A stretch of 64,000 bases of DNA from Candidatus Daviesbacteria bacterium GW2011_GWA1_41_61 (GTDB lineage Bacteria > Patescibacteriota > Microgenomatia > Daviesbacterales > UBA10151). Within the stretch, counting starts at the first letter, position 1, and every line of letters begins with the position of its first letter. Positions 1-64,000 of the stretch are shown here, piece by piece. Position numbers and translations under genes: made by a program. The DNA is taken from assembly GCA_000997385.1 (NCBI GenBank), contig LCBT01000001.1:177493-241492 (forward strand), in the 5' to 3' direction. The notes under the pieces were generated by a model, which ran no database searches, was not told the origin of the DNA, and saw only the letters and a list, made by a program, of their open reading frames with translations.

Positions 1-1543
1 GATAGGCTATCTCATTGCCTTGATGGGTCAACTCCACTAAATACTCTCCCTGGCGGTTGATGCCCGACCAAACGCTGTTGGAATAATCAATGTGGGGAGA
101 AAAGTAACTCACCGGAATATTGACACTGGTTCCTTGAATAAGTCCCACCATAGATCCAGGTAGAGCATTTTGGTTCAACCACCTAACAACCTGGTAATAG
201 GCATTGCCGAAGCTATTCCCATAGTAAGGAATATTAGCCTTTTGGGCCCCCTGTAAACCACCAATAAAAATATTAAAGTAAACATTTTCATTAGGATGAA
301 GGTTGACCATCACTAAAAGATGAGGAATGAATAATAATAAAACAACCATGCCTAAAACCGATTGAGAAAGAAAATTTTTGCCCACCCAACGTTTAAACAA
401 TCGAACCAAGACTTGCGCCCCTAAACCAGACAGAAGCGCCATCGCCGGTAAAAACTCCATAATCTGCCTTACCCCTCCGTAAATTGAACTGCCAGGCAGG
501 CTAACTCTTAAGATAGGAATGATCAGCCAAATTAACCACAAAAGAGCTGTTTTTTCTTTCTCCTTTCTTAAAAAAACACCTCCTACGCCTAAAATTGTTA
601 AAAAGAGGATTATGGGCGGAGTAGTAATGGCAATCCAAGTTATAGGGAAAAGATTAAACCCTCCCCAAGTGAGATAGTGGGGCTGACCTAAACCTCCAGT
701 ACCAATCTCCTTATAATACCTAAAAATATTTAAAGTATGAGCTAAGGGATCTTGCCACAGATATGGCCAAGTAATAAAAAAAACCGCTCCAGCTATAACC
801 GGCGATATAATCAAAAGAAATAAAAAATGTCTGGGAAGTCTGACTACTGCTTTGACGGGATGCAAAATAGCCTGAGGGTATCGCCAAGCCAGCCAAAAAG
901 TCAAAATAAACGGTAAAAATAAGATATTAAATTTAGTCCCCAAGGCTAAAGCAAAAAATAATATAGCCGCCAACAACCACCGCCAGTCATACCTTTTTAA
1001 ACTATTCCAGAAGGCCCAAATTGTTCCAGCATAAAAAGCAGCTTCAGCGGGATCTTTAATATTAAAATGCGATTCGGCAAAAAATAAAGGATAAACCCCC
1101 AAAGAGATACCAGCCACTAAAGCAGCCAATAAACCATAAGATTGAGCAGCAAAAACCACCACCACCAAAACTAACAATGTTCCGCTTAAAATATTAAATA
1201 GATGATAAGATTCAATATCCCCCAAAACTGCCAATTTTTGGTAAAAAATAAAATTGGCAGTAGCAGCTAGTATGCCATTTAAGGGAGGATGACCGCTATC
1301 GTTTTTTATAAAAAATTGACCGGTAAAAGAGTTATCTTGGTAAAAGCTGCGCCGTTTAATAGGTTTCACATCTTGGTAATTTAAATCACCACTTAGAAAG
1401 TAATTTAAATAGGCCTGTCCTCTGGTAAAATGAATTGGCTCGTCCCAGGAGATCCCGTAGTGAGACAGTGTTAAAAACGAGACAATAAAGAAAAGAATCG
1501 GAATTATTAACAATCCCGAAAAATTTTTTAAAGTAATTTTCAT
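1..1543 (-). CDS. GT-C fold membrane glycosyltransferase, ArnT/PMT-like (GT39/GT83-type); C-terminus cut by window edge
   Basis: Open minus-strand frame from ATG 1543..1541 to the window edge. N-terminal TM helix is followed by HYGISWDEPIHFTRG, the first-loop D/E motif of ArnT/PMT-type GT-C enzymes. ATGA overlap with the stop of the upstream methyltransferase. Confidence 0.6.
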   Translation of the reverse strand, partial: MKITLKNFSGLLIIPILFFIVSFLTLSHYGISWDEPIHFTRGQAYLNYFLSGDLNYQDVKPIKRRSFYQDNSFTGQFFIKNDSGHPPLNGILAATANFIFYQKLAVLGDIESYHLFNILSGTLLVLVVVVFAAQSYGLLAALVAGISLGVYPLFFAESHFNIKDPAEAAFYAGTIWAFWNSLKRYDWRWLLAAILFFALALGTKFNILFLPFILTFWLAWRYPQAILHPVKAVVRLPRHFLFLLIISPVIAGAVFFITWPYLWQDPLAHTLNIFRYYKEIGTGGLGQPHYLTWGGFNLFPITWIAITTPPIILFLTILGVGGVFLRKEKEKTALLWLIWLIIPILRVSLPGSSIYGGVRQIMEFLPAMALLSGLGAQVLVRLFKRWVGKNFLSQSVLGMVVLLLFIPHLLVMVNLHPNENVYFNIFIGGLQGAQKANIPYYGNSFGNAYYQVVRWLNQNALPGSMVGLIQGTSVNIPVSYFSPHIDYSNSVWSGINRQGEYLVELTHQGNEIAY

Positions 1544-2322
1544 GCCTTGATTCCACTGTAAGAGATATAAAGGGAAGGTTGAACAAACCACCCGGCTTGG
1601 CTATCAATCTTTTTAATTAACCTTAAAAAAAGACGGGCTAAATGATTGTTAACAAGAGCTGATGCTAAAATAGGAAAAAAGAATACAGTAAAGCCAGGCA
1701 AGCCTTGTCTTTTTACAACCTTTAAATCAAAACTGTGGGCTAGTTGAAAAATTCTGGATGGGCTAAAGCTAACAGCGGGAATTTCACTGTGCTTTTGACC
1801 TCTCAATTTACTAATTAATCCACCTAGGTTAAAAATATTATATCCTAAAGGGTTTCTTTCAATAATCATCAAACGTCCTCCCGGTTTTAAAACCCGGGTA
1901 ATTTCTTTCATGGCTTTTTTCTGATCTTGATCATCTGATAAATACATTAAAGTCGTCACCATAAAAATCATATTAAAGGAGTTATCTTTAAAAGGAAGCT
2001 GACGGACATCGCCTTTAAAAGCTCTACCCCTTGGAGCAAGCTGTTGGTTGTAAAGATCGACATATTTTGGGGCAATATCCACCCCAACAATCTTGATTTT
2101 AGAAAACCTGTTAAGAAGTTCCCCTGACAACCGCCCATAACCACAACCAATATCTAATACCTGAACACTTTCTTTATTTTCCACCTCACTGCTGATCTGT
2201 TCCAACATCCACTGGTGTAAATAATCATTAATGACGGATGGTACTGACTTAAGCAAAACCCCTTCTATTCTAGTACCGTATTTTTGACTTCTTTGCTCCC
2301 AAAATTTTTCCAATGTTTTCAT
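1540..2322 (-). CDS. class I SAM-dependent methyltransferase
   Basis: 260 aa ORF. VLDIGCGYGRLSGELL matches methyltransferase motif I, and downstream acidic motif II is present (IVGVDIAP). Confidence 0.8.
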   Translation of the reverse strand: MKTLEKFWEQRSQKYGTRIEGVLLKSVPSVINDYLHQWMLEQISSEVENKESVQVLDIGCGYGRLSGELLNRFSKIKIVGVDIAPKYVDLYNQQLAPRGRAFKGDVRQLPFKDNSFNMIFMVTTLMYLSDDQDQKKAMKEITRVLKPGGRLMIIERNPLGYNIFNLGGLISKLRGQKHSEIPAVSFSPSRIFQLAHSFDLKVVKRQGLPGFTVFFFPILASALVNNHLARLFLRLIKKIDSQAGWFVQPSLYISYSGIKA

Positions 2323-2323
2323 A

Positions 2324-3244
2324 CTACTTGCTTCTTTTAAAAGAGCTGACTACATCAAATCCAAAAAGTTTAATTACTAAAAGGAACATCAAACATTCAG
2401 CCAAAAACAGGTTAAAACGGAAAGCTAAAGCTAAAAAAGAGGCCAAGGAAAAATCATAAAAAATTTTTAAAAGAAAGGCCAAGGAAAAATCACTCACTCC
2501 TAAACCTCCGGGAGCAACCGGTGTCAAAAAGCCGACAACCCAAGAGGCAGAAAGTAAACCGCTGATATCTAAAATCCGGGACAAGGGGTTATCAACAAAA
2601 GCTGAAATAAGTAAGAAAAAAGCTACCCCGTATAACAAAAAAAAGCCAACGGATAAACCAAGCAAACTTAAATGCCCTCTAAAACCATTTTTATAAATGA
2701 CTTCCGGTAGGTATTTTCCCAAGTAAGGCAATCGGGGCAATAGAGCAAAAACTTTAACTGGTTGGATAAAGACAACGACTGATAAAACAACTGCCGCTAC
2801 TGAAAACAACCATAAAGGAGGAAAAAACTTGGCCGCTATAGGTAAAGCTAAGAGACTGACTATTATCGCGCCGGCTAGATTATAGTAAGCTTCCAAAAAT
2901 ACCGTTGACAGGCCTTCCTTAACTCCTAAGCCTAAACCTTTGGAAAGATAAACCCTAACTACATAATGTAAAACTACGCCTGGGATAAACCTACCAAAGT
3001 TGGAAACAATAAAGACCCGAAAGACTTCTTTAAAAGAAGTTTGAAAAGATATTGCCTGTAAAATTTTATACCAAAAATAAGCTCCCCCCACATAAGTGCT
3101 AGCCAATACCACTAAAGAAGCCAGGAGCAGGATAAAGTTAGCTGAAGCAATCTGATTAAAAACTAAAGTCCACTTTTGGATAATAGTCCAAACTAAAAAA
3201 AACAAAATGGAGGTCGGGACTAATATTTTTAAGCCTTTTTGCAT
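2324..3244 (-). CDS. polytopic membrane protein, UPF0104 / flippase-like (LPG-synthase TM-like) family
   Basis: 306 aa with about 8 predicted TM helices and a PGGLGVSD motif. This family is usually found next to GT2 genes. The ORF starts 1 nt after the methyltransferase start. Confidence 0.45.
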   Translation of the reverse strand: MQKGLKILVPTSILFFLVWTIIQKWTLVFNQIASANFILLLASLVVLASTYVGGAYFWYKILQAISFQTSFKEVFRVFIVSNFGRFIPGVVLHYVVRVYLSKGLGLGVKEGLSTVFLEAYYNLAGAIIVSLLALPIAAKFFPPLWLFSVAAVVLSVVVFIQPVKVFALLPRLPYLGKYLPEVIYKNGFRGHLSLLGLSVGFFLLYGVAFFLLISAFVDNPLSRILDISGLLSASWVVGFLTPVAPGGLGVSDFSLAFLLKIFYDFSLASFLALAFRFNLFLAECLMFLLVIKLFGFDVVSSFKRSK

Positions 3245-3280
3245 AAAATTACCAAGAAGACAGAAGTCTATACATTAAGA

Positions 3281-3308
3281 TTGACACGATCTGAACATAA
3301 GTATAACA
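3281..3308 (+). promoter_or_regulatory. sigma70-like promoter for the plus-strand GT-C gene; possibly a leaderless transcript
   Basis: TTGACA (3281-3286), a 16 nt spacer, then TATAAC (3303-3308). The ATG at 3310 and a second ATG at 3316 lie about 2-8 nt downstream, so the mRNA could be leaderless. Confidence 0.35.
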
Positions 3309-3309
3309 T

Positions 3310-5274
3310 ATGAAAATGCGCCAGCGCCTAAGATTGCCTTCTCTTCTGATTGACGTCCTACTACTGACACCAATACTTATTTTTAGCGCCTGGATTTATC
3401 TCATACCCCCTTTCCAAACATTTGGATATCATCCGTTATTTTCCGACGATGCCATCTTTGCTATCTTAGCCCGTAAGGTTTTAGAACTGGGACCAGTGGG
3501 GGCTTTCCATTTATCCTGGGGACCACTCCTCTCCTGGCTTATGGTTTTTTTAAACAAATTTCTCTCTATACCACTAGAGGATGGAGGAAGAGTTATTACC
3601 GGGATAGCCTTATTTTTAAGAATTATCCCCGCTTATTTTTTAGTCAAACTAATATTAAACAAAACAGCCGCTTTTATTGCCATCATCTTTGTTGCACTTT
3701 ATCCGGTAATAAAAATACCTCAAGAAGCTGCTTTGGCAGAAGGATTATATTCTCTGATTATTTTCAGCGGATTTTTATTTTCCTACCTCGCCCTTAAAAC
3801 AGAAAAAATAGTTTGGTATCTTCTGGCCGGGATTACTTGGGGAGTAGTCTATCTGGCTAGGCTGGAAGGTTGGCTCTTTTTAATACCCTTAATGTTCTTG
3901 ACCGCTTTAAAGCTTTTCTACGAGCCCAAGAAAAAATTGGTAACCATAAAATTGTTGGCAGTTTCTATTCTGGCTACTTTTACTATCTCCCTACCTTATC
4001 TCACTTTTGTCCATCAAGTTTATGGCTCTTGGAATTTAAACCCAAGGTTAAACATTATCATGACAGCGCCTGTTAGTACCTTTGTACCTTACAAGGATTA
4101 TAACGGCATTACTACTTTAGCCCAAGCTTACTTCTCCGGTGACCCTAAATATTACAAATCCAATCTTTGGCATCCCACACCCTTTCTTTTTTGGAGAGCG
4201 CTGGGACGGCATTGGTCAACACTGTCAATTACTCCTACTCTCTACTTTAAATTTTTTAAAGAGACCATTCCGCTACTAACACTATTGGGGGGATTAGGCA
4301 TAGTCTTAACTATTCTGGCTATTTTTCGCCATAAACTTCAACTAATACTTATCGGAATAAGTTTTTTTGCCTTAGGCTTCTCTTTGCTCGACTTTTCCCT
4401 AGTCTCTTTAGAATTTTTATCACCGGTAATATTTAACCCGGAAGCTACTTTTTGGCGGCTTCTTGATCAATTTTGGCGGATGCTCTCCACCAAAGGATAT
4501 TTTCCTGGGATAGCCCGGGATGTTATAGTTATTGTTTCCAGTTTGTCACTGCTGATAATTAAGAGGGGAGAAGTCAAAAAATTCGTGCAGCAGTTTTATC
4601 TGCAAAGACTGAAAATTTATCTACCATTATCTCTGTTCTTCGGCTTTCTACCCCTTTTATTTCATAACTTTGCCACTAAATATGCTGCTTGGGTTGTACC
4701 GGTGCTGGTTATCTTTGCCAGCTTCTTTATCAGCTCAGTTTGTTCCTCACTAATTAGAGTGTTGCCTAAAAAATACCCCTTCTTACCTGCCCTACCGATT
4801 GATAAAATAATTCCCCTTTTGACTGTTTTCAGTCTGTTGTGGATGATTAAGCCATTGGTTGATCAATCTTTAGACACTAAGTATAGCCAATACAAACAAA
4901 ATAATTTTTTTTACGATTTACGAAAAAAGCCTGGTTTAGTCATTTTAAAAGATCATGGACCAGGAGCTAAAATTGCTGTTTTTTATGAAGCTCCGGTGTT
5001 TTATGCTCAGGGAGAACTGTTTTACTTTATGACTGACAGCAATGTTCCACTGGAAGAAACGCTAAATTATCTCGAGGAAAATCAGGTAGATTATCTGGTC
5101 GCCGATAGGGATCAAGCCTATCTGACTCACAAACCACTACGGCCCTTAATGTTGGCAGAAACAAAATTGTCCAACTGGCAGATGATCTACTCTGATCCCC
5201 CGCCTGGCACAGACATCTTGGTAACGGATACCCATACTGATATGCTGGTGACAGTCTGGAAAAGAATAGATTAA
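3310..5274 (+). CDS. GT-C fold membrane glycosyltransferase with C-terminal soluble domain (ArnT/PMT-like)
   Basis: 654 aa. About 12 N-terminal TM helices with FSDDAIFAILARK in the first loop (DD/DE motif). C-terminal ~200 aa is hydrophilic. Confidence 0.5.
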   Translation: MKMRQRLRLPSLLIDVLLLTPILIFSAWIYLIPPFQTFGYHPLFSDDAIFAILARKVLELGPVGAFHLSWGPLLSWLMVFLNKFLSIPLEDGGRVITGIALFLRIIPAYFLVKLILNKTAAFIAIIFVALYPVIKIPQEAALAEGLYSLIIFSGFLFSYLALKTEKIVWYLLAGITWGVVYLARLEGWLFLIPLMFLTALKLFYEPKKKLVTIKLLAVSILATFTISLPYLTFVHQVYGSWNLNPRLNIIMTAPVSTFVPYKDYNGITTLAQAYFSGDPKYYKSNLWHPTPFLFWRALGRHWSTLSITPTLYFKFFKETIPLLTLLGGLGIVLTILAIFRHKLQLILIGISFFALGFSLLDFSLVSLEFLSPVIFNPEATFWRLLDQFWRMLSTKGYFPGIARDVIVIVSSLSLLIIKRGEVKKFVQQFYLQRLKIYLPLSLFFGFLPLLFHNFATKYAAWVVPVLVIFASFFISSVCSSLIRVLPKKYPFLPALPIDKIIPLLTVFSLLWMIKPLVDQSLDTKYSQYKQNNFFYDLRKKPGLVILKDHGPGAKIAVFYEAPVFYAQGELFYFMTDSNVPLEETLNYLEENQVDYLVADRDQAYLTHKPLRPLMLAETKLSNWQMIYSDPPPGTDILVTDTHTDMLVTVWKRID

Positions 5275-5297
5275 ATACCATGAGTGGAACTTTCTAG

Positions 5298-6320
5298 TTA
5301 TTTATCCTTAAAGCGGTTGGCCAGTAAATTAAAGATGGCTGATAAACGAAGGTCAAGCAGGCTATTATATTCAATAAAACAGGCCCAGCGGCAAGACTTG
5401 CATGGAGTCTGAGGCAAATGACGATAAGCTTCTTTAACCCCCATCTTTAAGCAGTTTTGGCCGGGTAACGATGTGGTCAATCTGGTACAAGGATATAAAT
5501 TCCCCCGGCAGTCTAAAGCTACCATCTTTTTACCGGCTAAACAACTAGGATGGCCTTCGACCTTATCGGAGGAAATATCATTTTTATGATCAGGCCAATT
5601 AGACATTAAACGATAGGTCTCCTGTGAATAAAAAATGCGGTTAGTCTTATTTTTCTTTTCCCTAATAATATCCATCAAAGCTTTTTTAGTCCTATCCTCC
5701 CAAGCCTTAGCCAATTTTAACCCCCCATCACCACGGAACCGGGGATAAAGTGGACTTATTTGAACAAGAGTTTGATATTTTTTGGCCAACTCCAAAAGTC
5801 TGGGCCACTCATTCAAATTAGCATCAGTTAAAGTACAGCAAAAATGAACTGGAATACCGGCTAAAGTTGCTGCTTCAACTGCTGCCAAAGCTTTTTTAAA
5901 TGAACCCTTTCCCCGGTATTTATCGTGGGTTTTTTCGCAGGCACCATCCAAACTTATAGAAAGGTTATTTAAAAGACGTAAAGCCTTTAGATGGTAGGGC
6001 ACTAAAATTCCATTGGAGTTAAGACCGACCTCAAAACCCAAATTTACCGCCATTTTAATTATTTTATCAATATCTTTATGCAGAAGTGGTTCCCCGCCGC
6101 TAATACCCAACCTCCTGACACCTAAATCATAAAATTCCTTAAATATTTGCTTTATTTGCTGGTAAGACAATTCTCCCTTTTCGCTGTAATATTTACCAAA
6201 GCAATAAGAGCAGCGGAGGTTACATCTCTCGGTGATAGTAAACAAAAGGATATAGGGCTTGGCAATAAACGGTAACGCCGAAAGGCCTATTTTGGGAATC
6301 TTCAACTTAAGATTATTCAT
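5298..6320 (-). CDS. radical SAM enzyme with C-terminal SPASM/twitch domain (paralog A)
   Basis: CNLRCSYC (CxxxCxxC) at the N-terminus and GGEPL. The C-terminus carries extra cysteines: CLAGKK...CRGNLYPC...CKSCRWAC. Confidence 0.85.
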   Translation of the reverse strand: MNNLKLKIPKIGLSALPFIAKPYILLFTITERCNLRCSYCFGKYYSEKGELSYQQIKQIFKEFYDLGVRRLGISGGEPLLHKDIDKIIKMAVNLGFEVGLNSNGILVPYHLKALRLLNNLSISLDGACEKTHDKYRGKGSFKKALAAVEAATLAGIPVHFCCTLTDANLNEWPRLLELAKKYQTLVQISPLYPRFRGDGGLKLAKAWEDRTKKALMDIIREKKNKTNRIFYSQETYRLMSNWPDHKNDISSDKVEGHPSCLAGKKMVALDCRGNLYPCTRLTTSLPGQNCLKMGVKEAYRHLPQTPCKSCRWACFIEYNSLLDLRLSAIFNLLANRFKDK

Positions 6321-7762
6321 TATTTAGTAAATCTTTTTAAAACAAAAAAACTGCTGGTAACTAAAAATTCTTTCCAACCCACTCTTACCGGTATAATCTT
6401 TCTCTTTAAGCTATAACCGTTCAAAACATCTTTTAAAAATTTTAACACTGATTTAGGGATTGGCACCTTAAGTAAGATAGGTAAATAGCTTCTGAGAAAG
6501 GGAAAAATTACAATAAAGGTAAAAAGAGAAGCAAATTTTTCAATTTTTTCTCTATCCACGACCTGAATGGGAATTCTTTCAAACCAGGATAAAAATTCTG
6601 TTTCACTAGAGATAAGGTTCATCTTTTTAGCTACTTTACCTAGCTGGGTATCTAAAAACGGTAGACAAAAAGAGACATAAGTGGCATCAACTCCGGCTTT
6701 TAAGTTAAGATCCAAAGTTTGCAGTTCATCTGCAAATGTTGATGTCGGTATCCCTACCATATTATAAGCGCTAATGGCTAAACCATATTTTTTAGTAATA
6801 TTACAAGCCTTGATGATCTGAAAGTTAGTAATATTTTTATTTAAAACTTCTTTTCTGATTCTCTCACTGCCGCACTCTACAGCCAGATGTATACTAACAC
6901 ATCCAGCTTTTTTTAAAAATTTCACAAACCTCTCATCTATAAAAACCACCGAAGTGACTATAGTAAAAGGAAGATTTATTTTCCGGGTGTATTTTTTGGT
7001 AAAGTCCGTCAACCATTGCCTATCAAAAGGAAAGACATCATCAAGAAAATAAAAAAATTTAGCATTAAAATTTCTTTTCAAATCCTCCAATTCAGCTATC
7101 ACATTATCGACAGTTCTGGTCCTGATAATTTTTCCTTTACCCTGATATAAATGATGATAGCGGTGATTAAAACAAAAAGAACAGTTAAAGGGACAACCAC
7201 GGCTGGCCATGACAATTTTGATAGGAGAATATTTAAATTGAGGAAAACTACGAGTCAGGGATCGATCTGGAAAGGGCAGACTATCCAAATCCGCCACCAA
7301 CGGACCAACGCTGTTTTTATAAACTGAGTTTGTAAACTCGCTATTTTTATTTTTTATCCACATATTAGGAACTTTATTGATACTTTGCTTCTGGTCCAGT
7401 TTATCAACCAGTTTGAGTAAGGCAATTTCCCCTTCCCCCCGGCAGATAATATCAATCCCATCCTGATTTATAATTTCCGGGTTATAAGTGGGAGTTGGGC
7501 CTCCCCAAATAATGAGGATTTTGGGAAAAGTTTTTTTCACTTGCTGGGACAAGTTTAAATAATATTTGTAATCAGTGTTCATACAGCTGATGGCAAAAAG
7601 ACCGATATTTTTTTCCTTAATACATTGACTAACTTTTTCAAAAGAGGAATCGGAAAGGAAAACTTGATGACCGGATGTTTTTAAAAAGCTGGATAGATAT
7701 AAAATGCCTAGTGGTTCCATGGCACTATAAACGTCTTTTTTAATGGCAAAAAGAATATTCAT
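6320..7762 (-). CDS. B12-binding (class B) radical SAM enzyme
   Basis: 480 aa. N-terminal Rossmann-like cobalamin-binding region (IIWGGPTPT), then RGCPFNCSFC radical SAM motif. Confidence 0.8.
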   Translation of the reverse strand: MNILFAIKKDVYSAMEPLGILYLSSFLKTSGHQVFLSDSSFEKVSQCIKEKNIGLFAISCMNTDYKYYLNLSQQVKKTFPKILIIWGGPTPTYNPEIINQDGIDIICRGEGEIALLKLVDKLDQKQSINKVPNMWIKNKNSEFTNSVYKNSVGPLVADLDSLPFPDRSLTRSFPQFKYSPIKIVMASRGCPFNCSFCFNHRYHHLYQGKGKIIRTRTVDNVIAELEDLKRNFNAKFFYFLDDVFPFDRQWLTDFTKKYTRKINLPFTIVTSVVFIDERFVKFLKKAGCVSIHLAVECGSERIRKEVLNKNITNFQIIKACNITKKYGLAISAYNMVGIPTSTFADELQTLDLNLKAGVDATYVSFCLPFLDTQLGKVAKKMNLISSETEFLSWFERIPIQVVDREKIEKFASLFTFIVIFPFLRSYLPILLKVPIPKSVLKFLKDVLNGYSLKRKIIPVRVGWKEFLVTSSFFVLKRFTK

Positions 7763-7781
7763 AGTGCATTTTTCAAGTACA

Positions 7782-8825
7782 TTAATGACCTCTTATGGTA
7801 CTTAGTATTTGCGCAGAAATTATTTCTAAGTCAAAATTAGCAATCGAACTAAACTCGTTGAAACAAGGGAAATAGCAGGCATAACAGGGAAAATTGGCAC
7901 AATTTTCCCAGGCCTTTTTCAACCCGACTTTGCGAAAATCTAAAGCTGGAAAGATATCTATCAGTTGGACACAAGGGTAGACCCTGCCATCAGCATCGAT
8001 AAACATCATAAAACGTCCTGCCGCACAGGGAATATATTTAAACTTTGGTTTTTCCCGAAGATAAATGCGTCTTTTATGGTCCGGCCAATCAGCCACCAAC
8101 TGATAAACTTTTTGGGAAAAAAGGATCGGCGCCCCTTTTTTCTTATGCTCGATAATTCTCCTGGCTGCTTTCCTTAATTCTTTATTCTCCGCCATAAAAC
8201 GGTCCGAGTCTTTCTTACCCTCCGCTTGCTGAAAAAGAAAGTTAAATTCCGCCTGGATTCCTTTTTGTTTGGCAAATTCCACAATCCAATCAATCGCTTC
8301 AATCTTACAGCTGTGGCGGGTAATCACTGAATTGATATGGGTTTTAATACCGGCCTCTAAAGCTACATCAATACCGGTGACAATCCTTTTAAACGAGCCT
8401 TTTCCCCGGTTGGCGTCATTGATCTTTTCCGAACCGTCAATTGAGACACAAATCATATCGGCCTGTTTTAACTCTTTTATCTTCAAAGGTATCAAGGTAC
8501 CATTAGTGTTAAAACCGCACTCGATACCGTTAGCTTTAATTCTGGCAATAATTTGCCCAATATCATTTCGAGTCAAAGGTTCCCCGCCGCCCAAGGTAAT
8601 GGAACGGGTACCCATCTTACCTAATTCGTCAATTAACCCCATTAACTCTTTAGTTGTAAAATCTTTCTCTTTGCTTTGAAAATACTGTCCATAGCAATAA
8701 CCGCACTTTAAAGTACATCTGGAGGTAATATTTAAAACTACTGTCAAAGGAGTTCTGCCCCCGCTCAGTTTATCTTTGACTAGAGTTGACATGTAAGCTG
8801 CCCGATTACTAATTCCCATATTCAC
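7782..8825 (-). CDS. radical SAM enzyme with SPASM domain (paralog B)
   Basis: ITSRCTLKCGYCYGQY and GGGEPL. C-terminus has CAAGRF...DGRVYPC...CANFPCYACYFPC. Shares RGKGSF and FSQ..Y....WPD with the neighbouring paralogs. Confidence 0.85.
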   Translation of the reverse strand: MNMGISNRAAYMSTLVKDKLSGGRTPLTVVLNITSRCTLKCGYCYGQYFQSKEKDFTTKELMGLIDELGKMGTRSITLGGGEPLTRNDIGQIIARIKANGIECGFNTNGTLIPLKIKELKQADMICVSIDGSEKINDANRGKGSFKRIVTGIDVALEAGIKTHINSVITRHSCKIEAIDWIVEFAKQKGIQAEFNFLFQQAEGKKDSDRFMAENKELRKAARRIIEHKKKGAPILFSQKVYQLVADWPDHKRRIYLREKPKFKYIPCAAGRFMMFIDADGRVYPCVQLIDIFPALDFRKVGLKKAWENCANFPCYACYFPCFNEFSSIANFDLEIISAQILSTIRGH

Positions 8826-9849
8826 TTCTTCCTATTGCCGCCTTAATATAATTTATTAAAACCGGCAGCTTCAAATTCATCAGATGACCAAAATCATGGT
8901 GGTAAACTTGATAACAACCAGTGCATGGATGGTTGCGAGTTACTTTCCAAGCTTCAGCTACACCCACCTTTAAGACATTTTTAGCTTTGACTTTATCAAT
9001 CAAATGGGGACAAGCCCAAAACCGACCGTCAGCATCAATTAAACCAAATAACTTACCCGCCGGGCAAGGGGGCATTCCCAAAGGGGCCGGCGCATTCATC
9101 ACCCCTTCAATCTCAAAATCAGGCCATTTTAAAACACTCTCATAAGCGGTTTGAGAAAAAAGGATTGGTGCTCCTTGCTTTTTTTGGGCAATAATGTATT
9201 TTATCACCTGTCTAAACTGTTTGTCAGTGGGTTTAATCGAAATTTCAGTTTTATCCCCAAAAATGTTACTGATAGCTAAAGAAATATGTAACTTAAAATC
9301 TAATTTTCTAGCTACATTGATCATATAATCTAAATCCGCTAAATTATATTTATGCACTACCATATTAACACGCACCTGGATCCCGGCCTTTTTAGCAGCT
9401 TTTATAGCCTGAAGTGTTTTTAAAGCACTGCCTTTACCGCGCAAAATATCGTGATGATTATTTTTACCGTCTAAACTTAAGGTCAAACATTGAATATTTT
9501 TAAGCTCATTAGTCTTTTGAGGAACCAATATTCCATTAGAAGTTAAGTCAACACTTAATCCCTGTAATTTAGCATAGTTTATCAACTCTCCGATATCCGG
9601 ACGAAGAAGCGGTTCCCCCCCACAAAAGTTGATCCTTAGGCAACCTGCTTTCTTTAAGCCTCCAACAACCTTTTTGATTTGGTCAGTATTCATCTCATCT
9701 TTAGAACTTCGGGTAAAGTAGGCTGCATAACAATGTTTGCAACGGAGATTACAACGGTTGGTCACATTAAAAATAACGGTTAGGGGCGTAGCTTTTCCAG
9801 TAACTTTGAGCAAAATTAATTTTGTAAAAAACAACAAATTAAGGAACAT
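8809..9849 (-). CDS. radical SAM enzyme with SPASM domain (paralog C)
   Basis: VTNRCNLRCKHCYAAYF and CGGEPL. C-terminus has CPAGKLFGLIDADGRFWACP...CTGC. Overlaps the downstream gene by 17 nt. Confidence 0.85.
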   Translation of the reverse strand: MFLNLLFFTKLILLKVTGKATPLTVIFNVTNRCNLRCKHCYAAYFTRSSKDEMNTDQIKKVVGGLKKAGCLRINFCGGEPLLRPDIGELINYAKLQGLSVDLTSNGILVPQKTNELKNIQCLTLSLDGKNNHHDILRGKGSALKTLQAIKAAKKAGIQVRVNMVVHKYNLADLDYMINVARKLDFKLHISLAISNIFGDKTEISIKPTDKQFRQVIKYIIAQKKQGAPILFSQTAYESVLKWPDFEIEGVMNAPAPLGMPPCPAGKLFGLIDADGRFWACPHLIDKVKAKNVLKVGVAEAWKVTRNHPCTGCYQVYHHDFGHLMNLKLPVLINYIKAAIGRSEYGN

Positions 9850-9852
9850 TTT

Positions 9853-11376
9853 TTAAACATTAAGATAATCTTTGATGTATCCCAAAAAGAAGCCGGGGTG
9901 TTTAAAAAAGTTCATGTCTGAAGCTAAAGCCAAATAAAATCTAGGCCTTTGAGTTACATCAATAACAAGATTATTTTTATTAACCTTCACAAATTCTTCG
10001 ACAGCCCATCTAATAATTTCTTTTTTCTCTTTTGGACCCATATTGTCAATTAACGGCGCCGAAGGATCAAGATGGTTTTGGTCACGATATTTCACCAACC
10101 CCTCCGGGTTTTTTTCCTCAACAATTCTAGCCAGTTCTGTCCCTGCAGCCGGAGTAGGAAAATAAGGATAAACAATATAAGGTTTAATCTCTTTGACTAA
10201 ATTTACAGTGTCTTCGATCTCTTTTTTTCCTTCTCCGGGAAGACCAATAATACAAAAGGCTACCATTCTTAGTCCTACTTTATGGAGTAATTTAGCACAA
10301 CGTCTTACATCGTCAACAGTATTGCCTTTTTTAATCAACTGTCTGATCTGGGAGTTACCAACTTCAACTCCAACAGCAATATGCTGGCAACCGGCTTCTT
10401 TAGCCAGCCTCAAAGTAGTTTCATCAACCATCTCAGCCCGTGTTTGAGCCGACCAAAAAATTGGCAGATTCTTTTTCATAAGCAGCCGGCAAAATTTTCT
10501 GGCCCGCTTTTTATCAATGAAGAAAATATCATCACAAACATAAAAATATCTGGTTTTATATCTTTTGTAAGTCTCTTCAATCTCCGCCACCATATTTTCC
10601 GCCGAACGGACCCTCGGCCGGTATCCCATGCTGGTATGGCAACCACAAAAAACACATTGAAAAGGACAGCCTCTGGATCCATAAATTCCCTGGAAAGTAT
10701 GTGGCGGCATCTGCTCATATCCATCCAACAGATGGCGGGCCGGGAAAGGCAATTTATCAAGATCTATTAAGGCCGTCCGGTCAGGATTATGAACAACCTT
10801 ACCCTTAAAATTCTTCCAGCTTAATCCTTTAATTTTGGAAAAGTCATCTTTCCCTTTATCAATGGCCCGGACCAACTCGACCACTGTTTGCTCCGGTTCC
10901 CGCCTTAACGCAAAGTCCATTACTGAAAAATCACCGGCAGTTGATGGATCTATAGCACAATGTAAACCCCGATTGGTACTACCTTCAAAGACAGTCACCA
11001 CCTTAGAGTTTAAACTTTTAGCCATTTTAGCAATTTTATTACCGGCAGTTAAAGTAGTATTAAAAACGCTAACAATTAAAATATCTGGATTATATTCTCT
11101 CAAGTAATCTTTAATTTCTTTCCAAATTGGATCACTGTTGCTGTTTAAACGTTTTAAATAGCTATTGTATTGATTAGTTAAAGCAGTAACGTTGATGTGA
11201 TCAGTATTCCCTAAAATAGTCTTTTTCCCGGGGTCATAATCAGCGTTATAAATAAGTGGTTTATACCCTGCTTCTTCTAAAGTAGCCGCTACATAACAAC
11301 AACCCGGAGGATAATGGACCAAAGAGGCATTCTGAAACCGATAAAAAGGAGGGTTAATAATTAAAATTTTTTTCAT
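9853..11376 (-). CDS. B12-binding (class B) radical SAM enzyme
   Basis: 507 aa. N-terminal B12-binding-like domain, then GSRGCPFQCVFCGCH radical SAM motif. Confidence 0.8.
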   Translation of the reverse strand: MKKILIINPPFYRFQNASLVHYPPGCCYVAATLEEAGYKPLIYNADYDPGKKTILGNTDHINVTALTNQYNSYLKRLNSNSDPIWKEIKDYLREYNPDILIVSVFNTTLTAGNKIAKMAKSLNSKVVTVFEGSTNRGLHCAIDPSTAGDFSVMDFALRREPEQTVVELVRAIDKGKDDFSKIKGLSWKNFKGKVVHNPDRTALIDLDKLPFPARHLLDGYEQMPPHTFQGIYGSRGCPFQCVFCGCHTSMGYRPRVRSAENMVAEIEETYKRYKTRYFYVCDDIFFIDKKRARKFCRLLMKKNLPIFWSAQTRAEMVDETTLRLAKEAGCQHIAVGVEVGNSQIRQLIKKGNTVDDVRRCAKLLHKVGLRMVAFCIIGLPGEGKKEIEDTVNLVKEIKPYIVYPYFPTPAAGTELARIVEEKNPEGLVKYRDQNHLDPSAPLIDNMGPKEKKEIIRWAVEEFVKVNKNNLVIDVTQRPRFYLALASDMNFFKHPGFFLGYIKDYLNV

Positions 11377-11394
11377 CAGAGTAACTTTAAAATT

Positions 11395-12405
11395 CTAAAG
11401 TTTTCTCTCTTTAATGTAAAGAGCCAATCCGTCAAAAAAAGAGACCGCTGCTAAAAGATCCCGCAGATATGAAGCATAATAAGCTCTAAATAAATTTAAT
11501 TTAGACAAACCTTTCTTTTTTAAATAAGAAAGAAACGCCGAGTATAGAAAAAAATGAACAGCTAACAAACCAGCCACCAAAATTAAAACTATCTGGCTTA
11601 AAAATAGTTGATTGACAATAGATAAAATAAAAGCCACCATTAAACCTACCAGGCTAAAAAAAGAAGCGCCGATAGCAATATGAAGTTGTTTTCCTTGATG
11701 GTTGTTACAAACTAGTATCTGGGGATTTTCCAAAAAAAATCTGGTTGACTGCTTACCAAAATAATACTGATGCCGCAAAAAATCCTTAAGACTCCGCTTA
11801 AAATGGTGTTTCACCCCGTTATCTTTTAACCACATCACTTTATAATGACGGGCAATTTGATAACCTAAAAACATATCCTCACAAACAGAATATCGGGTAG
11901 GAAAACCCCCTGCTTTCCAAAAACAAAACTTCCGGCAAGCCATGTTGTTAGAAAGAAGAGTCACCGCCTCCCCTTTTCTTTTACGTCGGCGGAAAAATAA
12001 CTCTTCACAGGAAAACCTTTGCCAAAAGCTATCATCTATCCCGGCACTATAACCTCCACCTACTGCCCCAACTTTGATGTCAGAAAAAGGAGCCAATAGG
12101 TTTTTTAACCAATCTTCTCCGGGGACACAATCGCTATCTAAAAAGGCCAAAATTTCTCCCCGGGCTTTCTTGGCCCCTAGGTTTCGGGCCACAGATACTC
12201 CTTGGTGAAAATGTTTTAAAAAAATAAGGTTGTTAATTTTTAATTGAGGTTTAATTTGGTTAAGATAAGATTTCAAATTATCTTTAGAACCATCATCAAC
12301 GATAATTACCTCTCCTGGTTTTAAAGACTGGTTACTAAGCGCCAACAAACACTTGCCGATGGTCAAAGTAGCATTAAAGGCAGGAATAATAACACTAGTC
12401 TTCAT
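11395..12405 (-). CDS. GT2 family glycosyltransferase with C-terminal TM helices
   Basis: SVIIPAFNATLTIGKCL...VIIVDDGSKD and LAFLDSDCVPGEDW (DxD region). Hydrophobic C-terminus. Confidence 0.75.
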   Translation of the reverse strand: MKTSVIIPAFNATLTIGKCLLALSNQSLKPGEVIIVDDGSKDNLKSYLNQIKPQLKINNLIFLKHFHQGVSVARNLGAKKARGEILAFLDSDCVPGEDWLKNLLAPFSDIKVGAVGGGYSAGIDDSFWQRFSCEELFFRRRKRKGEAVTLLSNNMACRKFCFWKAGGFPTRYSVCEDMFLGYQIARHYKVMWLKDNGVKHHFKRSLKDFLRHQYYFGKQSTRFFLENPQILVCNNHQGKQLHIAIGASFFSLVGLMVAFILSIVNQLFLSQIVLILVAGLLAVHFFLYSAFLSYLKKKGLSKLNLFRAYYASYLRDLLAAVSFFDGLALYIKERKL

Positions 12406-13381
12406 CTTGTTGACCGGTTAATTTACCATTTAAACCCAATTTCTCTTCAATGACATAGGGAGGACGGTCTTTGCTTTGTGAGTAGATACGGCTAATGTAT
12501 TCACCCATGATCCCTAAAAAAATAAATTGCAGTCCCATTAAAAAAGTGATACTCACAACCGGTGTGGTCCAACCGGGTATAACGCTATTAGAATTGATAA
12601 TTTTTAACATAATTAAAATTCTACTGATTGAAATATAGGCAGCATAGGAAATACTGAAAAAGGAAATTATTAAACCGGCAAAGATGGTCATTTTTAAAGC
12701 CAGAGAAGAAAAAGAGAGCAAGCCATCAAAAGCTAAATGAAAAAGTTTAGCCAGACTATATTTGGTTTTTCCAGCCATTCTGGGTGGCCGGTGATATTCA
12801 ATACCCATTTGCTTAAAGCCAACCCAGGTACGAAGACCGCGGATAAAGGGCCTATCCTCTTTAAATTTGCGCATTTGAGCCACCACTTTTTTATCCATCA
12901 GACAAAAGTCTCCAGCATCTAAAGGAATATTTTTTAAAGGAGACATCTTTAAAAGTAACCGGTAAAACGCTTTATAGCAGATCTTTTTTAGCCACATCTC
13001 CTCACGATCTTCCCTTATTCCATAAATTACCTTAAAACCCTGGCGCCATTTTGCCAACATCTGGGGAATAATTTCCGGCGGGTCCTGTAAATCAGCATCC
13101 ATCACGACCACTGGATTGCCGTGAGCATATTTTAACCCGGCTACAATAGCAATCTGATGGCCAAAATTACGGGCAAAAGAGATAATTTTTACCCGGGGAT
13201 CTTTCTTTCGCAGCTTCTTTAAAATAGATAAAGTATTATCAAAGCTACCGTCGTTGATACAAATCAGTTCAAAATTAGCTCCAATTTTTTTACAGATACT
13301 CAAGATTCTTGCATAAAGTATGCCAGCGCATTCTTGTTCATTGTACATCGGTACCACAAAGGAGATAAAAAGACTTTTCAT
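12395..13381 (-). CDS. GT2 polyprenol-phosphate sugar synthase (DPM1/GtrB/ArnC-like) with C-terminal TM anchor
   Basis: FVVPMYNEQEC...ICINDGSFDNT and VVVMDADLQDPPE. Two C-terminal TM helices, as in GtrB. Confidence 0.75.
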   Translation of the reverse strand: MKSLFISFVVPMYNEQECAGILYARILSICKKIGANFELICINDGSFDNTLSILKKLRKKDPRVKIISFARNFGHQIAIVAGLKYAHGNPVVVMDADLQDPPEIIPQMLAKWRQGFKVIYGIREDREEMWLKKICYKAFYRLLLKMSPLKNIPLDAGDFCLMDKKVVAQMRKFKEDRPFIRGLRTWVGFKQMGIEYHRPPRMAGKTKYSLAKLFHLAFDGLLSFSSLALKMTIFAGLIISFFSISYAAYISISRILIMLKIINSNSVIPGWTTPVVSITFLMGLQFIFLGIMGEYISRIYSQSKDRPPYVIEEKLGLNGKLTGQQDED

Positions 13382-13415
13382 CGGTTTGATACTATCATAT
13401 TTTTCAAAAAATGCA

Positions 13416-14534
13416 CTATCCCCTTATCTCTTGGACCAATTTAAGGCTTAAACTATTCGACTTATCCCAAGAAAACTTTTGACTCCATTTTAAAGCCCCT
13501 TGTTGTAATTGTTGGAATCTTTGGAGGTCACTAAAAAGAGTTAAAATATTTTCTGCCAAGCACTGCGGATTATTTTGAGGGCATAAAATACCGCTAATAT
13601 CATCTTTAACTGAATCTACTAAACCGGCAGATTTATAGGCTATTACCGGAGTACTCATACTGTTAGCCTCAATATTAACCAGCCCCCATCCTTCCCGTAC
13701 CGAAGGGTTAACTAAAATATGGCTGCGGGCTAATAACTCAAATTTCTTTTCTTGAGAGACAAACCCCCAAAACTTAATACTTTTTCCGAGCTTTAATTTT
13801 TTCACCAACTGATTGATTTTAAATCTATACTTTAAAGTTTCCGGACGTCCAATTACCCAAAACTGAAAATCCCCTCTTTTCTTAAGAAGGGAAAAACATT
13901 TTAAAGCATCTTCAATACCTTTATCCTTAGACAAAACCCCCAAAAAAACTATGGTTGTCTTTTTCTCTTTTTGGATAACTGCCAGAGGTTTTTGAACAAT
14001 CACTCCATGGGGAATAACAAAAATATTTTTTAAAAGTATGCCAAATCTGGCGACATCTTTTTTAGCCGACTCAGACCCGGTAATAAAAGGAATGTTTTTA
14101 TAAAGAAGAAAAATTAATGGTTCTCCAAAATAACCAATAATTCCAACCAACCAGTTTAAAGGCCAGGGTAGATGATTTAAAAACCAAACTTTTCCGGCAG
14201 TTTCCTGGATAACCGCCAGTTTAGGAATTCTTATATACAGTGGAGTAAAAAATGGCAAACCATGAAATTGATCTATTACTAAATCAAATTTGCTTCTATT
14301 TTTTAAAAAGTAAATAAATCCGGTAATTTGGACACCGATATATTGGTATCCTTGGCGGATGATATTAATTCCATCAATTGTCTCCTCTTCCGGTAGATTT
14401 TTAAATCTTGAAGAAAAAAGGGTGACCTCATGACCTGCCTTAACCCAACCCTTCATATGCTCATGCATCACCTGTTCTGCCCCGCCAGCCAAAGGGTGTT
14501 TGGGATCCCGCCAGGAAAAGACTAAAATCCGCAT
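13416..14534 (-). CDS. GT4 (GT-B fold) glycosyltransferase
   Basis: ILVNPSVREGWGLVNIEANSMSTPVIAYKSAGLVDSV, the GT4 EX7E-type C-terminal motif. Confidence 0.8.
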   Translation of the reverse strand: MRILVFSWRDPKHPLAGGAEQVMHEHMKGWVKAGHEVTLFSSRFKNLPEEETIDGINIIRQGYQYIGVQITGFIYFLKNRSKFDLVIDQFHGLPFFTPLYIRIPKLAVIQETAGKVWFLNHLPWPLNWLVGIIGYFGEPLIFLLYKNIPFITGSESAKKDVARFGILLKNIFVIPHGVIVQKPLAVIQKEKKTTIVFLGVLSKDKGIEDALKCFSLLKKRGDFQFWVIGRPETLKYRFKINQLVKKLKLGKSIKFWGFVSQEKKFELLARSHILVNPSVREGWGLVNIEANSMSTPVIAYKSAGLVDSVKDDISGILCPQNNPQCLAENILTLFSDLQRFQQLQQGALKWSQKFSWDKSNSLSLKLVQEIRG

Positions 14535-14721
14535 GGAATGATAATACTACATTCAATCTTCAAGCACTAGCATTTTAAATTTCAACACAGCAGGGATACA
14601 CATTAGGGGTACACATTAAGGAAGTACTGTTTCTTTAGTGCTATCCTCCAAGAAGACCTTTGGCAATTGTTTGAGGATTACACCAAAATGGATTGCTTCT
14701 ACTAACATACTAGGGGGTATT
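14535..14721 (-). promoter_or_regulatory. intergenic region with direct repeat; candidate internal promoter or regulator site
   Basis: The only gap longer than 60 nt in the 27 kb minus-strand gene train. Contains GATACACATTAGGGGTACACATTAAGG, a direct repeat of TACACATTARGG, plus an AT-rich stretch with TTGAAA and TATTAT-like hexamers on the minus strand. Confidence 0.35.
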
Positions 14722-15513
14722 TTAATCTAATTTCATCCGAAAGTCTAATTGTGGGTCAAGCTTCCATCTGGCTTCATTACCATTATTGTAATACCCTAAA
14801 ATTTTTAATCTGTAAAAAACTATCAGGGTATCCCAAATCATTTTTAATATTACTTTCCAAGAAATCTGGCTGGTTCTTCTGTCAAAAGTTACCTCTATCG
14901 GAGCCTCATAAATCCTCTCAAAACCCAAATGTTTGGCTACTGCCAGCATCTCAATATCCATGGCATATTTTTGAACTCTCATTCTTGGTAAAACCTTCTC
15001 CATCACTTTTCTTTTAAAAACTTTAATCCCGCTTTGGGTATCAGTTAAAGGTAATCCGAAGAGGATTTTTACCACCGAATGGTAACCAACGCTAAAGATA
15101 TGGCGAAGCAAAGGGTAGTTGACCCGGGAGGCAGGATGCCTTTTGGAACCCACAACAATGTCAGCATTGTACCACTGCATGTGAGCCATCAACATCATCA
15201 CCGAGGCGGGGCTAATCTCCATACCGGCATCTAAAAACGAGACTAATTCCCCTTCTGATCTGACCATACCGTAACGCACAGCATAACCTTTACCGTGATT
15301 TTGATGGTAACCCACCACTTTCACATTAGAGGATTTAACCTTCTTGGCTTCTTCAAAAGTATTATCTGTCATTCCATCCACCACACAGATGATTTCATAG
15401 CGGAAATCATGCAGGCCTTCTGCCAGTACCCGGTCAATATTTTCTAAATCTTTTTTAATAGTTTTGGCTTGTTTGTAAGCCGGAACAATAATTGAAATCA
15501 GCCCTTTTTTCAT
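14722..15513 (-). CDS. GT2 polyprenol-phosphate sugar synthase (DPM1-like, soluble)
   Basis: ISIIVPAYKQAKTI...ICVVDGMTDNT and TDTQSGIKVFKRKV, the DPM/GtrB signature. Confidence 0.75.
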   Translation of the reverse strand: MKKGLISIIVPAYKQAKTIKKDLENIDRVLAEGLHDFRYEIICVVDGMTDNTFEEAKKVKSSNVKVVGYHQNHGKGYAVRYGMVRSEGELVSFLDAGMEISPASVMMLMAHMQWYNADIVVGSKRHPASRVNYPLLRHIFSVGYHSVVKILFGLPLTDTQSGIKVFKRKVMEKVLPRMRVQKYAMDIEMLAVAKHLGFERIYEAPIEVTFDRRTSQISWKVILKMIWDTLIVFYRLKILGYYNNGNEARWKLDPQLDFRMKLD

Positions 15514-15522
15514 CGCGAGGTT

Positions 15523-17067
15523 CTAGGTATTATCTGGTATTTCATTTCTTATTTCAATAACTAGCGGTCCAACCTTAACCGATTCTATTAAAGGTAGCTG
15601 CTTAAAACTGTTTTCCCAAAGATGAAGCTCACCTCTAGTGTCCGGCTGTTTGATCAAAAAAACCAAATTAGAATCCGGTGGATTTCCTCCGCTGTTAAAC
15701 TTTTCTTTGTTATTGATATAAGGAGGCTTGCCTGGCAGATAAGCATAATCTTGGGGTATGTAGCCATACTTTTGTAATCCCCGCCACCAAAAAAGATACT
15801 GATAAGGATAGTCGATAACCGAAGGAAGGTAGACATAAACTTTAAAATTTTTCCCGGCTGCTTTTTGGTAAACGTAATCCACTGCCGCTATTTCATGGGC
15901 CAAAATTGTCACATCCGGAGGAGGCTTTCTTGCTCCTAAAGTATCTTTTAAGTTGAGATTAAATATGGCATAGAAGGTAATGGCCAACATTAGGGCGATT
16001 CCTCCCGCTTCCAACAACCCCCTTTTTTGAGTTAATTTACCAACTACTACCGCCAAAAATAAAATAGCTGCTGCCATTCCTCCCCCTAAATGCCAGGGCA
16101 TAAATTTTGCCGGTAGTAGTACCTGACCTATAAACGGTACCAATAAAAATAAGATGATAATTAAAAGCAGTGGTTCTTTTCTGGCTGACTTGTTTTTGAT
16201 AAAAATCACCAAGAAAACTGCGAGAATTATCCCAAACACCTTGACCAGGGGCTGCCAGTTCATGAGGGTACCAGATAAAATGCTCCAGTAAGTAAGACTT
16301 ACACTCTGCAGTCTTTGCCAAGGAAGATAAGCGCTCTGATTAGAAGAGTTGGCTAAAAAATTGAGTACTGATCTGGTCATAAAAAAGCCATGGCGCAGTT
16401 CAAAAAGTAGTTGGGGTAAGAGAGTAAAAGCAAAAGCCCCAAAACCAAAGAGGAATTTTTTGCTTGCCAGTAGTTTCCCTTTACCGGAAAAGACAAAAGT
16501 TAAAACAACAATGGCCGGAATAAAAATCCCAAACGCCATTTCAAAATTAAAAAATAATCCGCCTAAAAGCCATAAAGCTACTCCATACCAAACTACTCCA
16601 CTTTTTAAATATTTTTCCAGCAAGAAGATAAATAACGGAGTTAATAAAATTACCGGGTTGGGATTGAAAGCGTAATGGCTGGCCAAAAGCACATAATCAG
16701 AAGCAATCCATAAAGCTCCGCCACTTAAAACCGCCAGAGGACCAAAACGGTTTAAAATTTTAAGTAAAAAATATCCCCCGATTGTCCAAAAAGCGATCAT
16801 TAATAAAATGCCACCATATGGATCCCCTGAAGTCACCACAAAAGGAATTGCCAAAAGATAGTACCAAAAAGGACCGTTAAAAAATCCTTCCACCCCGGAG
16901 GTTGGACCGATCAGTCTGGGTTTTCCCAAAACTACCATCTCCCGGACATCAACCATATCCCGGGCATTGTCCATATTAAAGATAAAATTGCCATCCCCGG
17001 TAATTGTTAACCTATAGACAATACCAATTACCAGTAAGGTAATGATTAAGAGCAGGCCTTTTTTCAT
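15523..17067 (-). CDS. GT-C-type polytopic membrane protein with C-terminal soluble domain (paralog of 26289..27743 and 54915..56417)
   Basis: I place the start at the internal Met (MKKGLLL) because an ATGA overlap couples it to the upstream Wzx gene, so the 44-codon extension in the ORF track is rejected. Shared motif: D..RD....V.....L.GPPTS..G...GP.YYY. Confidence 0.55.
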   Translation of the reverse strand: MKKGLLLIITLLVIGIVYRLTITGDGNFIFNMDNARDMVDVREMVVLGKPRLIGPTSGVEGFFNGPFWYYLLAIPFVVTSGDPYGGILLMIAFWTIGGYFLLKILNRFGPLAVLSGGALWIASDYVLLASHYAFNPNPVILLTPLFIFLLEKYLKSGVVWYGVALWLLGGLFFNFEMAFGIFIPAIVVLTFVFSGKGKLLASKKFLFGFGAFAFTLLPQLLFELRHGFFMTRSVLNFLANSSNQSAYLPWQRLQSVSLTYWSILSGTLMNWQPLVKVFGIILAVFLVIFIKNKSARKEPLLLIIILFLLVPFIGQVLLPAKFMPWHLGGGMAAAILFLAVVVGKLTQKRGLLEAGGIALMLAITFYAIFNLNLKDTLGARKPPPDVTILAHEIAAVDYVYQKAAGKNFKVYVYLPSVIDYPYQYLFWWRGLQKYGYIPQDYAYLPGKPPYINNKEKFNSGGNPPDSNLVFLIKQPDTRGELHLWENSFKQLPLIESVKVGPLVIEIRNEIPDNT

Positions 17068-18347
17068 CGTTGTGGACTCTTTTTTAAACCAGCCTGCTCC
17101 CGGAAGGAAAAAAAGTAGACAAACAGTCCGGCAAAAAGCGCTATCGAAACAACTAAGGAAACATTGACTACTATTTCCAGACTTGAATGATAAAACCACA
17201 GACCAATAATTTGGGCTAAAGCAGCCACAAACGGCAAGACCACCACTTTTGTTTGCCCAATAGACAGGTAGAAGTTAACCATCAGTGAAGAAAGTGTTAA
17301 AAGAGTCATAAAAAGACCAAATTGTACCAGCAGCCCAGCAACTTCCAAATAGGAAGAACCAAAAAGAATTGTTACTGAAAGAGAAGGGAAAAGCCAGTAA
17401 ATCAGCACAACCGCCAGTGAAATTAGAAGGGATAAAATTAGGCTGTAAAGAAAAACTTTTTTATAGTCCTCACCTTGGGCATGTCTTTTAGAGATGATGG
17501 GAAACATTACCTGGGCTACCGGTCCGGCTCCAAAAAATATAATTTTCCCTAGTGTCGAAAGGGCAGCATAAATTCCGGCATCATGAGAAGAAAAAAAGTG
17601 CTTGACTAAAACTAAATCCGTTGAATAGAGCGAAGTATTGGCAATAGTGTAAACTAAAACCGGAACGGAGTATAAAAATAGAGACTTTACATTGGGTTGG
17701 GTGGAGGCTTTAACACTGCCTTGAGTGTAATCACTCATAAATTTGATGGATAAAAACCAGGCAATGATTACTGCGCCGATAAATCCAAACATCACCCCCA
17801 AAACAGAAAAACCAAGGTAGACAAAAGCTGCTCCTAAAATCAGCCTTAATCCATATTCACTAATAAGACTGATTGTTAAATATTTAAAACGCAGTAAACC
17901 TTGCAGCACTGCCCTGTTAGCCACAGTTAAGACCATAAAAAGGAAAACTACCGCCGACATGACTATTAAAAGAGGATTCTCAATATTTAAAAAGGATGCC
18001 AAATACGGTGAAACAACAGTAATAAGCACCAAAATACCAAGAGCCAATAGGATAGTTCTCTTTTGTAGCCAGTTGATAAAACCAGTGATCTCTTTTGGGG
18101 AGTGAGCGGCCGAAACAAACCTGACAATCACTAAATTAAAAGACAGAGGGATGATACCCAAAAGTCCGATTAAGGATATCAAAACCGCCAGCTCCCCATA
18201 ATTACCCGGCCCCAGTAGCCGACCCATCACTAAATGGTAGGCGTAATTTAAAAGGTTGGTGACATTACTACCCAAAACCATCACCGCACTGCCGGAAAAT
18301 AAAGGATGGGTAATAAGGTATTTAAATTTATTGATCATGCAACCCAA
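17064..18347 (-). CDS. Wzx-like oligosaccharide flippase (MOP superfamily polysaccharide biosynthesis protein)
   Basis: 427 aa with about 12 TM helices. The N-terminus (GSNVTNLLNYAYHLVMGRLLGPGNYGELA) is typical of Wzx/RfbX. Confidence 0.65.
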   Translation of the reverse strand: MGCMINKFKYLITHPLFSGSAVMVLGSNVTNLLNYAYHLVMGRLLGPGNYGELAVLISLIGLLGIIPLSFNLVIVRFVSAAHSPKEITGFINWLQKRTILLALGILVLITVVSPYLASFLNIENPLLIVMSAVVFLFMVLTVANRAVLQGLLRFKYLTISLISEYGLRLILGAAFVYLGFSVLGVMFGFIGAVIIAWFLSIKFMSDYTQGSVKASTQPNVKSLFLYSVPVLVYTIANTSLYSTDLVLVKHFFSSHDAGIYAALSTLGKIIFFGAGPVAQVMFPIISKRHAQGEDYKKVFLYSLILSLLISLAVVLIYWLFPSLSVTILFGSSYLEVAGLLVQFGLFMTLLTLSSLMVNFYLSIGQTKVVVLPFVAALAQIIGLWFYHSSLEIVVNVSLVVSIALFAGLFVYFFSFREQAGLKKSPQR

Positions 18348-19513
18348 TACCCCCTTAAGAAAAGAGCTGTCTCGACAAGTAATCCTCCCAGAAAAAATAG
18401 CATTATTAAATATCTAAAAAGTTTCGGTATATTAGTAATGAAAAGAGCCAGTAACAAAAAGCTGGGGAATAATATTATGACATAACGGGGTAAAGAGGAA
18501 AAACTCCCCGGGAGAGTTGGAAGAAGTAAACCGCTTAAAGCAAATAATAAGTAAGAAAGTCTGATTTTTTTAAAAAACCCATAAATAGGCAACAAGAAAA
18601 AGGTTACTCCGGTCAAAAATTCCAACACTACAGTTTGGTAAAGAGGATTGGCAGTTTCTAAAGTTAAAAGCATTTTTATATAACGGTAAACTACTTGAGG
18701 GAATAAAATTAAACCTTGTTGATGTTGGGGCCCAACGAGAGTTTGCAGGTTATAGAAAGCTAAAGGATCACCCACACTAGTCCACTGGTAATACATATAA
18801 CTTAAAAGCCCCAAAGGAATAAATAACAGCCAGAAAGATTTGGACAAGGCTGCTTTTTGTTGATAAGCTTCCAGAGCTAATGCCGGCAGCAGTAAGATTC
18901 CAAAAACCCTGGTAGTTGAAGCAAAAATAGCCATCAAAGCTGATAAAAGCCACCTCTTCTTTCTGGCAAAATAAAAGGAGGCTACTGCCAAAAATAAAAA
19001 TAAAGATTCATTGTAAAGGGAAGCAAAATAAAAAGAGGTGGGGAATGAAAGAAGCAACAATACTGTCCATAAGGATATTTTTTGAGAATAATCAATTCTA
19101 ACTAGTTTATAAAGTAAGACTAGGGACATCAGAAATGCCAGGTGGGATATCAAAAGCCCTATTAAAGTAGAGCTAAAAATAGCTGAGAAGATATCACTGT
19201 AAAAAGGGCTGGACAAAAGATCAATTAATTTTGGATATAGAGGGAAGAAAGCTTGCTCTAAATTTTTATAGCCAAAAATAGAGATTGATAAATAGTGTTC
19301 ACCATCAAAATTAGCCCAACCATAAAAAAGGGGTGCCAGTAGATAATTTTCTACTCCCCCGCCCAAGAAACGGTCAGTGGAACCTAATGGTACAATGGCC
19401 ACTGCCAAAAAGGCAACAAGACTCAGTATTATTCTCCAGCCCAAGAACACTCCTATGATGGTAAAAAAATATTCTGTGGTGTTTCTTTTGAAAAAAGAGA
19501 TTAAGCTGCTCAT
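18335..19513 (-). CDS. GT-C membrane protein with PIG-V/GT76-like mannosyltransferase motif
   Basis: 392 aa polytopic. WANFDGEHYLSISIFGYKNLEQAFFPLYP resembles the W.D..HY..IA..GY......AFFPL signature of PIG-V-type mannosyltransferases. Confidence 0.45.
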   Translation of the reverse strand: MSSLISFFKRNTTEYFFTIIGVFLGWRIILSLVAFLAVAIVPLGSTDRFLGGGVENYLLAPLFYGWANFDGEHYLSISIFGYKNLEQAFFPLYPKLIDLLSSPFYSDIFSAIFSSTLIGLLISHLAFLMSLVLLYKLVRIDYSQKISLWTVLLLLSFPTSFYFASLYNESLFLFLAVASFYFARKKRWLLSALMAIFASTTRVFGILLLPALALEAYQQKAALSKSFWLLFIPLGLLSYMYYQWTSVGDPLAFYNLQTLVGPQHQQGLILFPQVVYRYIKMLLTLETANPLYQTVVLEFLTGVTFFLLPIYGFFKKIRLSYLLFALSGLLLPTLPGSFSSLPRYVIILFPSFLLLALFITNIPKLFRYLIMLFFLGGLLVETALFLRGYWVA

Positions 19514-19525
19514 TGGTTACATTAT

Positions 19526-20566
19526 TTAGTTAACGACTTGCTGGTAGACATTAATAGTTTCACTAACCGTTTTCTCCCAAGTAAATCTTTTAACATTCTC
19601 CTCACCTTTCTTAACTAAATCACGACGAAGTTTATCATTTTTCAAAATTGAGTCGATCGCTTGGGCAATCTCCCCTACTTTATAGGGGTCAACCAAGACA
19701 GCTCCCTCTCCTGCTACCTCGGACATAGAAGAAGTCTTGCTAGTAATCACCGGAACGCCGCAAGACTGGGCTTCTAAAATAGGTAAACCAAACCCTTCGT
19801 AATAAGAAGGCAACAACAGTACTTGAGCTAAATTTATCAAAGCCACTAAATCATCAGTTGGTACAAATCCTAAAAGATGAACTTTGGGGTGATCACCAAA
19901 TTTTTCTAAAAATTGGGCATAGCTTCTCCTCTCAGGATGATCTAAATTACTTTTATCCTCAAAATCTTTCCCCACTAAAAATACCTCTATTCCTGCTTCT
20001 AAACTGGCTTGAGTTAAACCCACCAAGTTTTTATTCCAGTTAACACTACCAACAAAGATAACAAATTTTTGGGGCAGATTATATTTTTTTCTTACTTGGT
20101 CTAGTTTTTTTAAATCTTTGACGGGTTGAAAATCTGCAGCCGGGGCTAAAGGGATCGGAAAAATCTTATTTAAAGGTACATGAAGATATTTACTAATATC
20201 CTGCTTTGAGGACCGGGAATCAGTAATCACCGCTTTAACATCTCTTAAAGCCTGCCTTTGCCAAAAATTGTTGATTTTTCCTTTAATACCAGGAGGATAA
20301 TGCTGGGAAAAAATTAAGGGAATAGCATCATGGATGGTTACAATAGTGGGGAATTTGTTCTTTAAAGGTAGTGATCTTTGAAATAAATCCCAAAAAGGGA
20401 AATGGACTAAATCGGCATCTTTCACTTCAGAAATATCTGAAAATTCTTCAATTACCACCTCTGATCTTTTCTGAAGATGTTCCATTAAATTTCTGGCATA
20501 AACTCCAATCCCCCGGGTTTTATGACCGCTGGAAAGAGGAGAGATATTAAAAGCTACTTTAATCAT
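19526..20566 (-). CDS. GT4 (GT-B fold) glycosyltransferase
   Basis: LLLPSYYEGFGLPILEAQSCGVPVITS GT4 motif. Confidence 0.8.
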   Translation of the reverse strand: MIKVAFNISPLSSGHKTRGIGVYARNLMEHLQKRSEVVIEEFSDISEVKDADLVHFPFWDLFQRSLPLKNKFPTIVTIHDAIPLIFSQHYPPGIKGKINNFWQRQALRDVKAVITDSRSSKQDISKYLHVPLNKIFPIPLAPAADFQPVKDLKKLDQVRKKYNLPQKFVIFVGSVNWNKNLVGLTQASLEAGIEVFLVGKDFEDKSNLDHPERRSYAQFLEKFGDHPKVHLLGFVPTDDLVALINLAQVLLLPSYYEGFGLPILEAQSCGVPVITSKTSSMSEVAGEGAVLVDPYKVGEIAQAIDSILKNDKLRRDLVKKGEENVKRFTWEKTVSETINVYQQVVN

Positions 20567-21422
20567 TGAAAAGATACCTCCAGTAAGCCCGGGGGAAACG
20601 CAAAGCAGAAAAGAGTGAAAAGATTATCCCTGGGAAACCATCCAAAAGACCCTTATGGCGTATCTGGGTTAATAAAAACCACCAGATGGGTTTGACAATA
20701 AAGTAATTGACCATATTAATAGGGTTTTTACTCATTTTTTGTTTCCTCATATCTTGAGCTATCAGATTTATATAACGGCTGTTTCTTTGTAAGTATCTTC
20801 CAAAAGTGGTGTCAGCCAGATGCAACAAATCATGTTGCAGCCATCCTACCCTGCCTTTAACCACCATCTGTTCATGAACATCCTTACAAGGAAGATAGGC
20901 CTGGTCTTTTTTAAACAAACGGATAACTCCATCAGGATAAACTCCTCCAAAACGCAGGTATTTTCCTAAAAAGTAATTTAGCCGGGGAAAGAAAAAAGCC
21001 ACATAATCTTTACTGTTATCCCCTACCTGTCCATCCCTTTTTTCCAACAACTGTTGGTGTCTTAAAAAAAGCTGTCTGTTTTTTATATGCTGTTGGTAAT
21101 GGTCTATCTGCAGGTTTCTCATGTTAATAATTGAGGTAATCTCTTTGGCTAAGGCGGGGGGGATTCTTTCATCAGCATCCAAATATAAAACCCATCCTCC
21201 ACTGGCCAGATCAAAAGCTTTCTGCTTCATATTGTGAAACATCGGATCATTGGGAACTTGTACTACTTTGGCTCCCAACGACTTGGCAATCTCTACTGTT
21301 TTATCCTGGGAAGTACCGTCAACAATAATGATTTCATCGGCGATATCTTTCACCGATTTTAAACATTCACCGATATTGGCTTCTTCATTGAATGTGGCTA
21401 AGGCTACCGATAATTTATTCAT
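20559..21422 (-). CDS. GT2 family glycosyltransferase (LPS-core-type subfamily; paralog of 31217..32020 and 35387..36286)
   Basis: LSVALATFNEEANIGECLKSV...IIIVDGTSQDKT and YLDADERIPP. Confidence 0.75.
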   Translation of the reverse strand: MNKLSVALATFNEEANIGECLKSVKDIADEIIIVDGTSQDKTVEIAKSLGAKVVQVPNDPMFHNMKQKAFDLASGGWVLYLDADERIPPALAKEITSIINMRNLQIDHYQQHIKNRQLFLRHQQLLEKRDGQVGDNSKDYVAFFFPRLNYFLGKYLRFGGVYPDGVIRLFKKDQAYLPCKDVHEQMVVKGRVGWLQHDLLHLADTTFGRYLQRNSRYINLIAQDMRKQKMSKNPINMVNYFIVKPIWWFLLTQIRHKGLLDGFPGIIFSLFSALRFPRAYWRYLFND

Positions 21423-21431
21423 CCTGCTTTT

Positions 21432-23036
21432 TTAATATTTACTTACCATATAAAAAGCGTCAGTCCCATTGGGAAACTTCACCAGTTCAGCATTAGTAAA
21501 AGAATTTTTATATCTTAGTCCATTATAATGGCTGGGGCTGATGACATAAAGAACATTGGGAAAAGGTATGCTTTCAATCGGATCCCAATCTCCAAAGTGA
21601 TATTTGTCAAACACAGAGACCAAATTATAGCTACGGCTTTGGGTATCGTTATATTTCACCGTTTTCTGAAAATCATCTGGCAGTATTTTAAAATAATAAA
21701 GGAAAAATATATAAGGCTGAGACCGGACGTCGGTCATATAGACTTGCGAAAATTCAGGGTGTCTCTTAATGTAATCCACGATCTGTCTCATCCCGTACTG
21801 CCAATCTACAGCATATCTGTTTCCATACTCACCATAATAGTACGTTAGATTCTCTTTTAGAAAGATTCCATAAAGCAGTAATCCTCCCGCGATTATAACG
21901 ATTTTTAAAGGTAATTTATGCGCTAAATTTATCAGGAACGCAAATCCCAAAGCAATAATCAGATGCCAACTGCCAGTCATAAACATTGCTCTTCCGGCAT
22001 GAGGCGCTTCTTTAGCCAAAGCCGAAGGCACGGGACCAAGTAAGGCCCAAGCTAGAAGAAGTAAGGATACTTTGGACCGTTTCCGGACTAAAATGATAAG
22101 TCCCAAAAAGAGAAACAACGCCTCTATTTTATAAAATTCTCCGCTGGATTGAGCAGACAATCGGGAATTTCTGTCCCCGGAAATAAACAAAAATTCTGGG
22201 GAGAAATGAGTCAAATATTGATGAAAGATAATATCTACCTTTCCCACAAGTTCATTTTGAGTCATTTTATACCCTTGAGTAGATTGAATCTCCTTAGGAG
22301 AAAAAGCGGTTTGTTTCATTCGGGCTATACCTAAAAGCTCCGGGTTAAATAAAATAATCCCGATAAAAAATGACAGAATACCAATTCCCAACAAGAACTG
22401 TTTTTTAAGCTGCCGGAGTTTTTTAAAAAATAATATTACCAGTAACAAAATAAGCAGGGTGACAACAATTTTAGAGCTATGATAAGAAATTAAAGAGATA
22501 CCAAAGCTGAAAAAAGACAGGGATAACAAATAACTTTTTCTATTAATTCCCGCAAGAAACATCCACAATCCCAACATAAAGAAAAATACGGCAATATTAA
22601 ACTCATGATTAAAATGAGAAAAGTGTAAATTATAAGGTGAGATTGCTAAGATGAAAGCGGCCAAAAGCCCTATCCCGGAACTTTTAAAAAGCATTCTGCC
22701 TAAAAAAAAGATTATTAAAACGTTCAATACTCCAAAAATAGCTGCGGGTAACCTTGTCGAAAATTCCGATAATCCCAATATCTTAACCGAGACGGCAGTG
22801 ATATAAATATGAACCGGATGCTTGTCGTCTTCAAATGATTTAAAAAATAAAGGGAAATTCCTTCCCCCTTCATCCTGTCCAAAGTTAGCAATTGTCCACG
22901 CGTTATATCCCGCGGCAGCCTCATCCCAGGATAAAGAAGGAGGGATTTGGCTTAATTGATACAACCGGAGGGCTGCAGCTAAAAGAATAATCAAAAAAAA
23001 GGCGGTATAAATAAACTTCTTACTTAGAGTATTCAT
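21432..23036 (-). CDS. GT39/GT83-like GT-C glycosyltransferase (WDE family, paralog 1 of 3 in tandem)
   Basis: LSWDEAAAGYNAWTIANFGQDEGGRNFPLFFKSFEDDKHPVHIYIT. I favour the internal Met (MNTLSKK) as the start, based on alignment with the neighbouring paralogs. Confidence 0.7.
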   Translation of the reverse strand: MNTLSKKFIYTAFFLIILLAAALRLYQLSQIPPSLSWDEAAAGYNAWTIANFGQDEGGRNFPLFFKSFEDDKHPVHIYITAVSVKILGLSEFSTRLPAAIFGVLNVLIIFFLGRMLFKSSGIGLLAAFILAISPYNLHFSHFNHEFNIAVFFFMLGLWMFLAGINRKSYLLSLSFFSFGISLISYHSSKIVVTLLILLLVILFFKKLRQLKKQFLLGIGILSFFIGIILFNPELLGIARMKQTAFSPKEIQSTQGYKMTQNELVGKVDIIFHQYLTHFSPEFLFISGDRNSRLSAQSSGEFYKIEALFLFLGLIILVRKRSKVSLLLLAWALLGPVPSALAKEAPHAGRAMFMTGSWHLIIALGFAFLINLAHKLPLKIVIIAGGLLLYGIFLKENLTYYYGEYGNRYAVDWQYGMRQIVDYIKRHPEFSQVYMTDVRSQPYIFFLYYFKILPDDFQKTVKYNDTQSRSYNLVSVFDKYHFGDWDPIESIPFPNVLYVISPSHYNGLRYKNSFTNAELVKFPNGTDAFYMVSKY

Positions 23037-24591
23037 AAATATAAAAGGCGACACTTCCATCCTTATGGTAAAGGATATTCTTTACCCCCAGTTCATCCAA
23101 CCTGTCGGTAGGATGAGTAAAGATTAAAGTCTTGCCTAAAGGTAGCTGATTATAGTCCACATCGTCAAAGATAAACTTATCAAATCCTTTCACTTGGGAA
23201 GTTGCCGCCCTGATATCAGTGTTATATGTTAAGCTGGACCAAAACTGCTGGGGATCATATTGTTGATAAAATAAGGCAAAAATATAAGGCTGGGCATATC
23301 TGTCAGAAATTAAGACGTGGTCATAAGATTTAAACTCTTTAGCGTAGTGCTGATAAACCAACTTATAACCTTCCTGCCAATATGAAGAGCTGTTTAAAGA
23401 ATAAACATTTAAAAAATTATTAAAGTAAACTAAAAATAAACCTAAGTAGACTACCACTACTCCCAACACCAGTTTCTCCTTGTTTACAGAAAACTTGTTC
23501 TGTAAATAAATTACACCAAAAGAGGTAATAATACTAAAAAACGGCGCAGCGCTTAATGATCTTAAAGCGTGGGGTGCTTCACGGGCAACACTGGCCGGTA
23601 AAAAGCTTAGCAAAAGCAGTATTAATGGCCATCTACTGACCTTTGAATTCCCTTTCAAATGAACAAGTTCTTTGCTTCGCAAATAAAGCAACCCCAGAAA
23701 TAGTAAAATTGCATCATAGACAAATAATTGACCAAAGCCTGACTGTTGGGAACGAAGATTTTTATCTCCATTTATAAACAGATAGATGGGGTTAAAATGA
23801 GAGAGGTAATTTTGGACAATATCCAAAACAATAAAGACTTTTTTTCTGTCCAAATTCTCAATACCTATGGCTTGGAAACGGCTAATTGAACTTTCGCTCT
23901 TAAGAAAATTTACCAGCGGCAAACATCCTAAAATAAAAATCAAACCGGTTATAAAAACCACCACCAAACTTTTAGTAAGGTGTATTCGATGAATGGTTAA
24001 TAATCTGGTAGTAAAAATAAGTAAAACCAAGGGCGAAAGAATCCTGTAAGCGTTATAAGTGTACATACTCAACACAAAAGCCAGACCTGAAAAGAGAAAA
24101 AACCAGGGTCTTTGTGAAGCGTTCAAAAACGCCAAGACTCCCAAAAGGAAAAGTGTAAGTCCCGCAGTAGCTTCATAACCTGTTCGGGAGAAGATAAAAA
24201 AATATGGAGAAATCGATAAAAAAAAGGCACTTAAAAGCCCCACCGCTTTACTACTGGAGATTTTTTTAGCAATAAAATAAGTAAGTAGTATATTAAAAAA
24301 GGCAAAGACAACGGCGGGAAGCCTTACCGCCAGCTCATTTAGGCCGAAGGCAGAAACCGATAAAGCAGTCGTATAGATATAAACAGGCAGCTTATATTCT
24401 CCAAAGGCCTTAAAGTGGACCGGTAAAAACTGCCCCCACTCATCTTTCCCTGTTTGAGATATGGAATAAGCGTTATAACCTATTGATGCCTCATCCCAAT
24501 AAACTGAAGAAGGGATTTCATCAATTTTATAGAGTCTTGTACCCAAAAACAGAGTTAATATTAAAATCAGAAGGATGGTGCTTTTTTTCAT
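23020..24591 (-). CDS. GT39/GT83-like GT-C glycosyltransferase (WDE family, paralog 2)
   Basis: VYWDEASIGYNAYSISQTGKDEWGQFLPVHFKAFGEYKLPVYIYTT. Confidence 0.7.
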   Translation of the reverse strand: MKKSTILLILILTLFLGTRLYKIDEIPSSVYWDEASIGYNAYSISQTGKDEWGQFLPVHFKAFGEYKLPVYIYTTALSVSAFGLNELAVRLPAVVFAFFNILLTYFIAKKISSSKAVGLLSAFFLSISPYFFIFSRTGYEATAGLTLFLLGVLAFLNASQRPWFFLFSGLAFVLSMYTYNAYRILSPLVLLIFTTRLLTIHRIHLTKSLVVVFITGLIFILGCLPLVNFLKSESSISRFQAIGIENLDRKKVFIVLDIVQNYLSHFNPIYLFINGDKNLRSQQSGFGQLFVYDAILLFLGLLYLRSKELVHLKGNSKVSRWPLILLLLSFLPASVAREAPHALRSLSAAPFFSIITSFGVIYLQNKFSVNKEKLVLGVVVVYLGLFLVYFNNFLNVYSLNSSSYWQEGYKLVYQHYAKEFKSYDHVLISDRYAQPYIFALFYQQYDPQQFWSSLTYNTDIRAATSQVKGFDKFIFDDVDYNQLPLGKTLIFTHPTDRLDELGVKNILYHKDGSVAFYIYEYSK

Positions 24592-26237
24592 CTAACCTCT
24601 ACTATATCAAAAGCCGGCGCTGCGTTTAAGAAACTGATACTTTTAAGGCGCGGATAATCGGATGGAAAATCTTCCGGTTTACCGATATAAAGCTGTCTTT
24701 TCCCGGGATTTTTATTGACAATATCTTTAAAACTGGTTCCTTCATCACTTAAGTCAGGGAAATAGTATTTATCAAAATTTAAAACCCAAACCCAATCATT
24801 AGTTTCATATCTTACCAGGTTAGGATTGTTCTGGTAGCTTGAGGGAGGATAGTTTAAATAGAATAATGTAAACATATGCGGCTCCCCATAGCGCCGGCTG
24901 AAAACTAGCTGATCATATTCATTCTGATGCTCATTTATATAAGCTACCGCTTGTTTATAACCATACTGCCAATCGCGGGAATAGTTGACCGCATAATTTT
25001 TATAGTAGTTATTTAAATAAAACGCCACACTTACAACTATAACTATTACGGTAACAAAGGCCGTTGCTGTCTGTAATGTTTTCCGTTTCCCAACCAGTAG
25101 AAAGACTTCATAAAGACCCAAGGCACTCAGCAGCTGATAAACAGGTACACTAACCAAGGTTCGAAGGGCGTGAGGAATGCTGTCTTGGGTCATGGAAACA
25201 GGAACAAAAGCCAGTAGTAACCAGGATATTAAAAGCCACCTGAATTTGTTTTGAGTTTTGAACAAAAAATAAAGTCCTAACAGTAAAAATGGGGCCTGAA
25301 AAAGATAAAGTTCACCCATTCCCTGAACATGGTGCTGTTTATGGGGAGCGCCGGAAAAAAATAAAAAATCGGGAGTAAAATGGGCTAAATAATTTCCCGC
25401 AACATAATAGAAGATATAAGTTGCCTTATTGTGCGCCAAACGGGGCAAAGGATCCGGCAGAGAGGAGTTTCCCCTATTTTCATTAATTCTCAAAACTAGC
25501 CCGGGATCATCTGTAATACTTACTAATTTGTAACGGGCGTTGCCTTCTCCACTTAAATAGTAAGGGAGGAGGGGAATCATTAAGATTAAAAAAACAACTA
25601 ACGAGGCCAGTACTATCCTGGGCAATTTAAAAAAAGTTTTGCGAAAGAGAAGCAGCAAAAAGATTAAAAAAAGAGGAGTAAAAACTCTGGCTGTATTGTA
25701 AGTATAAACTGAGACGGCAAAAGGAATCATCGATAAAATAAACCATTTTTTATCCTCAAATCCCTTTACTAAAAACCAGATTCCTAAAACTACCCAAAAG
25801 ACGGCAAAAGAGGATTCAAACGAGGCCCGGGTCAGATGAATATGCCAGGGAGAAATAGCCAGTAAAAAGGCTGCGCCCATTCCCACCCAACTACTTCTAA
25901 ATAAGGCCAGACTTAAGAAAAAAACTGCCATAACTGTTAGTGTTCCATAAATAACCGGGGTAATCCTGACACCAAGTTCATTTAAGCCAAATAAAGCAAT
26001 GCCGGGGATAGAAGCATAGATTTGAGCTGGAAGTTTATACTCTCCATAAGCTTTAAAATGGATCGGTAAAAATTTACCCCACTCATCACGGCCTGTTTTT
26101 AAGACAGAATAGGCGTTATAGCCAATAGAAACTTCATCCCAATTTAAGGCAGGGGGGACTTCCGTTACCCGGTAAAATCTCAAAAAAAAGGCCAAAACAA
26201 TTATTAACCCCAGTAGGAGTATAGTCTTCTTATTCAT
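24588..26237 (-). CDS. GT39/GT83-like GT-C glycosyltransferase (WDE family, paralog 3)
   Basis: LNWDEVSIGYNAYSVLKTGRDEWGKFLPIHFKAYGEYKLPAQIY. ATGA overlap with the downstream paralog. Confidence 0.7.
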   Translation of the reverse strand: MNKKTILLLGLIIVLAFFLRFYRVTEVPPALNWDEVSIGYNAYSVLKTGRDEWGKFLPIHFKAYGEYKLPAQIYASIPGIALFGLNELGVRITPVIYGTLTVMAVFFLSLALFRSSWVGMGAAFLLAISPWHIHLTRASFESSFAVFWVVLGIWFLVKGFEDKKWFILSMIPFAVSVYTYNTARVFTPLFLIFLLLLFRKTFFKLPRIVLASLVVFLILMIPLLPYYLSGEGNARYKLVSITDDPGLVLRINENRGNSSLPDPLPRLAHNKATYIFYYVAGNYLAHFTPDFLFFSGAPHKQHHVQGMGELYLFQAPFLLLGLYFLFKTQNKFRWLLISWLLLAFVPVSMTQDSIPHALRTLVSVPVYQLLSALGLYEVFLLVGKRKTLQTATAFVTVIVIVVSVAFYLNNYYKNYAVNYSRDWQYGYKQAVAYINEHQNEYDQLVFSRRYGEPHMFTLFYLNYPPSSYQNNPNLVRYETNDWVWVLNFDKYYFPDLSDEGTSFKDIVNKNPGKRQLYIGKPEDFPSDYPRLKSISFLNAAPAFDIVEVR

Positions 26238-26288
26238 CCTAACCCCTTTATGGTAACAATTTAAAATCTTGAAGTAAATGAGCTCCGA

Positions 26289-27743
26289 TTATTTTGTAAA
26301 GCCCAAAAGGGGCAGGAGTTGGTTATTGGGATCACTGCAGACTTTATAATCATTAAACTTTTCTTCTTTGGGTAAAATTACCCCTAAAGAGCCAAAACGG
26401 GCATCAATTTCCCCTTCTGAGGTGGACCATGGAATAACTATATTGTAGTTAGGAGCCCCAGATCCAGGCTTAATCAAATTGACCCCTTTCCACCATAAAA
26501 GATATCTAAACCCTACATCAGTACCAAATTTAGCAATATAATTTACACCTATACAAGGGTAATTGTTTTTTGACATGTCATTTTGGATATATTCCACCAC
26601 TCTCTTTTTCTCCAGGTAACTATCCCCATACTCGGGCATTTTGATAAAAAAATAGGTATTGACCAAAAAAAATCCTCCAATAAACAGTAATATGATGTTT
26701 TTCCTGGAGTTTTGATAAAGATAAGAGGTTAGCACTGATACCAACAAAATAGGGATAACTACTAAATTAGCAAAATAATATTCGCTTATCCCCCTTTTGG
26801 AAACCAGTTGACTTAAAAGCATCACCACCACCCACACCCATAAGATTAAAAGATGATTTTTAAAGATAGCTTTTTTAAAATTAAGATATAAGGAGATGAT
26901 CCCCAAGAGCAAAATTTCCAGCAGCCCGGAAATTTTATATCCAAAAATAAGATTACCTCCCAAGGGTCCGGCGGCATTGTCTAAAATTCGGCTCAACCTA
27001 AACAAACCCTCTGCTTCCTCTGAATCCTGAGCTAAGAAAAACCAAAGCCCTCTAATCTGCCCAAAATCATGACGGATTTCAAAAAACCAAAAAGGAGCAG
27101 TTAATATAAGAAAGATAAATAAGGGGATAAGTAAATTTTTTAAATACGTTTTTGGGCGGGAAATTACTAAAACTAGGGGAATTAGAAGTAATAATGGCCC
27201 AAGGGCTACATGGATATGCCAAATCAAACCGGATAAAATTGCCAAAAGAATAAAGGATTTTTGATTTCCTTTATAAAATATAAAAAGTGCGTACAAAAAC
27301 CACACGGACCACAGAACCGTTGGTTGAGTCGGTACTATCCACCGGTCAAAAAAAGCATTAGTCCAAGAAACAGAATATAAAAATGAAGCAATTAAGCCAA
27401 CTTCTTGATTAAACAAGCGCTTAAGTACCCAATAAAAGCTGTATACCGTTAGAAGGCCAATAATAGTACCAGGAATTGTTGCCGCCAGAGGATTCATCTT
27501 TAGTCCAACAAAAAAAGGAGTTAAGAAGTAATAAAAAAGCGGTCCAATAAATACTCCATCAATGCTAGTCAATTGTCCAATTAAACGGTAATGTTTATCC
27601 ACTAAGATATCCTTTACTATCCACGAGTAAAGATCCTGATCGTGAGTAAAGATATAAAAAGACTCCAGTTTATAAATTCTAAAAAAAAGCCCTAATAAAA
27701 GAATAATAATAAGCAGTGTTTGGGTTTTACAGAAAAATTTCAT
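26289..27743 (-). CDS. GT-C-type polytopic membrane protein (paralog of 15523..17067)
   Basis: 484 aa. HDQDLYSWIVKDIL...LIGQLTSIDGVFIGPLFYY matches the D..RD/GPPTS/GP.YYY family pattern. Confidence 0.5.
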   Translation of the reverse strand: MKFFCKTQTLLIIILLLGLFFRIYKLESFYIFTHDQDLYSWIVKDILVDKHYRLIGQLTSIDGVFIGPLFYYFLTPFFVGLKMNPLAATIPGTIIGLLTVYSFYWVLKRLFNQEVGLIASFLYSVSWTNAFFDRWIVPTQPTVLWSVWFLYALFIFYKGNQKSFILLAILSGLIWHIHVALGPLLLLIPLVLVISRPKTYLKNLLIPLFIFLILTAPFWFFEIRHDFGQIRGLWFFLAQDSEEAEGLFRLSRILDNAAGPLGGNLIFGYKISGLLEILLLGIISLYLNFKKAIFKNHLLILWVWVVVMLLSQLVSKRGISEYYFANLVVIPILLVSVLTSYLYQNSRKNIILLFIGGFFLVNTYFFIKMPEYGDSYLEKKRVVEYIQNDMSKNNYPCIGVNYIAKFGTDVGFRYLLWWKGVNLIKPGSGAPNYNIVIPWSTSEGEIDARFGSLGVILPKEEKFNDYKVCSDPNNQLLPLLGFTK

Positions 27744-27747
27744 TTAC

Positions 27748-29277
27748 TTATTTTAAAGGAATCTCTCCTACCACCAGCCATCTCCATATAAACGGAAAAC
27801 GTAGAGATGACAGAAATGTTGATGGTACTATTGGGCAAGTCTTACTCTCACAATCCAATTCAAAAGCGTTATAAATATATACCACGTTAAAATAAATACC
27901 TATCACAATGACACCAACAATAATAAGACGGCAAGCTTTATCTAACCACTTTTCTTCAAAGATAAATTTTGATAATGAAGGTAGCATTAAAGCTGAAAAA
28001 ATCAGCCTAAAATTAGTTGGATCAATATTGGGACGGAAAGGATTAACTAATAATAAACGGTTACCTAAAAGCAACCCAGCAGCTAAAAAAGTGGCAAAAA
28101 AATCTGCCCTTTTTACTAAGTACTGTAAACCCCAAGCCGTAAGGATGGCTAAAAAAGGAAAGGCTGGAAAACGATACCACGGCAGGAGATCTCCTTCCCC
28201 GCCTGAGATCATCACTACCATAATCCAATAAACAAAAGTCAAACTAATTAACCGTTTTAGACCATCTAAAGGAGAGAAAATAAAATAAGCTGCCGACAGA
28301 AGTCCAAAAACATACCAACTATCTTTGAATATGAGGGTACGGTAAGCAGGCGAGATAAAAAACCAAGCTAAAGAGTTAAATCCAACGGGACGATGAGATT
28401 GGGTGGAGGTGATTTGCCAAAAAATTTCCTGGTCAAAATGCAATCCATACCAAAAATAAAAAATGATGAAAGGTATTGTCCCAATAATTAAATAGAGACT
28501 AAAACGTAAAACTAGCTTTACTTTCTTTAACTTATACAGCACCATAAAAACTATAAACAACACCAAAGGCAATAAAAAATATCCAGTGGGTTTAGATAAA
28601 CCAGCTATTCCCACCAGCAAAGGTAATGGTAGTAAGTATAAAAATTTAGGCTGCTGGTAAAATTTTAAAAGCAGATAAGTGGTGAGAGTTAAAAGAAAGG
28701 CAATAAGATTCTCCGGCATAGCAGATCTCGAGGCAAAAACTAAAATTGGAGTTGTTCCAAAAATGAGCATCGCTAAAATTCCCGTCCCAAAACCGCTGAC
28801 TAATCTTCCAATTAAAAAAATCATCACCGAAGTAAACCCAGCCAGCAAAACTACCGGCATTCTAATATAAGATGAAGGTACAAAATCAGTCTTTTCCGCT
28901 TTATAAAAGTGAGCAAAAGCCCCTACTAAAAGAGAAAAACCAGGTGGTTCATCTAGCCAGGGCTTATATAAAGTCACACTGGCCTCAGGTATCCCTCCTT
29001 TGTAAGAAATCTTGCCTTTAAAAACTTGCGCCCTCTTGGGGTAGTCAAGAGTAGACCAGGAAACCGGTACCCCCTCTTCAATAAGATAAAGCCCGGACCA
29101 GGCATAGAGCATTTCATCTAAATGATTAGCGGTGGGAACACGGTCATAGTTATGGGACCGCAGAATGAAAGTAAATACAAAAACCAGCAAAAATACAATC
29201 AGACGGAAGGTTGATGAAGATATCAGCTCTATACCAATTTTCCACAGCCCAACTTTCCTCAGATGCTCAAACCTCAT
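27748..29277 (-). CDS. GT-C membrane glycosyltransferase (ArnT/PMT-like)
   Basis: 509 aa polytopic. ANHLDEMLYAWSGLYLIEEGVPVSWSTLDY first-loop DE motif. Confidence 0.5.
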   Translation of the reverse strand: MRFEHLRKVGLWKIGIELISSSTFRLIVFLLVFVFTFILRSHNYDRVPTANHLDEMLYAWSGLYLIEEGVPVSWSTLDYPKRAQVFKGKISYKGGIPEASVTLYKPWLDEPPGFSLLVGAFAHFYKAEKTDFVPSSYIRMPVVLLAGFTSVMIFLIGRLVSGFGTGILAMLIFGTTPILVFASRSAMPENLIAFLLTLTTYLLLKFYQQPKFLYLLPLPLLVGIAGLSKPTGYFLLPLVLFIVFMVLYKLKKVKLVLRFSLYLIIGTIPFIIFYFWYGLHFDQEIFWQITSTQSHRPVGFNSLAWFFISPAYRTLIFKDSWYVFGLLSAAYFIFSPLDGLKRLISLTFVYWIMVVMISGGEGDLLPWYRFPAFPFLAILTAWGLQYLVKRADFFATFLAAGLLLGNRLLLVNPFRPNIDPTNFRLIFSALMLPSLSKFIFEEKWLDKACRLIIVGVIVIGIYFNVVYIYNAFELDCESKTCPIVPSTFLSSLRFPFIWRWLVVGEIPLK

Positions 29278-30145
29278 GAATTTTTGCTTCTCCTCTATAT
29301 AATCTCATTTTGACTGCTATATAAATTAACAACCTAATGATTAAAGCTTGGACAAACCCATGATAAATATTGCCACTTCTGATCTGATAATAACCGCTCC
29401 CCATGCCTTTAAAAACAAAAAAGTTAGCTAAAGTCCGCATCCCAAAAGGCAGGTGTTTGAAAAAAATACTTTTAACACTGGCTCCTATTTCATGTCTGAC
29501 TTTAGCTTCAGGACAGTAAATAATTTTGAAACCAGCTTTTTTAACCCTCCGGCAAAGATCTAAATCTTCATAGTATAAAAAGTATCTTTCATTAAAACCT
29601 TTTAGAGATTGAAAAACCTCTTTTTTGATCAGCATCGCTGCCCCATAAACAGCTTCCACTTCAACTGGAGCAGTACTTTGAGGAACATACTGCTCATAGC
29701 TACCTGATTGTCTTAAATAATATTCCTTAACAGCTCCCATTAAAGTAGGAAGTTTTCTGATTGAAGGCTGAATCTGATTAGTACCTTTAATTAGTTGGGG
29801 AGCGACTATTCCTACCTCTGGATTATTTTGGACAAACTTTAAAAGTTTAGCCAAGCTATCACCGATAATCTGAGCATCAGGATTTAAAATAAAAAGATAA
29901 TTACCACGAGCCTTGAGGCCAGCTAAATTACAAGCTTTAGCAAAGCCTAAATTCTTCTTAGACTCAGTTAATGAAACCCTTTTCCCGTATCTTTTGATAA
30001 TCTCTCTGGTTTTATCTTGAGAGTTATTATCTACCACCAAAATTTCAGCTTTTAAACTACTGGCCAGGACTGAATCTAAACACTCTTTAATAGTTTTGGC
30101 ACTATTGTAGGTCACAGTAATAACACTCACCATATCGTTAGTCAT
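29267..30145 (-). CDS. GT2 family glycosyltransferase
   Basis: VSVITVTYNSAKTIKECLDSV...ILVVDNNSQDKT and FILNPDAQI. Confidence 0.75.
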   Translation of the reverse strand: MTNDMVSVITVTYNSAKTIKECLDSVLASSLKAEILVVDNNSQDKTREIIKRYGKRVSLTESKKNLGFAKACNLAGLKARGNYLFILNPDAQIIGDSLAKLLKFVQNNPEVGIVAPQLIKGTNQIQPSIRKLPTLMGAVKEYYLRQSGSYEQYVPQSTAPVEVEAVYGAAMLIKKEVFQSLKGFNERYFLYYEDLDLCRRVKKAGFKIIYCPEAKVRHEIGASVKSIFFKHLPFGMRTLANFFVFKGMGSGYYQIRSGNIYHGFVQALIIRLLIYIAVKMRLYRGEAKIHEV

Positions 30146-30149
30146 CGTT

Positions 30150-31217
30150 TTAGATAATCTCCTTAATGCTACTTGTAAAATTTTCTTTAGAGAAAGCCTT
30201 GCTCCTAAGTTGAGCTTGCTGGGACAGATTTAACATTAGCTTTGGATCTTTAATCAGTTTTAAGGTTTGTTGCTGCAACTGCTCTAAATTATTCCATAAA
30301 AATCCCGACTTGCCATCTTCAACAATTTCCACCTGTCCCCCATGACTGATCACTACTGGAACACATCCTGCTGCCATGGCTTCGACAGTTGTAATGCCAA
30401 AATGCTCCATCTTAGCTGGATCTGTTTCCCCAAATCCTGCTGCATGCCAGTAAATACTGGAATGCCCATAAAGTTCCATTAAGTTATCAAAGGGCAAATC
30501 AGGATAAAAAAATACCGGTAGCCCCCGGGCTTGATCTTGTAACTGACGAACATAACTACTATCTCCTTCGACAGATCCAGCTAAATGTAAACTCCAGCCC
30601 TTTATCTGACCTTTTTTGAAAATATCAGCAAAAGCTTCAATCATCTCTTGGTGTTTTTTGGATCTGGTAAAACTGGTAAACCTACCAACTGATAATATAT
30701 ATTTTTTCTTCTTTAAAGACTTAATGCTGCTTATATCAACCGGAGGGTAGATCACTTGCCCTTTAAGTCCCAATTGAGGCTCAACATAACCTCTGGTAAA
30801 CTGAGAGTTATAAATAGCTAAATCCCAACTTTTAATTTTTATTTTCTGCCAGATATTTTTAGGAGTCAGATTTTGAAAAGGAACTTGGAAGTGAATAATA
30901 TTGTTTTTAGCGGTTGAGTAAAAAATACTCCCATCAGTGAGATAAAACAGGTAATTATAATTGCGCAAATATAGTAAACGTTTGAAAAAATTACTCCCCT
31001 GGCCAACCGGAGCTGGAACCAGGTGCAAATTTGAAAGATTGAGATTTAATCTTTTGGACAAATCAGTAATTAATTTTTCATAGTTTAGACTCTGAAGGTG
31101 TTTATCTAAAAGCAGATCTACCCGATGATCAGATAAAAGCGTTTGAGCAATAGTTAAAATATATCTTTCCCCACCGCCAAAACTATCAAGATAAGGAGTA
31201 TATAAAGCTATCTTCAT
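30150..31217 (-). CDS. GT4 (GT-B fold) glycosyltransferase
   Basis: FGITTVEAMAAGCVPVVISHGGQVEIVEDGKSGFL. Confidence 0.75.
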   Translation of the reverse strand: MKIALYTPYLDSFGGGERYILTIAQTLLSDHRVDLLLDKHLQSLNYEKLITDLSKRLNLNLSNLHLVPAPVGQGSNFFKRLLYLRNYNYLFYLTDGSIFYSTAKNNIIHFQVPFQNLTPKNIWQKIKIKSWDLAIYNSQFTRGYVEPQLGLKGQVIYPPVDISSIKSLKKKKYILSVGRFTSFTRSKKHQEMIEAFADIFKKGQIKGWSLHLAGSVEGDSSYVRQLQDQARGLPVFFYPDLPFDNLMELYGHSSIYWHAAGFGETDPAKMEHFGITTVEAMAAGCVPVVISHGGQVEIVEDGKSGFLWNNLEQLQQQTLKLIKDPKLMLNLSQQAQLRSKAFSKENFTSSIKEII

Positions 31218-32020
31218 TAATATTGAAAATCATTTCCCATTAATTTTTGATCTATCTCTTTATATTCCTCTTCCAGAGGTTTAGTCTGCTGCATCTCCCA
31301 GAGTCTGACATAGGTCATGTAAAAAAAGAATACTTGTAAGATAGAATCAATTATTCCTACCGTACCGCTCAAAAAACCTCTCCTTTTAATACCCTGGTGA
31401 TACAGCTCAGTTAAAAAAATCCTTAAAAAGCGCCATTTGGTCATCTTGGGGTGCTGGGTTTCTAAACGCAGCTTAGCATCAATTTTGGACCACTCTAAAC
31501 TCTTTAAAATAAAGTGGTCAATATTACGGTGAGTAAGATGTAACAAAGAATTTTTGGTGTAACCCAAGTTTCCTTCAAATGTCCCATACTCATGCACTTT
31601 CCCCACCCAGGCTTTAAATTTATCCCTTTTAAACAACCTGACCATCCAATCATCTTTATACGGACCATAATTTACCTCCTGCCCGAAGATAATATTTCTT
31701 CGACTCACAGCATAAGCTGACTTATCTCCCTTTTGAGTGATCTCCTCTACCTCTTCTCTTAATGGTTTTAAAACCCTTTCATCAGCATCCACATAAAACA
31801 CCCAGTCTCCACTTACTTTCCCCATCGCCATGTTGCGTAACTGGGCGAAATCCTGACCTTTATAAACAAAAACTTTATCAGTGTATTTTTTTACTACCTC
31901 CAAAGTTTTATCCGTTGAATCGTTATCGGCCACGATGATCTCATCAGCCCACTTGACTGACTCAAGACATGCTTTAATTCTGTCCTCTTCATTCCTAGTA
32001 AGTATAATAACAGAGATCAT
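31217..32020 (-). CDS. GT2 family glycosyltransferase (LPS-core-type subfamily)
   Basis: ISVIILTRNEEDRIKACLESVKWADEIIVADNDSTDKT and YVDADERV. Confidence 0.75.
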   Translation of the reverse strand: MISVIILTRNEEDRIKACLESVKWADEIIVADNDSTDKTLEVVKKYTDKVFVYKGQDFAQLRNMAMGKVSGDWVFYVDADERVLKPLREEVEEITQKGDKSAYAVSRRNIIFGQEVNYGPYKDDWMVRLFKRDKFKAWVGKVHEYGTFEGNLGYTKNSLLHLTHRNIDHFILKSLEWSKIDAKLRLETQHPKMTKWRFLRIFLTELYHQGIKRRGFLSGTVGIIDSILQVFFFYMTYVRLWEMQQTKPLEEEYKEIDQKLMGNDFQY

Positions 32021-32152
32021 TATTGTTTCTTTTTCGGCTCTTTTCTAAGTTTAACAGAGTTTATTTCTAATGCAAAATTTAAGGCTAACCTCCGTAGTAA
32101 TCACCATATGACCATGTTATGATAAGGTCAATACCCTCAGTATCTTGAGATT
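32021..32152. promoter_or_regulatory. divergent intergenic region (GT2 minus / YfhO-like plus)
   Basis: 132 nt AT-rich non-coding gap between divergently oriented genes. No specific boxes could be assigned with confidence. Confidence 0.3.
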
Positions 32153-34540
32153 ATGAATTCCCTCCTCAATCACAAAAACACTCTTATTGTTTTCCTTTTC
32201 TTCATCTTAACTTGCGCCTTTTTTTATCAAGTTTTCTTAGGAAAAATTCCCTTACCAGCAGATACTCTTGTTGGGGCTTACTATCCCTGGTTAGATTATA
32301 AATGGGGATTTCCCACAGGAGTACCAGTAAAAAACCCTATTTTATCTGATGTCTTTTCTCAATATTACCCTTGGAGAGATTTAGTTATCAGTATCTTTAA
32401 ACAGGGATCCATCCCTTTATGGAATCCATACTCTTTTGCTGGTACTCCCCTTCTCGCTGATTGGCAATCTGCATTTTTCTACCCACCAAATATACTGATG
32501 CTTCTCCTGGGGAATATTCGGGGATGGACAGCAATTATTATGCTGCAACCATTTTTATCCATGGTTTTCACTTACCTTTATTTACAAGAAGTTAAGTTAA
32601 ATAAGTTAGCATCCTCCTTGGGAGCAATTATCTATGCATTCTCCGGATTCTCAATCATCTTTTTAGAATACAACTCTCCTGCTCAAGCAGCCATTTGGCT
32701 GCCCTTAATTCTTTTCCTGACTGAAAAATACTTAACCCAAAAGCGGCCTCTATGGCTTGGTTTTATCTCCCTGACTATTTTCTTTCTTTTAACCGCCGGC
32801 AACTTTCAGGTTTCTTTATATTCTTTGATTTTGGTAACTTTTTACTTGGCCGTAAGGGCAATCTCCATTTACAGAAAATTAAAACCATCTCTACTTGTTT
32901 TCCTCACTGGAGAACTTTTTTACCTTCTAGGTATTGGCCTGGCAGCCCTGCAAATCTTACCCACCTTTGAGCTCTTTCAAAACTCTATCCGGCAGGGAGA
33001 TCAAAATATCGTGATGTATAACTTTGGGCTGCTCCCTTTACAAAATATTCTAACTTTTTTCGCCCCGGATTTTTTCGGCAACCCCGTAACGTACAATTTT
33101 TGGGGATTTATCTACCAAGAAACTACCGGTTATTTTGGAATTATAGCTTGGCCTTTAATTATCACTGCAGTGATGAGAAGGAAGGACTTTATAACCACAT
33201 TTTTTGGTTTCATAATTCTTATATCCCTACTGCTCATTTTTGATACAGCGATAGGAAAATTAGTCTATCAGTTAAAAATTCCTCTGCTTTCCACCAGTTA
33301 TGCTTCCCGGGCTTTATTCCTCTTAGATTTCTCCGCAGCCGTGTTAGCTGCAAAAGGTCTAAATATTTTCACAACCGCCAGAAAAACAACTTTTAAAGCA
33401 ACTTTAACGGTATGGATGATCATCACTATCTTGACTTTAGGAATTATTTTGATTACTCAGGTAATTAAACAGCAACTTCCAGGACTTGATGAAAACACTA
33501 TTCCCCATCTCTCTGTCTCTTTAAGAAACCTCTTTTTACCTCTAGGATTAATCACCATATTTTTGTTTAGTTTGAAAATGATTTCCAATATTAAAATTGT
33601 GACAGTTATTATTTTCCTGCTGGTTATTTTTGACCAATTTCGTTTCGGTCTGAAATACACCCCTTTTATCCCCCAAACTTTCTTGTATCCCCCCACCCCA
33701 GCTTTGGAGTTTCTGCAACAAAATGTAGAGTTTTTTAGAGTTGAAAGAGAGAAAAGTGAGAGTCTCCCTCCCAATACCTGGATCCCTTATCGTTTGATGT
33801 CTCCCTCAGGCTACAACCCTTTATACTCTAAGCAATATGCCGCTTTTTATAATGTCTACAATACTAACCCGCCACAAAACACTTTTACCCGCTACGCTGA
33901 ACTGAGTAACTACAACTCCCCTTTCTTAGATTTAGCCGGAGTCAAATATTTAATGTCTGTCAAGAGAAAACCCAATGGATCTATTGATAGCTACGAGGGG
34001 ACTATCTCTCCTAAAATTGGTTCTAAATTTAAAAAAGTTTTCGAAGATCAAAGCACTGTTATTTTAGAGAATACCCATGTTTTACCGAGAGCTCAGATCA
34101 TGGGGGAATATGAGGTAGAAAGCGATTACCTTAAAGCCCTGACTAAACTATATCAAGGTTATGATTTTTCCAAGAAGGTTATCCTTAGCGAGCAACCAAG
34201 TAAGGATCGCTATAAACTCACTACCGGTGATCAAGCCCAGATTGTTCATTATCTGCCTAATGAAGTTAATATCCAAACATCAACTAAAAATGGCGGCATA
34301 TTATTACTTACAGATTCCTATTATCCCGGATGGAAAGTCTCCATAAATGGGCTCCCGCAAAAATTATTCATTGCTGACGGAGTTTTTCGGGCAGTAGAGT
34401 TACCCACAGGAGAATCGCTAGTTCAGTTTAAATTTGAGCCTGGATCATTTAAATATGGGCTTTGGACTTCCCTAGCAAGCTTAATAGTACTTGTGGTAAT
34501 CATGAACTATACCGGAAAAAAACTTCGGTTTAGGGATTAA
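32153..34540 (+). CDS. YfhO-family membrane protein (GT-C-like glycosyltransferase)
   Basis: 795 aa. The N-terminus reads PLPADTLVGAYYPW...SQYYPWRDLVISIFKQGSIPLWNPYSFAGTPLLAD, which I recognise as the YfhO signature. About 13 TM helices and a large C-terminal extracytoplasmic domain. Confidence 0.55.
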   Translation: MNSLLNHKNTLIVFLFFILTCAFFYQVFLGKIPLPADTLVGAYYPWLDYKWGFPTGVPVKNPILSDVFSQYYPWRDLVISIFKQGSIPLWNPYSFAGTPLLADWQSAFFYPPNILMLLLGNIRGWTAIIMLQPFLSMVFTYLYLQEVKLNKLASSLGAIIYAFSGFSIIFLEYNSPAQAAIWLPLILFLTEKYLTQKRPLWLGFISLTIFFLLTAGNFQVSLYSLILVTFYLAVRAISIYRKLKPSLLVFLTGELFYLLGIGLAALQILPTFELFQNSIRQGDQNIVMYNFGLLPLQNILTFFAPDFFGNPVTYNFWGFIYQETTGYFGIIAWPLIITAVMRRKDFITTFFGFIILISLLLIFDTAIGKLVYQLKIPLLSTSYASRALFLLDFSAAVLAAKGLNIFTTARKTTFKATLTVWMIITILTLGIILITQVIKQQLPGLDENTIPHLSVSLRNLFLPLGLITIFLFSLKMISNIKIVTVIIFLLVIFDQFRFGLKYTPFIPQTFLYPPTPALEFLQQNVEFFRVEREKSESLPPNTWIPYRLMSPSGYNPLYSKQYAAFYNVYNTNPPQNTFTRYAELSNYNSPFLDLAGVKYLMSVKRKPNGSIDSYEGTISPKIGSKFKKVFEDQSTVILENTHVLPRAQIMGEYEVESDYLKALTKLYQGYDFSKKVILSEQPSKDRYKLTTGDQAQIVHYLPNEVNIQTSTKNGGILLLTDSYYPGWKVSINGLPQKLFIADGVFRAVELPTGESLVQFKFEPGSFKYGLWTSLASLIVLVVIMNYTGKKLRFRD

Positions 34541-34544
34541 CCCC

Positions 34545-35390
34545 TTAAAAACTTCCTTTTCCCCAATTACCCCGCAGAAAATCAATTAAAGCCAGTCTTT
34601 TGGTGGAAATAGCAATATTCCTTAAAGTTTCTCTAAAGAGCGCAAATCTCGTACGAAAGGGTAAAAATTTTGAAGCAAAAAGCATCCGGTTACGGGTGAT
34701 AAAGTAGTCTTGACGAGGAGACCCCAAACCAGTTGACTTGGCATTCTCATGGTAGATAACAGCAGTGGGTACATACATCAACTTAAATCCGGCCCTTTTA
34801 GCCCTAAAACAAAAATCACTATCCTCATAGTATAAAAAATACCTTTCATCGAATAACCCAATTTTGACAAAAATGTCACTCTTTACAAACATTGCCCCAC
34901 CGGTAACATTATCAGTTTCTTCTATCTTCTCATATTGGCCATGGTCTTCTTCATCCACTCCCCGGTGTCCCCCCAAGACATTATTTAAATCCAATGTTCC
35001 TCCGGCATACCAAATAGTTTTCTTATCAAAAAATAAAATCTTTGGACCTAAAACTCCCGCCTGATTTTCTTCTATGGCAATCACAAGTTGGGTGATGGCC
35101 TTTTTATCTATCACTGTATCCATGTTCAAAATAAAAACATACTCTGCCTCATCTTCCAGTGCCTTTTTAATCCCCACATTATTCCCCCCGCTGTAACCTA
35201 AATTATCCTTATTTTGGATAAATATAACTCCTACTACCTTCTTTATCTCTTCAGCTAAACCATCACCGGAATTATTATCTACCACAATAATTTCTAAATT
35301 TTCATAATCTGATTTTTTCACTGAATCAGCACACTTTAAGGTATTTTCCCGAGCCTTATAGTTTAAAATAACAACCGCCACCTTTTTCAT
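34545..35390 (-). CDS. GT2 family glycosyltransferase
   Basis: VAVVILNYKARENTLKCADSV...IIVVDNNSGDG and FILNMDTVI. Confidence 0.75.
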   Translation of the reverse strand: MKKVAVVILNYKARENTLKCADSVKKSDYENLEIIVVDNNSGDGLAEEIKKVVGVIFIQNKDNLGYSGGNNVGIKKALEDEAEYVFILNMDTVIDKKAITQLVIAIEENQAGVLGPKILFFDKKTIWYAGGTLDLNNVLGGHRGVDEEDHGQYEKIEETDNVTGGAMFVKSDIFVKIGLFDERYFLYYEDSDFCFRAKRAGFKLMYVPTAVIYHENAKSTGLGSPRQDYFITRNRMLFASKFLPFRTRFALFRETLRNIAISTKRLALIDFLRGNWGKGSF

Positions 35391-36286
35391 AAGAGTTTGT
35401 TACGAATTCTCTGGGCTAGATTGACCACCGGATTAGAAGAAAGATCCCCATACTTAAACCAATACTTTATTTCTTGTCCTGCTTTTTGGCTGACATTTTT
35501 CACCTCAGATAACCTTACCTCTTGCTGGGTAAACTTCTCCATCTCCCAGACTTTTAAATAAACTGTTAAAAAAGAAAATGCTTGCAGTAAACTTAAAGCC
35601 AGTCCGTGTAAGCCATCTTTAAAACCGGAGTTGGCAAAATACCGACCTAAAAACTCACTTAAAGGTTTAGTTATTAAATCAGGCCAATGAAATTTATAGC
35701 CTCCTTTTTGCAACTCTTCCGCCTGGGCACTGCTATAACGGTTCATCCTTTCTATAAATTGAGAGATACTGGTGTAATGATAATGATTTAAAGCATACTT
35801 TTCTTCATCCGGAAGTTTTAAGCCCTTACCTTCTGTCTTTGGAGGGCGGTGGATTTCATCACCCCACCTGACACTTCCTTTTTTAAAAAACCTGATGTTG
35901 TAATCTGGCCACCACATGGAATCTTGCATCCACTTACCAAAGATGATATTTTTTCTAGGAATTTCCATATATGACACTTCATCCTTTTGAACTAGATCAG
36001 TTAATTTTTCAGCCAAAGTAGAGGGAATCTCTTCATCGGGATCTAAAATTAACACCCACTCGTTTTTGGACTGAGAGATATTGAAATTTCTAGCCAACTC
36101 AACATATTTCTGGCGTTCATGATCTACTACCCTGGCCCCGCTTTTCTTGGCAATTTCTACGGTTTTATCTTCTGAGTGCATGTCACAAACTACCACCTCA
36201 TTTGCCCAAGAGGCTGATTTGACTGCCCTACTAATAGTGGTGTCATCATTTAGAGTATTTATGACCACTGAAATTTTTCCAGGCAT
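35387..36286 (-). CDS. GT2 family glycosyltransferase (LPS-core-type subfamily)
   Basis: ISVVINTLNDDTTISRAVKSASWANEVVVCDMHSEDKT and ILDPDEEIP. Confidence 0.75.
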   Translation of the reverse strand: MPGKISVVINTLNDDTTISRAVKSASWANEVVVCDMHSEDKTVEIAKKSGARVVDHERQKYVELARNFNISQSKNEWVLILDPDEEIPSTLAEKLTDLVQKDEVSYMEIPRKNIIFGKWMQDSMWWPDYNIRFFKKGSVRWGDEIHRPPKTEGKGLKLPDEEKYALNHYHYTSISQFIERMNRYSSAQAEELQKGGYKFHWPDLITKPLSEFLGRYFANSGFKDGLHGLALSLLQAFSFLTVYLKVWEMEKFTQQEVRLSEVKNVSQKAGQEIKYWFKYGDLSSNPVVNLAQRIRNKLL

Positions 36287-36355
36287 AGTTTTAATGTTAC
36301 CAAGTAGCCATTAATAAGTAAATGACTCGCTAAATTAAATCGAAAAGTTGCGTTC

Positions 36356-38080
36356 TTAAAATTCTGATGAAGCGGTTACAAAGGCTGGAAGGGCGTCTAG
36401 CCCCTTATGAAGCTGGTAATTATCTAAACTCTTTGCTTCCTCTGGTGATCCGATAAACAATACTTTTTTATTTAATCCCCCAATAAAACTTTCAATTTCA
36501 CTCTCCGGGATATGACCGATGTAAACATTATCAATCCTTTTAAATTCATACTTTCCTAATCTGTCTCTTTGCTTATTTTGAGCAATAATAATGCTCGGAT
36601 CTGTTTGGGAATAAACCGGGTAGGCGTATTCAATGTTATCAATTCTGTCCGATACTAAAACGTAATCAAAGTTGTCCTTGTTTGACATTATATATTGGGC
36701 GGCGATTTTGGCAGGAAAAGACCAAAATCTGCTTAATTCATTAGATGTTAAAAAAAATATCCTGTTAATAAAAAATGTAAATTGAATGAAAAAGATAAAT
36801 ACCACTGTCCAAAGTAAAAATTTCATTCCCTTTTCTTTCCTGTGACTTACCAAAACGTAAAGTCCTGTCGCCGAAAAGATTATCAGCGGAGGAAGCATTA
36901 AAGAGCTCCTTAATGCATGAGGTTCCAGCATCAGTGCTGCCGGGAGAGGAGCTATTAGAAGCCATCCCAAAAGTAAAATAAGTAATCGTCTATTACTTAA
37001 AGCAATAAACGCTAAACCTATTACCAACAGAACAATCTCTATTAAGTAAAGCTGCCCCATTAAAGACATATTGTGGCGGGGATTTCTATCGCCATGGATA
37101 AAAAGAAAATCTAAAGAAAAATGTGATAAATATCCTTCGCCAATCAAGAGGCTGTTTTCAATATATTTATTATGAAAAAGCGGCAAAAGGTATACCGGCA
37201 TAGAACTAACCGCTCTCTCCCCGTTTATTTTCTGCACAATCTTTTCTTGCAGTTCCTGCTGTCCAAAAATATTAATAGCTAAAAATCTCTTGTCGGATCC
37301 GGTGGTAGTAGATTGAACTGCAACCAATGAAAATCCTACTAACAAAATTAAAGCGGAAATAATTACCGGTAATAGATATTTACCCTGCAGATACTGTCTC
37401 AAATTTCCGGAAGTAAAAATTAGCACTAACAAGATTAAAGGAATTGTTAATTTATAGGTCGGATAAGTATGAACAGCGATGGAAAAACAGATTGCAAAAA
37501 TGACTAACAGCCACGGTTGGAATTTTGATTTAATGAACCCTCTCTCCGATCTAAAGATCGAAGTTTCGGGTTCTTGTCTTGCGACAATAAAAGTAAAAAT
37601 TCCTAAAACAGATAAAAACAAAGCAAAATGGGTTTCATAGCCTCCCCGGCTTAAATTTATATCCCATGGTGATAAGGCCGCAAACAAAGCGGTGATGGCA
37701 GCAACTTTTTCATCAAACCAATGTCTTGATAATAAATATAAAACTATGACAATTCCTAATCCGGAAATAATTGACAGCATCCTTACTCCTGGGGCCGAAG
37801 GCCCAAAGAGGGAGACGAAGGGGATGGAAAAATAGACGTATCCGGCAGGACGTCCCCCGCTCATTTTAAAAGTCAGAGGAAGGAAATCTCCAAGCTGATC
37901 GTGCCCTGTTTTGAGAACAGAATAAGTATCATAAACTGTCGTCAACTCGTCTCCATACAAAGCCGGAGGACTGCCGGAGATATTAACAATCCTTAAAAGA
38001 GCGGCCAAAAGTAAAATTAACCATAAATAAAGTTTAATTTGTAATATTTTTCTATTTAAAAGATTTTTAATTATTTTCAT
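36356..38080 (-). CDS. GT39/GT83-like GT-C glycosyltransferase
   Basis: 574 aa. ALYGDELTTVYDTYSVLKTGHDQLGDFLPLTFK, a DE-motif variant. The C-terminal soluble domain resembles that of the WDE paralogs. Confidence 0.6.
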   Translation of the reverse strand: MKIIKNLLNRKILQIKLYLWLILLLAALLRIVNISGSPPALYGDELTTVYDTYSVLKTGHDQLGDFLPLTFKMSGGRPAGYVYFSIPFVSLFGPSAPGVRMLSIISGLGIVIVLYLLSRHWFDEKVAAITALFAALSPWDINLSRGGYETHFALFLSVLGIFTFIVARQEPETSIFRSERGFIKSKFQPWLLVIFAICFSIAVHTYPTYKLTIPLILLVLIFTSGNLRQYLQGKYLLPVIISALILLVGFSLVAVQSTTTGSDKRFLAINIFGQQELQEKIVQKINGERAVSSMPVYLLPLFHNKYIENSLLIGEGYLSHFSLDFLFIHGDRNPRHNMSLMGQLYLIEIVLLVIGLAFIALSNRRLLILLLGWLLIAPLPAALMLEPHALRSSLMLPPLIIFSATGLYVLVSHRKEKGMKFLLWTVVFIFFIQFTFFINRIFFLTSNELSRFWSFPAKIAAQYIMSNKDNFDYVLVSDRIDNIEYAYPVYSQTDPSIIIAQNKQRDRLGKYEFKRIDNVYIGHIPESEIESFIGGLNKKVLFIGSPEEAKSLDNYQLHKGLDALPAFVTASSEF

Positions 38081-40068
38081 TTAGATACCCTTTGATATAT
38101 CTTTACATTTTGGGAATTATAGATCTCCTTTAAGTCAAGATCTCTAACATCCGCGGCAAACTTTTGTCCCCAAACCAAATAAACATAATCAATTTTGTAT
38201 TTACCAAGAAACTGGTTAATATTGTCCGCAGATTTATCTCCAAAAATAAGTTTCCTTTCTTCAAACAAACTGTCTGCTTTGTAACCCATAATATCAACCT
38301 GTTCTTGGTCGGCAGCCCAGGTTCTTCTTCCTGAAAAAGCGGAGATGTAACCTGTATCATACCAGGAGTAAATTGGCACAGGAGGATAATATTTATCTCT
38401 TTCATACTTATTAAATGGCGCTGTTAAAATAATTGAGTTTTCAGTTGAATTTTCTCTTAAAGACTCCAGAGCCTTTACCTCTTCAAAAGTAACCTTCGAC
38501 AATGGTTGGTTAGAATAAAACTGCCAGAGCAAGCCGATCTGAGTAGGTACAGCTAAAACCATAATAATAAGGCTAAAAAAAAACTTAGCATAAGATGATT
38601 TAATTTTAGCAATTAAGATCGAGGCGCTTACTGCTGCCAGAAAGCCAAAAAATAATAAAAAATACTGATTATATTGAATAACGTTCCAGGCAACTCCTTT
38701 TTGGACAAACAAAACCGGAAGCAAAAATGAAGCAGCTGTAACTGACAGAAAGAATAAGTTAAACGGGTGTTTAAAAATATTCCCTTTTAAATACTGCCCC
38801 ACTGCCAAAAATCCTAAAAACCTCATCCCCAAGTTTCCGAATAAAAATATTAGCAGCGCTGTTGTTTCCAATTGGATAACTCTTTTGATATTACCCTCTG
38901 ATAAATAAGTCTGGCGTCTTAACTCCATATCAAGCCAATTTAATCTATCCGGAACCACTACCATAGTCCTGATAAACCACCACGGCTGCCAAACTAAAAA
39001 TTCCTGGGAGCTTTCATTGTTGGGAAGATAAAGGATTAAAGCCGCTACCAGAGTAGTAAAAAAAAGTAATAGTGTTTTAAAGTACCTTTTACTGAGGATC
39101 TCCCATAAACCAACTATCAGTAATCCCCCTAATATCAATGTACCGGCATAAACTTTAAACTCAATAACCGTACCTCCCAAAAGTGCAGTTAGTAAAAACA
39201 GGTTATTTGTTCTATTTTGTAGGTACTTGTAAAAAAAATACAAAAAGGCAGTCAGTATAATAAAAGCTGAGGCATGAGGAGGGTTTCCTAATACCGATTG
39301 AGTTTGAGAAACCCAGAAAATAGCTTCGCCGTTTAAATTGCCGTAACGAGGCAGAGTTAATAAATAACCAAAACTGCCGGCAAAGTAAGTAAAAATCATC
39401 GCCCAAATACCGGCAGAAAAACTTTTTGACCAAAGGCGAACAAAAATAAAACTGCCCAGCCCCAACAGAAGAGAAAATAAAACCGGTATGAATCGGAAAT
39501 AGATATCAAAACTGGAAAATCTAAACAGCCGACCCATTTCCGACATTAGCAAATCAACAAAAAAATGATAGTTTTGCAACTTGTGACCGGCATATTCAGG
39601 GTTTTGGAAAGGAAAAACATTACTCTTCATCTCTTCCATTAAGGCAACATGCCAAATCCCATCATGACCATGAGAGCTCCAGAAATAATAACCTTCCGAG
39701 TAAGGAAAACCTGAGGGGGCATTGACTACCACCTGACCTGTTACACCGACCGCAAGAACAGTCAGGAAAATGATTACTGTTTTTTTAGGGTAATTAAAAT
39801 TAAACCGAAACAGCTCTTTTCTGAATTTAAAAAATATGACTAATCCCGCCAAGGGAATCACCCACATTAAAAACCGAAGGTTAAATACGGCTAAAATATA
39901 TGCCAGTAAAGTAAAGACAACCAAACCGACAACTGTAGACAAAGTATATTTTTCTAAAATTGATAGCGGGGAAACCTTCAAAAGTTTAATTATACCGAAA
40001 CCAAGCGCCGTAAAAATTACTAAGCTCAGGGCTAAAAACAATAAACCAAAGATAATTTGGATAAACAT
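38077..40068 (-). CDS. polytopic membrane protein, uncharacterised GT-C-like family (HDGIWH motif); paralog of the C-terminal half of 40071..43550
   Basis: 663 aa. HGHDGIWHVALMEEMKSNVFPFQNPEYAGHKLQNYHFFVDLL. About 13 TM helices and a C-terminal soluble domain. Confidence 0.45.
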   Translation of the reverse strand: MFIQIIFGLLFLALSLVIFTALGFGIIKLLKVSPLSILEKYTLSTVVGLVVFTLLAYILAVFNLRFLMWVIPLAGLVIFFKFRKELFRFNFNYPKKTVIIFLTVLAVGVTGQVVVNAPSGFPYSEGYYFWSSHGHDGIWHVALMEEMKSNVFPFQNPEYAGHKLQNYHFFVDLLMSEMGRLFRFSSFDIYFRFIPVLFSLLLGLGSFIFVRLWSKSFSAGIWAMIFTYFAGSFGYLLTLPRYGNLNGEAIFWVSQTQSVLGNPPHASAFIILTAFLYFFYKYLQNRTNNLFLLTALLGGTVIEFKVYAGTLILGGLLIVGLWEILSKRYFKTLLLFFTTLVAALILYLPNNESSQEFLVWQPWWFIRTMVVVPDRLNWLDMELRRQTYLSEGNIKRVIQLETTALLIFLFGNLGMRFLGFLAVGQYLKGNIFKHPFNLFFLSVTAASFLLPVLFVQKGVAWNVIQYNQYFLLFFGFLAAVSASILIAKIKSSYAKFFFSLIIMVLAVPTQIGLLWQFYSNQPLSKVTFEEVKALESLRENSTENSIILTAPFNKYERDKYYPPVPIYSWYDTGYISAFSGRRTWAADQEQVDIMGYKADSLFEERKLIFGDKSADNINQFLGKYKIDYVYLVWGQKFAADVRDLDLKEIYNSQNVKIYQRVSK

Positions 40069-40070
40069 CT

Positions 40071-43000
40071 CTATTTTAAAACTTCATAAATATCAACTTC
40101 GCGATTATTATAAATATGATCTAATCGTAACTTCTCTTTATCTAAAAAACTATTAAATATTTTTGGCAAGTAAATATACTTTATATTACTATCATTTAAA
40201 AATTTTCTCGACCACTCGGCATCTTTACCCCTAAAGAAATCCTGGGCCGAAACCAAACGTTTTTTATAATCATTTTGGAAAATCTCCTGCTGTATTTCAT
40301 CCTCTAGAAAAGTGGTTTTACCGGAAAAAGCTGATACATAGGAAGTGGTTTCATAGGCAAACAAAGGATAGGGCGCTTGAAATTTTTTTCTCAGGTTTTC
40401 ATCATAAGGATAAGTTACAACTACCCCATCAGGCTGCTTTTGAAGCCATTCTAAAGCTTCCAGCTCAGCAAAGCCTATACCAGAAGGTGGTTGTCCCTCA
40501 AAAGAACTTTTAAAGGTAGCAGCGCTACTGATTGGGGTAATAAGTAAGATAGCTGCCACTAAAGAGAAAGTAGTGATTCTAAAATAGTTATTACCAATTA
40601 GGTTCATTTTTCGTATAACATAGACAATAGTGACCGCAGAGGCCAAAGCAGTAAAATATAATAGATAGTAGAAAAACTGGATAGAATTCCAGTTATTTCC
40701 CTTCTGGATAAAAAGCAAAGGAATAACCAAAGAGAAAATGGATAACAAAAATATTAAGGAAAATTCTAAATTCTTCCAAATTTTTCTCTTTAAAAATGAT
40801 CCCACCACTCCAAAAGATAAAAATCTAGTCCCTAAATTCCCCACAATAAACAATCCTAAAGCCAAAGCTTCACTTGTAATAAATTTCAGCCATTCTCCTC
40901 TTTCAAAATAGGCCACTCTTGCCTGTGACAACTTAAGCCATCCTACCCTGTCGGAAAAATCAACCATCGAATGGACAAACCAAAAAGGAGAAAAGACTAA
41001 AAGCCCTCCCGCTCCACTGTTTTGAGGTAAAAAAACCACTAAAGAAAGTGCCGCTGAAGCAATAAAAACTAACAACAAAAATTTTTTCTTGGCAAAAATT
41101 AATTGCTGCAGGGAGATTAAGAATAAACTACCCAGCACTAAAAGTCCGGCATAAACTTTAAACTCAATAAGTGATCCAACCAACAAAACTAAGATCAGGC
41201 AGGTAATTTTACTACCTTGGTTAACTAAATGTCTAAAAAGCAAGACAATGGCTACCATCAATACTAGGGAAATGGCAAAGGGAGGGTTGAGGTTAAAAGA
41301 CACCGGCTGGTTAACCCAAAAAGTTGATTCTCCACCCCAGCTTTTACTTTTCAAATATTCCACAATCCAACCGAAACTCCCACCAAAATAAACAAAATAC
41401 AAAGAGGTTAAGGTTATTAACTTATTTTTAAATAACCGCGTCACTAAAAGGTAAGTACCTAAACCTAATAATAAAGAAAGTAGCAGCGGATAAAACCGGT
41501 ACAAAAGGTCTAATATCGGCACAGTAGAAATTTTGTTAGTCTGGGCCACTAATAGATCATAAAAATAATGGTAATTGTTTAATAATGTCCCTGAAAATGC
41601 TGGATTTTGAGGAGGAATCTCTTTGACTAACTGATTAACCAAGGCCTGATGCCAGATACCGTCATGTCCTGTTGGTCCTTGAAAGCCGATACCAAAATCA
41701 TAAACCCACCCGGAACGCATCATCCCCAAAGACTGAAAAATTATTCCCCCAATTATTATTGCGCCAGTTATTAAATAGCTTGGGGAAAGTATTTTCTTTA
41801 ATTGGCCAGTTACATCTACTTCTAGATAAACTCTCTTGATAAAAAAAACTGCTAAGGTTAAAAAAGGATAGATAAAGATTAACCATCCTAATTTCAGATA
41901 ACCTAGCAGATAGGAAAGTAAGGTGAGTAACACAAATCCTAAACAAATAGAGATGAATAATTTAAACATTGAGGACTCACTTTGAAGATACCGGGCAAGT
42001 AAAAATCCGGGAATAAATAAAACTCCTATCACAAAGAGCGCAAATTTTATAAACTGCCAGGATAAATTGACAGTTACACCGACAATATCGACAGACCGTT
42101 TATCCGTCAAACCTAAAGATCGGTAATCTGTACTTTCTTGGGAGTTAATAGCCTGAAGGATCAGCCCATCAATTGAAGATACTTTGCCGTCTATATCAAT
42201 ATCCCGGGGTAAAAATTTCACCTCTTTTCTTCTTCCTGCCTCATTAGTGTAACTTAAAAGATACTCCTCCCCGAATTTTTTAATATCTAAACCACTAATT
42301 TTACCTTCATCTAAAACTAATCTTCTGCCGTAAGTCACATCATCTAAAACCCGGGTGGGGAAAGTGGCAAAATTTAACTGCTGACAAGATTTTAAAAGAC
42401 AAATTTCCTCTTGCCCCTCCACATATTGGCGGATATCCCGAAATAAGCTGCCATCCTTATTATAAAACCAACCAGCCCGGTAATAAGGATTCATAAACCA
42501 GACTGATTTTTGGGATGATTCTTTAGGATCATCAGCGATAATAATCTGTTCTGGAGAAATATCAGGAAATTGTTCCTTGTACCACTTAGCAAAGTCACTC
42601 ATAATAACAAGTTTTAATTGACCTGATTGTCTTTTACTGGCTAAAAATTTCATCTGTTGGCTATACTCTGGACCGTATTTTGGCCAAGAATAAGAATTTT
42701 CTAGTCCTACCACCACCTGATTTACCTGGTTAAATTTCTGATTGGTATAAAGATCGATCAACTTAGAAAAATAATTTATATCTAAATTGTGATAATCGAT
42801 ATAATCGTTGGCCTGAAGGCTATAAGTGCTTTCTTGCACTCCATCACCATAACCGTTAATCGGATCACGAGAGGCCCATTGCATCATCACCACTGGTAAT
42901 TTGCTATCTTTGTTCTGGGCTGGAAATAAAGCATTAACCTTAGAAGGGTAATATGGAGTGGACCAATATTGTCCCCAGATTTGATAATTATCAGTAGTAT

Positions 43001-43550
43001 ATTGATCGGCTACAATTAAGGCTGCCTCAATTTGGTATTTTTTTTCCATATAATCCAGAGAATAAGCATCAATCCACCAAGCCCCAACAGACTTAGGATA
43101 AAAACCAAAAACATTTTTGAAGTTACCAAAAGCGCTGTCAATTAATTTTTCCCTTTCAGCTATCTCATAACCGATCAAAAAGACACTGCCCGCATAATGC
43201 CAGCTTTCTGACTGACGGTAACTGACTCCAGCTTCCTTGTTCCAATTGGGGGTTATCTCTAAAAAGAGGCCAACCTCATCAGCAGGAGACGCTGATTTGA
43301 CTATCTTGACTAAATCTGGATCTTTTAAAACATCAAAACGGACCAGCCAAGTGGCAGGAATATTTTGCTGCCTTAAAATTTCCATTTGCCCCAAAATAGC
43401 CTCAGAAGGTTTTTGATCTTCCATCTCCCAAAAGTCCGATCCCCGGACAGGATTTACTACTGAAACAAAGGAGTTATTTTGAGCCTCAACTAAATCCGTG
43501 TTCATTAAAAACAATAAAGATATGATTAAAAAAACTAAATATTTAACCAC
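40071..43550 (-). CDS. large fusion protein: signal peptide, ~480 aa extracytoplasmic domain of unknown function, then GT-C-like polytopic membrane domain (HDGIWH family)
   Basis: 1159 aa. N-terminus MVKYLVFLIISLLFLMNTDLVEAQ is a signal peptide. The C-terminal domain has GHDGIWHQALVNQLVKEIPPQNPAFSGTLLNNYHYFYDLL, matching the adjacent 663 aa gene. Confidence 0.5.
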   Translation of the reverse strand: MVKYLVFLIISLLFLMNTDLVEAQNNSFVSVVNPVRGSDFWEMEDQKPSEAILGQMEILRQQNIPATWLVRFDVLKDPDLVKIVKSASPADEVGLFLEITPNWNKEAGVSYRQSESWHYAGSVFLIGYEIAEREKLIDSAFGNFKNVFGFYPKSVGAWWIDAYSLDYMEKKYQIEAALIVADQYTTDNYQIWGQYWSTPYYPSKVNALFPAQNKDSKLPVVMMQWASRDPINGYGDGVQESTYSLQANDYIDYHNLDINYFSKLIDLYTNQKFNQVNQVVVGLENSYSWPKYGPEYSQQMKFLASKRQSGQLKLVIMSDFAKWYKEQFPDISPEQIIIADDPKESSQKSVWFMNPYYRAGWFYNKDGSLFRDIRQYVEGQEEICLLKSCQQLNFATFPTRVLDDVTYGRRLVLDEGKISGLDIKKFGEEYLLSYTNEAGRRKEVKFLPRDIDIDGKVSSIDGLILQAINSQESTDYRSLGLTDKRSVDIVGVTVNLSWQFIKFALFVIGVLFIPGFLLARYLQSESSMFKLFISICLGFVLLTLLSYLLGYLKLGWLIFIYPFLTLAVFFIKRVYLEVDVTGQLKKILSPSYLITGAIIIGGIIFQSLGMMRSGWVYDFGIGFQGPTGHDGIWHQALVNQLVKEIPPQNPAFSGTLLNNYHYFYDLLVAQTNKISTVPILDLLYRFYPLLLSLLLGLGTYLLVTRLFKNKLITLTSLYFVYFGGSFGWIVEYLKSKSWGGESTFWVNQPVSFNLNPPFAISLVLMVAIVLLFRHLVNQGSKITCLILVLLVGSLIEFKVYAGLLVLGSLFLISLQQLIFAKKKFLLLVFIASAALSLVVFLPQNSGAGGLLVFSPFWFVHSMVDFSDRVGWLKLSQARVAYFERGEWLKFITSEALALGLFIVGNLGTRFLSFGVVGSFLKRKIWKNLEFSLIFLLSIFSLVIPLLFIQKGNNWNSIQFFYYLLYFTALASAVTIVYVIRKMNLIGNNYFRITTFSLVAAILLITPISSAATFKSSFEGQPPSGIGFAELEALEWLQKQPDGVVVTYPYDENLRKKFQAPYPLFAYETTSYVSAFSGKTTFLEDEIQQEIFQNDYKKRLVSAQDFFRGKDAEWSRKFLNDSNIKYIYLPKIFNSFLDKEKLRLDHIYNNREVDIYEVLK

Positions 43551-44991
43551 TTTTAAGACTCCTCAGATCAGCTAATAATACTTTCCCCTTAAAAGAAATG
43601 ACTAAAGCATAAACTATAATCCCTAAAGTGACAGCTAATATCAGAGTAAAAACGTCCCGGACAAAATTTTGGGCAAATAAGTAAACAGTGCCAGCCATAA
43701 CTGACGAGGCCACCACTGGCCAGGCTAGAGCGTTTAAAACCCGCACCACTAAAACTCTTTTTACTAAGATAACGGGCAGGAGGGAGGTAAAAGATATCAC
43801 AAATGAAGCCAAAGCCACACCCAGATATCCATATTTTAAAACTAACAGCGGGGTTAAGACCCAAGTAGAAACCGTCCACAAAATCATCAATTTTAAAGTC
43901 GTCTTAATATGCCCAATGGCATTTAAGGTATTGGTAAAGGTAGTTGAGATAACCGCCCAAAAGGTGGAAAAAGCAAAAAAGTAAAAACCGAGTAGTGCTG
44001 GCTGCCACTTAGAAGAGATAACGTAGGTGACTAAAGAAGGCAAAATTGCTGCCAGCCCAAACAACGCTGGATAAACCAGCAGAGCAGTAACAAAAAGTGA
44101 TTTTTCCACAGCCCGGCCTAAATTGTCTTTATTCCCCTGTAATCTGGAAAAGGCCGGAAAAGAGATCCGGATAATAATATTCATCATCTCTAAAGGCAAA
44201 AAGGCCATATTTTGAGCCCAAGTGATAAAACCTATTCCCAATGGTCCAACCATCCCCGCCACCACCAAGGGAACTAATCTATCCTTCACCAAAGCTAGCA
44301 AGCTGTTAGCCTGAAAAGGCAAACCAAAGGTTAAAAGTTTTTTGGCGGCGGTTTTTTCGATTCCTAAGCTTAACTTTACCGGAGCCAAAATATAAATCAG
44401 TGAGGTGCCACTCAATCCTCTGGCTAAAGCAGCGATGGAAAAGCTCCAAATTCCTAAGTTAGCTAAAACAGTAATAATCAGCAACCCGTTAAAAATTAAG
44501 GTTTCGACGATTTCTACCGCCACTAAAGGCTGAAACCTTAGCTCCCTCTCCAATAAGACTGCCGGCACTACTTTTAAAGATGATAGCAAAAACGATATTC
44601 CTAACACCCGTACCAACCAAACACCGGCCTCATCTAAACTATAAATCTGGCCAATGAGGGGGGCTCCCAAAATAACTATTAAGCTTATACTGAGCACTAA
44701 AAGCTGCTGGATAGTAAAGACTGTTTTAATATCATCTTGGGTAATATCTTCTTTCTTTTGAATCAAGGAAGCAGCAAGTCCAATATCAGAAAAAAAAGCC
44801 AAAAAGACAATCACTGCAGTAGCAATATTAAAAATACCTAAAGTTTCTACCGGCAGAGTTCTGGCTAAAATAACATTTAAGGTAACAAAACTAATAGCCC
44901 GCAGGGCTATTTGCCGGGCTGTCAAACTCATAAACGAAGAGGCAGCTCTCTTTTTAATCTCTGATAAAGATAAAGATTGTCCTTCTTTCAT
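43543..44991 (-). CDS. Wzx-like flippase (MOP superfamily polysaccharide biosynthesis protein)
   Basis: 482 aa with about 12-14 TM helices. The N-terminus (ARQIALRAISFVTLNVILARTLPVETLGIFNIATAVIVF) is typical of Wzx/MATE-like flippases. Confidence 0.6.
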   Translation of the reverse strand: MKEGQSLSLSEIKKRAASSFMSLTARQIALRAISFVTLNVILARTLPVETLGIFNIATAVIVFLAFFSDIGLAASLIQKKEDITQDDIKTVFTIQQLLVLSISLIVILGAPLIGQIYSLDEAGVWLVRVLGISFLLSSLKVVPAVLLERELRFQPLVAVEIVETLIFNGLLIITVLANLGIWSFSIAALARGLSGTSLIYILAPVKLSLGIEKTAAKKLLTFGLPFQANSLLALVKDRLVPLVVAGMVGPLGIGFITWAQNMAFLPLEMMNIIIRISFPAFSRLQGNKDNLGRAVEKSLFVTALLVYPALFGLAAILPSLVTYVISSKWQPALLGFYFFAFSTFWAVISTTFTNTLNAIGHIKTTLKLMILWTVSTWVLTPLLVLKYGYLGVALASFVISFTSLLPVILVKRVLVVRVLNALAWPVVASSVMAGTVYLFAQNFVRDVFTLILAVTLGIIVYALVISFKGKVLLADLRSLKSG

Positions 44992-44994
44992 AAT

Positions 44995-46233
44995 TTATCT
45001 AAATAAACCATTTAAGTAATAAGACAACCAACGGCGTAGCGGCTGTATTTGAACTATCACTCCAGCCAAATATAGAAAAAAGCCCAAACCTGTTGCTAAG
45101 TTAGCTAAATCTCTGACAGGAGTATCAAACAGCCTAGCCTCAACATTGTGCTTGCCTGGCCCCAAGATAAAAGTAATGAGTCCCAAGCTGTTATCCTTAT
45201 AGCTTATCTCTGCCTCTTTGCCGTCAACTAAAACTCTCCAGTTTGGAAAATAGAATTGTGACAGCCTGATAATAGAGTGCGTTTTAGTCTCAGTTTTAAA
45301 AGAGATCCAATTAGTGCCAGACTGATAGTCTGCAATTTGAGATTCTCCCGTTAAGACCTGATAGCGGGGGATTGTTGGCTTGACTGAAGATTCTTCAACT
45401 GAAGACGGCAAAAAATCTGCTCCTGACCGCTCAATCCGATAGATGTATCCTAAGCCACTTTCACCAGAACGGACATAATCTCGTTCTAAAATTAGGGGTA
45501 CAATATAAAAAGAAGCCAGTAGTAAGCTTAACACTAAAGAAGCCAGGCTTAATTTGAACAGTTTAAAATTTGAGTGTAACGAAAATTTCAAGCTCTGCTT
45601 AAAATCCCTTCTGCTTAAAAGAGTGGATAGAAGAAACACCACCGAGGCCGGCAAAAATAACATTGCGATAATATGATGAGAAAGAACCGATATTGCTGCA
45701 ACTAAAGATAATATTAAAACACTACCTTCGGCAGGGATACAAATCAAACGCCTTAAAGCCCACACTAAAGCCGGAATCAAAGCTAATACCGCGATTTCCC
45801 CTAAAGAACCGGTTCCTCCATAGATTACTACTGCAGAGGACACCAAACTATAAAAAATGCCCAGAAAAACCTTTTTCTTAGCAGTCCAAAATTTTGGGGC
45901 CATCAGATAGACAAAAAGATAAGCCACCAAACCAAAAAGAGAAAAGGTAACTCTGACTGCTAAAAGAAAGCTGTGGGTAAGAAGATAGCCCGCTTCCCCC
46001 AGATAATAAGGCAAAGGCGCGTAGTAATTAAATAGGGGATAACCGTACATTTGACCTAAATCAGGAACCCAGCGGCAGGGGATCTGACCATCGCGCAGGC
46101 ATTTATCGATCTGATAAACCCGCATGGTCTGATTGTAGCTGGTTTTAATAAAATAAGGAGAAAAGGTCAAAGCCAAAAACAACACCAAAGTGAATAAAAA
46201 TCCTATCAAAAAAGATCTGTTTTTAAGCATCAT
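44995..46233 (-). CDS. polytopic membrane protein, QIPCRWVPD...FNYY family (paralog 1 of 4); putative GT-C-type
   Basis: I place the start at the internal Met (MMLKNRSF), because the ORF-track start overlaps the upstream gene by 86 nt. Motif: MRVYQIDKCLRDGQIPCRWVPDLGQMYGYPLFNYYAPLPYYLGE. Confidence 0.45.
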   Translation of the reverse strand: MMLKNRSFLIGFLFTLVLFLALTFSPYFIKTSYNQTMRVYQIDKCLRDGQIPCRWVPDLGQMYGYPLFNYYAPLPYYLGEAGYLLTHSFLLAVRVTFSLFGLVAYLFVYLMAPKFWTAKKKVFLGIFYSLVSSAVVIYGGTGSLGEIAVLALIPALVWALRRLICIPAEGSVLILSLVAAISVLSHHIIAMLFLPASVVFLLSTLLSRRDFKQSLKFSLHSNFKLFKLSLASLVLSLLLASFYIVPLILERDYVRSGESGLGYIYRIERSGADFLPSSVEESSVKPTIPRYQVLTGESQIADYQSGTNWISFKTETKTHSIIRLSQFYFPNWRVLVDGKEAEISYKDNSLGLITFILGPGKHNVEARLFDTPVRDLANLATGLGFFLYLAGVIVQIQPLRRWLSYYLNGLFR

Positions 46234-46237
46234 CGAA

Positions 46238-47494
46238 TTAAGAATCGGCTTTCTTGGGAAAAAAATGATAGATAAAATACAACGCCCCTCCGGCAAATCC
46301 GGTCTGAAGCAGACTGCGGGCAAAATTATAATCCGGGTTAATACTTAAAATCTTCCAGATTGATGGGGAATTATAAAGAGAGCTGTTAAGTGGTGAAAAA
46401 AGTCCCAATGATAACCCGGGATCAAAGAAAAAAATCATTCCCGCAAAAGTGACCATCATAATGGCAGCCGGAAGGATAGATAAAGATGCTTCTTTCACTA
46501 AGCTTAGTATTATAAAGGGTGCCAGCCATAAAAACCACTGGGGATGGAAATGGGTAAAGATAAAGAAGGGTATCAAGGCGATAAAAAAGCGTTGCCAGAG
46601 ATTCTCTACTCGAGCCGGGATGGTTAACATTACTAAGTAGAGAAAGGTCAGTAATATTAAAAAAAGGAAGATGGCTTCACCGCCGGAAACGGCTATTTGA
46701 GGGTATAAACTTTTAAGAGTTTGGTTGGCTACTAAAGCTGTAGAGCGAAAACCGAAAGAGTGAATAAAAGGTAAAATAGTCACAAGATATGGCAGCAAAC
46801 CTAAAGTCACCACACCGACTCTTTCCTTCCAACTAGTAGCTAAGGAGGCTAAAGGGATTAAAAAGAAAAGAGGATAAATCTTAAAGGAAGCTCCAGCACC
46901 CAAAAGCAGCGCACTCAACAGTAAATTCTTAAGCCCCCTCCCCTTTTGCCTTAGTACCAGATATAAAGCCAAGGTCGAAAAGAAAACGGGAATAACATCA
47001 AATTGGCCCATCATATAAGTAGCATAGAGATTGACCGGATTAAATATCCATAAAGTAAAGGCTAAAAATTTCTCTTTTGGTGAATCAAAAAACTTAGCCA
47101 GTAGAAAAGCCAGGGGAAGGTCAAAAAGAAGGTATGGAATTTTTAAGAGTAATAAATGTAGGTAAAGTTGTGATTGCCCTAAGACCTGTGCCACATCAAC
47201 TAGGAAGTTTAAATGGAAAGAAGGATTTATCCAACCTACGGTGAGCCAGCTAAAGCCTCCTAAGAAGAAATAAACCATGGGAGGATAGTTAAAAGGATAG
47301 GCAGGATAAGTCTTTACAATAGGATCACCCGCAGAAAGACCAGATACAAAATCATAAAAGTTTAAAAGATTACCCCCTCCGATAACATAACCTGCCAAAT
47401 CAAGGTGTCGGATATCGGAATGATAAGTGATGGCACCCAAAGTAAGGCGCAAAATCAAACCAACAGTTAATACTATCCAAAACTTTTGACTCAT
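46238..47494 (-). CDS. polytopic membrane protein, GT-C-like (DUF2029/GT87-like mannosyltransferase features)
   Basis: 418 aa. IFNPVNLYATYMMGQFDVIPVFF loop motif, about 11 TM helices. Confidence 0.4.
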   Translation of the reverse strand: MSQKFWIVLTVGLILRLTLGAITYHSDIRHLDLAGYVIGGGNLLNFYDFVSGLSAGDPIVKTYPAYPFNYPPMVYFFLGGFSWLTVGWINPSFHLNFLVDVAQVLGQSQLYLHLLLLKIPYLLFDLPLAFLLAKFFDSPKEKFLAFTLWIFNPVNLYATYMMGQFDVIPVFFSTLALYLVLRQKGRGLKNLLLSALLLGAGASFKIYPLFFLIPLASLATSWKERVGVVTLGLLPYLVTILPFIHSFGFRSTALVANQTLKSLYPQIAVSGGEAIFLFLILLTFLYLVMLTIPARVENLWQRFFIALIPFFIFTHFHPQWFLWLAPFIILSLVKEASLSILPAAIMMVTFAGMIFFFDPGLSLGLFSPLNSSLYNSPSIWKILSINPDYNFARSLLQTGFAGGALYFIYHFFPKKADS

Positions 47495-47502
47495 TTAGAA
47501 AA

Positions 47503-49197
47503 TTATAACTTAAATTTCTTAAAATGGGGATTTAAAATCCACCATAAAGCTAGCAGTAACCCTGATAAAGACATGATATCTAAAACCTTTTTAAAGTTGG
47601 TTTCAGTAAAACTAATTTTTACCTGATGCTCCCCGGGAGGGACTTTTAGAGTAATCTGGCCAAAGGGTTTCCCAGGGATAATAGCTGCTTGCTGCCCATC
47701 AATTTCTGCCTGCCAACCAGGAAAGAAATACTTATTGAAGTTAATTATCATTGGATTCAAAGCAGAAGTCTCAATTACAACATCAAGCTCACTTCTCTTA
47801 ATAATATTTTTAATGTCCCCGCCCTTGGCACTAACCAGGGGATAATTTTTATCGGGACGCAGTTGGGTATCTTTAGGCAGCCTAAAATATTCTTCTTGTA
47901 TCTGTAAATATTCTTCATTGGCTACTGGTACAGGAATATAGCGTTTCAGATAATAATCATCTCCTCTTCCTAAAAAATCTTCCGGCCGGAAATTACTAAT
48001 ATTTAAAACTATCACCAGCCCAATAAGGGTTGCCGTCATAATCTTAGGTCTTCCTAATTTACCTAAGGTCATGATTAAAAGAGGCGTTATAAAAGTCACC
48101 ATTATTAAAAACCTCCAAGGAAACTGAAAATAGGGGAGGAGGGGTAAATTTTGCCAAAGAGGAGACGAGCGGTGGTTCATCATCATTACAGAAACCGCTA
48201 AGACCAGATAAGCCCAGATCAAAACCACTTTTTCTCCGGGGGAAAACCTCCTCCAAGAAATCGCCAGGATTGGCACTCCTATAATTACTAAACCTAGGTT
48301 GATGGTCCCGATAAAGAAAGGCATCCCATCGTAAGGCCCTGGCACTGAAGCTCCATACCCCCAGTGAGGGGTAATTAGCTGCCTAAGTGTGGGAAAGTGA
48401 TCGACAAAATTAAAAACCGTATCGTATTTCATAAGAACACTTTCCACTATCGCCGGCAGCCAAAAGTAAAGGCTGATTAAAAGACCTAAGAAGACAGTTA
48501 ACATCAGCCCGACTAGACTGAACCATTTTTTAGTCTGTAAAAAGATTCTTAAAAACCCCAGTAAGAAAATAAAAGGCAAAAACATATAAGCGGTGATATT
48601 GTGCGACAGCACTAGGGAAGAGAAGGCCACCCCCCCAATACCCAGCCAACGGTAATTAATCCGTTTAGAATTTTCCACTGATGTCAACTTCACCACTGAT
48701 AAGGCAACCAGGGGTAAGATCGCAAAGGAGACTATCTCCCCGATGGCCCCCCGAATATAGAGATCCACTGCCCGGTAAGGGGTGTAAACATAGATTAAAG
48801 CTCCGGCTAAAGCAAGCCCGCGGTTTTTAACTAACTCTTTAAGCAACCAATACATTCCCAAAGCAGACAAGATAATACTTATAAAAAAGACAGCCTTAAT
48901 ACTATCTACCAACCCTAGACTTAAAAGATGAAAAATTTCTGCTATATAAAAGGGTAAGGGGAATAAAAAATTAAACAAAGGGTAGCTAAAACCAAAACTT
49001 AAATCAGGGGCCAGGCGGGGAGGAATTTGTCCCATGGAAATCGCCCGGTCCATCTGATGAAACCAGCCAATATGCATATCATCGGAAGCTCCATAAAAAC
49101 CAGGCACTAAAAGGGCCCATCCTGCAGGTAATGATAATAAAATCACCCAAACCCAAGTTTTAGTGAAAAATTCTTTGACGTTTTCCATACCAGGCAA
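47503..49197 (-). CDS. polytopic membrane protein, QIP..W.PD family (paralog 2 of 4, divergent motif QIPPRLAPD)
   Basis: 564 aa. ASDDMHIGWFHQMDRAISMGQIPPRLAPDLSFGFSYPLFNFLFPLPFYIAE. The start may instead be the internal Met at 49188. Confidence 0.5.
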   Translation of the reverse strand: MPGMENVKEFFTKTWVWVILLSLPAGWALLVPGFYGASDDMHIGWFHQMDRAISMGQIPPRLAPDLSFGFSYPLFNFLFPLPFYIAEIFHLLSLGLVDSIKAVFFISIILSALGMYWLLKELVKNRGLALAGALIYVYTPYRAVDLYIRGAIGEIVSFAILPLVALSVVKLTSVENSKRINYRWLGIGGVAFSSLVLSHNITAYMFLPFIFLLGFLRIFLQTKKWFSLVGLMLTVFLGLLISLYFWLPAIVESVLMKYDTVFNFVDHFPTLRQLITPHWGYGASVPGPYDGMPFFIGTINLGLVIIGVPILAISWRRFSPGEKVVLIWAYLVLAVSVMMMNHRSSPLWQNLPLLPYFQFPWRFLIMVTFITPLLIMTLGKLGRPKIMTATLIGLVIVLNISNFRPEDFLGRGDDYYLKRYIPVPVANEEYLQIQEEYFRLPKDTQLRPDKNYPLVSAKGGDIKNIIKRSELDVVIETSALNPMIINFNKYFFPGWQAEIDGQQAAIIPGKPFGQITLKVPPGEHQVKISFTETNFKKVLDIMSLSGLLLALWWILNPHFKKFKL

Positions 49198-50848
49198 CTC
49201 CCCCGGTTATCAAAAGTGAAATCAATGTTATTATATTACCCAAGTTTCTAATTGGGGTATTCGTTAATTTCCCAGCCACTTGATATTCTCCGGGCTGTAA
49301 ATCAATCATCACCCGGCCCATTAAATTATCATGAGAGTAGGGAAACTTTTGTCCATTGACTGTCACTTGCCACACCGGAAAATCAAAAACCGGTATTTCC
49401 ACCACTGCTTTCTCAGAAACATTTATGGAAAAATTCCAGCGGTTGGAGCGGTTGTCAAAATCTCCCAATGTAACTTGACCGGACACAATGATTGGTCTGT
49501 TAGGAGCTCTCTCTTGAGGTTCATAGGCTGTTTTGGGAAGGTAATCCAAAATGCTGGCTTTTTGCTGAGTCTCCCACATCTCTCCTGACAACTTTTTCCG
49601 GTCAGTCAGTGTTGGGAAAAAGTGCTCCGGTTTAAAAAAACTCCAATTTAAGGCCATGGTGGAAACTATTATTAAAACCAGTACCACTTTTTTGGCCCGA
49701 CCTGCCAGGATCAATATAAGGGCTCCTCCCAAAAGGCTGGCAGAAAAAATAGCCAGTGACAGGAAACGCCAGGGGAATTGAAAGAAGCGCAAAAGGCCGA
49801 TGGCTTCCCAGACAAAAGCTGATCTATTATGGGTCATAAAAACTGACATTAAAAATGCTAAGGCCAGCAGGATGATTAAGATGAAACCTCTGGCCGGCAG
49901 CTTGTTTAAAAAATCTTTTTTAACCAGCCAACCTAAAAGACCTAAAACTACCGCTGCCGGCACTAGCCACCAATGAGGCCAACCGATTTGAAAAGACAAA
50001 CTATCAAAAGGACCGGGGATTGAAGCCCCATACCCGAAGCTGCGGTCAAAAAACAGCTGCCCGACAGTTACAAAATGCGCCCTAAAATTTAAATCCATTC
50101 TGGTTAAAGTGTCTGTTCGTACTAAAGAAGTTTCCACAAAGGCCGGCAGAAGAAAAAAAGAGGCCAGACCAAAACCTAAAAGTAAACTGAAAACTGTTGT
50201 CTTAAGGTGAGCCCATTTTTGAATCCATAAAAACAAGACCCCCCAGATAAAAATTACCGGCACAAAAAGCAAGGTCATAATATTGTGGGTAGTTAAAAAA
50301 GCTGCCGAGGACAAACTTAAGCCTAAAAAATTTCTTTGGGAGGGCTTTTTGATAAGTCTCAGCAGAAAGTAAAAAACCAGCGGGATTAAAGCCAAAGCAA
50401 AACTTTCTGCCACTGCTCCCCGCACATAAGCGTCTAAAGCCCGGTAAGGAGCAAAAAGGTACAAAGCAGCAGCTGTAATACCGCTTAATCTCCCCCACAG
50501 TTGCCTGGCTAAAAGATACATCGTGACTCCCCCAGCCACCAAGGGAATTAAAAATAAAGCTTTGGCTGCGCCCAGATAGCCTAAAATATAGCTTAAGATT
50601 GCACCCAAATAGTAAGGGAAAACACTATAGTAGTTAAACAACGGGAAGCCGTTACCATACCCCATATCAGGTACCCACCGGCAGGGGATCTGCAGATCTT
50701 CCAGACACTTTCTCATCTCAAAAATCCTCATCACCTGCAGATCGTCATGGTGAGAAAAAAACCCCGGCAAAAACAAGGGCCAACTGACCAAAACAAAGGA
50801 CAGGGTAAAGAAAATTACCAACCAATATTTAGCGATGATTTTTAGCAT
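49160..50848 (-). CDS. polytopic membrane protein, QIPCRWVPD family (paralog 3 of 4)
   Basis: 562 aa. SHHDDLQVMRIFEMRKCLEDLQIPCRWVPDMGYGNGFPLFNYYSVFPYYLG. Confidence 0.5.
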   Translation of the reverse strand: MLKIIAKYWLVIFFTLSFVLVSWPLFLPGFFSHHDDLQVMRIFEMRKCLEDLQIPCRWVPDMGYGNGFPLFNYYSVFPYYLGAILSYILGYLGAAKALFLIPLVAGGVTMYLLARQLWGRLSGITAAALYLFAPYRALDAYVRGAVAESFALALIPLVFYFLLRLIKKPSQRNFLGLSLSSAAFLTTHNIMTLLFVPVIFIWGVLFLWIQKWAHLKTTVFSLLLGFGLASFFLLPAFVETSLVRTDTLTRMDLNFRAHFVTVGQLFFDRSFGYGASIPGPFDSLSFQIGWPHWWLVPAAVVLGLLGWLVKKDFLNKLPARGFILIILLALAFLMSVFMTHNRSAFVWEAIGLLRFFQFPWRFLSLAIFSASLLGGALILILAGRAKKVVLVLIIVSTMALNWSFFKPEHFFPTLTDRKKLSGEMWETQQKASILDYLPKTAYEPQERAPNRPIIVSGQVTLGDFDNRSNRWNFSINVSEKAVVEIPVFDFPVWQVTVNGQKFPYSHDNLMGRVMIDLQPGEYQVAGKLTNTPIRNLGNIITLISLLITGGVAWYGKRQRIFH

Positions 50849-52523
50849 GTTTTCGGCTTAAAAAAATTAATACTCCTAAAACTATTATACTAGTTAGGGT
50901 AATTAAATTACCGATCATTCTAACCGGAGTATTATTTAATCTAGCCTCTAAAATATGCTGGCCGGCAGGAATTTTAAAAGTAATCAACCCCAAGCAAAAT
51001 TCCTGACCCCGGCAGTCATTGTTCCAGTGAGTAATTTTTTGATTATCCACCTTCACCTCCATACCGGGAAAATCATATAAAGGGAGTCTTATTAAAGATA
51101 GTTCCCCTGCTGTAAGTACTCCTTTTTGAAAATTACTTCCTTTTTGATAACTGGAAAAGCTTACCTGGCCTTCTAAAACCTCAGGTTGCAATGGAGCCTT
51201 AGAGGTTGGAGGCAAAGTAGCATAAATGGGCAGGTAATCAAAGATGCTGATGGTTAACTGTTTTTCCCAGGATTTACCGGAAAATTTATCAGCATCGGAA
51301 ATATCATACCACTGGTAAGGTTTAAAAAACCCTCCATAGAAAACCATAACAGCAGCTATTAAGGCTACCCCTAAGACTTTGGCCAACTTTACTTGAGGAA
51401 TCAGATAAACAGCTAAGGCTCCCAGAAGTGATAATAAAAAGATGCTGTCTGCCAGTATCCTCCAGGGAAACTGCAGCCAGGTTAACATACTCAAATGTTC
51501 CCAGATAAAGGTGGATTTTTGATGGATTAAAAATAACACCAACAGATCAACTACAGCCAAGGTTAAAATAACTAAGGACAACTTTTTTTGCTTGCGGAAG
51601 TTTAAAACCCCTAAAGCAACCGCCAAAAGACCTGCTGCCCAGTGGATTACTCCGGTAGTCATCGATAAATCATCTCCCGAACCCAGGTAGGAGGAACCAT
51701 AGCCAAAATGGTTGGATAAAAACAGTTGTTCTAAATTTACAAAGTGCTGGCGGTAGTCAAAATATCCGGAAAGCATGGAATCAATATGAACATAAGGTTT
51801 TTCCAAAAGAACCGGCAGGGTAAAAGTAGCTGCCAGCCCTATCCCTAAGACTCCTCCCAGTATTAGCTTTGTTAAAACCTGCCATCTCTTTTCTAAAATT
51901 AACCACAAAAGTGCCCACACTCCGGCAATAGGCAAAAAGATCATGGACATTAAGTTGTGGGTAAAAAGCAGCAGCCCGATAGATAACCCCATCCAGGCTA
52001 AATATTTTACAAAGCCTTTTTTAATCAGCTGGTAGATTGACCAAAAAATTACCGGGAAAAAGACGAAGGCCCAAAATTCACTCAAAGCTCCCCTGACATA
52101 AACATCTACAGCCTTATAAGGGGCATAAGTGTAAAGTATGGCTCCAACCAAAGCCGGCCAGGAACCTAAAAGAGAACGAAGAAAAATAAACATTGTTATA
52201 GCAGAAAAGATAAAACCTAAAATAAACAGTATTTTGACAGCATCGATAAATTGGAATCCTACTAAATTAAAAATCTCTCCCAGATAATAAACACTGGGGG
52301 GGTAATAGATAAACTGGGGGTAACCATATTGGTAACCGGCATCAGGCACCCATCTACAAGGAATTTGCAGATCCTGGATGCATTTATCCAATTGATGGAT
52401 CCTGAAAGCCTGCAGGTCATCCTGCATCCAAAAAAACCCCGGACGAAGTAGTGTATAAAAAGTAGGGATAATTAATAAAATTAAGGCTACTAAAAACTTA
52501 TTACTCTTGAACCAAATAACCAT
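50829..52523 (-). CDS. polytopic membrane protein, QIPCRWVPD family (paralog 4 of 4)
   Basis: 564 aa. WMQDDLQAFRIHQLDKCIQDLQIPCRWVPDAGYQYGYPQFIYYPPSVYYLGE. Confidence 0.5.
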   Translation of the reverse strand: MVIWFKSNKFLVALILLIIPTFYTLLRPGFFWMQDDLQAFRIHQLDKCIQDLQIPCRWVPDAGYQYGYPQFIYYPPSVYYLGEIFNLVGFQFIDAVKILFILGFIFSAITMFIFLRSLLGSWPALVGAILYTYAPYKAVDVYVRGALSEFWAFVFFPVIFWSIYQLIKKGFVKYLAWMGLSIGLLLFTHNLMSMIFLPIAGVWALLWLILEKRWQVLTKLILGGVLGIGLAATFTLPVLLEKPYVHIDSMLSGYFDYRQHFVNLEQLFLSNHFGYGSSYLGSGDDLSMTTGVIHWAAGLLAVALGVLNFRKQKKLSLVILTLAVVDLLVLFLIHQKSTFIWEHLSMLTWLQFPWRILADSIFLLSLLGALAVYLIPQVKLAKVLGVALIAAVMVFYGGFFKPYQWYDISDADKFSGKSWEKQLTISIFDYLPIYATLPPTSKAPLQPEVLEGQVSFSSYQKGSNFQKGVLTAGELSLIRLPLYDFPGMEVKVDNQKITHWNNDCRGQEFCLGLITFKIPAGQHILEARLNNTPVRMIGNLITLTSIIVLGVLIFLSRKHAKNHR

Positions 52524-52553
52524 TTTTTTATTATATCAGTTTCACTATCTTAC

Positions 52554-54119
52554 TTAGGGTAATGGGGTGAAAGAACTGCTTTCTAAAGGAAATATTTTAA
52601 ATAATAAAATGGCATCTTGAGGGCGGTTTTCTCCCTTAGCTTTAGGGTATTCTCTCAAAAGTTCCATGTTTTCTAAGGCTTGTGGGAAACGGGATTTGTT
52701 AGCCACAAAATAAGTAGGATGCTCTTTGGCAGCCTGTCTTAGCTCATCAGAGACCTCTGCCCTACCCCCTACTATTGAAATCTTTTTACCTTCTGAAGCT
52801 TCATGGGAATACTTGTCCAGGTAAATCTGCAGCCCATCAGGCAAAGTCCCAAAATACCCTTCCGTCCCCACTACTACCCCTTCTTTCCCAGCCTCCTGGA
52901 TTAAAAACTGGGCAATTTCAGAAAAACCGTAACCGGCGGTCCAATCTTCCAGATAACCTCTCCTTTCACCTTGAGGCAAAGGGACAGCTGCCGGGTTTGT
53001 CAGCAGTTGGAAGCTAAAATAAAGCGGAGATAAAAGCAATACTACCAGCAGCAAGCTGAAACTTAAAAATGGTTTTAAGGGGATCCTTGATCTTAAATAC
53101 TCTACTCCCCAGGCTGCCAGTACGAAAAGCGGCGGTATGGTAAATAGGATATAACGGGCGGTAAAAGTTTTTAAAAGGGCCATCTCAGCTGCCAGAGGTA
53201 TCAGACTCCAGACTAGAACAACTAAAGCCGGGAGGTTTTTAAAAATAAAAGTTAAAGCTATGCCCAAAAAGATAAACAACAGTACCGGCCAGGTTAAAAA
53301 GATCGGAAACCAGTTATTAATGTCCCCCAAATGGGGTAAAAAAGGGTCCAAGGGCCTGCCCACCAAATCCAGGGGTGAAAACATATAGTCCTGATTACGG
53401 GAAGAAAGGTTATTAAAGTTAGGACCCAGCCTTAAGGCGTTATATATCACCAGGCCGATGGTTACAGCCACTGCCCACAGCCCCACCATCTTTAAAAGCC
53501 TGGTCTGCCGTAGCTTAGGAGACCAATCAAAGATTAAAGCGGTCAGGGGCAAAGCCAGAAGACTAAACATCCCCGGAGTTTTAGTTAAAATCCCTCCTCC
53601 TAAAGAAAAACCCAGGATCATCGCTAAATCCAACCTTAATTTTTGAGCCAGCAGTAAGGCTAAATTTAAAGACCAAACGGAAAAGGCTGCCAGCAGGGAA
53701 TCTACCAAAGCCATCCTGTCAAAAAAAACCATTAAAGGGGTGATTACTACCAAAAATGCTCCTAAAAGCCCCACCCTTAAATTAAAAACTCTCCAGCCTA
53801 AAAAACCCACTCCCAGTAAAGTTAGATATCCGGAAAGGACAGATAAGATTCTGCCAGCTAGTAGTGGATCAGCAAAAATTTTAAATAGGGGCATCATGGC
53901 CCACATAAAAAGAGGTGTTTTACCATCAGATAAAGGTAAAAATCTCAGTGTTGGTTCAGCCCTCATTACCTGAGCCCACCTGATATAAATCGCCTCATCA
54001 GCAAAAATTGGCTGTAAAGTTAAATTAGGTAACCTTAAGGAAAAATATAAAGCAGTAATTAATAGGAAGAAGAGTATCTCCCATTGATATCTTTTAAGCA
54101 ACTTAACCATATTTGCCAT
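52554..54119 (-). CDS. ArnT/PMT-like GT-C glycosyltransferase (GT39/GT83), lipid-carrier dependent
   Basis: 521 aa. LTLQPIFADEAIYIRWAQVM first-loop DE motif, about 12 TM helices. Located immediately downstream of, and overlapping, a DPM1/ArnC-like GT2 gene. Confidence 0.65.
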   Translation of the reverse strand: MANMVKLLKRYQWEILFFLLITALYFSLRLPNLTLQPIFADEAIYIRWAQVMRAEPTLRFLPLSDGKTPLFMWAMMPLFKIFADPLLAGRILSVLSGYLTLLGVGFLGWRVFNLRVGLLGAFLVVITPLMVFFDRMALVDSLLAAFSVWSLNLALLLAQKLRLDLAMILGFSLGGGILTKTPGMFSLLALPLTALIFDWSPKLRQTRLLKMVGLWAVAVTIGLVIYNALRLGPNFNNLSSRNQDYMFSPLDLVGRPLDPFLPHLGDINNWFPIFLTWPVLLFIFLGIALTFIFKNLPALVVLVWSLIPLAAEMALLKTFTARYILFTIPPLFVLAAWGVEYLRSRIPLKPFLSFSLLLVVLLLSPLYFSFQLLTNPAAVPLPQGERRGYLEDWTAGYGFSEIAQFLIQEAGKEGVVVGTEGYFGTLPDGLQIYLDKYSHEASEGKKISIVGGRAEVSDELRQAAKEHPTYFVANKSRFPQALENMELLREYPKAKGENRPQDAILLFKIFPLESSSFTPLP

Positions 54120-54849
54120 CTAAATCATCTTTTCTGATCCGACCCATATCTTTTAAAGCCTCCAGTGCATCATGGATCAGTTGGACTCTTTCGGTCCCCA
54201 CATGGTGCCAAGTAATCGGCACTTCAGCAATTTTAAAACCCATTTTTCTGGCTAAAAATAACATCTCAATATCAAAACCAGCATTCACAGCAGCCCCTTT
54301 GGCCTTCATCCCCTGCCAAATTTGTAGCATCTTAGGAAAAACTTCCCTGATTGCTTTTTGGTTAAAGGCTTTAAAACCACATTGGGTATCAGCAAAGGGC
54401 AAACCTAAACTGAGGTTTCGGATAACAGCAAAACCCCAGGCAGAAAGTTTTCTGATTAAAGGGGCCCCTTCCCTGCCCTTTCTAGAACCTATGACCACAT
54501 CAAACCCCTCTTCAAACTTAGGAAAAAATTTCTCTATCTGATTAATAGGGGTGGACTGATCCAGATCAGTAAAAACAATTATTTCACCTGAAGCCTTTAA
54601 CATCCCGCTGATGACTGTTAAAGCTTTACCGCCATGGGGATTCCTGATTAACTTAAAACCCTTTTTGCTTTTAATAAACTGCTCAATCACATCGGCAGTC
54701 TTATCGGTGGAACCGTCATCGACAATCAAGACTTCATAAGGGTAAGCTTGTTTTTCCAGGTAAGAAGAAACTTTATCCAAAACCCCGGAAGAGAGGTTTT
54801 TCTCTTCATTATATGCTGGAATAACTACTGACAGTTTAAGGTTACCCAT
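54103..54849 (-). CDS. GT2 polyprenol-phosphate sugar synthase (DPM1/ArnC-like)
   Basis: LSVVIPAYNEEKNL...VLIVDDGSTDKT, IIVFTDLDQSTP and FADTQCGFKAFNQKAIREVF. Confidence 0.8.
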   Translation of the reverse strand: MGNLKLSVVIPAYNEEKNLSSGVLDKVSSYLEKQAYPYEVLIVDDGSTDKTADVIEQFIKSKKGFKLIRNPHGGKALTVISGMLKASGEIIVFTDLDQSTPINQIEKFFPKFEEGFDVVIGSRKGREGAPLIRKLSAWGFAVIRNLSLGLPFADTQCGFKAFNQKAIREVFPKMLQIWQGMKAKGAAVNAGFDIEMLFLARKMGFKIAEVPITWHHVGTERVQLIHDALEALKDMGRIRKDDLDGKYG

Positions 54850-54914
54850 AAGCTACAACTAACATTATATGGAAAGTATCCCCTCCTGGCAATTGTACCT
54901 TCCAACTAAAAAGC

Positions 54915-56417
54915 TTATTTTCCTGAAGGGTTGGGGATTAGTTTAAAAACCTTGATACCATCAATTTCCTTAATCCATTCTACCTTAGCCCAACCATAAG
55001 CTGATATTTCATATTTAGGGCTGTTGATGGGGATACACTCCTCATCCTCACAGACCACAAACAACTGATCAGTAATTTCTACCGGCACCACCTTTGGTTT
55101 ATGCCCATAAAGATCAAGGTAATATTGATAAGCTGAATCATAATTACTTTTAGCCAGCAGGGCAAAATTAAAAGGTTGATTATCGGACTGATCAATAATA
55201 AATCTGGCCACCTCCTGAGTTTTACCCAGTTGGTTATTAGGAGGCAAAAGTAAGGGGCTTTTTTGAAAGTTTACAAAACCTAAAACTATCACAAATACCC
55301 CTCCCGCTATTATCTGCCATTTACCCTTCAAATATCCCAATAGCCCTCCAATTAAAAGATAAGGGGCCGGGTTTAAAAAGCCTAAATAGTGATCATAAAT
55401 TTCATTTTTATAAAAAGACAGGCCTATTAATCCTAAAATTAACCAGACACTTAAAACTTTATAATGCCAAGCCAGAGTTTTACCAGCCATCTTAATTTTT
55501 AGGGAAATCAAAAGTGTTAAAACAATCAGCATTGAGACGAGGAGAGTAACCAGCCAATTTGCCCCGCCTATATACCTCCCTATTAATTTCTCATTAAAAA
55601 TATTGATTATCTCCCCTATTCTGGTAATTAAATTAAAACTGACTGCTTCTCCTTTACCAAAAAACATCTCTTGAGCCCCGCGGTAATTTAAAAAGTTATG
55701 GCGGAAATCAAATAGCACTAAGGGAAACATCAAAAGTATAAAGGCCAAAACAGCACCCACAGTACCAGTTAAAAAGAAGCGTTTAGAAGTTTTACTTAAC
55801 AGCTCCATCAGCCAAAGCACTCCGGCAACAGGTACTAAAATTAAAGCTAAATAGTGCATCTGCAAAGCTCCCGCCAGCACCCCGCCGGATAAAATCAACC
55901 ACCGAAAATCCCGGCTTTTGTGGGCTTTATAAAAACCTAGTATTGCCAGTAAGGAGAAAAAAGGGGTGGGATTAGGGTTCCAGGAAAAACGGGAATAATT
56001 AATATTTACCGGGGAAACAGCATAGAGAAAAGAAGATATAAGGGCCGGATATTTACCAAACCACTCCCTGGCTAAATAATAGATCAATCCTACCGCTGCC
56101 ACTCCAATCAAAGCTACCATCCCTGAAGCAGCTACGGGGTTGAGCCAAAAGACAGCCATGGAGACAACCATCATATAGTAATATAAAGGTCCCAAGTAGA
56201 GATTACCAACTGAAGTAGGAGGACCAATAAAGGGCAAATCATGATCTACCAACAAACTTTTGACAATAATAGCATCCCTTCCCTCATCTCCCAAAAAGGT
56301 CATATATTGATCAATTTTGTAAAACCTGAAAAAGGCTGCCAAAAGTAAGATAAAAGATATTAAAAGAAATTCCCCGCGGTTTTGTTTGATCCACTTGATC
56401 ATCTGATCTTCCACCAC
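54915..56417 (-). CDS. GT-C-type polytopic membrane protein (paralog of 15523..17067 and 26289..27743)
   Basis: 500 aa. FLGDEGRDAIIVKSLLVDHDLPFIGPPTSVGNLYLGPLYYY. Confidence 0.55.
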   Translation of the reverse strand: MVEDQMIKWIKQNRGEFLLISFILLLAAFFRFYKIDQYMTFLGDEGRDAIIVKSLLVDHDLPFIGPPTSVGNLYLGPLYYYMMVVSMAVFWLNPVAASGMVALIGVAAVGLIYYLAREWFGKYPALISSFLYAVSPVNINYSRFSWNPNPTPFFSLLAILGFYKAHKSRDFRWLILSGGVLAGALQMHYLALILVPVAGVLWLMELLSKTSKRFFLTGTVGAVLAFILLMFPLVLFDFRHNFLNYRGAQEMFFGKGEAVSFNLITRIGEIINIFNEKLIGRYIGGANWLVTLLVSMLIVLTLLISLKIKMAGKTLAWHYKVLSVWLILGLIGLSFYKNEIYDHYLGFLNPAPYLLIGGLLGYLKGKWQIIAGGVFVIVLGFVNFQKSPLLLPPNNQLGKTQEVARFIIDQSDNQPFNFALLAKSNYDSAYQYYLDLYGHKPKVVPVEITDQLFVVCEDEECIPINSPKYEISAYGWAKVEWIKEIDGIKVFKLIPNPSGK

Positions 56418-57097
56418 AGTTTAAAAAGATCAAGGTATGATTTTATAATCACTTTTGGCTTAACTCCAGTCGGACTACCTGCCAAACGTGGATAGTGATG
56501 AACAGCAACCTGAGCAATTTTAAAACCGGCTTTCTGGGCTTTAATGACAAGTTCGGCATTAATCATACCCCCGATAGTTGATTCAAGAGGCGGGATTTTT
56601 TCCAAAACTTTTTTACTGACCATTTTAAATCCGGTATCAACATCTTTAATATTTAAACCGAAGAAGAGGAAGAGTGACAATGCCCAGCCCTTGGCAGCTA
56701 ACACTCTAAAAAAATTATCACTCCTTTTTACTTTAAAACTGTAAATAACATCAGCTTGGTCAGTCTTTTCCAAAAACTTCGTTACTTCCGAAAAATCAAA
56801 TTGGCCGTCAGCATCGGTATACACTATCCAATCATACTTAGCATTAGAAAAACCTGCCCTAAGGGCATAACCATAACCCCCCTGGGGGAGGTGGACTGTT
56901 TTAATAAAAGGATGCTCTTTAGCTAACGCATCAGTAACTTCAGGACTTTTATCTTTTGACCCATTCTCTACCAGAATGATTTCATATTCTTTAAGAAGCA
57001 GTTTTTGGAGTACCACAATGGCCTTTTCAACAACAAAAGGGACGTTGCTCTCTTCATTATGAACCGGGAAAAAAACTGATAAAGAGTCTGCCTTCAT
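56399..57097 (-). CDS. GT2 polyprenol-phosphate sugar synthase (DPM1-like, soluble)
   Basis: LSVFFPVHNEESNV...IILVENGSKDKS, VYTDADGQFDF and DVDTGFKMVSKKVLEKI. Confidence 0.75.
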   Translation of the reverse strand: MKADSLSVFFPVHNEESNVPFVVEKAIVVLQKLLLKEYEIILVENGSKDKSPEVTDALAKEHPFIKTVHLPQGGYGYALRAGFSNAKYDWIVYTDADGQFDFSEVTKFLEKTDQADVIYSFKVKRSDNFFRVLAAKGWALSLFLFFGLNIKDVDTGFKMVSKKVLEKIPPLESTIGGMINAELVIKAQKAGFKIAQVAVHHYPRLAGSPTGVKPKVIIKSYLDLFKLWWKIR

Positions 57098-57145
57098 CCC
57101 AATAAGTGTAGCACAGATGGCTAATCTTATGCTAACATAACCTCA

Positions 57146-58312
57146 ATGAGTAAAACTGTAAAAGATCTCATCATTATTGCCATTTCTACTTTATTGTTAA
57201 CCTTTTTAGTCTGGCTTCCACACCTGCTCCAGCTTCCCTCCTTTTATGGATTAGATTTTAGCCAAGGGTTTAATACTATCTATCGAAATTTTGATGGCTT
57301 GGAATATGTCATTATTGCCAAAACTTTATATGACCCGCAGGCCATAGCTAGCTTACCTCAATCCTTACCAGCTAATTACTTCGCTGCCCATTTTCCAGGC
57401 TATGCCTTAATAATTTTACTCTTTGCTCCCCTGCTGGGTTTTTTAAAATCAATGCTTTTTACCTCCCTGCTTTTTACCATTCTTTCTGCTGTTACTTTTT
57501 ATTTTTTACTTAAAGATTTTAAACTTAGCTCTCAACCACTCTTTCTGTCACTTCTTTTTCTGCTGCTTCCTGCCAGATGGTTAGTAGTTCACAGTGTTGG
57601 TTCAGCAGAACCCCTCTTTATCTTTTTTGTTTTAGCTGCTGTTTATTGGTTTTTAAAATATGAGCAAACGCTTAAAAGTAAATTGATTTTACTAACCACT
57701 CTTTTTGGAGTACTGGCTCAATTTACCAGACCTCCAGGAATACTGTTATTTATCGCCTTAGCACTTTATGTTGGCTGGAAACTGCTTAATGACAGCAACT
57801 CCAACTTCACCAGAAAAATTAGGAAGACTCTTCCCTATTTCCCTCTATTATTAATTCCAGCTTCCCTTTTAGTAGTCTTTTACTGGTACTCTCTAACCTA
57901 TCAAGACTTTTTTGCTTATTTTCATAGTGGAGATAATATCCATCTGACCTTTCCTCCTTTCCAAGTATTCAATATAAACCAAACTTGGGTAGGAGATATC
58001 TGGCTGGAAGATATTGTTTATATATTTTTACTGGGATTTTTAGGAGGGCTGTTGCTTTTAAAACAGAAATTAATTCTACCAGGAATTTTTGTTCTAACTT
58101 ATCTTTCAGCTGCTATCTTGGTGGCCCACCGGGATATTGCCCGCTATACCTTGCCCATTTTCCCCTTTTTACTGATAGCTTTTGAGAAAGTTTTAATTTC
58201 CAGGGAGTTTAAGATAGCTTTTACTATCATTGCTTTAGGCATATATCTTTATGCTCAAAACTTTATCTTAAATAATACTGCCCCTGTCCCCAGCCTTCAA
58301 GTTTTTAATTAA
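57146..58312 (+). CDS. GT-C membrane protein with PIG-V/GT76-like motif
   Basis: 388 aa polytopic. YRNFDGLEYVIIAKTLY parallels the NFDGEHYLSISIFGY motif in 18335..19513. Confidence 0.4.
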   Translation: MSKTVKDLIIIAISTLLLTFLVWLPHLLQLPSFYGLDFSQGFNTIYRNFDGLEYVIIAKTLYDPQAIASLPQSLPANYFAAHFPGYALIILLFAPLLGFLKSMLFTSLLFTILSAVTFYFLLKDFKLSSQPLFLSLLFLLLPARWLVVHSVGSAEPLFIFFVLAAVYWFLKYEQTLKSKLILLTTLFGVLAQFTRPPGILLFIALALYVGWKLLNDSNSNFTRKIRKTLPYFPLLLIPASLLVVFYWYSLTYQDFFAYFHSGDNIHLTFPPFQVFNINQTWVGDIWLEDIVYIFLLGFLGGLLLLKQKLILPGIFVLTYLSAAILVAHRDIARYTLPIFPFLLIAFEKVLISREFKIAFTIIALGIYLYAQNFILNNTAPVPSLQVFN

Positions 58313-58339
58313 ATCTTTTCAGCTTTGTCTAACATAACT

Positions 58340-59845
58340 TCAATAATTAGCGATCCCCATTTTTTTAACTAATTTACGAACTTCTCTCCTATCAGCATTA
58401 ACATATTTATTATCATATTCTTCTGCCGTTAAAGCTTCACCATTTACTCCAACCAATACGGGAAATTTTAAAGCCATTCTTAAATATTTCACATCCGAAT
58501 AAAAAACCCGATCACTTTTTATAAGAAGGTGATCTTTGTTTATTTGATAAGGCACCTTTAATCCTAAGTGTTGTAACTGGTTTTGGACATCTATTTCTTT
58601 TGGTTGACTTAACACTGCCTGAGCGCAAATTTCTTTTTGAGATTGAGGGCAAAGTGGCGAGCAGTAAATCTCGGGGCGTATCCACTGACAATTATAATCA
58701 GGTTGATTAAATAGGCAGCTGATGGCACATGAGGTTTTCTTAAAATAGGGTACTTTTGACCGACCCAGGAGATAATCAACTCTAGCTCGACTCCGGGCAG
58801 ACATCTGCTTCAAAGAATCATGAATATTTAATCCTATATCATAACCTGAATCAACAGGTAGACCTCGTTTGGTCATGTACTCCACAATACTGACATCCAG
58901 CTTTAACGCTGACCGAACAATACAGTGGAAATATTTTTCACCCAGTTCCATAATCCTGCGAATTGTTTTTTCAGAATCATTGACTCCTTCAATGATTGGT
59001 CGGTAATAAAGAATCCTCGGCAAATGTGATTTTGACAGATTTTCCATTGTTTCTAATCTCCTCTCATCAACCACTTTTTCATACTCAGGAGGTAAACCAG
59101 AAAAGGTGACAAAAATAACAGGCCGAATATTCTTATAATTTTCAAGACGGTTAATTACTTCGGTGGGTAAATATTCTTTAGTAATTAAACCGACAATATT
59201 AGTCATTCCTCTTACTTCTAAGCCATCCATAATTTTAAAAGTTGTTGCCTCAACCTCTTTTTGAAACGGATCAGTAGCACTGTTGTGAATAGCCAGAGGA
59301 ATCTTAGGATGAAAGTAGCGATGATTGGGAAGTGAACTTAAGATATCTTCAACTTCGGCAAATTGCTGGGGAACAAATCTGTTTTTAATATCCCATCCAT
59401 GCTTATAACAATAAACGCAGTTATTTCGGCAACCAGCTACAGCATTAAGACAAAGAAAATTTTTTGCCAAAACAATTGGTTCTAATTTAACTTTAATGTT
59501 TTCCTTTTCAGCTTTGCGCCGCATTTCTCTAAATTCATATTTACGCAAGCTCTTTTCAAGTTGTTCCTCAAGACTGATATTGTAAATATTGGCTAAGGCT
59601 ATGAGAGAATAGAAACTGTCACCTAATTCTCTCGCTAAATCTGGGTTGTAAATATGTTCTCTTCTACCATAGTCAGTAAGTTCAAGTACTTCCTTAGCAA
59701 GTTCTCCTACTTCACTGGATAGATCTAAGGCGCAGATTTCAGGGGTACTGGCTAAATTTAATCTTCTGGTTGCTTCAGCAACTCTTTTTTGTATTTCAAT
59801 CATTTCTAAATCCAGACAGTTTTCTAAAGGGATCATATAAATCAT
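58340..59845 (-). CDS. fusion protein: MazG-like NTP pyrophosphohydrolase domain, SplB/COG1533-like radical SAM domain and Cys-rich C-terminal segment
   Basis: The N-terminal ~105 aa carry EVGELAKEVLEL...ELGDSFYSLIALANIYNISLEEQLEKSLRKYEFR, the MazG/NTP-PPase all-alpha signature. Residues ~130-145 carry AVAGCRNNCVYCYKHGW (CxxxCxxC, in the GCxxxCxYCY style of SplB-like DNA-repair-photolyase radical SAMs). The C-terminus has CAISC...C...CSPLC...C. Confidence 0.6.
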   Translation of the reverse strand: MIYMIPLENCLDLEMIEIQKRVAEATRRLNLASTPEICALDLSSEVGELAKEVLELTDYGRREHIYNPDLARELGDSFYSLIALANIYNISLEEQLEKSLRKYEFREMRRKAEKENIKVKLEPIVLAKNFLCLNAVAGCRNNCVYCYKHGWDIKNRFVPQQFAEVEDILSSLPNHRYFHPKIPLAIHNSATDPFQKEVEATTFKIMDGLEVRGMTNIVGLITKEYLPTEVINRLENYKNIRPVIFVTFSGLPPEYEKVVDERRLETMENLSKSHLPRILYYRPIIEGVNDSEKTIRRIMELGEKYFHCIVRSALKLDVSIVEYMTKRGLPVDSGYDIGLNIHDSLKQMSARSRARVDYLLGRSKVPYFKKTSCAISCLFNQPDYNCQWIRPEIYCSPLCPQSQKEICAQAVLSQPKEIDVQNQLQHLGLKVPYQINKDHLLIKSDRVFYSDVKYLRMALKFPVLVGVNGEALTAEEYDNKYVNADRREVRKLVKKMGIANY

Positions 59846-59870
59846 ATCTTATACCTTCTAGCCAAGAGAA

Positions 59871-59904
59871 TTTGAGTCAAATTTTTTTGACTTGTAGTAT
59901 AATC
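59871..59904. promoter_or_regulatory. divergent promoter with palindromic operator candidate
   Basis: Inverted repeat AGTCAAA-tttt-TTTGACT (59876-59893), followed by a perfect TATAAT (59899-59904) 9 nt upstream of the ATG at 59913. Lies in the 67 nt gap between divergent genes. Confidence 0.4.
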
Positions 59905-59912
59905 TCCCCAAG

Positions 59913-60578
59913 ATGCATCCAGTCCAAAAGCAAATACTTTCCCAGCTTATTTTTAATCCTTGCTTTCCCTTCTCTAAGCTTAAATCCAAAGAGGTGGAAG
60001 GAAATTTATTCATCTATCACTTAAAACAATTGATAACAGAAGGTTTGGTGCAAAAAACTTCAGATGGTAAATATGAATTGACCTTAGAAGGTAAAATTTA
60101 TACTGATAAATTAAGCCTGAAGACTTTTAAGCCCAGAATCCAACCTAAAATAGCCACTTTAATAGTTTGTCAAAATAATCAGGGAGAGTATTTACTTTAC
60201 AAAAGAAAACGTCAGCCATTTTTAGAACTAGTTGGCTTTCCCTATGGAAAGATTCACCTGGAGGAAACCACCCTTCAAGCTGCCCAAAGAGAACTAGAAG
60301 AGAAGACAGGTTTATCAGCTAATTTAAAGCACCTGGGAGAGGTTTATCTTACTACCTTTAAAGATCAACAGCTTTTAAGCCAAATGTTATGTCATATTTT
60401 CTTTACAGAGGATCTCAAAGGAAGGCTAAAACAGTCCTTTGAAGCTGGAGAGTGCTTTTGGGGGAAGATAGAATCTTTTAAACCAGAAGAGCTAATCCCA
60501 GGAGTTTTAGATGTTTACAAGTTAATTAAATCCCCTTCTAATTTCCTCTTCTTCCAAGAATTCACTTACCACCTTTAA
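59913..60578 (+). CDS. winged-helix DNA-binding domain fused to NUDIX hydrolase domain (possible Nudix-related regulator)
   Basis: The N-terminus (QKQILSQLIFNPCFPFSKLK...GNLFIYHLKQLITEGLVQKTSDGKYELTLEGK) is a wHTH domain. GFPYGKIHLEETTLQAAQRELEEKTGL matches the Nudix box GX5EX7REUXEEXGU. Confidence 0.7.
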   Translation: MHPVQKQILSQLIFNPCFPFSKLKSKEVEGNLFIYHLKQLITEGLVQKTSDGKYELTLEGKIYTDKLSLKTFKPRIQPKIATLIVCQNNQGEYLLYKRKRQPFLELVGFPYGKIHLEETTLQAAQRELEEKTGLSANLKHLGEVYLTTFKDQQLLSQMLCHIFFTEDLKGRLKQSFEAGECFWGKIESFKPEELIPGVLDVYKLIKSPSNFLFFQEFTYHL

Positions 60579-60737
60579 GCTATATCTATTCCTTAGCTTC
60601 ACAAGGCCAGGCCTTGCAGGAGTGTCCCTTGCTTAAATTACTCAACTAAATTGGACGATCGTTTAAAAAATACAAATAATGACGTTGATTCTGCTAATGC
60701 ATTCCTCTATAATTGCCCATAATCGTGGAATCTAAAA

Positions 60738-61670
60738 ATGGCTGAACGGAGTATTTTTGATAACCCCATCGCTGAAGAAGCCTATCATAAAAGTGGAAGT
60801 CTGCTTTGGTTAGGTAGTGAAACCAATCCAAACAACTTAACAATTAAATGGCCAATTAAAGACTTTGCGCATGTAACCTCCACATCTGGTGATTTTGCCT
60901 GCTCTTTGCGCCAGCTTTATGAATACCTCAGGATGGCAGAATTTTGGCCTCAAACATCTTTATACTTTTTATCACATAAAACCAATCGGGTATCCGTACT
61001 ATCTTACTTTCAACAGATTGCTGATTCAACCAATAAAAGAGTAGTTGTCTGTGATAATAGCCCTAAAGGCCGATATCAGATATTAAGAACAAGCCTCTTG
61101 TTTACATTAGAACCAGGAGTTACTCTAGACTCCAGATTACAACAAATGCATCAACTTGCTCACCAAGGAGTAGATATACTTTCATTGAGTACTAATGTGC
61201 GCTCTATAGTACTTATTGGTTCATTGGCTGATGGCTTTCTTTATCCGAGTGATATCGATTTAGGAATTGTTGTTCGTAAACCATTAAACGCATTCGGGAA
61301 TAGGGACATACACAATGATGTAGTACAAGTAAGAGCTGGTGATCGATGTTTATCCAAAATACCTTATGGGTGGGAAGGTGAAGTTGCAGGCCATTATATT
61401 GAAACTCCTCTATTGGACCAGCTAGAAAAACTCTTTCTAGATGCAGCTACCAATATCCATGGGGTAATTATTCCTCAAAAACATTATTTCCACCCTACTT
61501 GCTGTGGATGGCATAATAAATGGCTTTCCACTTTTCGCCGAGGGGCTACTATATATCAAGGTCGACCAACATCAGAAGACAAACTACAAGGCATTTACTA
61601 CTCTTTCGCTGGAAAAATTAGTGACATTAAGGGAGAAATTGGGGAGAGGTCACATTGGTTGATTGGCTAA
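60738..61670 (+). CDS. hypothetical protein with Pol-beta-type nucleotidyltransferase motif
   Basis: 310 aa. LIGSLADGFLYPSDIDLGIV matches hG[GS]-x9-13-DhDh at ~residue 165-182. The N-terminal ~150 aa have no recognised features. Confidence 0.45.
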   Translation: MAERSIFDNPIAEEAYHKSGSLLWLGSETNPNNLTIKWPIKDFAHVTSTSGDFACSLRQLYEYLRMAEFWPQTSLYFLSHKTNRVSVLSYFQQIADSTNKRVVVCDNSPKGRYQILRTSLLFTLEPGVTLDSRLQQMHQLAHQGVDILSLSTNVRSIVLIGSLADGFLYPSDIDLGIVVRKPLNAFGNRDIHNDVVQVRAGDRCLSKIPYGWEGEVAGHYIETPLLDQLEKLFLDAATNIHGVIIPQKHYFHPTCCGWHNKWLSTFRRGATIYQGRPTSEDKLQGIYYSFAGKISDIKGEIGERSHWLIG

Positions 61671-61733
61671 CGGAATTAAATTATTTCTAGCATCGAAAGG
61701 CCGAACTTTGCAAGGATATCTCTTCTCATTTTA

Positions 61734-62927
61734 TTATACTGAAGCTAGCTCTTTTTGATGTTTCCAGGTTACCAAATGGTTAACTGTAAAATTCCACATC
61801 ATCACCGGAGGGATGGTGGCAAAAAAGTATAAGGTATTGTAGGCCAAACGTATGGGCCCAAAGTAGAAAAATCCATCTCCAAACAGTTCATGTAAAAACT
61901 TGACAATCAACACTGCTATAGCTAGACCTCCCAAACTGACTAAGTTATAAAGACCTAATTTTTGCCAGATATTAGTTTTAGTTTTCCTATACCTGAAGGT
62001 CCAAAAATTATTAAATACAAAGTTGTTGATAATGGCAATCTCTGTCGAAAAAGCTTTGGAAGTAGCTGGAGGGAAACCCCCCATGTTGATCAACAGTTTA
62101 TAAAAAATAAAGTCCACCACTGTCCCTGTAACTCCCACCAAAGCAAATTTAATAAAAGTTTTAGCTCTCCTGGTGATCTTAAAAAGAGGCAGGTTAACCC
62201 CCCACTTGTGAAGCCTGACATCCAAAGCATAGGTAATTACATCATAAGTATAATTAAAAACTTTATTCTTTGAATATCCTTCTTCCCGGTTTTTAAACAC
62301 TAAAGGTACTTCTTTATATTTGGCCCCAGCAAGTATAGCTTCATTTAAGAAAGCAGGCTGGACGATGAATGTCTGCTCTTTCCAGGGCAGTCTGTCAAAA
62401 TTTATCTTATTATATAGGTCTGGAGTAAAAGCCCGGGCAGAGTTAGTTACCTCCTGAATATCAGAAGGACCCACCAGTACGCGTGTCACCAAAGAAGCTC
62501 CTAAACTGAAAATTCTTCTTAAAAAAGAAAGCTGATTTTTACCACCCTTAACAAATCTTGAACCTAAAGCCAAAGTGTACCCCTCATTTAAAGCCTTCAA
62601 AAGTCTCGGTAATACATTAGCTTCTACCTGGCCGTCAGCATCAAGTTGGGCCAAAGCATCTGGCTTGAGGTGCTCTAAAGAAAATTTATGTCCTTCTACC
62701 AATCCCACACCTAAACCTTTACCTACACTAAGAGCGTGTATCCTTTGGTCCTTCTTCCCTAATTCTTGAGCCAGTTTAAAAGTCCCATCAGGGGAATTAC
62801 TGTCAACTACTAAAACTTCAAACTTCCAACCAGGAGCATTTTTTTCCTCAGCAAAAACCTCTTTAATAAATTTCTCTAAACTATTTTTCTCATTAAAAGT
62901 AGGGAGTAAAATAACCGCTTTTTTCAT
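61734..62927 (-). CDS. GT2 polyprenol-phosphate glycosyltransferase fused to C-terminal GtrA-like membrane domain
   Basis: The N-terminus has AVILLPTFNEKNSLEKFIKEV...VLVVDSNSPDGT and LDADGQ. The C-terminal ~130 aa form 4 TM helices with the GtrA-like pattern (FALVGVTGTVVDFIFY...NNFWTF). Confidence 0.7.
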   Translation of the reverse strand: MKKAVILLPTFNEKNSLEKFIKEVFAEEKNAPGWKFEVLVVDSNSPDGTFKLAQELGKKDQRIHALSVGKGLGVGLVEGHKFSLEHLKPDALAQLDADGQVEANVLPRLLKALNEGYTLALGSRFVKGGKNQLSFLRRIFSLGASLVTRVLVGPSDIQEVTNSARAFTPDLYNKINFDRLPWKEQTFIVQPAFLNEAILAGAKYKEVPLVFKNREEGYSKNKVFNYTYDVITYALDVRLHKWGVNLPLFKITRRAKTFIKFALVGVTGTVVDFIFYKLLINMGGFPPATSKAFSTEIAIINNFVFNNFWTFRYRKTKTNIWQKLGLYNLVSLGGLAIAVLIVKFLHELFGDGFFYFGPIRLAYNTLYFFATIPPVMMWNFTVNHLVTWKHQKELASV

Positions 62928-63204
62928 GATGGATTGATTGTATGAAAATGTCCTCTTTTTTACAACTAAGAATCAGGAGAAACGGGCCAGATCTGATTGC
63001 ACCATAATGCCCACCAACTATTTATTTGAAGGTGTTTAATATTTCCTATGCAATATAAATTAAACCAGTCTCCCCAGTCAACTACGTTCAGTGTATTTGA
63101 ATTTTAAATTTCCAAGACGCACTTTTCACCGATAAAAAATTAAAGGACGCATTCTGGTGCCCCTTCCTCCAGTTGGAATAATGGCTTTCATTTTAAATTT
63201 CATC

Positions 63205-63471
63205 TTAAAAAAGCAGGCCTTGCAAGATTATTAAAGCTAGGGCAGCAATTAAAACATATTCTATTATAATCTCCAAAGTCAAACTTTTATCTTTATGGTG
63301 ATGGACTAAAGCTACTATCACATAAATTATGGCAGCTAAGGTAAAAATCTGAAATTGAATTTGAGGAGAGAAACGGTAGGCAAAGAGGGTAAAGATAAAA
63401 ATCGGCACAGTAAAAAAGATCACGGTCATCAAATCAATTTCCGGTATTTTTAATCTGTTTACTCTTTTCAT
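63205..63471 (-). CDS. small membrane protein (2-3 TM helices), hypothetical
   Basis: 88 aa hydrophobic ORF. Coupled by an ATGA overlap to the upstream ORF, which supports it being a real gene. Confidence 0.4.
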   Translation of the reverse strand: MKRVNRLKIPEIDLMTVIFFTVPIFIFTLFAYRFSPQIQFQIFTLAAIIYVIVALVHHHKDKSLTLEIIIEYVLIAALALIILQGLLF

Positions 63472-63938
63472 CGAAGATAAGTCAGACCTTGCAAAATATC
63501 ACCTGAATTGCTAGCCAAGATGGCAGCTCCGCTGACTGCCAAAAAGCTTAAATGAGCTAAATGATGAGAAGATATTCTAAAAACTCCTCTTCTTCTTAAA
63601 ATAATTAAGTCTAAAAGCAAGAGAATTGAAATTAAGCCCATAAAGATTAGACTAACAGTCTTAGTTAAAGCTACAGGGTCAATTAAGGGTTTATTTAGGG
63701 AAAGGGCGCTTTGAATGTTTGAGCCAGCCACCACCATCTCCCTGTTGGGAACAACCTGAGAGGGCTCTTTAGTTTGGCTGGCCGGACCTACCTCTGCCGG
63801 AGCCATGTCCAGACTGACTTTTTTACCCACTAAATCAGTCTGTGGAGCAGATTGAGGAACTGCTGCTTTAGTGTAAGGAGTGCCAAACATCTGGACTACT
63901 AGGGTAGTTTGCTGCCCCTGCAGTGTTCCATCAACCAC
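63468..63938 (-). CDS. hypothetical protein with C-terminal TM segment; N-terminus may extend beyond the annotated ATG or the window
   Basis: 156 aa ORF. Pro/Gln/Ala-rich N-terminal region, then LIFMGLISILLLLDLIIL TM helix. ATGA overlap with the downstream small membrane protein. Confidence 0.35.
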   Translation of the reverse strand: MVDGTLQGQQTTLVVQMFGTPYTKAAVPQSAPQTDLVGKKVSLDMAPAEVGPASQTKEPSQVVPNREMVVAGSNIQSALSLNKPLIDPVALTKTVSLIFMGLISILLLLDLIILRRRGVFRISSHHLAHLSFLAVSGAAILASNSGDILQGLTYLR

Positions 63939-64000
63939 GGCAATACCAATCTCTTGATATTTAGAGTTTAGAAGGTTATCCCGATGAGAGGAGGAATTCA

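Follow-up and report, generated by a model that had tools for sequence, protein, structure and literature searches.

The window, i.e. the whole stretch of 64,000 nucleotides analyzed here, comes from Candidatus Daviesbacteria bacterium GW2011_GWA1_41_61. It contains a single, tightly packed minus-strand operon with genes for a soluble GT2 enzyme, a Wzx-type flippase and, between them, six GT-C proteins in a row: a PMT_2-type protein, the homologous copies A, B and C, gene X and the shorter homolog D'. For coordinates and motifs see Table 1. A sequence-only reading of this DNA had described four tandem paralogs of about 560 residues within a glycosylation island. The window is indeed such an island and holds four related copies; the array, however, is interrupted by the unrelated gene X, and the length applies to A, B and C but not to D', which has lost about 170 internal residues.

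Table 1. Genes and sequence features of the operon.
Feature	Position	Strand	Length (aa)	Description
GT2 (GT-A) enzyme	54103-54849	minus	248	soluble; PF00535, 103 bits
PMT_2-type GT-C	52554-54119	minus	521	directly upstream of A
Paralog A	50829-52523	minus	564	PF10131-type GT-C; MQDD after TM1, EL1 Cys pair, QIPCRWVPD (52341-52367), YVRGALSE, THNL, LQFPWRIL
Paralog B	49160-50848	minus	562	PF10131-type GT-C, used for the structure model; DD (50741-50746), Cys48...Cys56 (50681-50707), QIPCRWVPD (50666-50692), QFPWRFL (49760-49780)
Paralog C	47503-49197	minus	564	length from TTG, probably 561 aa from ATG 49188; QIPPRLAPD (49003-49029); GASDD, YIRGAIGE, SHNI and FQFPWRF kept
Gene X	46238-47494	minus	418	GT87/DUF2029/PIG-M-like GT-C, between C and D'
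Paralog D'	44995-46233	minus	412	short form of the D orthogroup; QIPCRWVPD (46060-46086)
Wzx-type flippase	43543-44991	minus		Polysacc_synt_3 PF13440, 173.5 bits; adjoins the PF10131 block downstream
Polytopic protein	40071-43550	minus	1159	conserved next operon gene; orthologs with DUF3863

The first 20 nt of B lie within the end of A, as do the first 29-38 nt of C within the 3' end of B. For D', a TTG start (44995-46323) would give 442 residues and an overlap with the previous gene; the gene callers agree on ATG 46233, which is likely the true start. Gene X is 100% identical to UU73_C0001G0203 of the same bacterium. Its homologs carry the GT87/PIG-M domains PF09594 and PF05007.

Sequence comparison confirmed that A, B, C and D' are homologous, with blastp scores far beyond chance: 36% identity between A and B (E 2e-119), 30% between B and C (2e-67) and 29% between A and C (6e-63), while D' aligns with B in two segments of 33% and 28% identity (2e-30 and 2e-14). 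All four minus-strand reading frames contain the first-loop motif QIP.R..PD. The translations QIPCRWVPD in A, B and D' and QIPPRLAPD in C are exactly those given before; the motif tail FNYY, previously assigned to the three QIPCRWVPD copies, reads FIYY in A.

The PTPS-related Pfam family mentioned in the sequence-only reading is PF10131 (PTPS_related, gathering threshold 26.4 bits). B (48.3 bits) and D' (38.2 bits) score above this threshold, A falls just below it (24.9 bits) and C has no match, so that the curated model captures only two of the four copies. Since A and C match B over its full length, however, all four belong to one homologous family. PF10131 sits in the GT-C clan CL0111, and its function is listed as unknown (PMC7801869). 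NCBI names its homologs '6-pyruvoyl-tetrahydropterin synthase-related protein', a misleading legacy of the historical Pfam label; no true PTPS catalytic domain was found in Pfam or NCBIfam scans of the four copies. No NCBIfam model applied to any of them, the one match being a meaningless 15-bit hit of MmpA to C. The family is very large: at E 1e-3 or better, the matches amount to 11,317 clusters (50% identity). A full-text literature search on PF10131 and PTPS_related found no biochemically characterized member and a single paper that names the family; under the NCBI product name the one paper found is on transcriptomics.

Among neighboring families, YfhO (PF09586, gathering threshold 28.5 bits) gave a sub-threshold score for A (21.0 bits) and no match for B, C and D'. 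The C-terminal domain of the window's own YfhO ORF matches that of the paralogs (blastp, 5e-6), and the B profile aligned with this ORF over 187 columns (hhalign probability 41%, E 2.7e-4). Judged by these scores and alignments the paralogs are related to the YfhO family but not members of it; PF10131 is its sister family. Scores of D' (17.5 bits) and A (17.4 bits) stayed below the threshold of the GT39-like PMT_2 model PF13231 (26.1 bits), and the B profile gave no signal against the adjoining PMT_2 protein (hhalign probability 1.7%). The B-family profile had no sequence match among all PDB chains; the link between the family and solved structures is therefore a fold comparison only.

A, B and C, like full-length D, have about 12 predicted transmembrane (TM) helices each. 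All strong structural matches of the B model are GT-C proteins, and the polytopic fold, the conserved N-terminal TM module and the structured first extracytoplasmic loop are those of a GT-C protein. The interpretation given in the sequence-only reading was supported in part. An acidic motif follows TM1 and reads MQDD in A, HHDD in B and ASDD in C. The DD pair is present in 26 of 27 A orthologs (the A-type protein of locus L033 has DN), in 24 of 26 complete B sequences (DN in L018 and L027), in 34 of 37 C orthologs (DE in the remaining three) and in all six full-length D proteins. The arginine of FQFPWRF is invariant and lies at the N-terminal end of the helix formed by residues 359-380 in the B model. 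Known GT-C enzymes have an active-site DD or DE in the loop after TM1 and a phosphate-binding arginine before TM10 (R375 in PglB, R426 in AglB, R459 in STT3B; PMC7801869). The DD pair and the FQFPWRF arginine appear to match these landmarks in a mapping made by position in the topology, not by superposition. A crude count of Kyte-Doolittle TM segments and positive-inside residues was too noisy for the topology and was not relied on.

About 30 other Microgenomates loci carry 1:1 orthologs of each of A, B and C, arranged as here and 45-68% identical to them. The duplications are therefore ancient, and the local four-fold expansion implied by the sequence-only reading was not supported. The same applies to the neofunctionalization read from the divergent motif of C. 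Compared with the consensus, C has R-A for K-C, P-P for P-C and no tryptophan; the loss of the tryptophan had been recognized, but both motif cysteines are gone, not one. Both cysteines and the tryptophan are absent from 37 of 37 C orthologs examined, and C keeps DD, RGAxxE, HN and FQFPWRF. Because this state is fixed in the orthogroup and the catalytic motifs are retained, C would be an old, catalytically intact specialist.

The two first-loop cysteines occur together in 315 of 455 motifs and are both missing from the other 140, with no mixed case, although these counts are phylogenetically non-independent and essentially reflect orthogroup signatures. Since the two are always present or absent together, a disulfide is suggested, which most likely staples the first loop in A, B and D. 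In B, Cys48 and Cys56 are the only cysteines of the protein. C contains no cysteine anywhere; throughout its orthogroup other residues stand in for the pair, and at the second position this is always proline. A has an additional cysteine pair (NDCRGQEFC) in its C-terminal β-sandwich.

The gene order GT2, PMT_2, A, B, C, [X], [D], Wzx is conserved, with X and D optional and with junctions that overlap or span less than 30 nt. An operon of GT2, Wzx flippase and GT-C genes is found in loci L002-L016, L029 and L035. GT2 is a conserved neighbor in loci of the Daviesbacteria type; in those of the Woesebacteria type, GT2 and Wzx are not conserved beside the A-B-C trio. The best NCBIfam matches of the GT2 enzyme are PgfS, ArnC and a Dol-P-hexose transferase, all far below their cutoffs (86 vs 500 bits). 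They are suggestive of a polyprenyl-phosphate-sugar synthase that supplies the donor. The component set of GT-A enzyme, Wzx flippase and GT-C proteins is complete at this locus.

Based on fold, motifs and synteny we consider it probable that A, B, C and full-length D are GT-C-fold glycosyltransferases of the PF10131 type, encoded in an operon that combines a soluble donor glycosyltransferase, a flippase and sugar transfer at the outer face. The most likely function is the transfer of sugars from polyprenyl-phosphate donors on the outer side of the membrane. The reaction sequence would start in the cytoplasm, where the soluble GT2 enzyme would load a sugar onto polyprenyl phosphate. The flippase would then carry the sugar or glycan, still linked to its lipid, across to the outer face; there the GT-C proteins would add sugars to a glycopolymer or glycoprotein of the cell surface. 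The ancient paralogs may act sequentially, with a separate acceptor position or linkage for each. In the presumed topology the active site would be formed by extracytoplasmic loops. The DD pair directly after TM1 could provide the catalytic base and a ligand for the acceptor or a metal; the R-G-A-x-x-E motif before TM4 and the H-N motif after TM5 would be further parts of the site. The FQFPWRF arginine just before TM10 is the predicted binding site for the carrier-lipid phosphate. The C-terminal β-sandwich, tethered by the last TM helix, may hold the glycan acceptor.

Instead of adding single sugars from polyprenyl-monophosphate donors, A, B and/or C might transfer en bloc, to a protein or a wall polymer, an oligosaccharide flipped by Wzx on polyprenyl diphosphate, or might polymerize repeat units, in the manner of an oligosaccharyltransferase, ligase or polymerase. 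Oligosaccharyltransferases are among the top structural matches of the B model, which would fit such a donor. We regard this alternative as distinctly unlikely.

The copy that has changed in kind is D', which has lost the catalytic signatures and was overlooked in the sequence-only reading. It keeps the EL1 cysteine pair, QIPCRWVPD, a 7-TM N-terminal module, the β-sandwich and the C-terminal TM helix. It lacks DD (TSYN at 46126-46149 instead), the arginine of RGA, the EL4 loop, four TM helices and FQFPWRF. Short forms of this type, with essentially the same deletion, occur besides the window in P0122/L037, P0123/L006, P0127/L005, L007, L012 and L015. Their reading frames are intact (about 386-412 residues, 37-72% identity) in at least six other genomes. 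All of them have lost DD, the position being occupied in the D' orthologs by HFDI, HLFT, NYEP and others, and all have kept QIPCRW and both cysteines. D' is maintained by purifying selection, with a dN/dS of 0.125 against the L037 ortholog (72% identity), the ratio being approximate at a dS of 1.44 near saturation. Among the four paralogs themselves dN/dS, proposed in the sequence-only reading, is not meaningful, with amino-acid identities of 28-36% and saturated synonymous sites.

The losses in D' could also mark a functionless, decaying pseudogene derived from full-length D. D' does evolve faster than its neighbors A, B, C and X (41-50% identity in genome pairs in which they reach 51-68%), and in a neighbor-joining tree the short forms fall into two adjacent groups with long branches, basal in the D clade. 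Their linker lengths differ by about 15-20 residues, and the short form may have arisen once or twice. The recurrence of intact frames with this deletion, the low dN/dS and the strong conservation of the QIPCRW loop, both cysteines and the β-sandwich argue against decay, however. Moreover, the deletion comprises an even number of TM helices, which preserves the topology, and the fold predicted by AF2 is confident and compact. A pseudogene is therefore highly improbable. From its motifs, D' appears to be a conserved, non-catalytic derivative, whose probable role is that of a partner protein that binds the acceptor or serves as a scaffold. X accompanies D' in five of seven loci and is absent from L007 and L015, an association that is not significant among these phylogenetically non-independent loci; elsewhere X occurs alone or with full-length D. 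As an obligate pair, X and D' are no more than weakly linked.

That the four proteins are transporters or permeases, as polytopic membrane proteins might be, or genuine pterin-related enzymes, as the NCBI name implies, is hardly credible, given that no such family matched in Pfam or NCBIfam, that MFS transporters reached a Foldseek probability of 0.14 or less with a TM-score of ~0.12, that every strong structural match is a GT-C protein and that the name derives from the historical Pfam label.

Within the preferred reading of outer-face glycosyltransferases, the PF10131 block might form a multi-subunit extracytoplasmic machine for glycan assembly. An obligate A-B-C hetero-complex is suggested by the invariant gene order, by reading frames that overlap and by a B-C fusion protein that occurs naturally; D' would be a conserved 'pseudo-glycosyltransferase' that has given up its catalytic half and four TM helices and persists as a subunit for acceptor recognition or as a scaffold. 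We put this forward tentatively and consider it unlikely. If it were true, the QIPCRW loop and the β-sandwich would make up this subunit, which might serve the small, domain-less GT87-like X encoded directly upstream, and X and D' would divide catalysis and acceptor binding between two proteins. Such a split has been speculated upon by Rismondo et al. (PMC8035078).

With these results the very large PF10131 family of GT-C proteins gains a testable anatomy: DD, RGAxxE, HN and the arginine before TM10, a probable disulfide-stapled first loop and a β-sandwich that probably binds the acceptor. Microgenomates are uncultured CPR bacteria whose envelopes are poorly understood, and in them three copies that diverged long ago are passed on as one unit within a dense surface-glycosylation operon. 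D' offers a natural 'catalysis-minus' variant, in which the role of the conserved QIPCRW loop and of the β-sandwich is uncoupled from catalysis.

Orthologs of the paralogs already bear the PF10131-derived name at NCBI; the orthogroup structure of A, B, C, D and D' has not been described for the family. The solved GT-C-A enzymes ArnT, PglB, AglB, STT3, AftD and PMT share only 9-13% sequence identity with the paralogs. Their family HMMs give no match at threshold, their soluble domains differ, and the paralogs lack WWDYG. The Pfam scan gave no match to STT3 (PF02516, GT66) in A, B, C or D', WWD occurs in none of the four, and the resemblance to STT3, PglB and AglB is confined to the level of the fold. 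A non-catalytic protein of GT-C fold is known in PIG-U/GAB1, a subunit of the GPI transamidase. Beyond the fold there is no sequence relation. In PIG-U the TM core is complete; D' is four TM helices short and retains a β-sandwich.

The YfhO family (PF09586) shares the GT-C fold with the paralogs and includes YfhO of B. subtilis and S. aureus (LTA GlcNAc transferase), Listeria Lmo1079 (WTA) and S. mutans PgfM1/PgfM2. Teichoic acids are not known to be established in the bacteria studied here. The YfhO first-loop sequence IPLWNP..G.P corresponds to QIPCRWVPD..G.P of the paralogs in the hhalign alignment. Both end in an extracytoplasmic, β-rich domain, detectably homologous between them, followed by a terminal TM helix; the NCBIfam model for the PgfM2 C-terminus matches the window's YfhO ORF. 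Each also works next to a flippase and a lipid-sugar synthase of the GT-A type, the latter putative at our locus (PMC8035078). The paralogs differ from YfhO in size (about 560 vs 800-900 residues), in the EL1 cysteine pair and in forming a fixed A-B-C trio instead of a single gene.

Systems of the GacI/K/L type have a layout of GT-A, Wzx and GT-C (PMC8035078). GacI/GacJ/GacK/GacL of S. pyogenes unite in one operon the same set found here, a GT2 enzyme lacking TM helices, a Wzx-type flippase and a GT-C protein. The Gac system has one GT-C gene, compared with six in a row at our locus; GacL is of the PMT_2 type, a different family from the PF10131 paralogs, and a small partner resembling GacJ was not identified here. 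The paradigm of GT-A enzyme, flippase and GT-C protein is extended to a new family and a new lineage, and current understanding is not overturned.

The region 44995-52523 contains five minus-strand genes, A, B, C, X and D' (see table). In an all-against-all blastp comparison, A and B were 36% identical (2e-119), B and C 30% (2e-67) and A and C 29%, and D' could be aligned with B over two separate blocks (2e-30, 2e-14); X matched none of the other four. Sequence comparison establishes the homology of A, B, C and D'. Together with the motif strings quoted in the sequence-only reading, which translate exactly at the expected coordinates, this homology shows that the original observation was real. 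The four paralogs exist, but their array is interrupted by X, an unrelated GT87/DUF2029/PIG-M-like GT-C gene, and D' is much shorter than the ~560 residues ascribed to all copies. The divergent copy, C, has lost two cysteines, not one. For C, the ATG start is favored by orthologs and the gene caller. A 442-aa ORF for D' from TTG 46323 was rejected, because it overlaps X and lacks support.

Positions of the genes discussed
Feature	Position	Strand	Remarks
Radical-SAM gene cluster	5298-11376		five genes, two with B12-binding domains
Blast-related GT-C gene	15523-17199		no Pfam match
PIG-V-like gene	18335-19513		
Tandem PMT_2-type paralogs	21432-23060, 23020-24591, 24588-26237		
YfhO gene	32153-34540	plus	
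Fourth relative of PMT_2 set	36356-38080		
Large polytopic proteins	38077-43550		663 aa and 1159 aa
Wzx	43543-44991		
D'	44995-46233	minus	412 aa
X	46238-47494	minus	418 aa
C	47503-49197	minus	564 aa from TTG; 561 aa from ATG 49188
B	49160-50848	minus	562 aa
A	50829-52523	minus	564 aa
PMT_2 gene	52554-54119		
GT2	54103-54849		248 aa, no TM segment
MazG plus radical-SAM fusion	58340-59845		501 aa

By Pfam, two of the copies belong to PF10131 (PTPS_related), B with 48.3 bits and D' with 38.2 bits; A scored slightly below the threshold (24.9 against 26.4 bits), and C had no PF10131 match. PF10131 belongs to the GT-C clan CL0111 and its function is listed as unknown (PMC7801869); a full-text literature search on PF10131 returned nothing beyond this paper. 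Orthologs of B with 52-61% identity number in the hundreds in metagenome bins of Microgenomates and Daviesbacteria; NCBI calls them '6-pyruvoyl-tetrahydropterin synthase-related protein'. The X protein matches one from Candidatus Daviesbacteria bacterium GW2011_GWA1_41_61 at 100% identity, which establishes the source organism. The PF10131-type family is large: an exhaustive HMMER search collected 11,317 representative clusters with E ≤ 1e-3, of which 2,161 reached E ≤ 1e-30. A structural model of B matched AglB (listed value 16.4), AftD (16.3), ArnT (15.8), ALG12 (15.3), Pmt4 (14.8) and PglB (14.7). All top-20 matches have the GT-C fold, as the sequence-only reading had foretold; its recognition of an uncharacterised GT-C family was correct. 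Foldseek was concordant, with MFS transporters at negligible probability only. Neither a transporter HMM nor a missing GT-C architecture, which that reading had regarded as speaking against it, was found. A profile search of PDB sequences with the family returned nothing, so that the tie to solved structures is visible at the fold level only.

In the B model, TM1 (residues 9-26) leads into the loop H-H-D35-D36 and a juxtamembrane helix (residues 37-50) with Cys48 at its end; the turn Q-I-P-Cys56-R-W-V-P-D comes next, then a short hairpin. The rest of the protein comprises some ten TM helices, a beta-sandwich (residues 453-528) and a last TM helix (residues 532-558). Among 102 family members taken from the window and related loci, A, B, C and D, the last being the full-length counterpart of D' in relatives, share an essentially invariant first Asp of DD; the second position is almost always D, with an occasional N or E. 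The same invariance holds for Y-x-R-G-A-x-x-E ahead of the fourth TM helix, for H-N behind the fifth and for F-Q-F-P-W-R-F immediately preceding helix 359-380. Hallmarks of solved GT-Cs are an acidic pair after TM1 that forms the active site (D55/E56 in ArnT, D77/E78 in Pmt1), a pre-TM4 residue paired with a post-TM5 residue (D158/K203 in ArnT) and, at the N-terminal end of TM10, an Arg to which the carrier phosphate binds (R375 in PglB, R426 in AglB, R459 in STT3B) (PMC7801869). Mapped by topological position only, the putative active-site motifs of the family would occupy the positions of these hallmarks. The window copies lack the WWD motif and have no STT3 HMM match.

Both first-loop cysteines are present in 315 of 455 distinct motif sequences and both absent in 140, with a single Cys in none; these counts largely mirror orthogroup signatures. 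The pair represents the only cysteines of B; C contains none at all. Given the predicted extracytoplasmic location of the first loop, the pair is most simply read as a disulfide staple. The C orthologs carry assorted residues in place of the first Cys and Pro in place of the second, with Q-[IF]-P-P-R-[FYL] in 37 of 37. All 37 also keep the acidic pair after TM1 (DD 34, DE 3) and the remaining putative catalytic motifs. As judged from these shared features, C is an ancient orthogroup with a predicted intact catalytic site, and its divergence is neither recent nor confined to this genome; it is D', not C, that is aberrant. In A-type proteins, an insertion in the beta-sandwich carries a further conserved Cys pair, NDCRxQE[FY]C, which all four of the inspected A orthologs share.

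Full-length D (about 569 aa) contains HHDD, APYHALDFYVRGAMGE and FQFPWRF. D' is about 170 residues shorter; the missing stretch covers EL4, four TM helices and some of the linker, and D' has Y-N in place of DD and Thr in place of the RGA Arg. As an even number of TM helices is removed, the beta-sandwich stays outside the membrane. Related short forms (386-412 aa) show essentially the same deletion, all without DD, at identities of 72% (P0122/L037), 50% (P0123/L006), 41% (P0127/L005) and 37-38% (L012, L007 and L015). All retain Q-I-P-C-R-W, both cysteines and a well-conserved beta-sandwich, which argues against a dying pseudogene; D' is a conserved and very probably non-catalytic derivative. 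We infer that it binds the acceptor or serves as a scaffold. A separate acceptor-binding protein may be required by small GT-Cs, as Rismondo et al. have speculated (PMC8035078), and the frequent, though not obligatory, adjacency of X and D' fits this idea. The ENA metagenome scaffold L001 is 99.88% identical to window positions 39160-60714 over 21.5 kb, with two indels. D' shows in-frame indel variation between strains: a JGI variant (P0121, 403 aa) has cleanly lost nine residues (AKKKVFLGI) in a TM-loop region.

We classified ORFs in loci around B orthologs, around D' orthologs and in 30 species-representative loci found with C. The order A-B-C recurs in practically all loci whose flanks are long enough, in Daviesbacteria, Woesebacteria and other Microgenomates; the lone exception is L033, a locus of Shapirobacteria from which just A- and C-type ORFs were retrieved. 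The window proteins are 45-68% identical to their positional orthologs versus 28-38% to other types. The supposed local four-fold expansion thus gives way to an ancient trio. Several GTDB representative records whose A-B-C loci are typical of Microgenomates (L008, L010, L012, L014-L016, L019, L022, L028-L030, L035) bear the title 'uncultured Gammaproteobacteria bacterium', probably a placeholder or mislabelled name of binned MAGs.

The complete order in Daviesbacteria-type loci is GT2, PMT_2, A, B, C, a variable slot, Wzx and a ~1150-aa protein. The slot is either empty or occupied by X, by full-length D, by X together with D, by X together with D', or by D' without X. Overlaps of 20 nt (A/B) and 29-38 nt (B/C, seen again in other loci) and gaps of 8 (C/X), 4 (X/D') and 3 nt (D'/Wzx) indicate one operon, probably with translational coupling. 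Natural fusions of PF10131 copies occur in P0361, P0367, P0384, P0424 and P0481. P0361 (1093 aa) joins a B-type part (Cys pair) and a C-type part (PPR, no Cys) in a single chain; P0384, from a high-GC organism, has four copies in 3329 aa. Barring assembly or gene-calling artefacts, such fusions give Rosetta-stone-type support for paralogs acting together.

The 64 kb window (1-64000) holds about 17 GT-C-type genes (nine PMT_2-type, four PF10131, one GT87-like, the blast-related, PIG-V-like and YfhO genes), along with numerous GT2 and GT4 genes and two Wzx flippases. For a small CPR genome, so dense a collection of extracytoplasmic glycosyltransferases is extraordinary. The second tandem set, of three PMT_2-type paralogs, is mutually 30-31% identical (1e-63 to 1e-75). 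The two large polytopic proteins, 36% identical over about 550 aa, have no Pfam match; orthologs of the longer one contain DUF3863, and its gene always follows Wzx in related loci. It could be a polymerase, ligase or acceptor-processing component. The radical-SAM cluster adjoins GT2 and GT4 genes, and the window's radical-SAM proteins may serve unusual sugar modification.

Based on these results we propose the following scheme. GT2, whose best NCBIfam similarities (PgfS, ArnC, dolichyl-phosphate hexose transferase) all lie far below equivalog cutoffs, would load a sugar onto polyprenyl phosphate. Once the lipid-linked sugar or glycan has been flipped, PMT_2, A, B, C, X and, where present, D would each add one residue at the outer face to a surface glycopolymer or glycoprotein. 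It is less likely that an oligosaccharide is passed on en bloc from a PP-linked donor in the manner of an OST or ligase. The details of greatest interest are the fixed A-B-C trio and the conservation of a short form that is predicted to be catalytically dead. The nearest relative of the family is YfhO, to which a sub-threshold Pfam match of A, a C-terminal domain homologous to that of the window YfhO gene and the similar first-loop motif all point.

Follow-up and report, generated by a model that had tools for sequence, protein, structure and literature searches.

Three neighbouring genes in the genome of Candidatus Daviesbacteria bacterium GW2011_GWA1_41_61 encode products that all carry nucleotide-handling domains, which raises the question of whether they act as a single system. 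In Candidate Phyla Radiation (CPR) bacteria, whose genomes are tiny, very few regulators or repair enzymes have been characterised. The initial annotation of the 64,000-nt stretch of DNA that was analysed (hereafter the window) read the three genes as one nucleotide-centred module, possibly a defence cassette, inserted between glycosylation genes. We arrive at a different account, to which, with the mechanism proposed for it, we give about an even chance: the neighbourhood was assembled by chance from three functional units that are separate, with shared regulation possible for two of them. Here an autoregulated Nudix-domain regulator may co-control an adjacent accessory repair or nucleotide-sanitation enzyme, and the nucleotidyltransferase-like gene may be an unrelated orphan.

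Layout of the locus

A gene for a MazG-radical SAM fusion protein (MazG-rSAM; UU73_C0001G0212, 501 aa) occupies positions 58340-59845 on the minus strand of the ORF list. Across a divergent spacer of 67 nt (59846-59912), the same list places on the plus strand a gene for a winged helix-Nudix protein (wHTH-Nudix; 59913-60578, 221 aa) and one for a nucleotidyltransferase (NTase)-like protein (60738-61670, 310 aa). The divergent arrangement described in the initial annotation stands; its plus-strand stretch 59913-61670 consists of two genes 159 nt apart. The initial annotation had otherwise located the three ORFs, the spacer, its palindrome and TATAAT box, and the GS-x9-DID motif correctly, and its MazG-rSAM, wHTH-NUDIX and NTase-motif domain calls are borne out by Pfam, family-level matches and alignments.

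The flanking genes do belong to glycosylation (GT2, PMT_2 and GT2+GtrA), but nothing marks an insertion between them. We looked for direct repeats flanking the three-gene region and found none, and there is neither a GC anomaly nor a compositional shift over the region. Without flanking direct repeats, a tRNA or a GC shift, insertion of a mobile element was rejected, and the locus bears no signs of recent acquisition. A perfect 15-nt inverted repeat (60212-60226 and 60731-60745), which lies over the NTase start codon, is covered by chance expectation. The intergenic regions gave no Rfam match with E <=1, and the RNA fold of 60570-60740 is ordinary (z = -1.15).

A probable Nudix-domain regulator and its predicted operator

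The wHTH-Nudix protein comprises an N-terminal winged helix (aa ~1-70, 59913-60122, plus strand) and a Nudix domain (aa 79-193, 60147-60491, plus strand), both assigned with Pfam. Its family, with at least 190 homologue clusters, is common in Microgenomates/Daviesbacteria. The Nudix assignment is strong (Pfam NUDIX, 55 bits vs a cut-off of 21.1) and is shared by all 51 family members that were compared. The winged helix is a weak match in the single 221-aa protein (E 0.01-0.05) and is backed at the family level, with DUF7347 matched in 36/51 members and HTH_45 in 25/51. The Nudix box reads G-x5-E-x7-RELEEKTGL (60246-60314, plus strand), where the 51 members show no or almost no variation at G112, E118, R126, E127, E130 and K131. 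Lys131 replaces the second Glu of the 'EE' pair and is Lys in every aligned member (n=51), such that the protein carries REUxEK instead of the complete Nudix box GX5EX7REUXEEXGU. As a feature of the sequence, this change does not in itself prove loss of hydrolase activity.

The divergent spacer contains a conserved block, TTCTAGCCAAGAG (59856-59868), a half-site TTTGA (59871-59875), a palindrome AGTCAAA-N4-TTTGACT in which N4 is TTTT (59875-59892), and a -10 box TATAAT (59898-59903) that ends 9 nt short of the Nudix ATG. A consensus scan of these 67 nt found no canonical sigma-70 -35/-10 pair on either strand. Taken from the window alone the palindrome is within chance expectation, since 25 of 100 shuffles held at least one match at <=1 mismatch; what gives it weight is that orthologous loci conserve it at the same position. 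The window and the relatives L018, L019 and L020 each contain a single exact GTCAAA-N4-TTTGAC, in every case a short distance upstream of the Nudix ATG; L024 does likewise. Altogether, all six orthologous loci keep the palindrome ~20-40 nt upstream of the Nudix ATG, five of them exactly and one (L001) as a variant. Moreover, it is retained in L019, L020 and L024 despite divergent genes that are unrelated to the rSAM gene. Because it is conserved even beside such unrelated neighbours, we assign it to the Nudix gene, and it is most likely the operator of the wHTH-Nudix protein itself. This comparison of loci lends support to the palindromic operator first suggested in the initial annotation and yields a candidate regulator-operator pair, conserved across Daviesbacteria, that can be tested: a wHTH-Nudix protein with TTTGA-G-TCAAA-N4-TTTGAC.

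The architecture mirrors that of NrtR, a likeness that holds only as an analogy and not as the related architecture first suggested, given that the domain order is reversed. As described in PMC2330246, NrtR likewise joins a non-canonical Nudix-fold domain and a winged-helix DNA-binding domain in one polypeptide. A palindrome in front of the protein's own gene is a further likeness, its operator role here being putative; autorepression by NrtR is documented (PMC6800001). However, the wHTH is C-terminal in NrtR (PMC2330246) and N-terminal here, and the nearest PDB relatives of our Nudix domain are of the MutT/MTH1 type, not ADP-ribose pyrophosphatases. Furthermore, NAD-metabolism genes are absent nearby and the operator sequence is unrelated. 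No membership of the NrtR family emerged at the sequence level, and the NrtR order of Nudix then wHTH is absent.

We propose that the wHTH-Nudix protein most likely binds TTTGA-G-TCAAA-N4-TTTGAC as a dimer, and that the overlap of this site with the gene's own extended -10 promoter most likely leads to self-repression. The MutT-like Nudix domain, with its invariant Lys at a metal-binding Glu, would serve as a sensor of a nucleotide or nucleotide derivative, or as a weak hydrolase. By analogy with NrtR, sensing would then set DNA binding, albeit with the domains in reverse order.

A CPR-restricted MazG-radical SAM fusion

Three regions can be distinguished in the 501-aa protein, the true start of which may be 59803 because homologues begin near Met15. 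The first (aa ~15-118, 59492-59803, minus strand) is a MazG-type all-alpha NTP pyrophosphohydrolase domain, which scores above the Pfam MazG gathering score (E 6.5e-7, 30 bits vs 22) and whose family profile matches B. subtilis YpjD (2gta) at 1e-8 and 5ie9 at 2e-8. Its metal motifs, ExxE (SEVGE) and ExxD (RELGD), are kept in 17/17 MazG-bearing homologues. Unlike MazG/YpjD proteins, this domain is joined to a radical SAM enzyme and carries Ser at the position of the first Glu in the usual EExxE. The predicted model is poor over this domain (pLDDT 37-69).

The second region is a radical SAM core (aa ~120-370, 58736-59488, minus strand; Pfam Radical_SAM), which combines a partial TIM-barrel with the [4Fe-4S]-binding CX3CX2C motif that places it in the superfamily (encoded at 59408-59431, minus strand). 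The third, delimited by homologue alignment (aa 371-501, 58343-58735, minus strand), is a conserved C-terminal region whose fold class has no assignment; it is well modelled (pLDDT ~87-95) and has no sequence match in the PDB. It contains an LTAEEYD motif and four conserved Cys, of which C373, C399 and C407 are invariant and C395 is shared by at least 90% of sequences; it may hold a second metal or Fe-S site.

The fusion defines a rare family of 23 homologue clusters, all from CPR bacteria, and the proteins of Daviesbacteria and Niyogibacteria are 64% identical. We conclude that this family is rare, patchy in distribution and spread within CPR by horizontal transfer. The searchable literature yielded no description of this kind of fusion, and the family is apparently undescribed. 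By sequence it is a relative, not a member, of the SplB/PA0069-type "DNA repair photolyase" enzymes. Against the models of SplB/COG1533 (spore photoproduct lyase; PA0069, Rv2578c and 'rSAM mobile pair B') it falls far below every cut-off, with 25.8 bits vs 360 for NCBIfam PA0069 and E-values of only 1e-4 to 1e-6 for Rv2578c and mobile pair B. It further differs in its MazG domain and ~130-aa Cys-rich C-terminus, which match no curated model there, in its restriction to CPR bacteria, and in that no LexA context was seen. COG1533/SplB genes are SOS-regulated in several phyla, with LexA-regulated members of the orthologous group reported in Actinobacteria and several proteobacterial classes (PMC4951493, PMC8565304). 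A repair role for MazG-rSAM would fit, because these nearest families are SOS-regulated. As they are themselves still uncharacterised, solving one might explain the other.

We propose that MazG-rSAM is an accessory, horizontally mobile enzyme of the SplB/PA0069 branch that would use a 5'-deoxyadenosyl radical to act on a base, damaged or unusual, within DNA or a nucleotide. With hydrolysis of non-canonical (d)NTPs by its fused MazG domain, it would amount to an enzyme of genome integrity or nucleotide sanitation. The wHTH-Nudix protein probably represses the MazG-rSAM gene as well as its own, because the MazG-rSAM start codon lies only 30-72 nt from the predicted Nudix operator.

Gene neighbourhoods in relatives

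All three genes occur together in no other sequence examined, and the proposal of a three-gene module or defence cassette fails on this result. The only recurring combination is the rSAM/Nudix pair: besides the window, two closely related Daviesbacteria lineages have it (L001-type and L018), both with an extra gene of 188-208 aa between the two. Among these closest relatives that have the pair the rSAMs are 69% identical. The wHTH-Nudix gene is found without the rSAM gene in L019, L020 and L024, and MazG-rSAM without the wHTH-Nudix gene in L006, L007, L012, L014, L021 and L022, being usually solitary and in unrelated contexts. The closest homologue (80%, L023) is also preceded by a gene in the same direction.

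A conserved PD-(D/E)XK gene accompanies the Nudix gene in L001-type, L018, L019, L020 and L024, and the genes between the two vary by genome and are divergent from Nudix. Toxin-antitoxin modules and an AbiJ-NTD4/Bro-N protein are encoded near this variable slot in the relatives. The usual LigT / PD-(D/E)XK / TsaD backbone is absent from the 64-kb window, despite which the rSAM/Nudix pair is adjacent and divergent here. Two further candidates were rejected. A Nudix gene near the rSAM gene in L021 is not a fourth co-occurrence, as it belongs to a different family with a Zn-ribbon and a canonical REVKEETGL. Similarly, an rSAM partner of 212-220 aa (L007, L012, L014) resembled MazG helices by eye, and its reading as a tandem MazG was dropped at an hhalign probability of 1.7% with no PDB or Pfam match.

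The NTase-like protein

The 310-aa protein, encoded on the plus strand, begins with an unrecognised alpha/beta domain (aa 1 to ~125), followed by a minimal NTase core of the Pol-beta fold (aa ~126-250), the GS-x9-DID motif of which is encoded at 61218-61259. Its C-terminal part contains conserved C204 along with a CC pair and H259. No invariant third carboxylate was seen in the family alignment. A promoter-like site, TTGATT-17-TATAAT (60685-60713, plus strand), lies 24 nt upstream of the ATG; by consensus match only, it is the top-scoring site of the promoter scan (10/12 matches), and the total of promoter-like sites in the region shows no excess over shuffles. At the level of sequence this suggests that the gene is its own transcription unit. 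Only four remote homologues were found among 1.84 billion representative proteins, and none was seen beside a wHTH-Nudix or MazG-rSAM gene on the homologue contigs (1.2-2.2 kb). Given so few homologues, none of them linked to the pair, and the promoter-like site, we regard the gene as independent of the rSAM/Nudix pair. The product would be a lineage-specific, stand-alone minimal nucleotidyltransferase, outside the pair and expressed from its own promoter, that moves NMP to an acceptor.

Comparison with the CD-NTase, MNT/HEPN and ANT families, as advised at the outset, gave no membership. The protein does contain the minimal-NTase motif GSx(9-10)DxD of HEPN-MNT (type VII) systems, but it has no adjacent HEPN gene, its neighbours being Nudix and GT2/GtrA genes, and its 310 aa contrast with the ~100-140 aa of small MNT proteins. 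The ~125-aa N-terminal domain and Cys/His-containing C-terminal part are extra relative to MNT and ANT, and the scores are far below cut-offs for both NCBIfam MntA (15 bits vs 60) and ANT (13.9 bits vs 193). The cGAS/DncV-like fold, adjacent effector and defence-model recognition of CD-NTase/CBASS were not found for it.

Competing explanations

Could the three genes nonetheless be one nucleotide-signalling or anti-phage system, in which a nucleotide signal made by the NTase is degraded or sensed by MazG and Nudix, with the rSAM as effector? The nucleotide-handling domains in all three products would suit it, as would L009, where an NTase-family homologue is found downstream of an rSAM gene, albeit one from a different family. 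PADLOC gave weak, generic Nudix and NTase domain matches only (Nudix protein to PDC-S07, 1.6e-7; NTase to PDC-S09, 0.057) and none for the rSAM, which is not the viperin-like rSAM recognised by defence models (pVip). No defence signature was found at the locus. A phage origin was likewise rejected: 50,697 phage records and IMG/VR contain no rSAM relatives, the PHROGs match is weak (phrog_13321, a phage family of unknown function, 5e-8), and the NTase has no significant viral structural match. With the three genes co-conserved nowhere else, we judge a single system very improbable and strike a plausible-looking "new defence system" off the candidate list. The simpler alternative that the initial annotation had offered, a sanitation or repair enzyme with a regulator, fits better.

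The pairing itself can be read in several ways. As it recurs only among close relatives, adjacency could reflect shared ancestry alone, with independent genes, Nudix self-regulation only and one ancestral insertion of the rSAM gene in three Daviesbacteria. The extra gene that splits the pair in L001 and L018, the co-directional upstream gene of L023 and an operator conserved whatever its neighbour all agree with this. Nevertheless, the pair persists, adjacent and divergent, in a window that lacks the usual backbone, and the closeness of the rSAM start to the operator makes it physically difficult to escape some regulatory cross-talk; we hold the absence of any functional link to be unlikely, though far from negligible. 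A conflict role would also fit, because the hypervariable slot lies near toxin-antitoxin and AbiJ/Bro-N genes. Here wHTH-Nudix would be the nucleotide-sensing gatekeeper of an accessory or defence slot, and MazG-rSAM interchangeable cargo that makes or destroys a modified nucleotide, not a repair enzyme. The turnover of slot genes, the patchy, horizontally transferred rSAM and the weak phrog_13321 match are consistent with such a gatekeeper, which we nevertheless consider doubtful. The preferred account, a self-repressing regulator with a probable hold on a neighbouring enzyme, will bring specialists little surprise and opens no long-standing question. Its boldest extension is a long shot: a nucleotide-sensing wHTH-Nudix repressor that guards a hypervariable Daviesbacteria slot, from which MazG-rSAM is deployed as a hitherto undescribed radical enzyme acting on nucleotides or DNA, either as a novel CPR anti-phage effector or in a novel class of radical DNA repair with built-in dNTP sanitation.

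Results and Discussion

The three genes that the initial annotation grouped as a nucleotide-centred regulatory or defence cassette are not one unit. When the three window proteins were searched by tblastn against all 24 fetched loci (L001-L024, from other genomes carrying homologues of one or more of them), the NTase-like gene was never found near the MazG-radical SAM (rSAM) or wHTH-Nudix gene; of the three-gene neighbourhood, just the rSAM-Nudix pair recurs. All three ORFs are present as annotated in this Candidatus Daviesbacteria genome (Candidate Phyla Radiation, CPR; Microgenomates): a 501 aa MazG-rSAM ORF on the minus strand (58340-59845; identical to UU73_C0001G0212) and, on the plus strand, a 221 aa wHTH-Nudix ORF (59913-60578) and a 310 aa NTase-like ORF (60738-61670; identical to UU73_C0001G0214). 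The plus-strand interval 59913-61670, described as a single gene, comprises these two genes, 159 nt apart. Glycosylation genes flank the locus as described, with GT2 and PMT_2 genes on the left (52554-57097) and a GT2+GtrA gene on the right (61734-62927). A 388 aa multi-pass membrane ORF (57146-58312) separates the glycosyltransferase run from the rSAM gene and had no match in a Pfam search. The module had also been called inserted, but the GC content of the locus (0.35-0.39) matches the window mean (~0.38), and neither flanking direct repeats nor a tRNA were found around the three genes. Therefore, nothing marks a recent insertion.

Outside the window, Nudix-rSAM adjacency was restricted, among the 24 loci, to two Daviesbacteria lineages, the L001 type (L001, L002, L003, L005 and L011) and L018. 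Their rSAMs are 69% identical to that of the window, and both lineages have an extra ORF of 188-208 aa between the two genes. L005 (CAYRCR010000004.1) is titled 'uncultured Gammaproteobacteria bacterium'; its tblastn matches have the same positions and identities as those of L001-L003 and L011, with the rSAM named from a Daviesbacteria genome, and the MAG was probably given the wrong label by misbinning or misclassification. Elsewhere the rSAM gene lies in unrelated contexts: adjoining a copper ATPase (L006/L013, Niyogibacteria), downstream of a conserved Cys-rich ORF of 212-220 aa (L007, L012, L014), adjoining NrdR, Fmt and Def (L021), amid hydrogenase genes (L022) and ahead of an adenylate-kinase-like gene (L023). 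The Cys-rich ORF, directly upstream on the same strand (L007:5270-5917, L012:201-863, L014:4600-5238), is the most recurrent rSAM partner, found in three non-Daviesbacteria CPR lineages and missing from the window; it contains two CxxC...CxC knuckles, and Pfam and PDB searches gave no match. Moreover, the rSAMs of Daviesbacteria (window 58340-59845) and Candidatus Niyogibacteria (L006/L013) are 64% identical and the distribution is patchy, a sequence pattern which suggests horizontal transfer within CPR rather than vertical inheritance.

The Nudix gene also occurs without rSAM (L019, L020, L024), in a conserved backbone running LigT, Nudix, divergent variable genes, PD-(D/E)XK and TsaD. The variable position is occupied by different genes in different genomes, with toxin-antitoxin modules close by. 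In Daviesbacteria this slot between Nudix and the conserved PD-(D/E)XK nuclease gene (L001:4590-8308, L018:1996-5989, L019:4446-6666, L020:959-4174, L024:3448-6666) is hypervariable, holding unrelated small ORFs or rSAM. LigT, a 2H phosphoesterase, always lies next to the Nudix gene in convergent orientation at the slot loci, and nearby genes include toxin-antitoxin genes (Fic/MazE, PIN, Gp49/HTH) and an AbiJ-NTD4/Bro-N gene.

The palindrome and TATAAT box claimed for the 67-nt divergent spacer were both found, at 59875-59892 (AGTCAAA-TTTT-TTTGACT) and 59898-59903 (a -10-like box). Taken by itself, the window sequence gives the palindrome no significance, and a consensus scan of the spacer gave no -35/-10 pair. 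The window, L018, L019 and L020 each contain a single exact GTCAAA-N4-TTTGAC, in every case directly upstream of the Nudix start; L024 carries the same element and L001 a three-half-site variant. The block TTCTAGCCAAGAG-N3-TTTGAGTCAAA-N4-TTTGAC-N5/6-TAnAAT can be aligned between genomes whose Nudix proteins are just ~58-67% identical, and is kept in L019, L020 and L024, whose divergently transcribed genes are unrelated to rSAM. Therefore, the element belongs to the Nudix gene. The putative operator would overlap an extended -10 promoter, with Nudix autorepression the most economical reading. In the window (59898-59915), L018 and L020 the -10-like box ends a constant 9 nt before the Nudix ATG with no Shine-Dalgarno sequence, which suggests a leaderless mRNA.

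On the wHTH-Nudix protein, NUDIX scored 55 bits; the winged-helix match is poor for this sequence alone and emerges at family level (DUF7347 36/51, HTH_45 25/51). At least 190 clusters make up the family (45-67% identity, nearly all ~221 aa), with named sources mostly Daviesbacteria or Microgenomates. The Nudix box is G-x5-E-x7-RELxEKxGL, with Lys131 invariant (51 members) where the canonical 'EE' has its second Glu, and the nearest solved structures are MutT/MTH1-type.

For the MazG-rSAM protein, Pfam MazG scored 30 bits (cut-off 22) and Radical_SAM 29.0 (cut-off 29.5). Its family numbers 23 homologue clusters among 5.8 billion proteins, across which the CX3CX2C cysteines (C139, C143, C146) and many core residues are invariant. 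The ExxE (SEVGE) and ExxD (RELGD) metal motifs are kept in 17/17 MazG-bearing homologues, and the MazG part of the family profile matches B. subtilis YpjD (2gta, 1e-8). MazG is missing altogether from six shorter homologues and is therefore an add-on to a core of rSAM plus C-terminal domain. The latter (~130 aa) has four conserved cysteines, three of them invariant (C373, C399, C407) and the fourth, C395, present in at least 90% of sequences, which may form a second metal site. Among curated families, members matched PA0069 (21/23), 'rSAM mobile pair B' (12/23) and Rv2578c (3/23), all far below cut-offs (25.8 vs 360 bits). By sequence the protein falls outside every named family and is related distantly to the SplB/COG1533 'DNA repair photolyase' branch; related to SPL, PA0069 and Rv2578c below model thresholds, it differs from them by two extra domains. 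Because this branch is repeatedly LexA/SOS-regulated (PMC4951493, PMC8565304), a repair-type role is our guess. PADLOC gave no match, no relatives were found in phage genomes or IMG/VR, and the searchable literature yielded no description of a MazG-rSAM fusion. Annotated codons 1-14 (59803-59845) are unmatched by any homologue; homologues begin at the position matching Met15, so 59803 may be the true start, which would widen the divergent spacer to 109 nt.

A word-indexed search with the NTase-like protein returned itself alone, and exhaustive phmmer against 1.84 billion representatives gave four remote homologues (E 1e-20 to 2e-6). G161, S162, D172 and D174 are invariant in all five sequences, likewise C204 and H259; no invariant third carboxylate was found among them, and the N-terminal ~125 residues match nothing. 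The core is MNT/ANT-like but below family thresholds, and there is no neighbouring HEPN gene as partner. The region's best promoter-like site, TTGATT-17-TATAAT (60685-60713), lies 24 nt upstream of the ATG. Contigs carrying the homologues are only 1.2-2.2 kb; in a single case (L009, 2.2 kb) the homologue P0026 (1224-2048) follows a radical SAM ORF from another family (3-989; motif CPFNCKFC).

We prefer, with about even confidence, a reading of the locus as an autoregulated wHTH-Nudix regulator, an accessory MazG-rSAM and an unrelated stand-alone NTase. The regulator's variant MutT-like domain would sense, or slowly hydrolyse, a nucleotide; by analogy it would work like NrtR, although the domain order is reversed relative to NrtR's defining architecture. 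The MazG-rSAM would be an SplB-like enzyme that helps control damage to DNA or nucleotides, and in the window genome is probably co-repressed via the Nudix operator because its start codon is just 30-72 nt away. The third protein would be a lineage-specific minimal NTase. That the genes have no link to one another at all seems unlikely: none of the backbone genes (LigT, PD-(D/E)XK, TsaD) is found within the window, and the rSAM and Nudix genes are adjacent and divergent there despite this, which argues modestly for a link between these two genes.

It is quite improbable that the Nudix protein acts as gatekeeper to a hypervariable conflict slot in which rSAM is an effector; the changing slot genes would fit such a role. 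It is very hard to credit that the three genes form a signalling or defence system as first suggested, the NTase gene being near neither partner in any of the fetched loci. The most reusable outcomes are the defined operator and the delineated MazG-rSAM family.

Ahead of the locus, window positions 1-57100 hold ~40 consecutive ORFs of 260-1159 aa, mostly on the minus strand. The five ORFs scanned (52554-58312) were GT2 alternating with PMT_2 glycosyltransferases, plus one membrane ORF, and the run suggests a cell-envelope glycosylation cluster, unusually long for a ~0.63 Mb genome.
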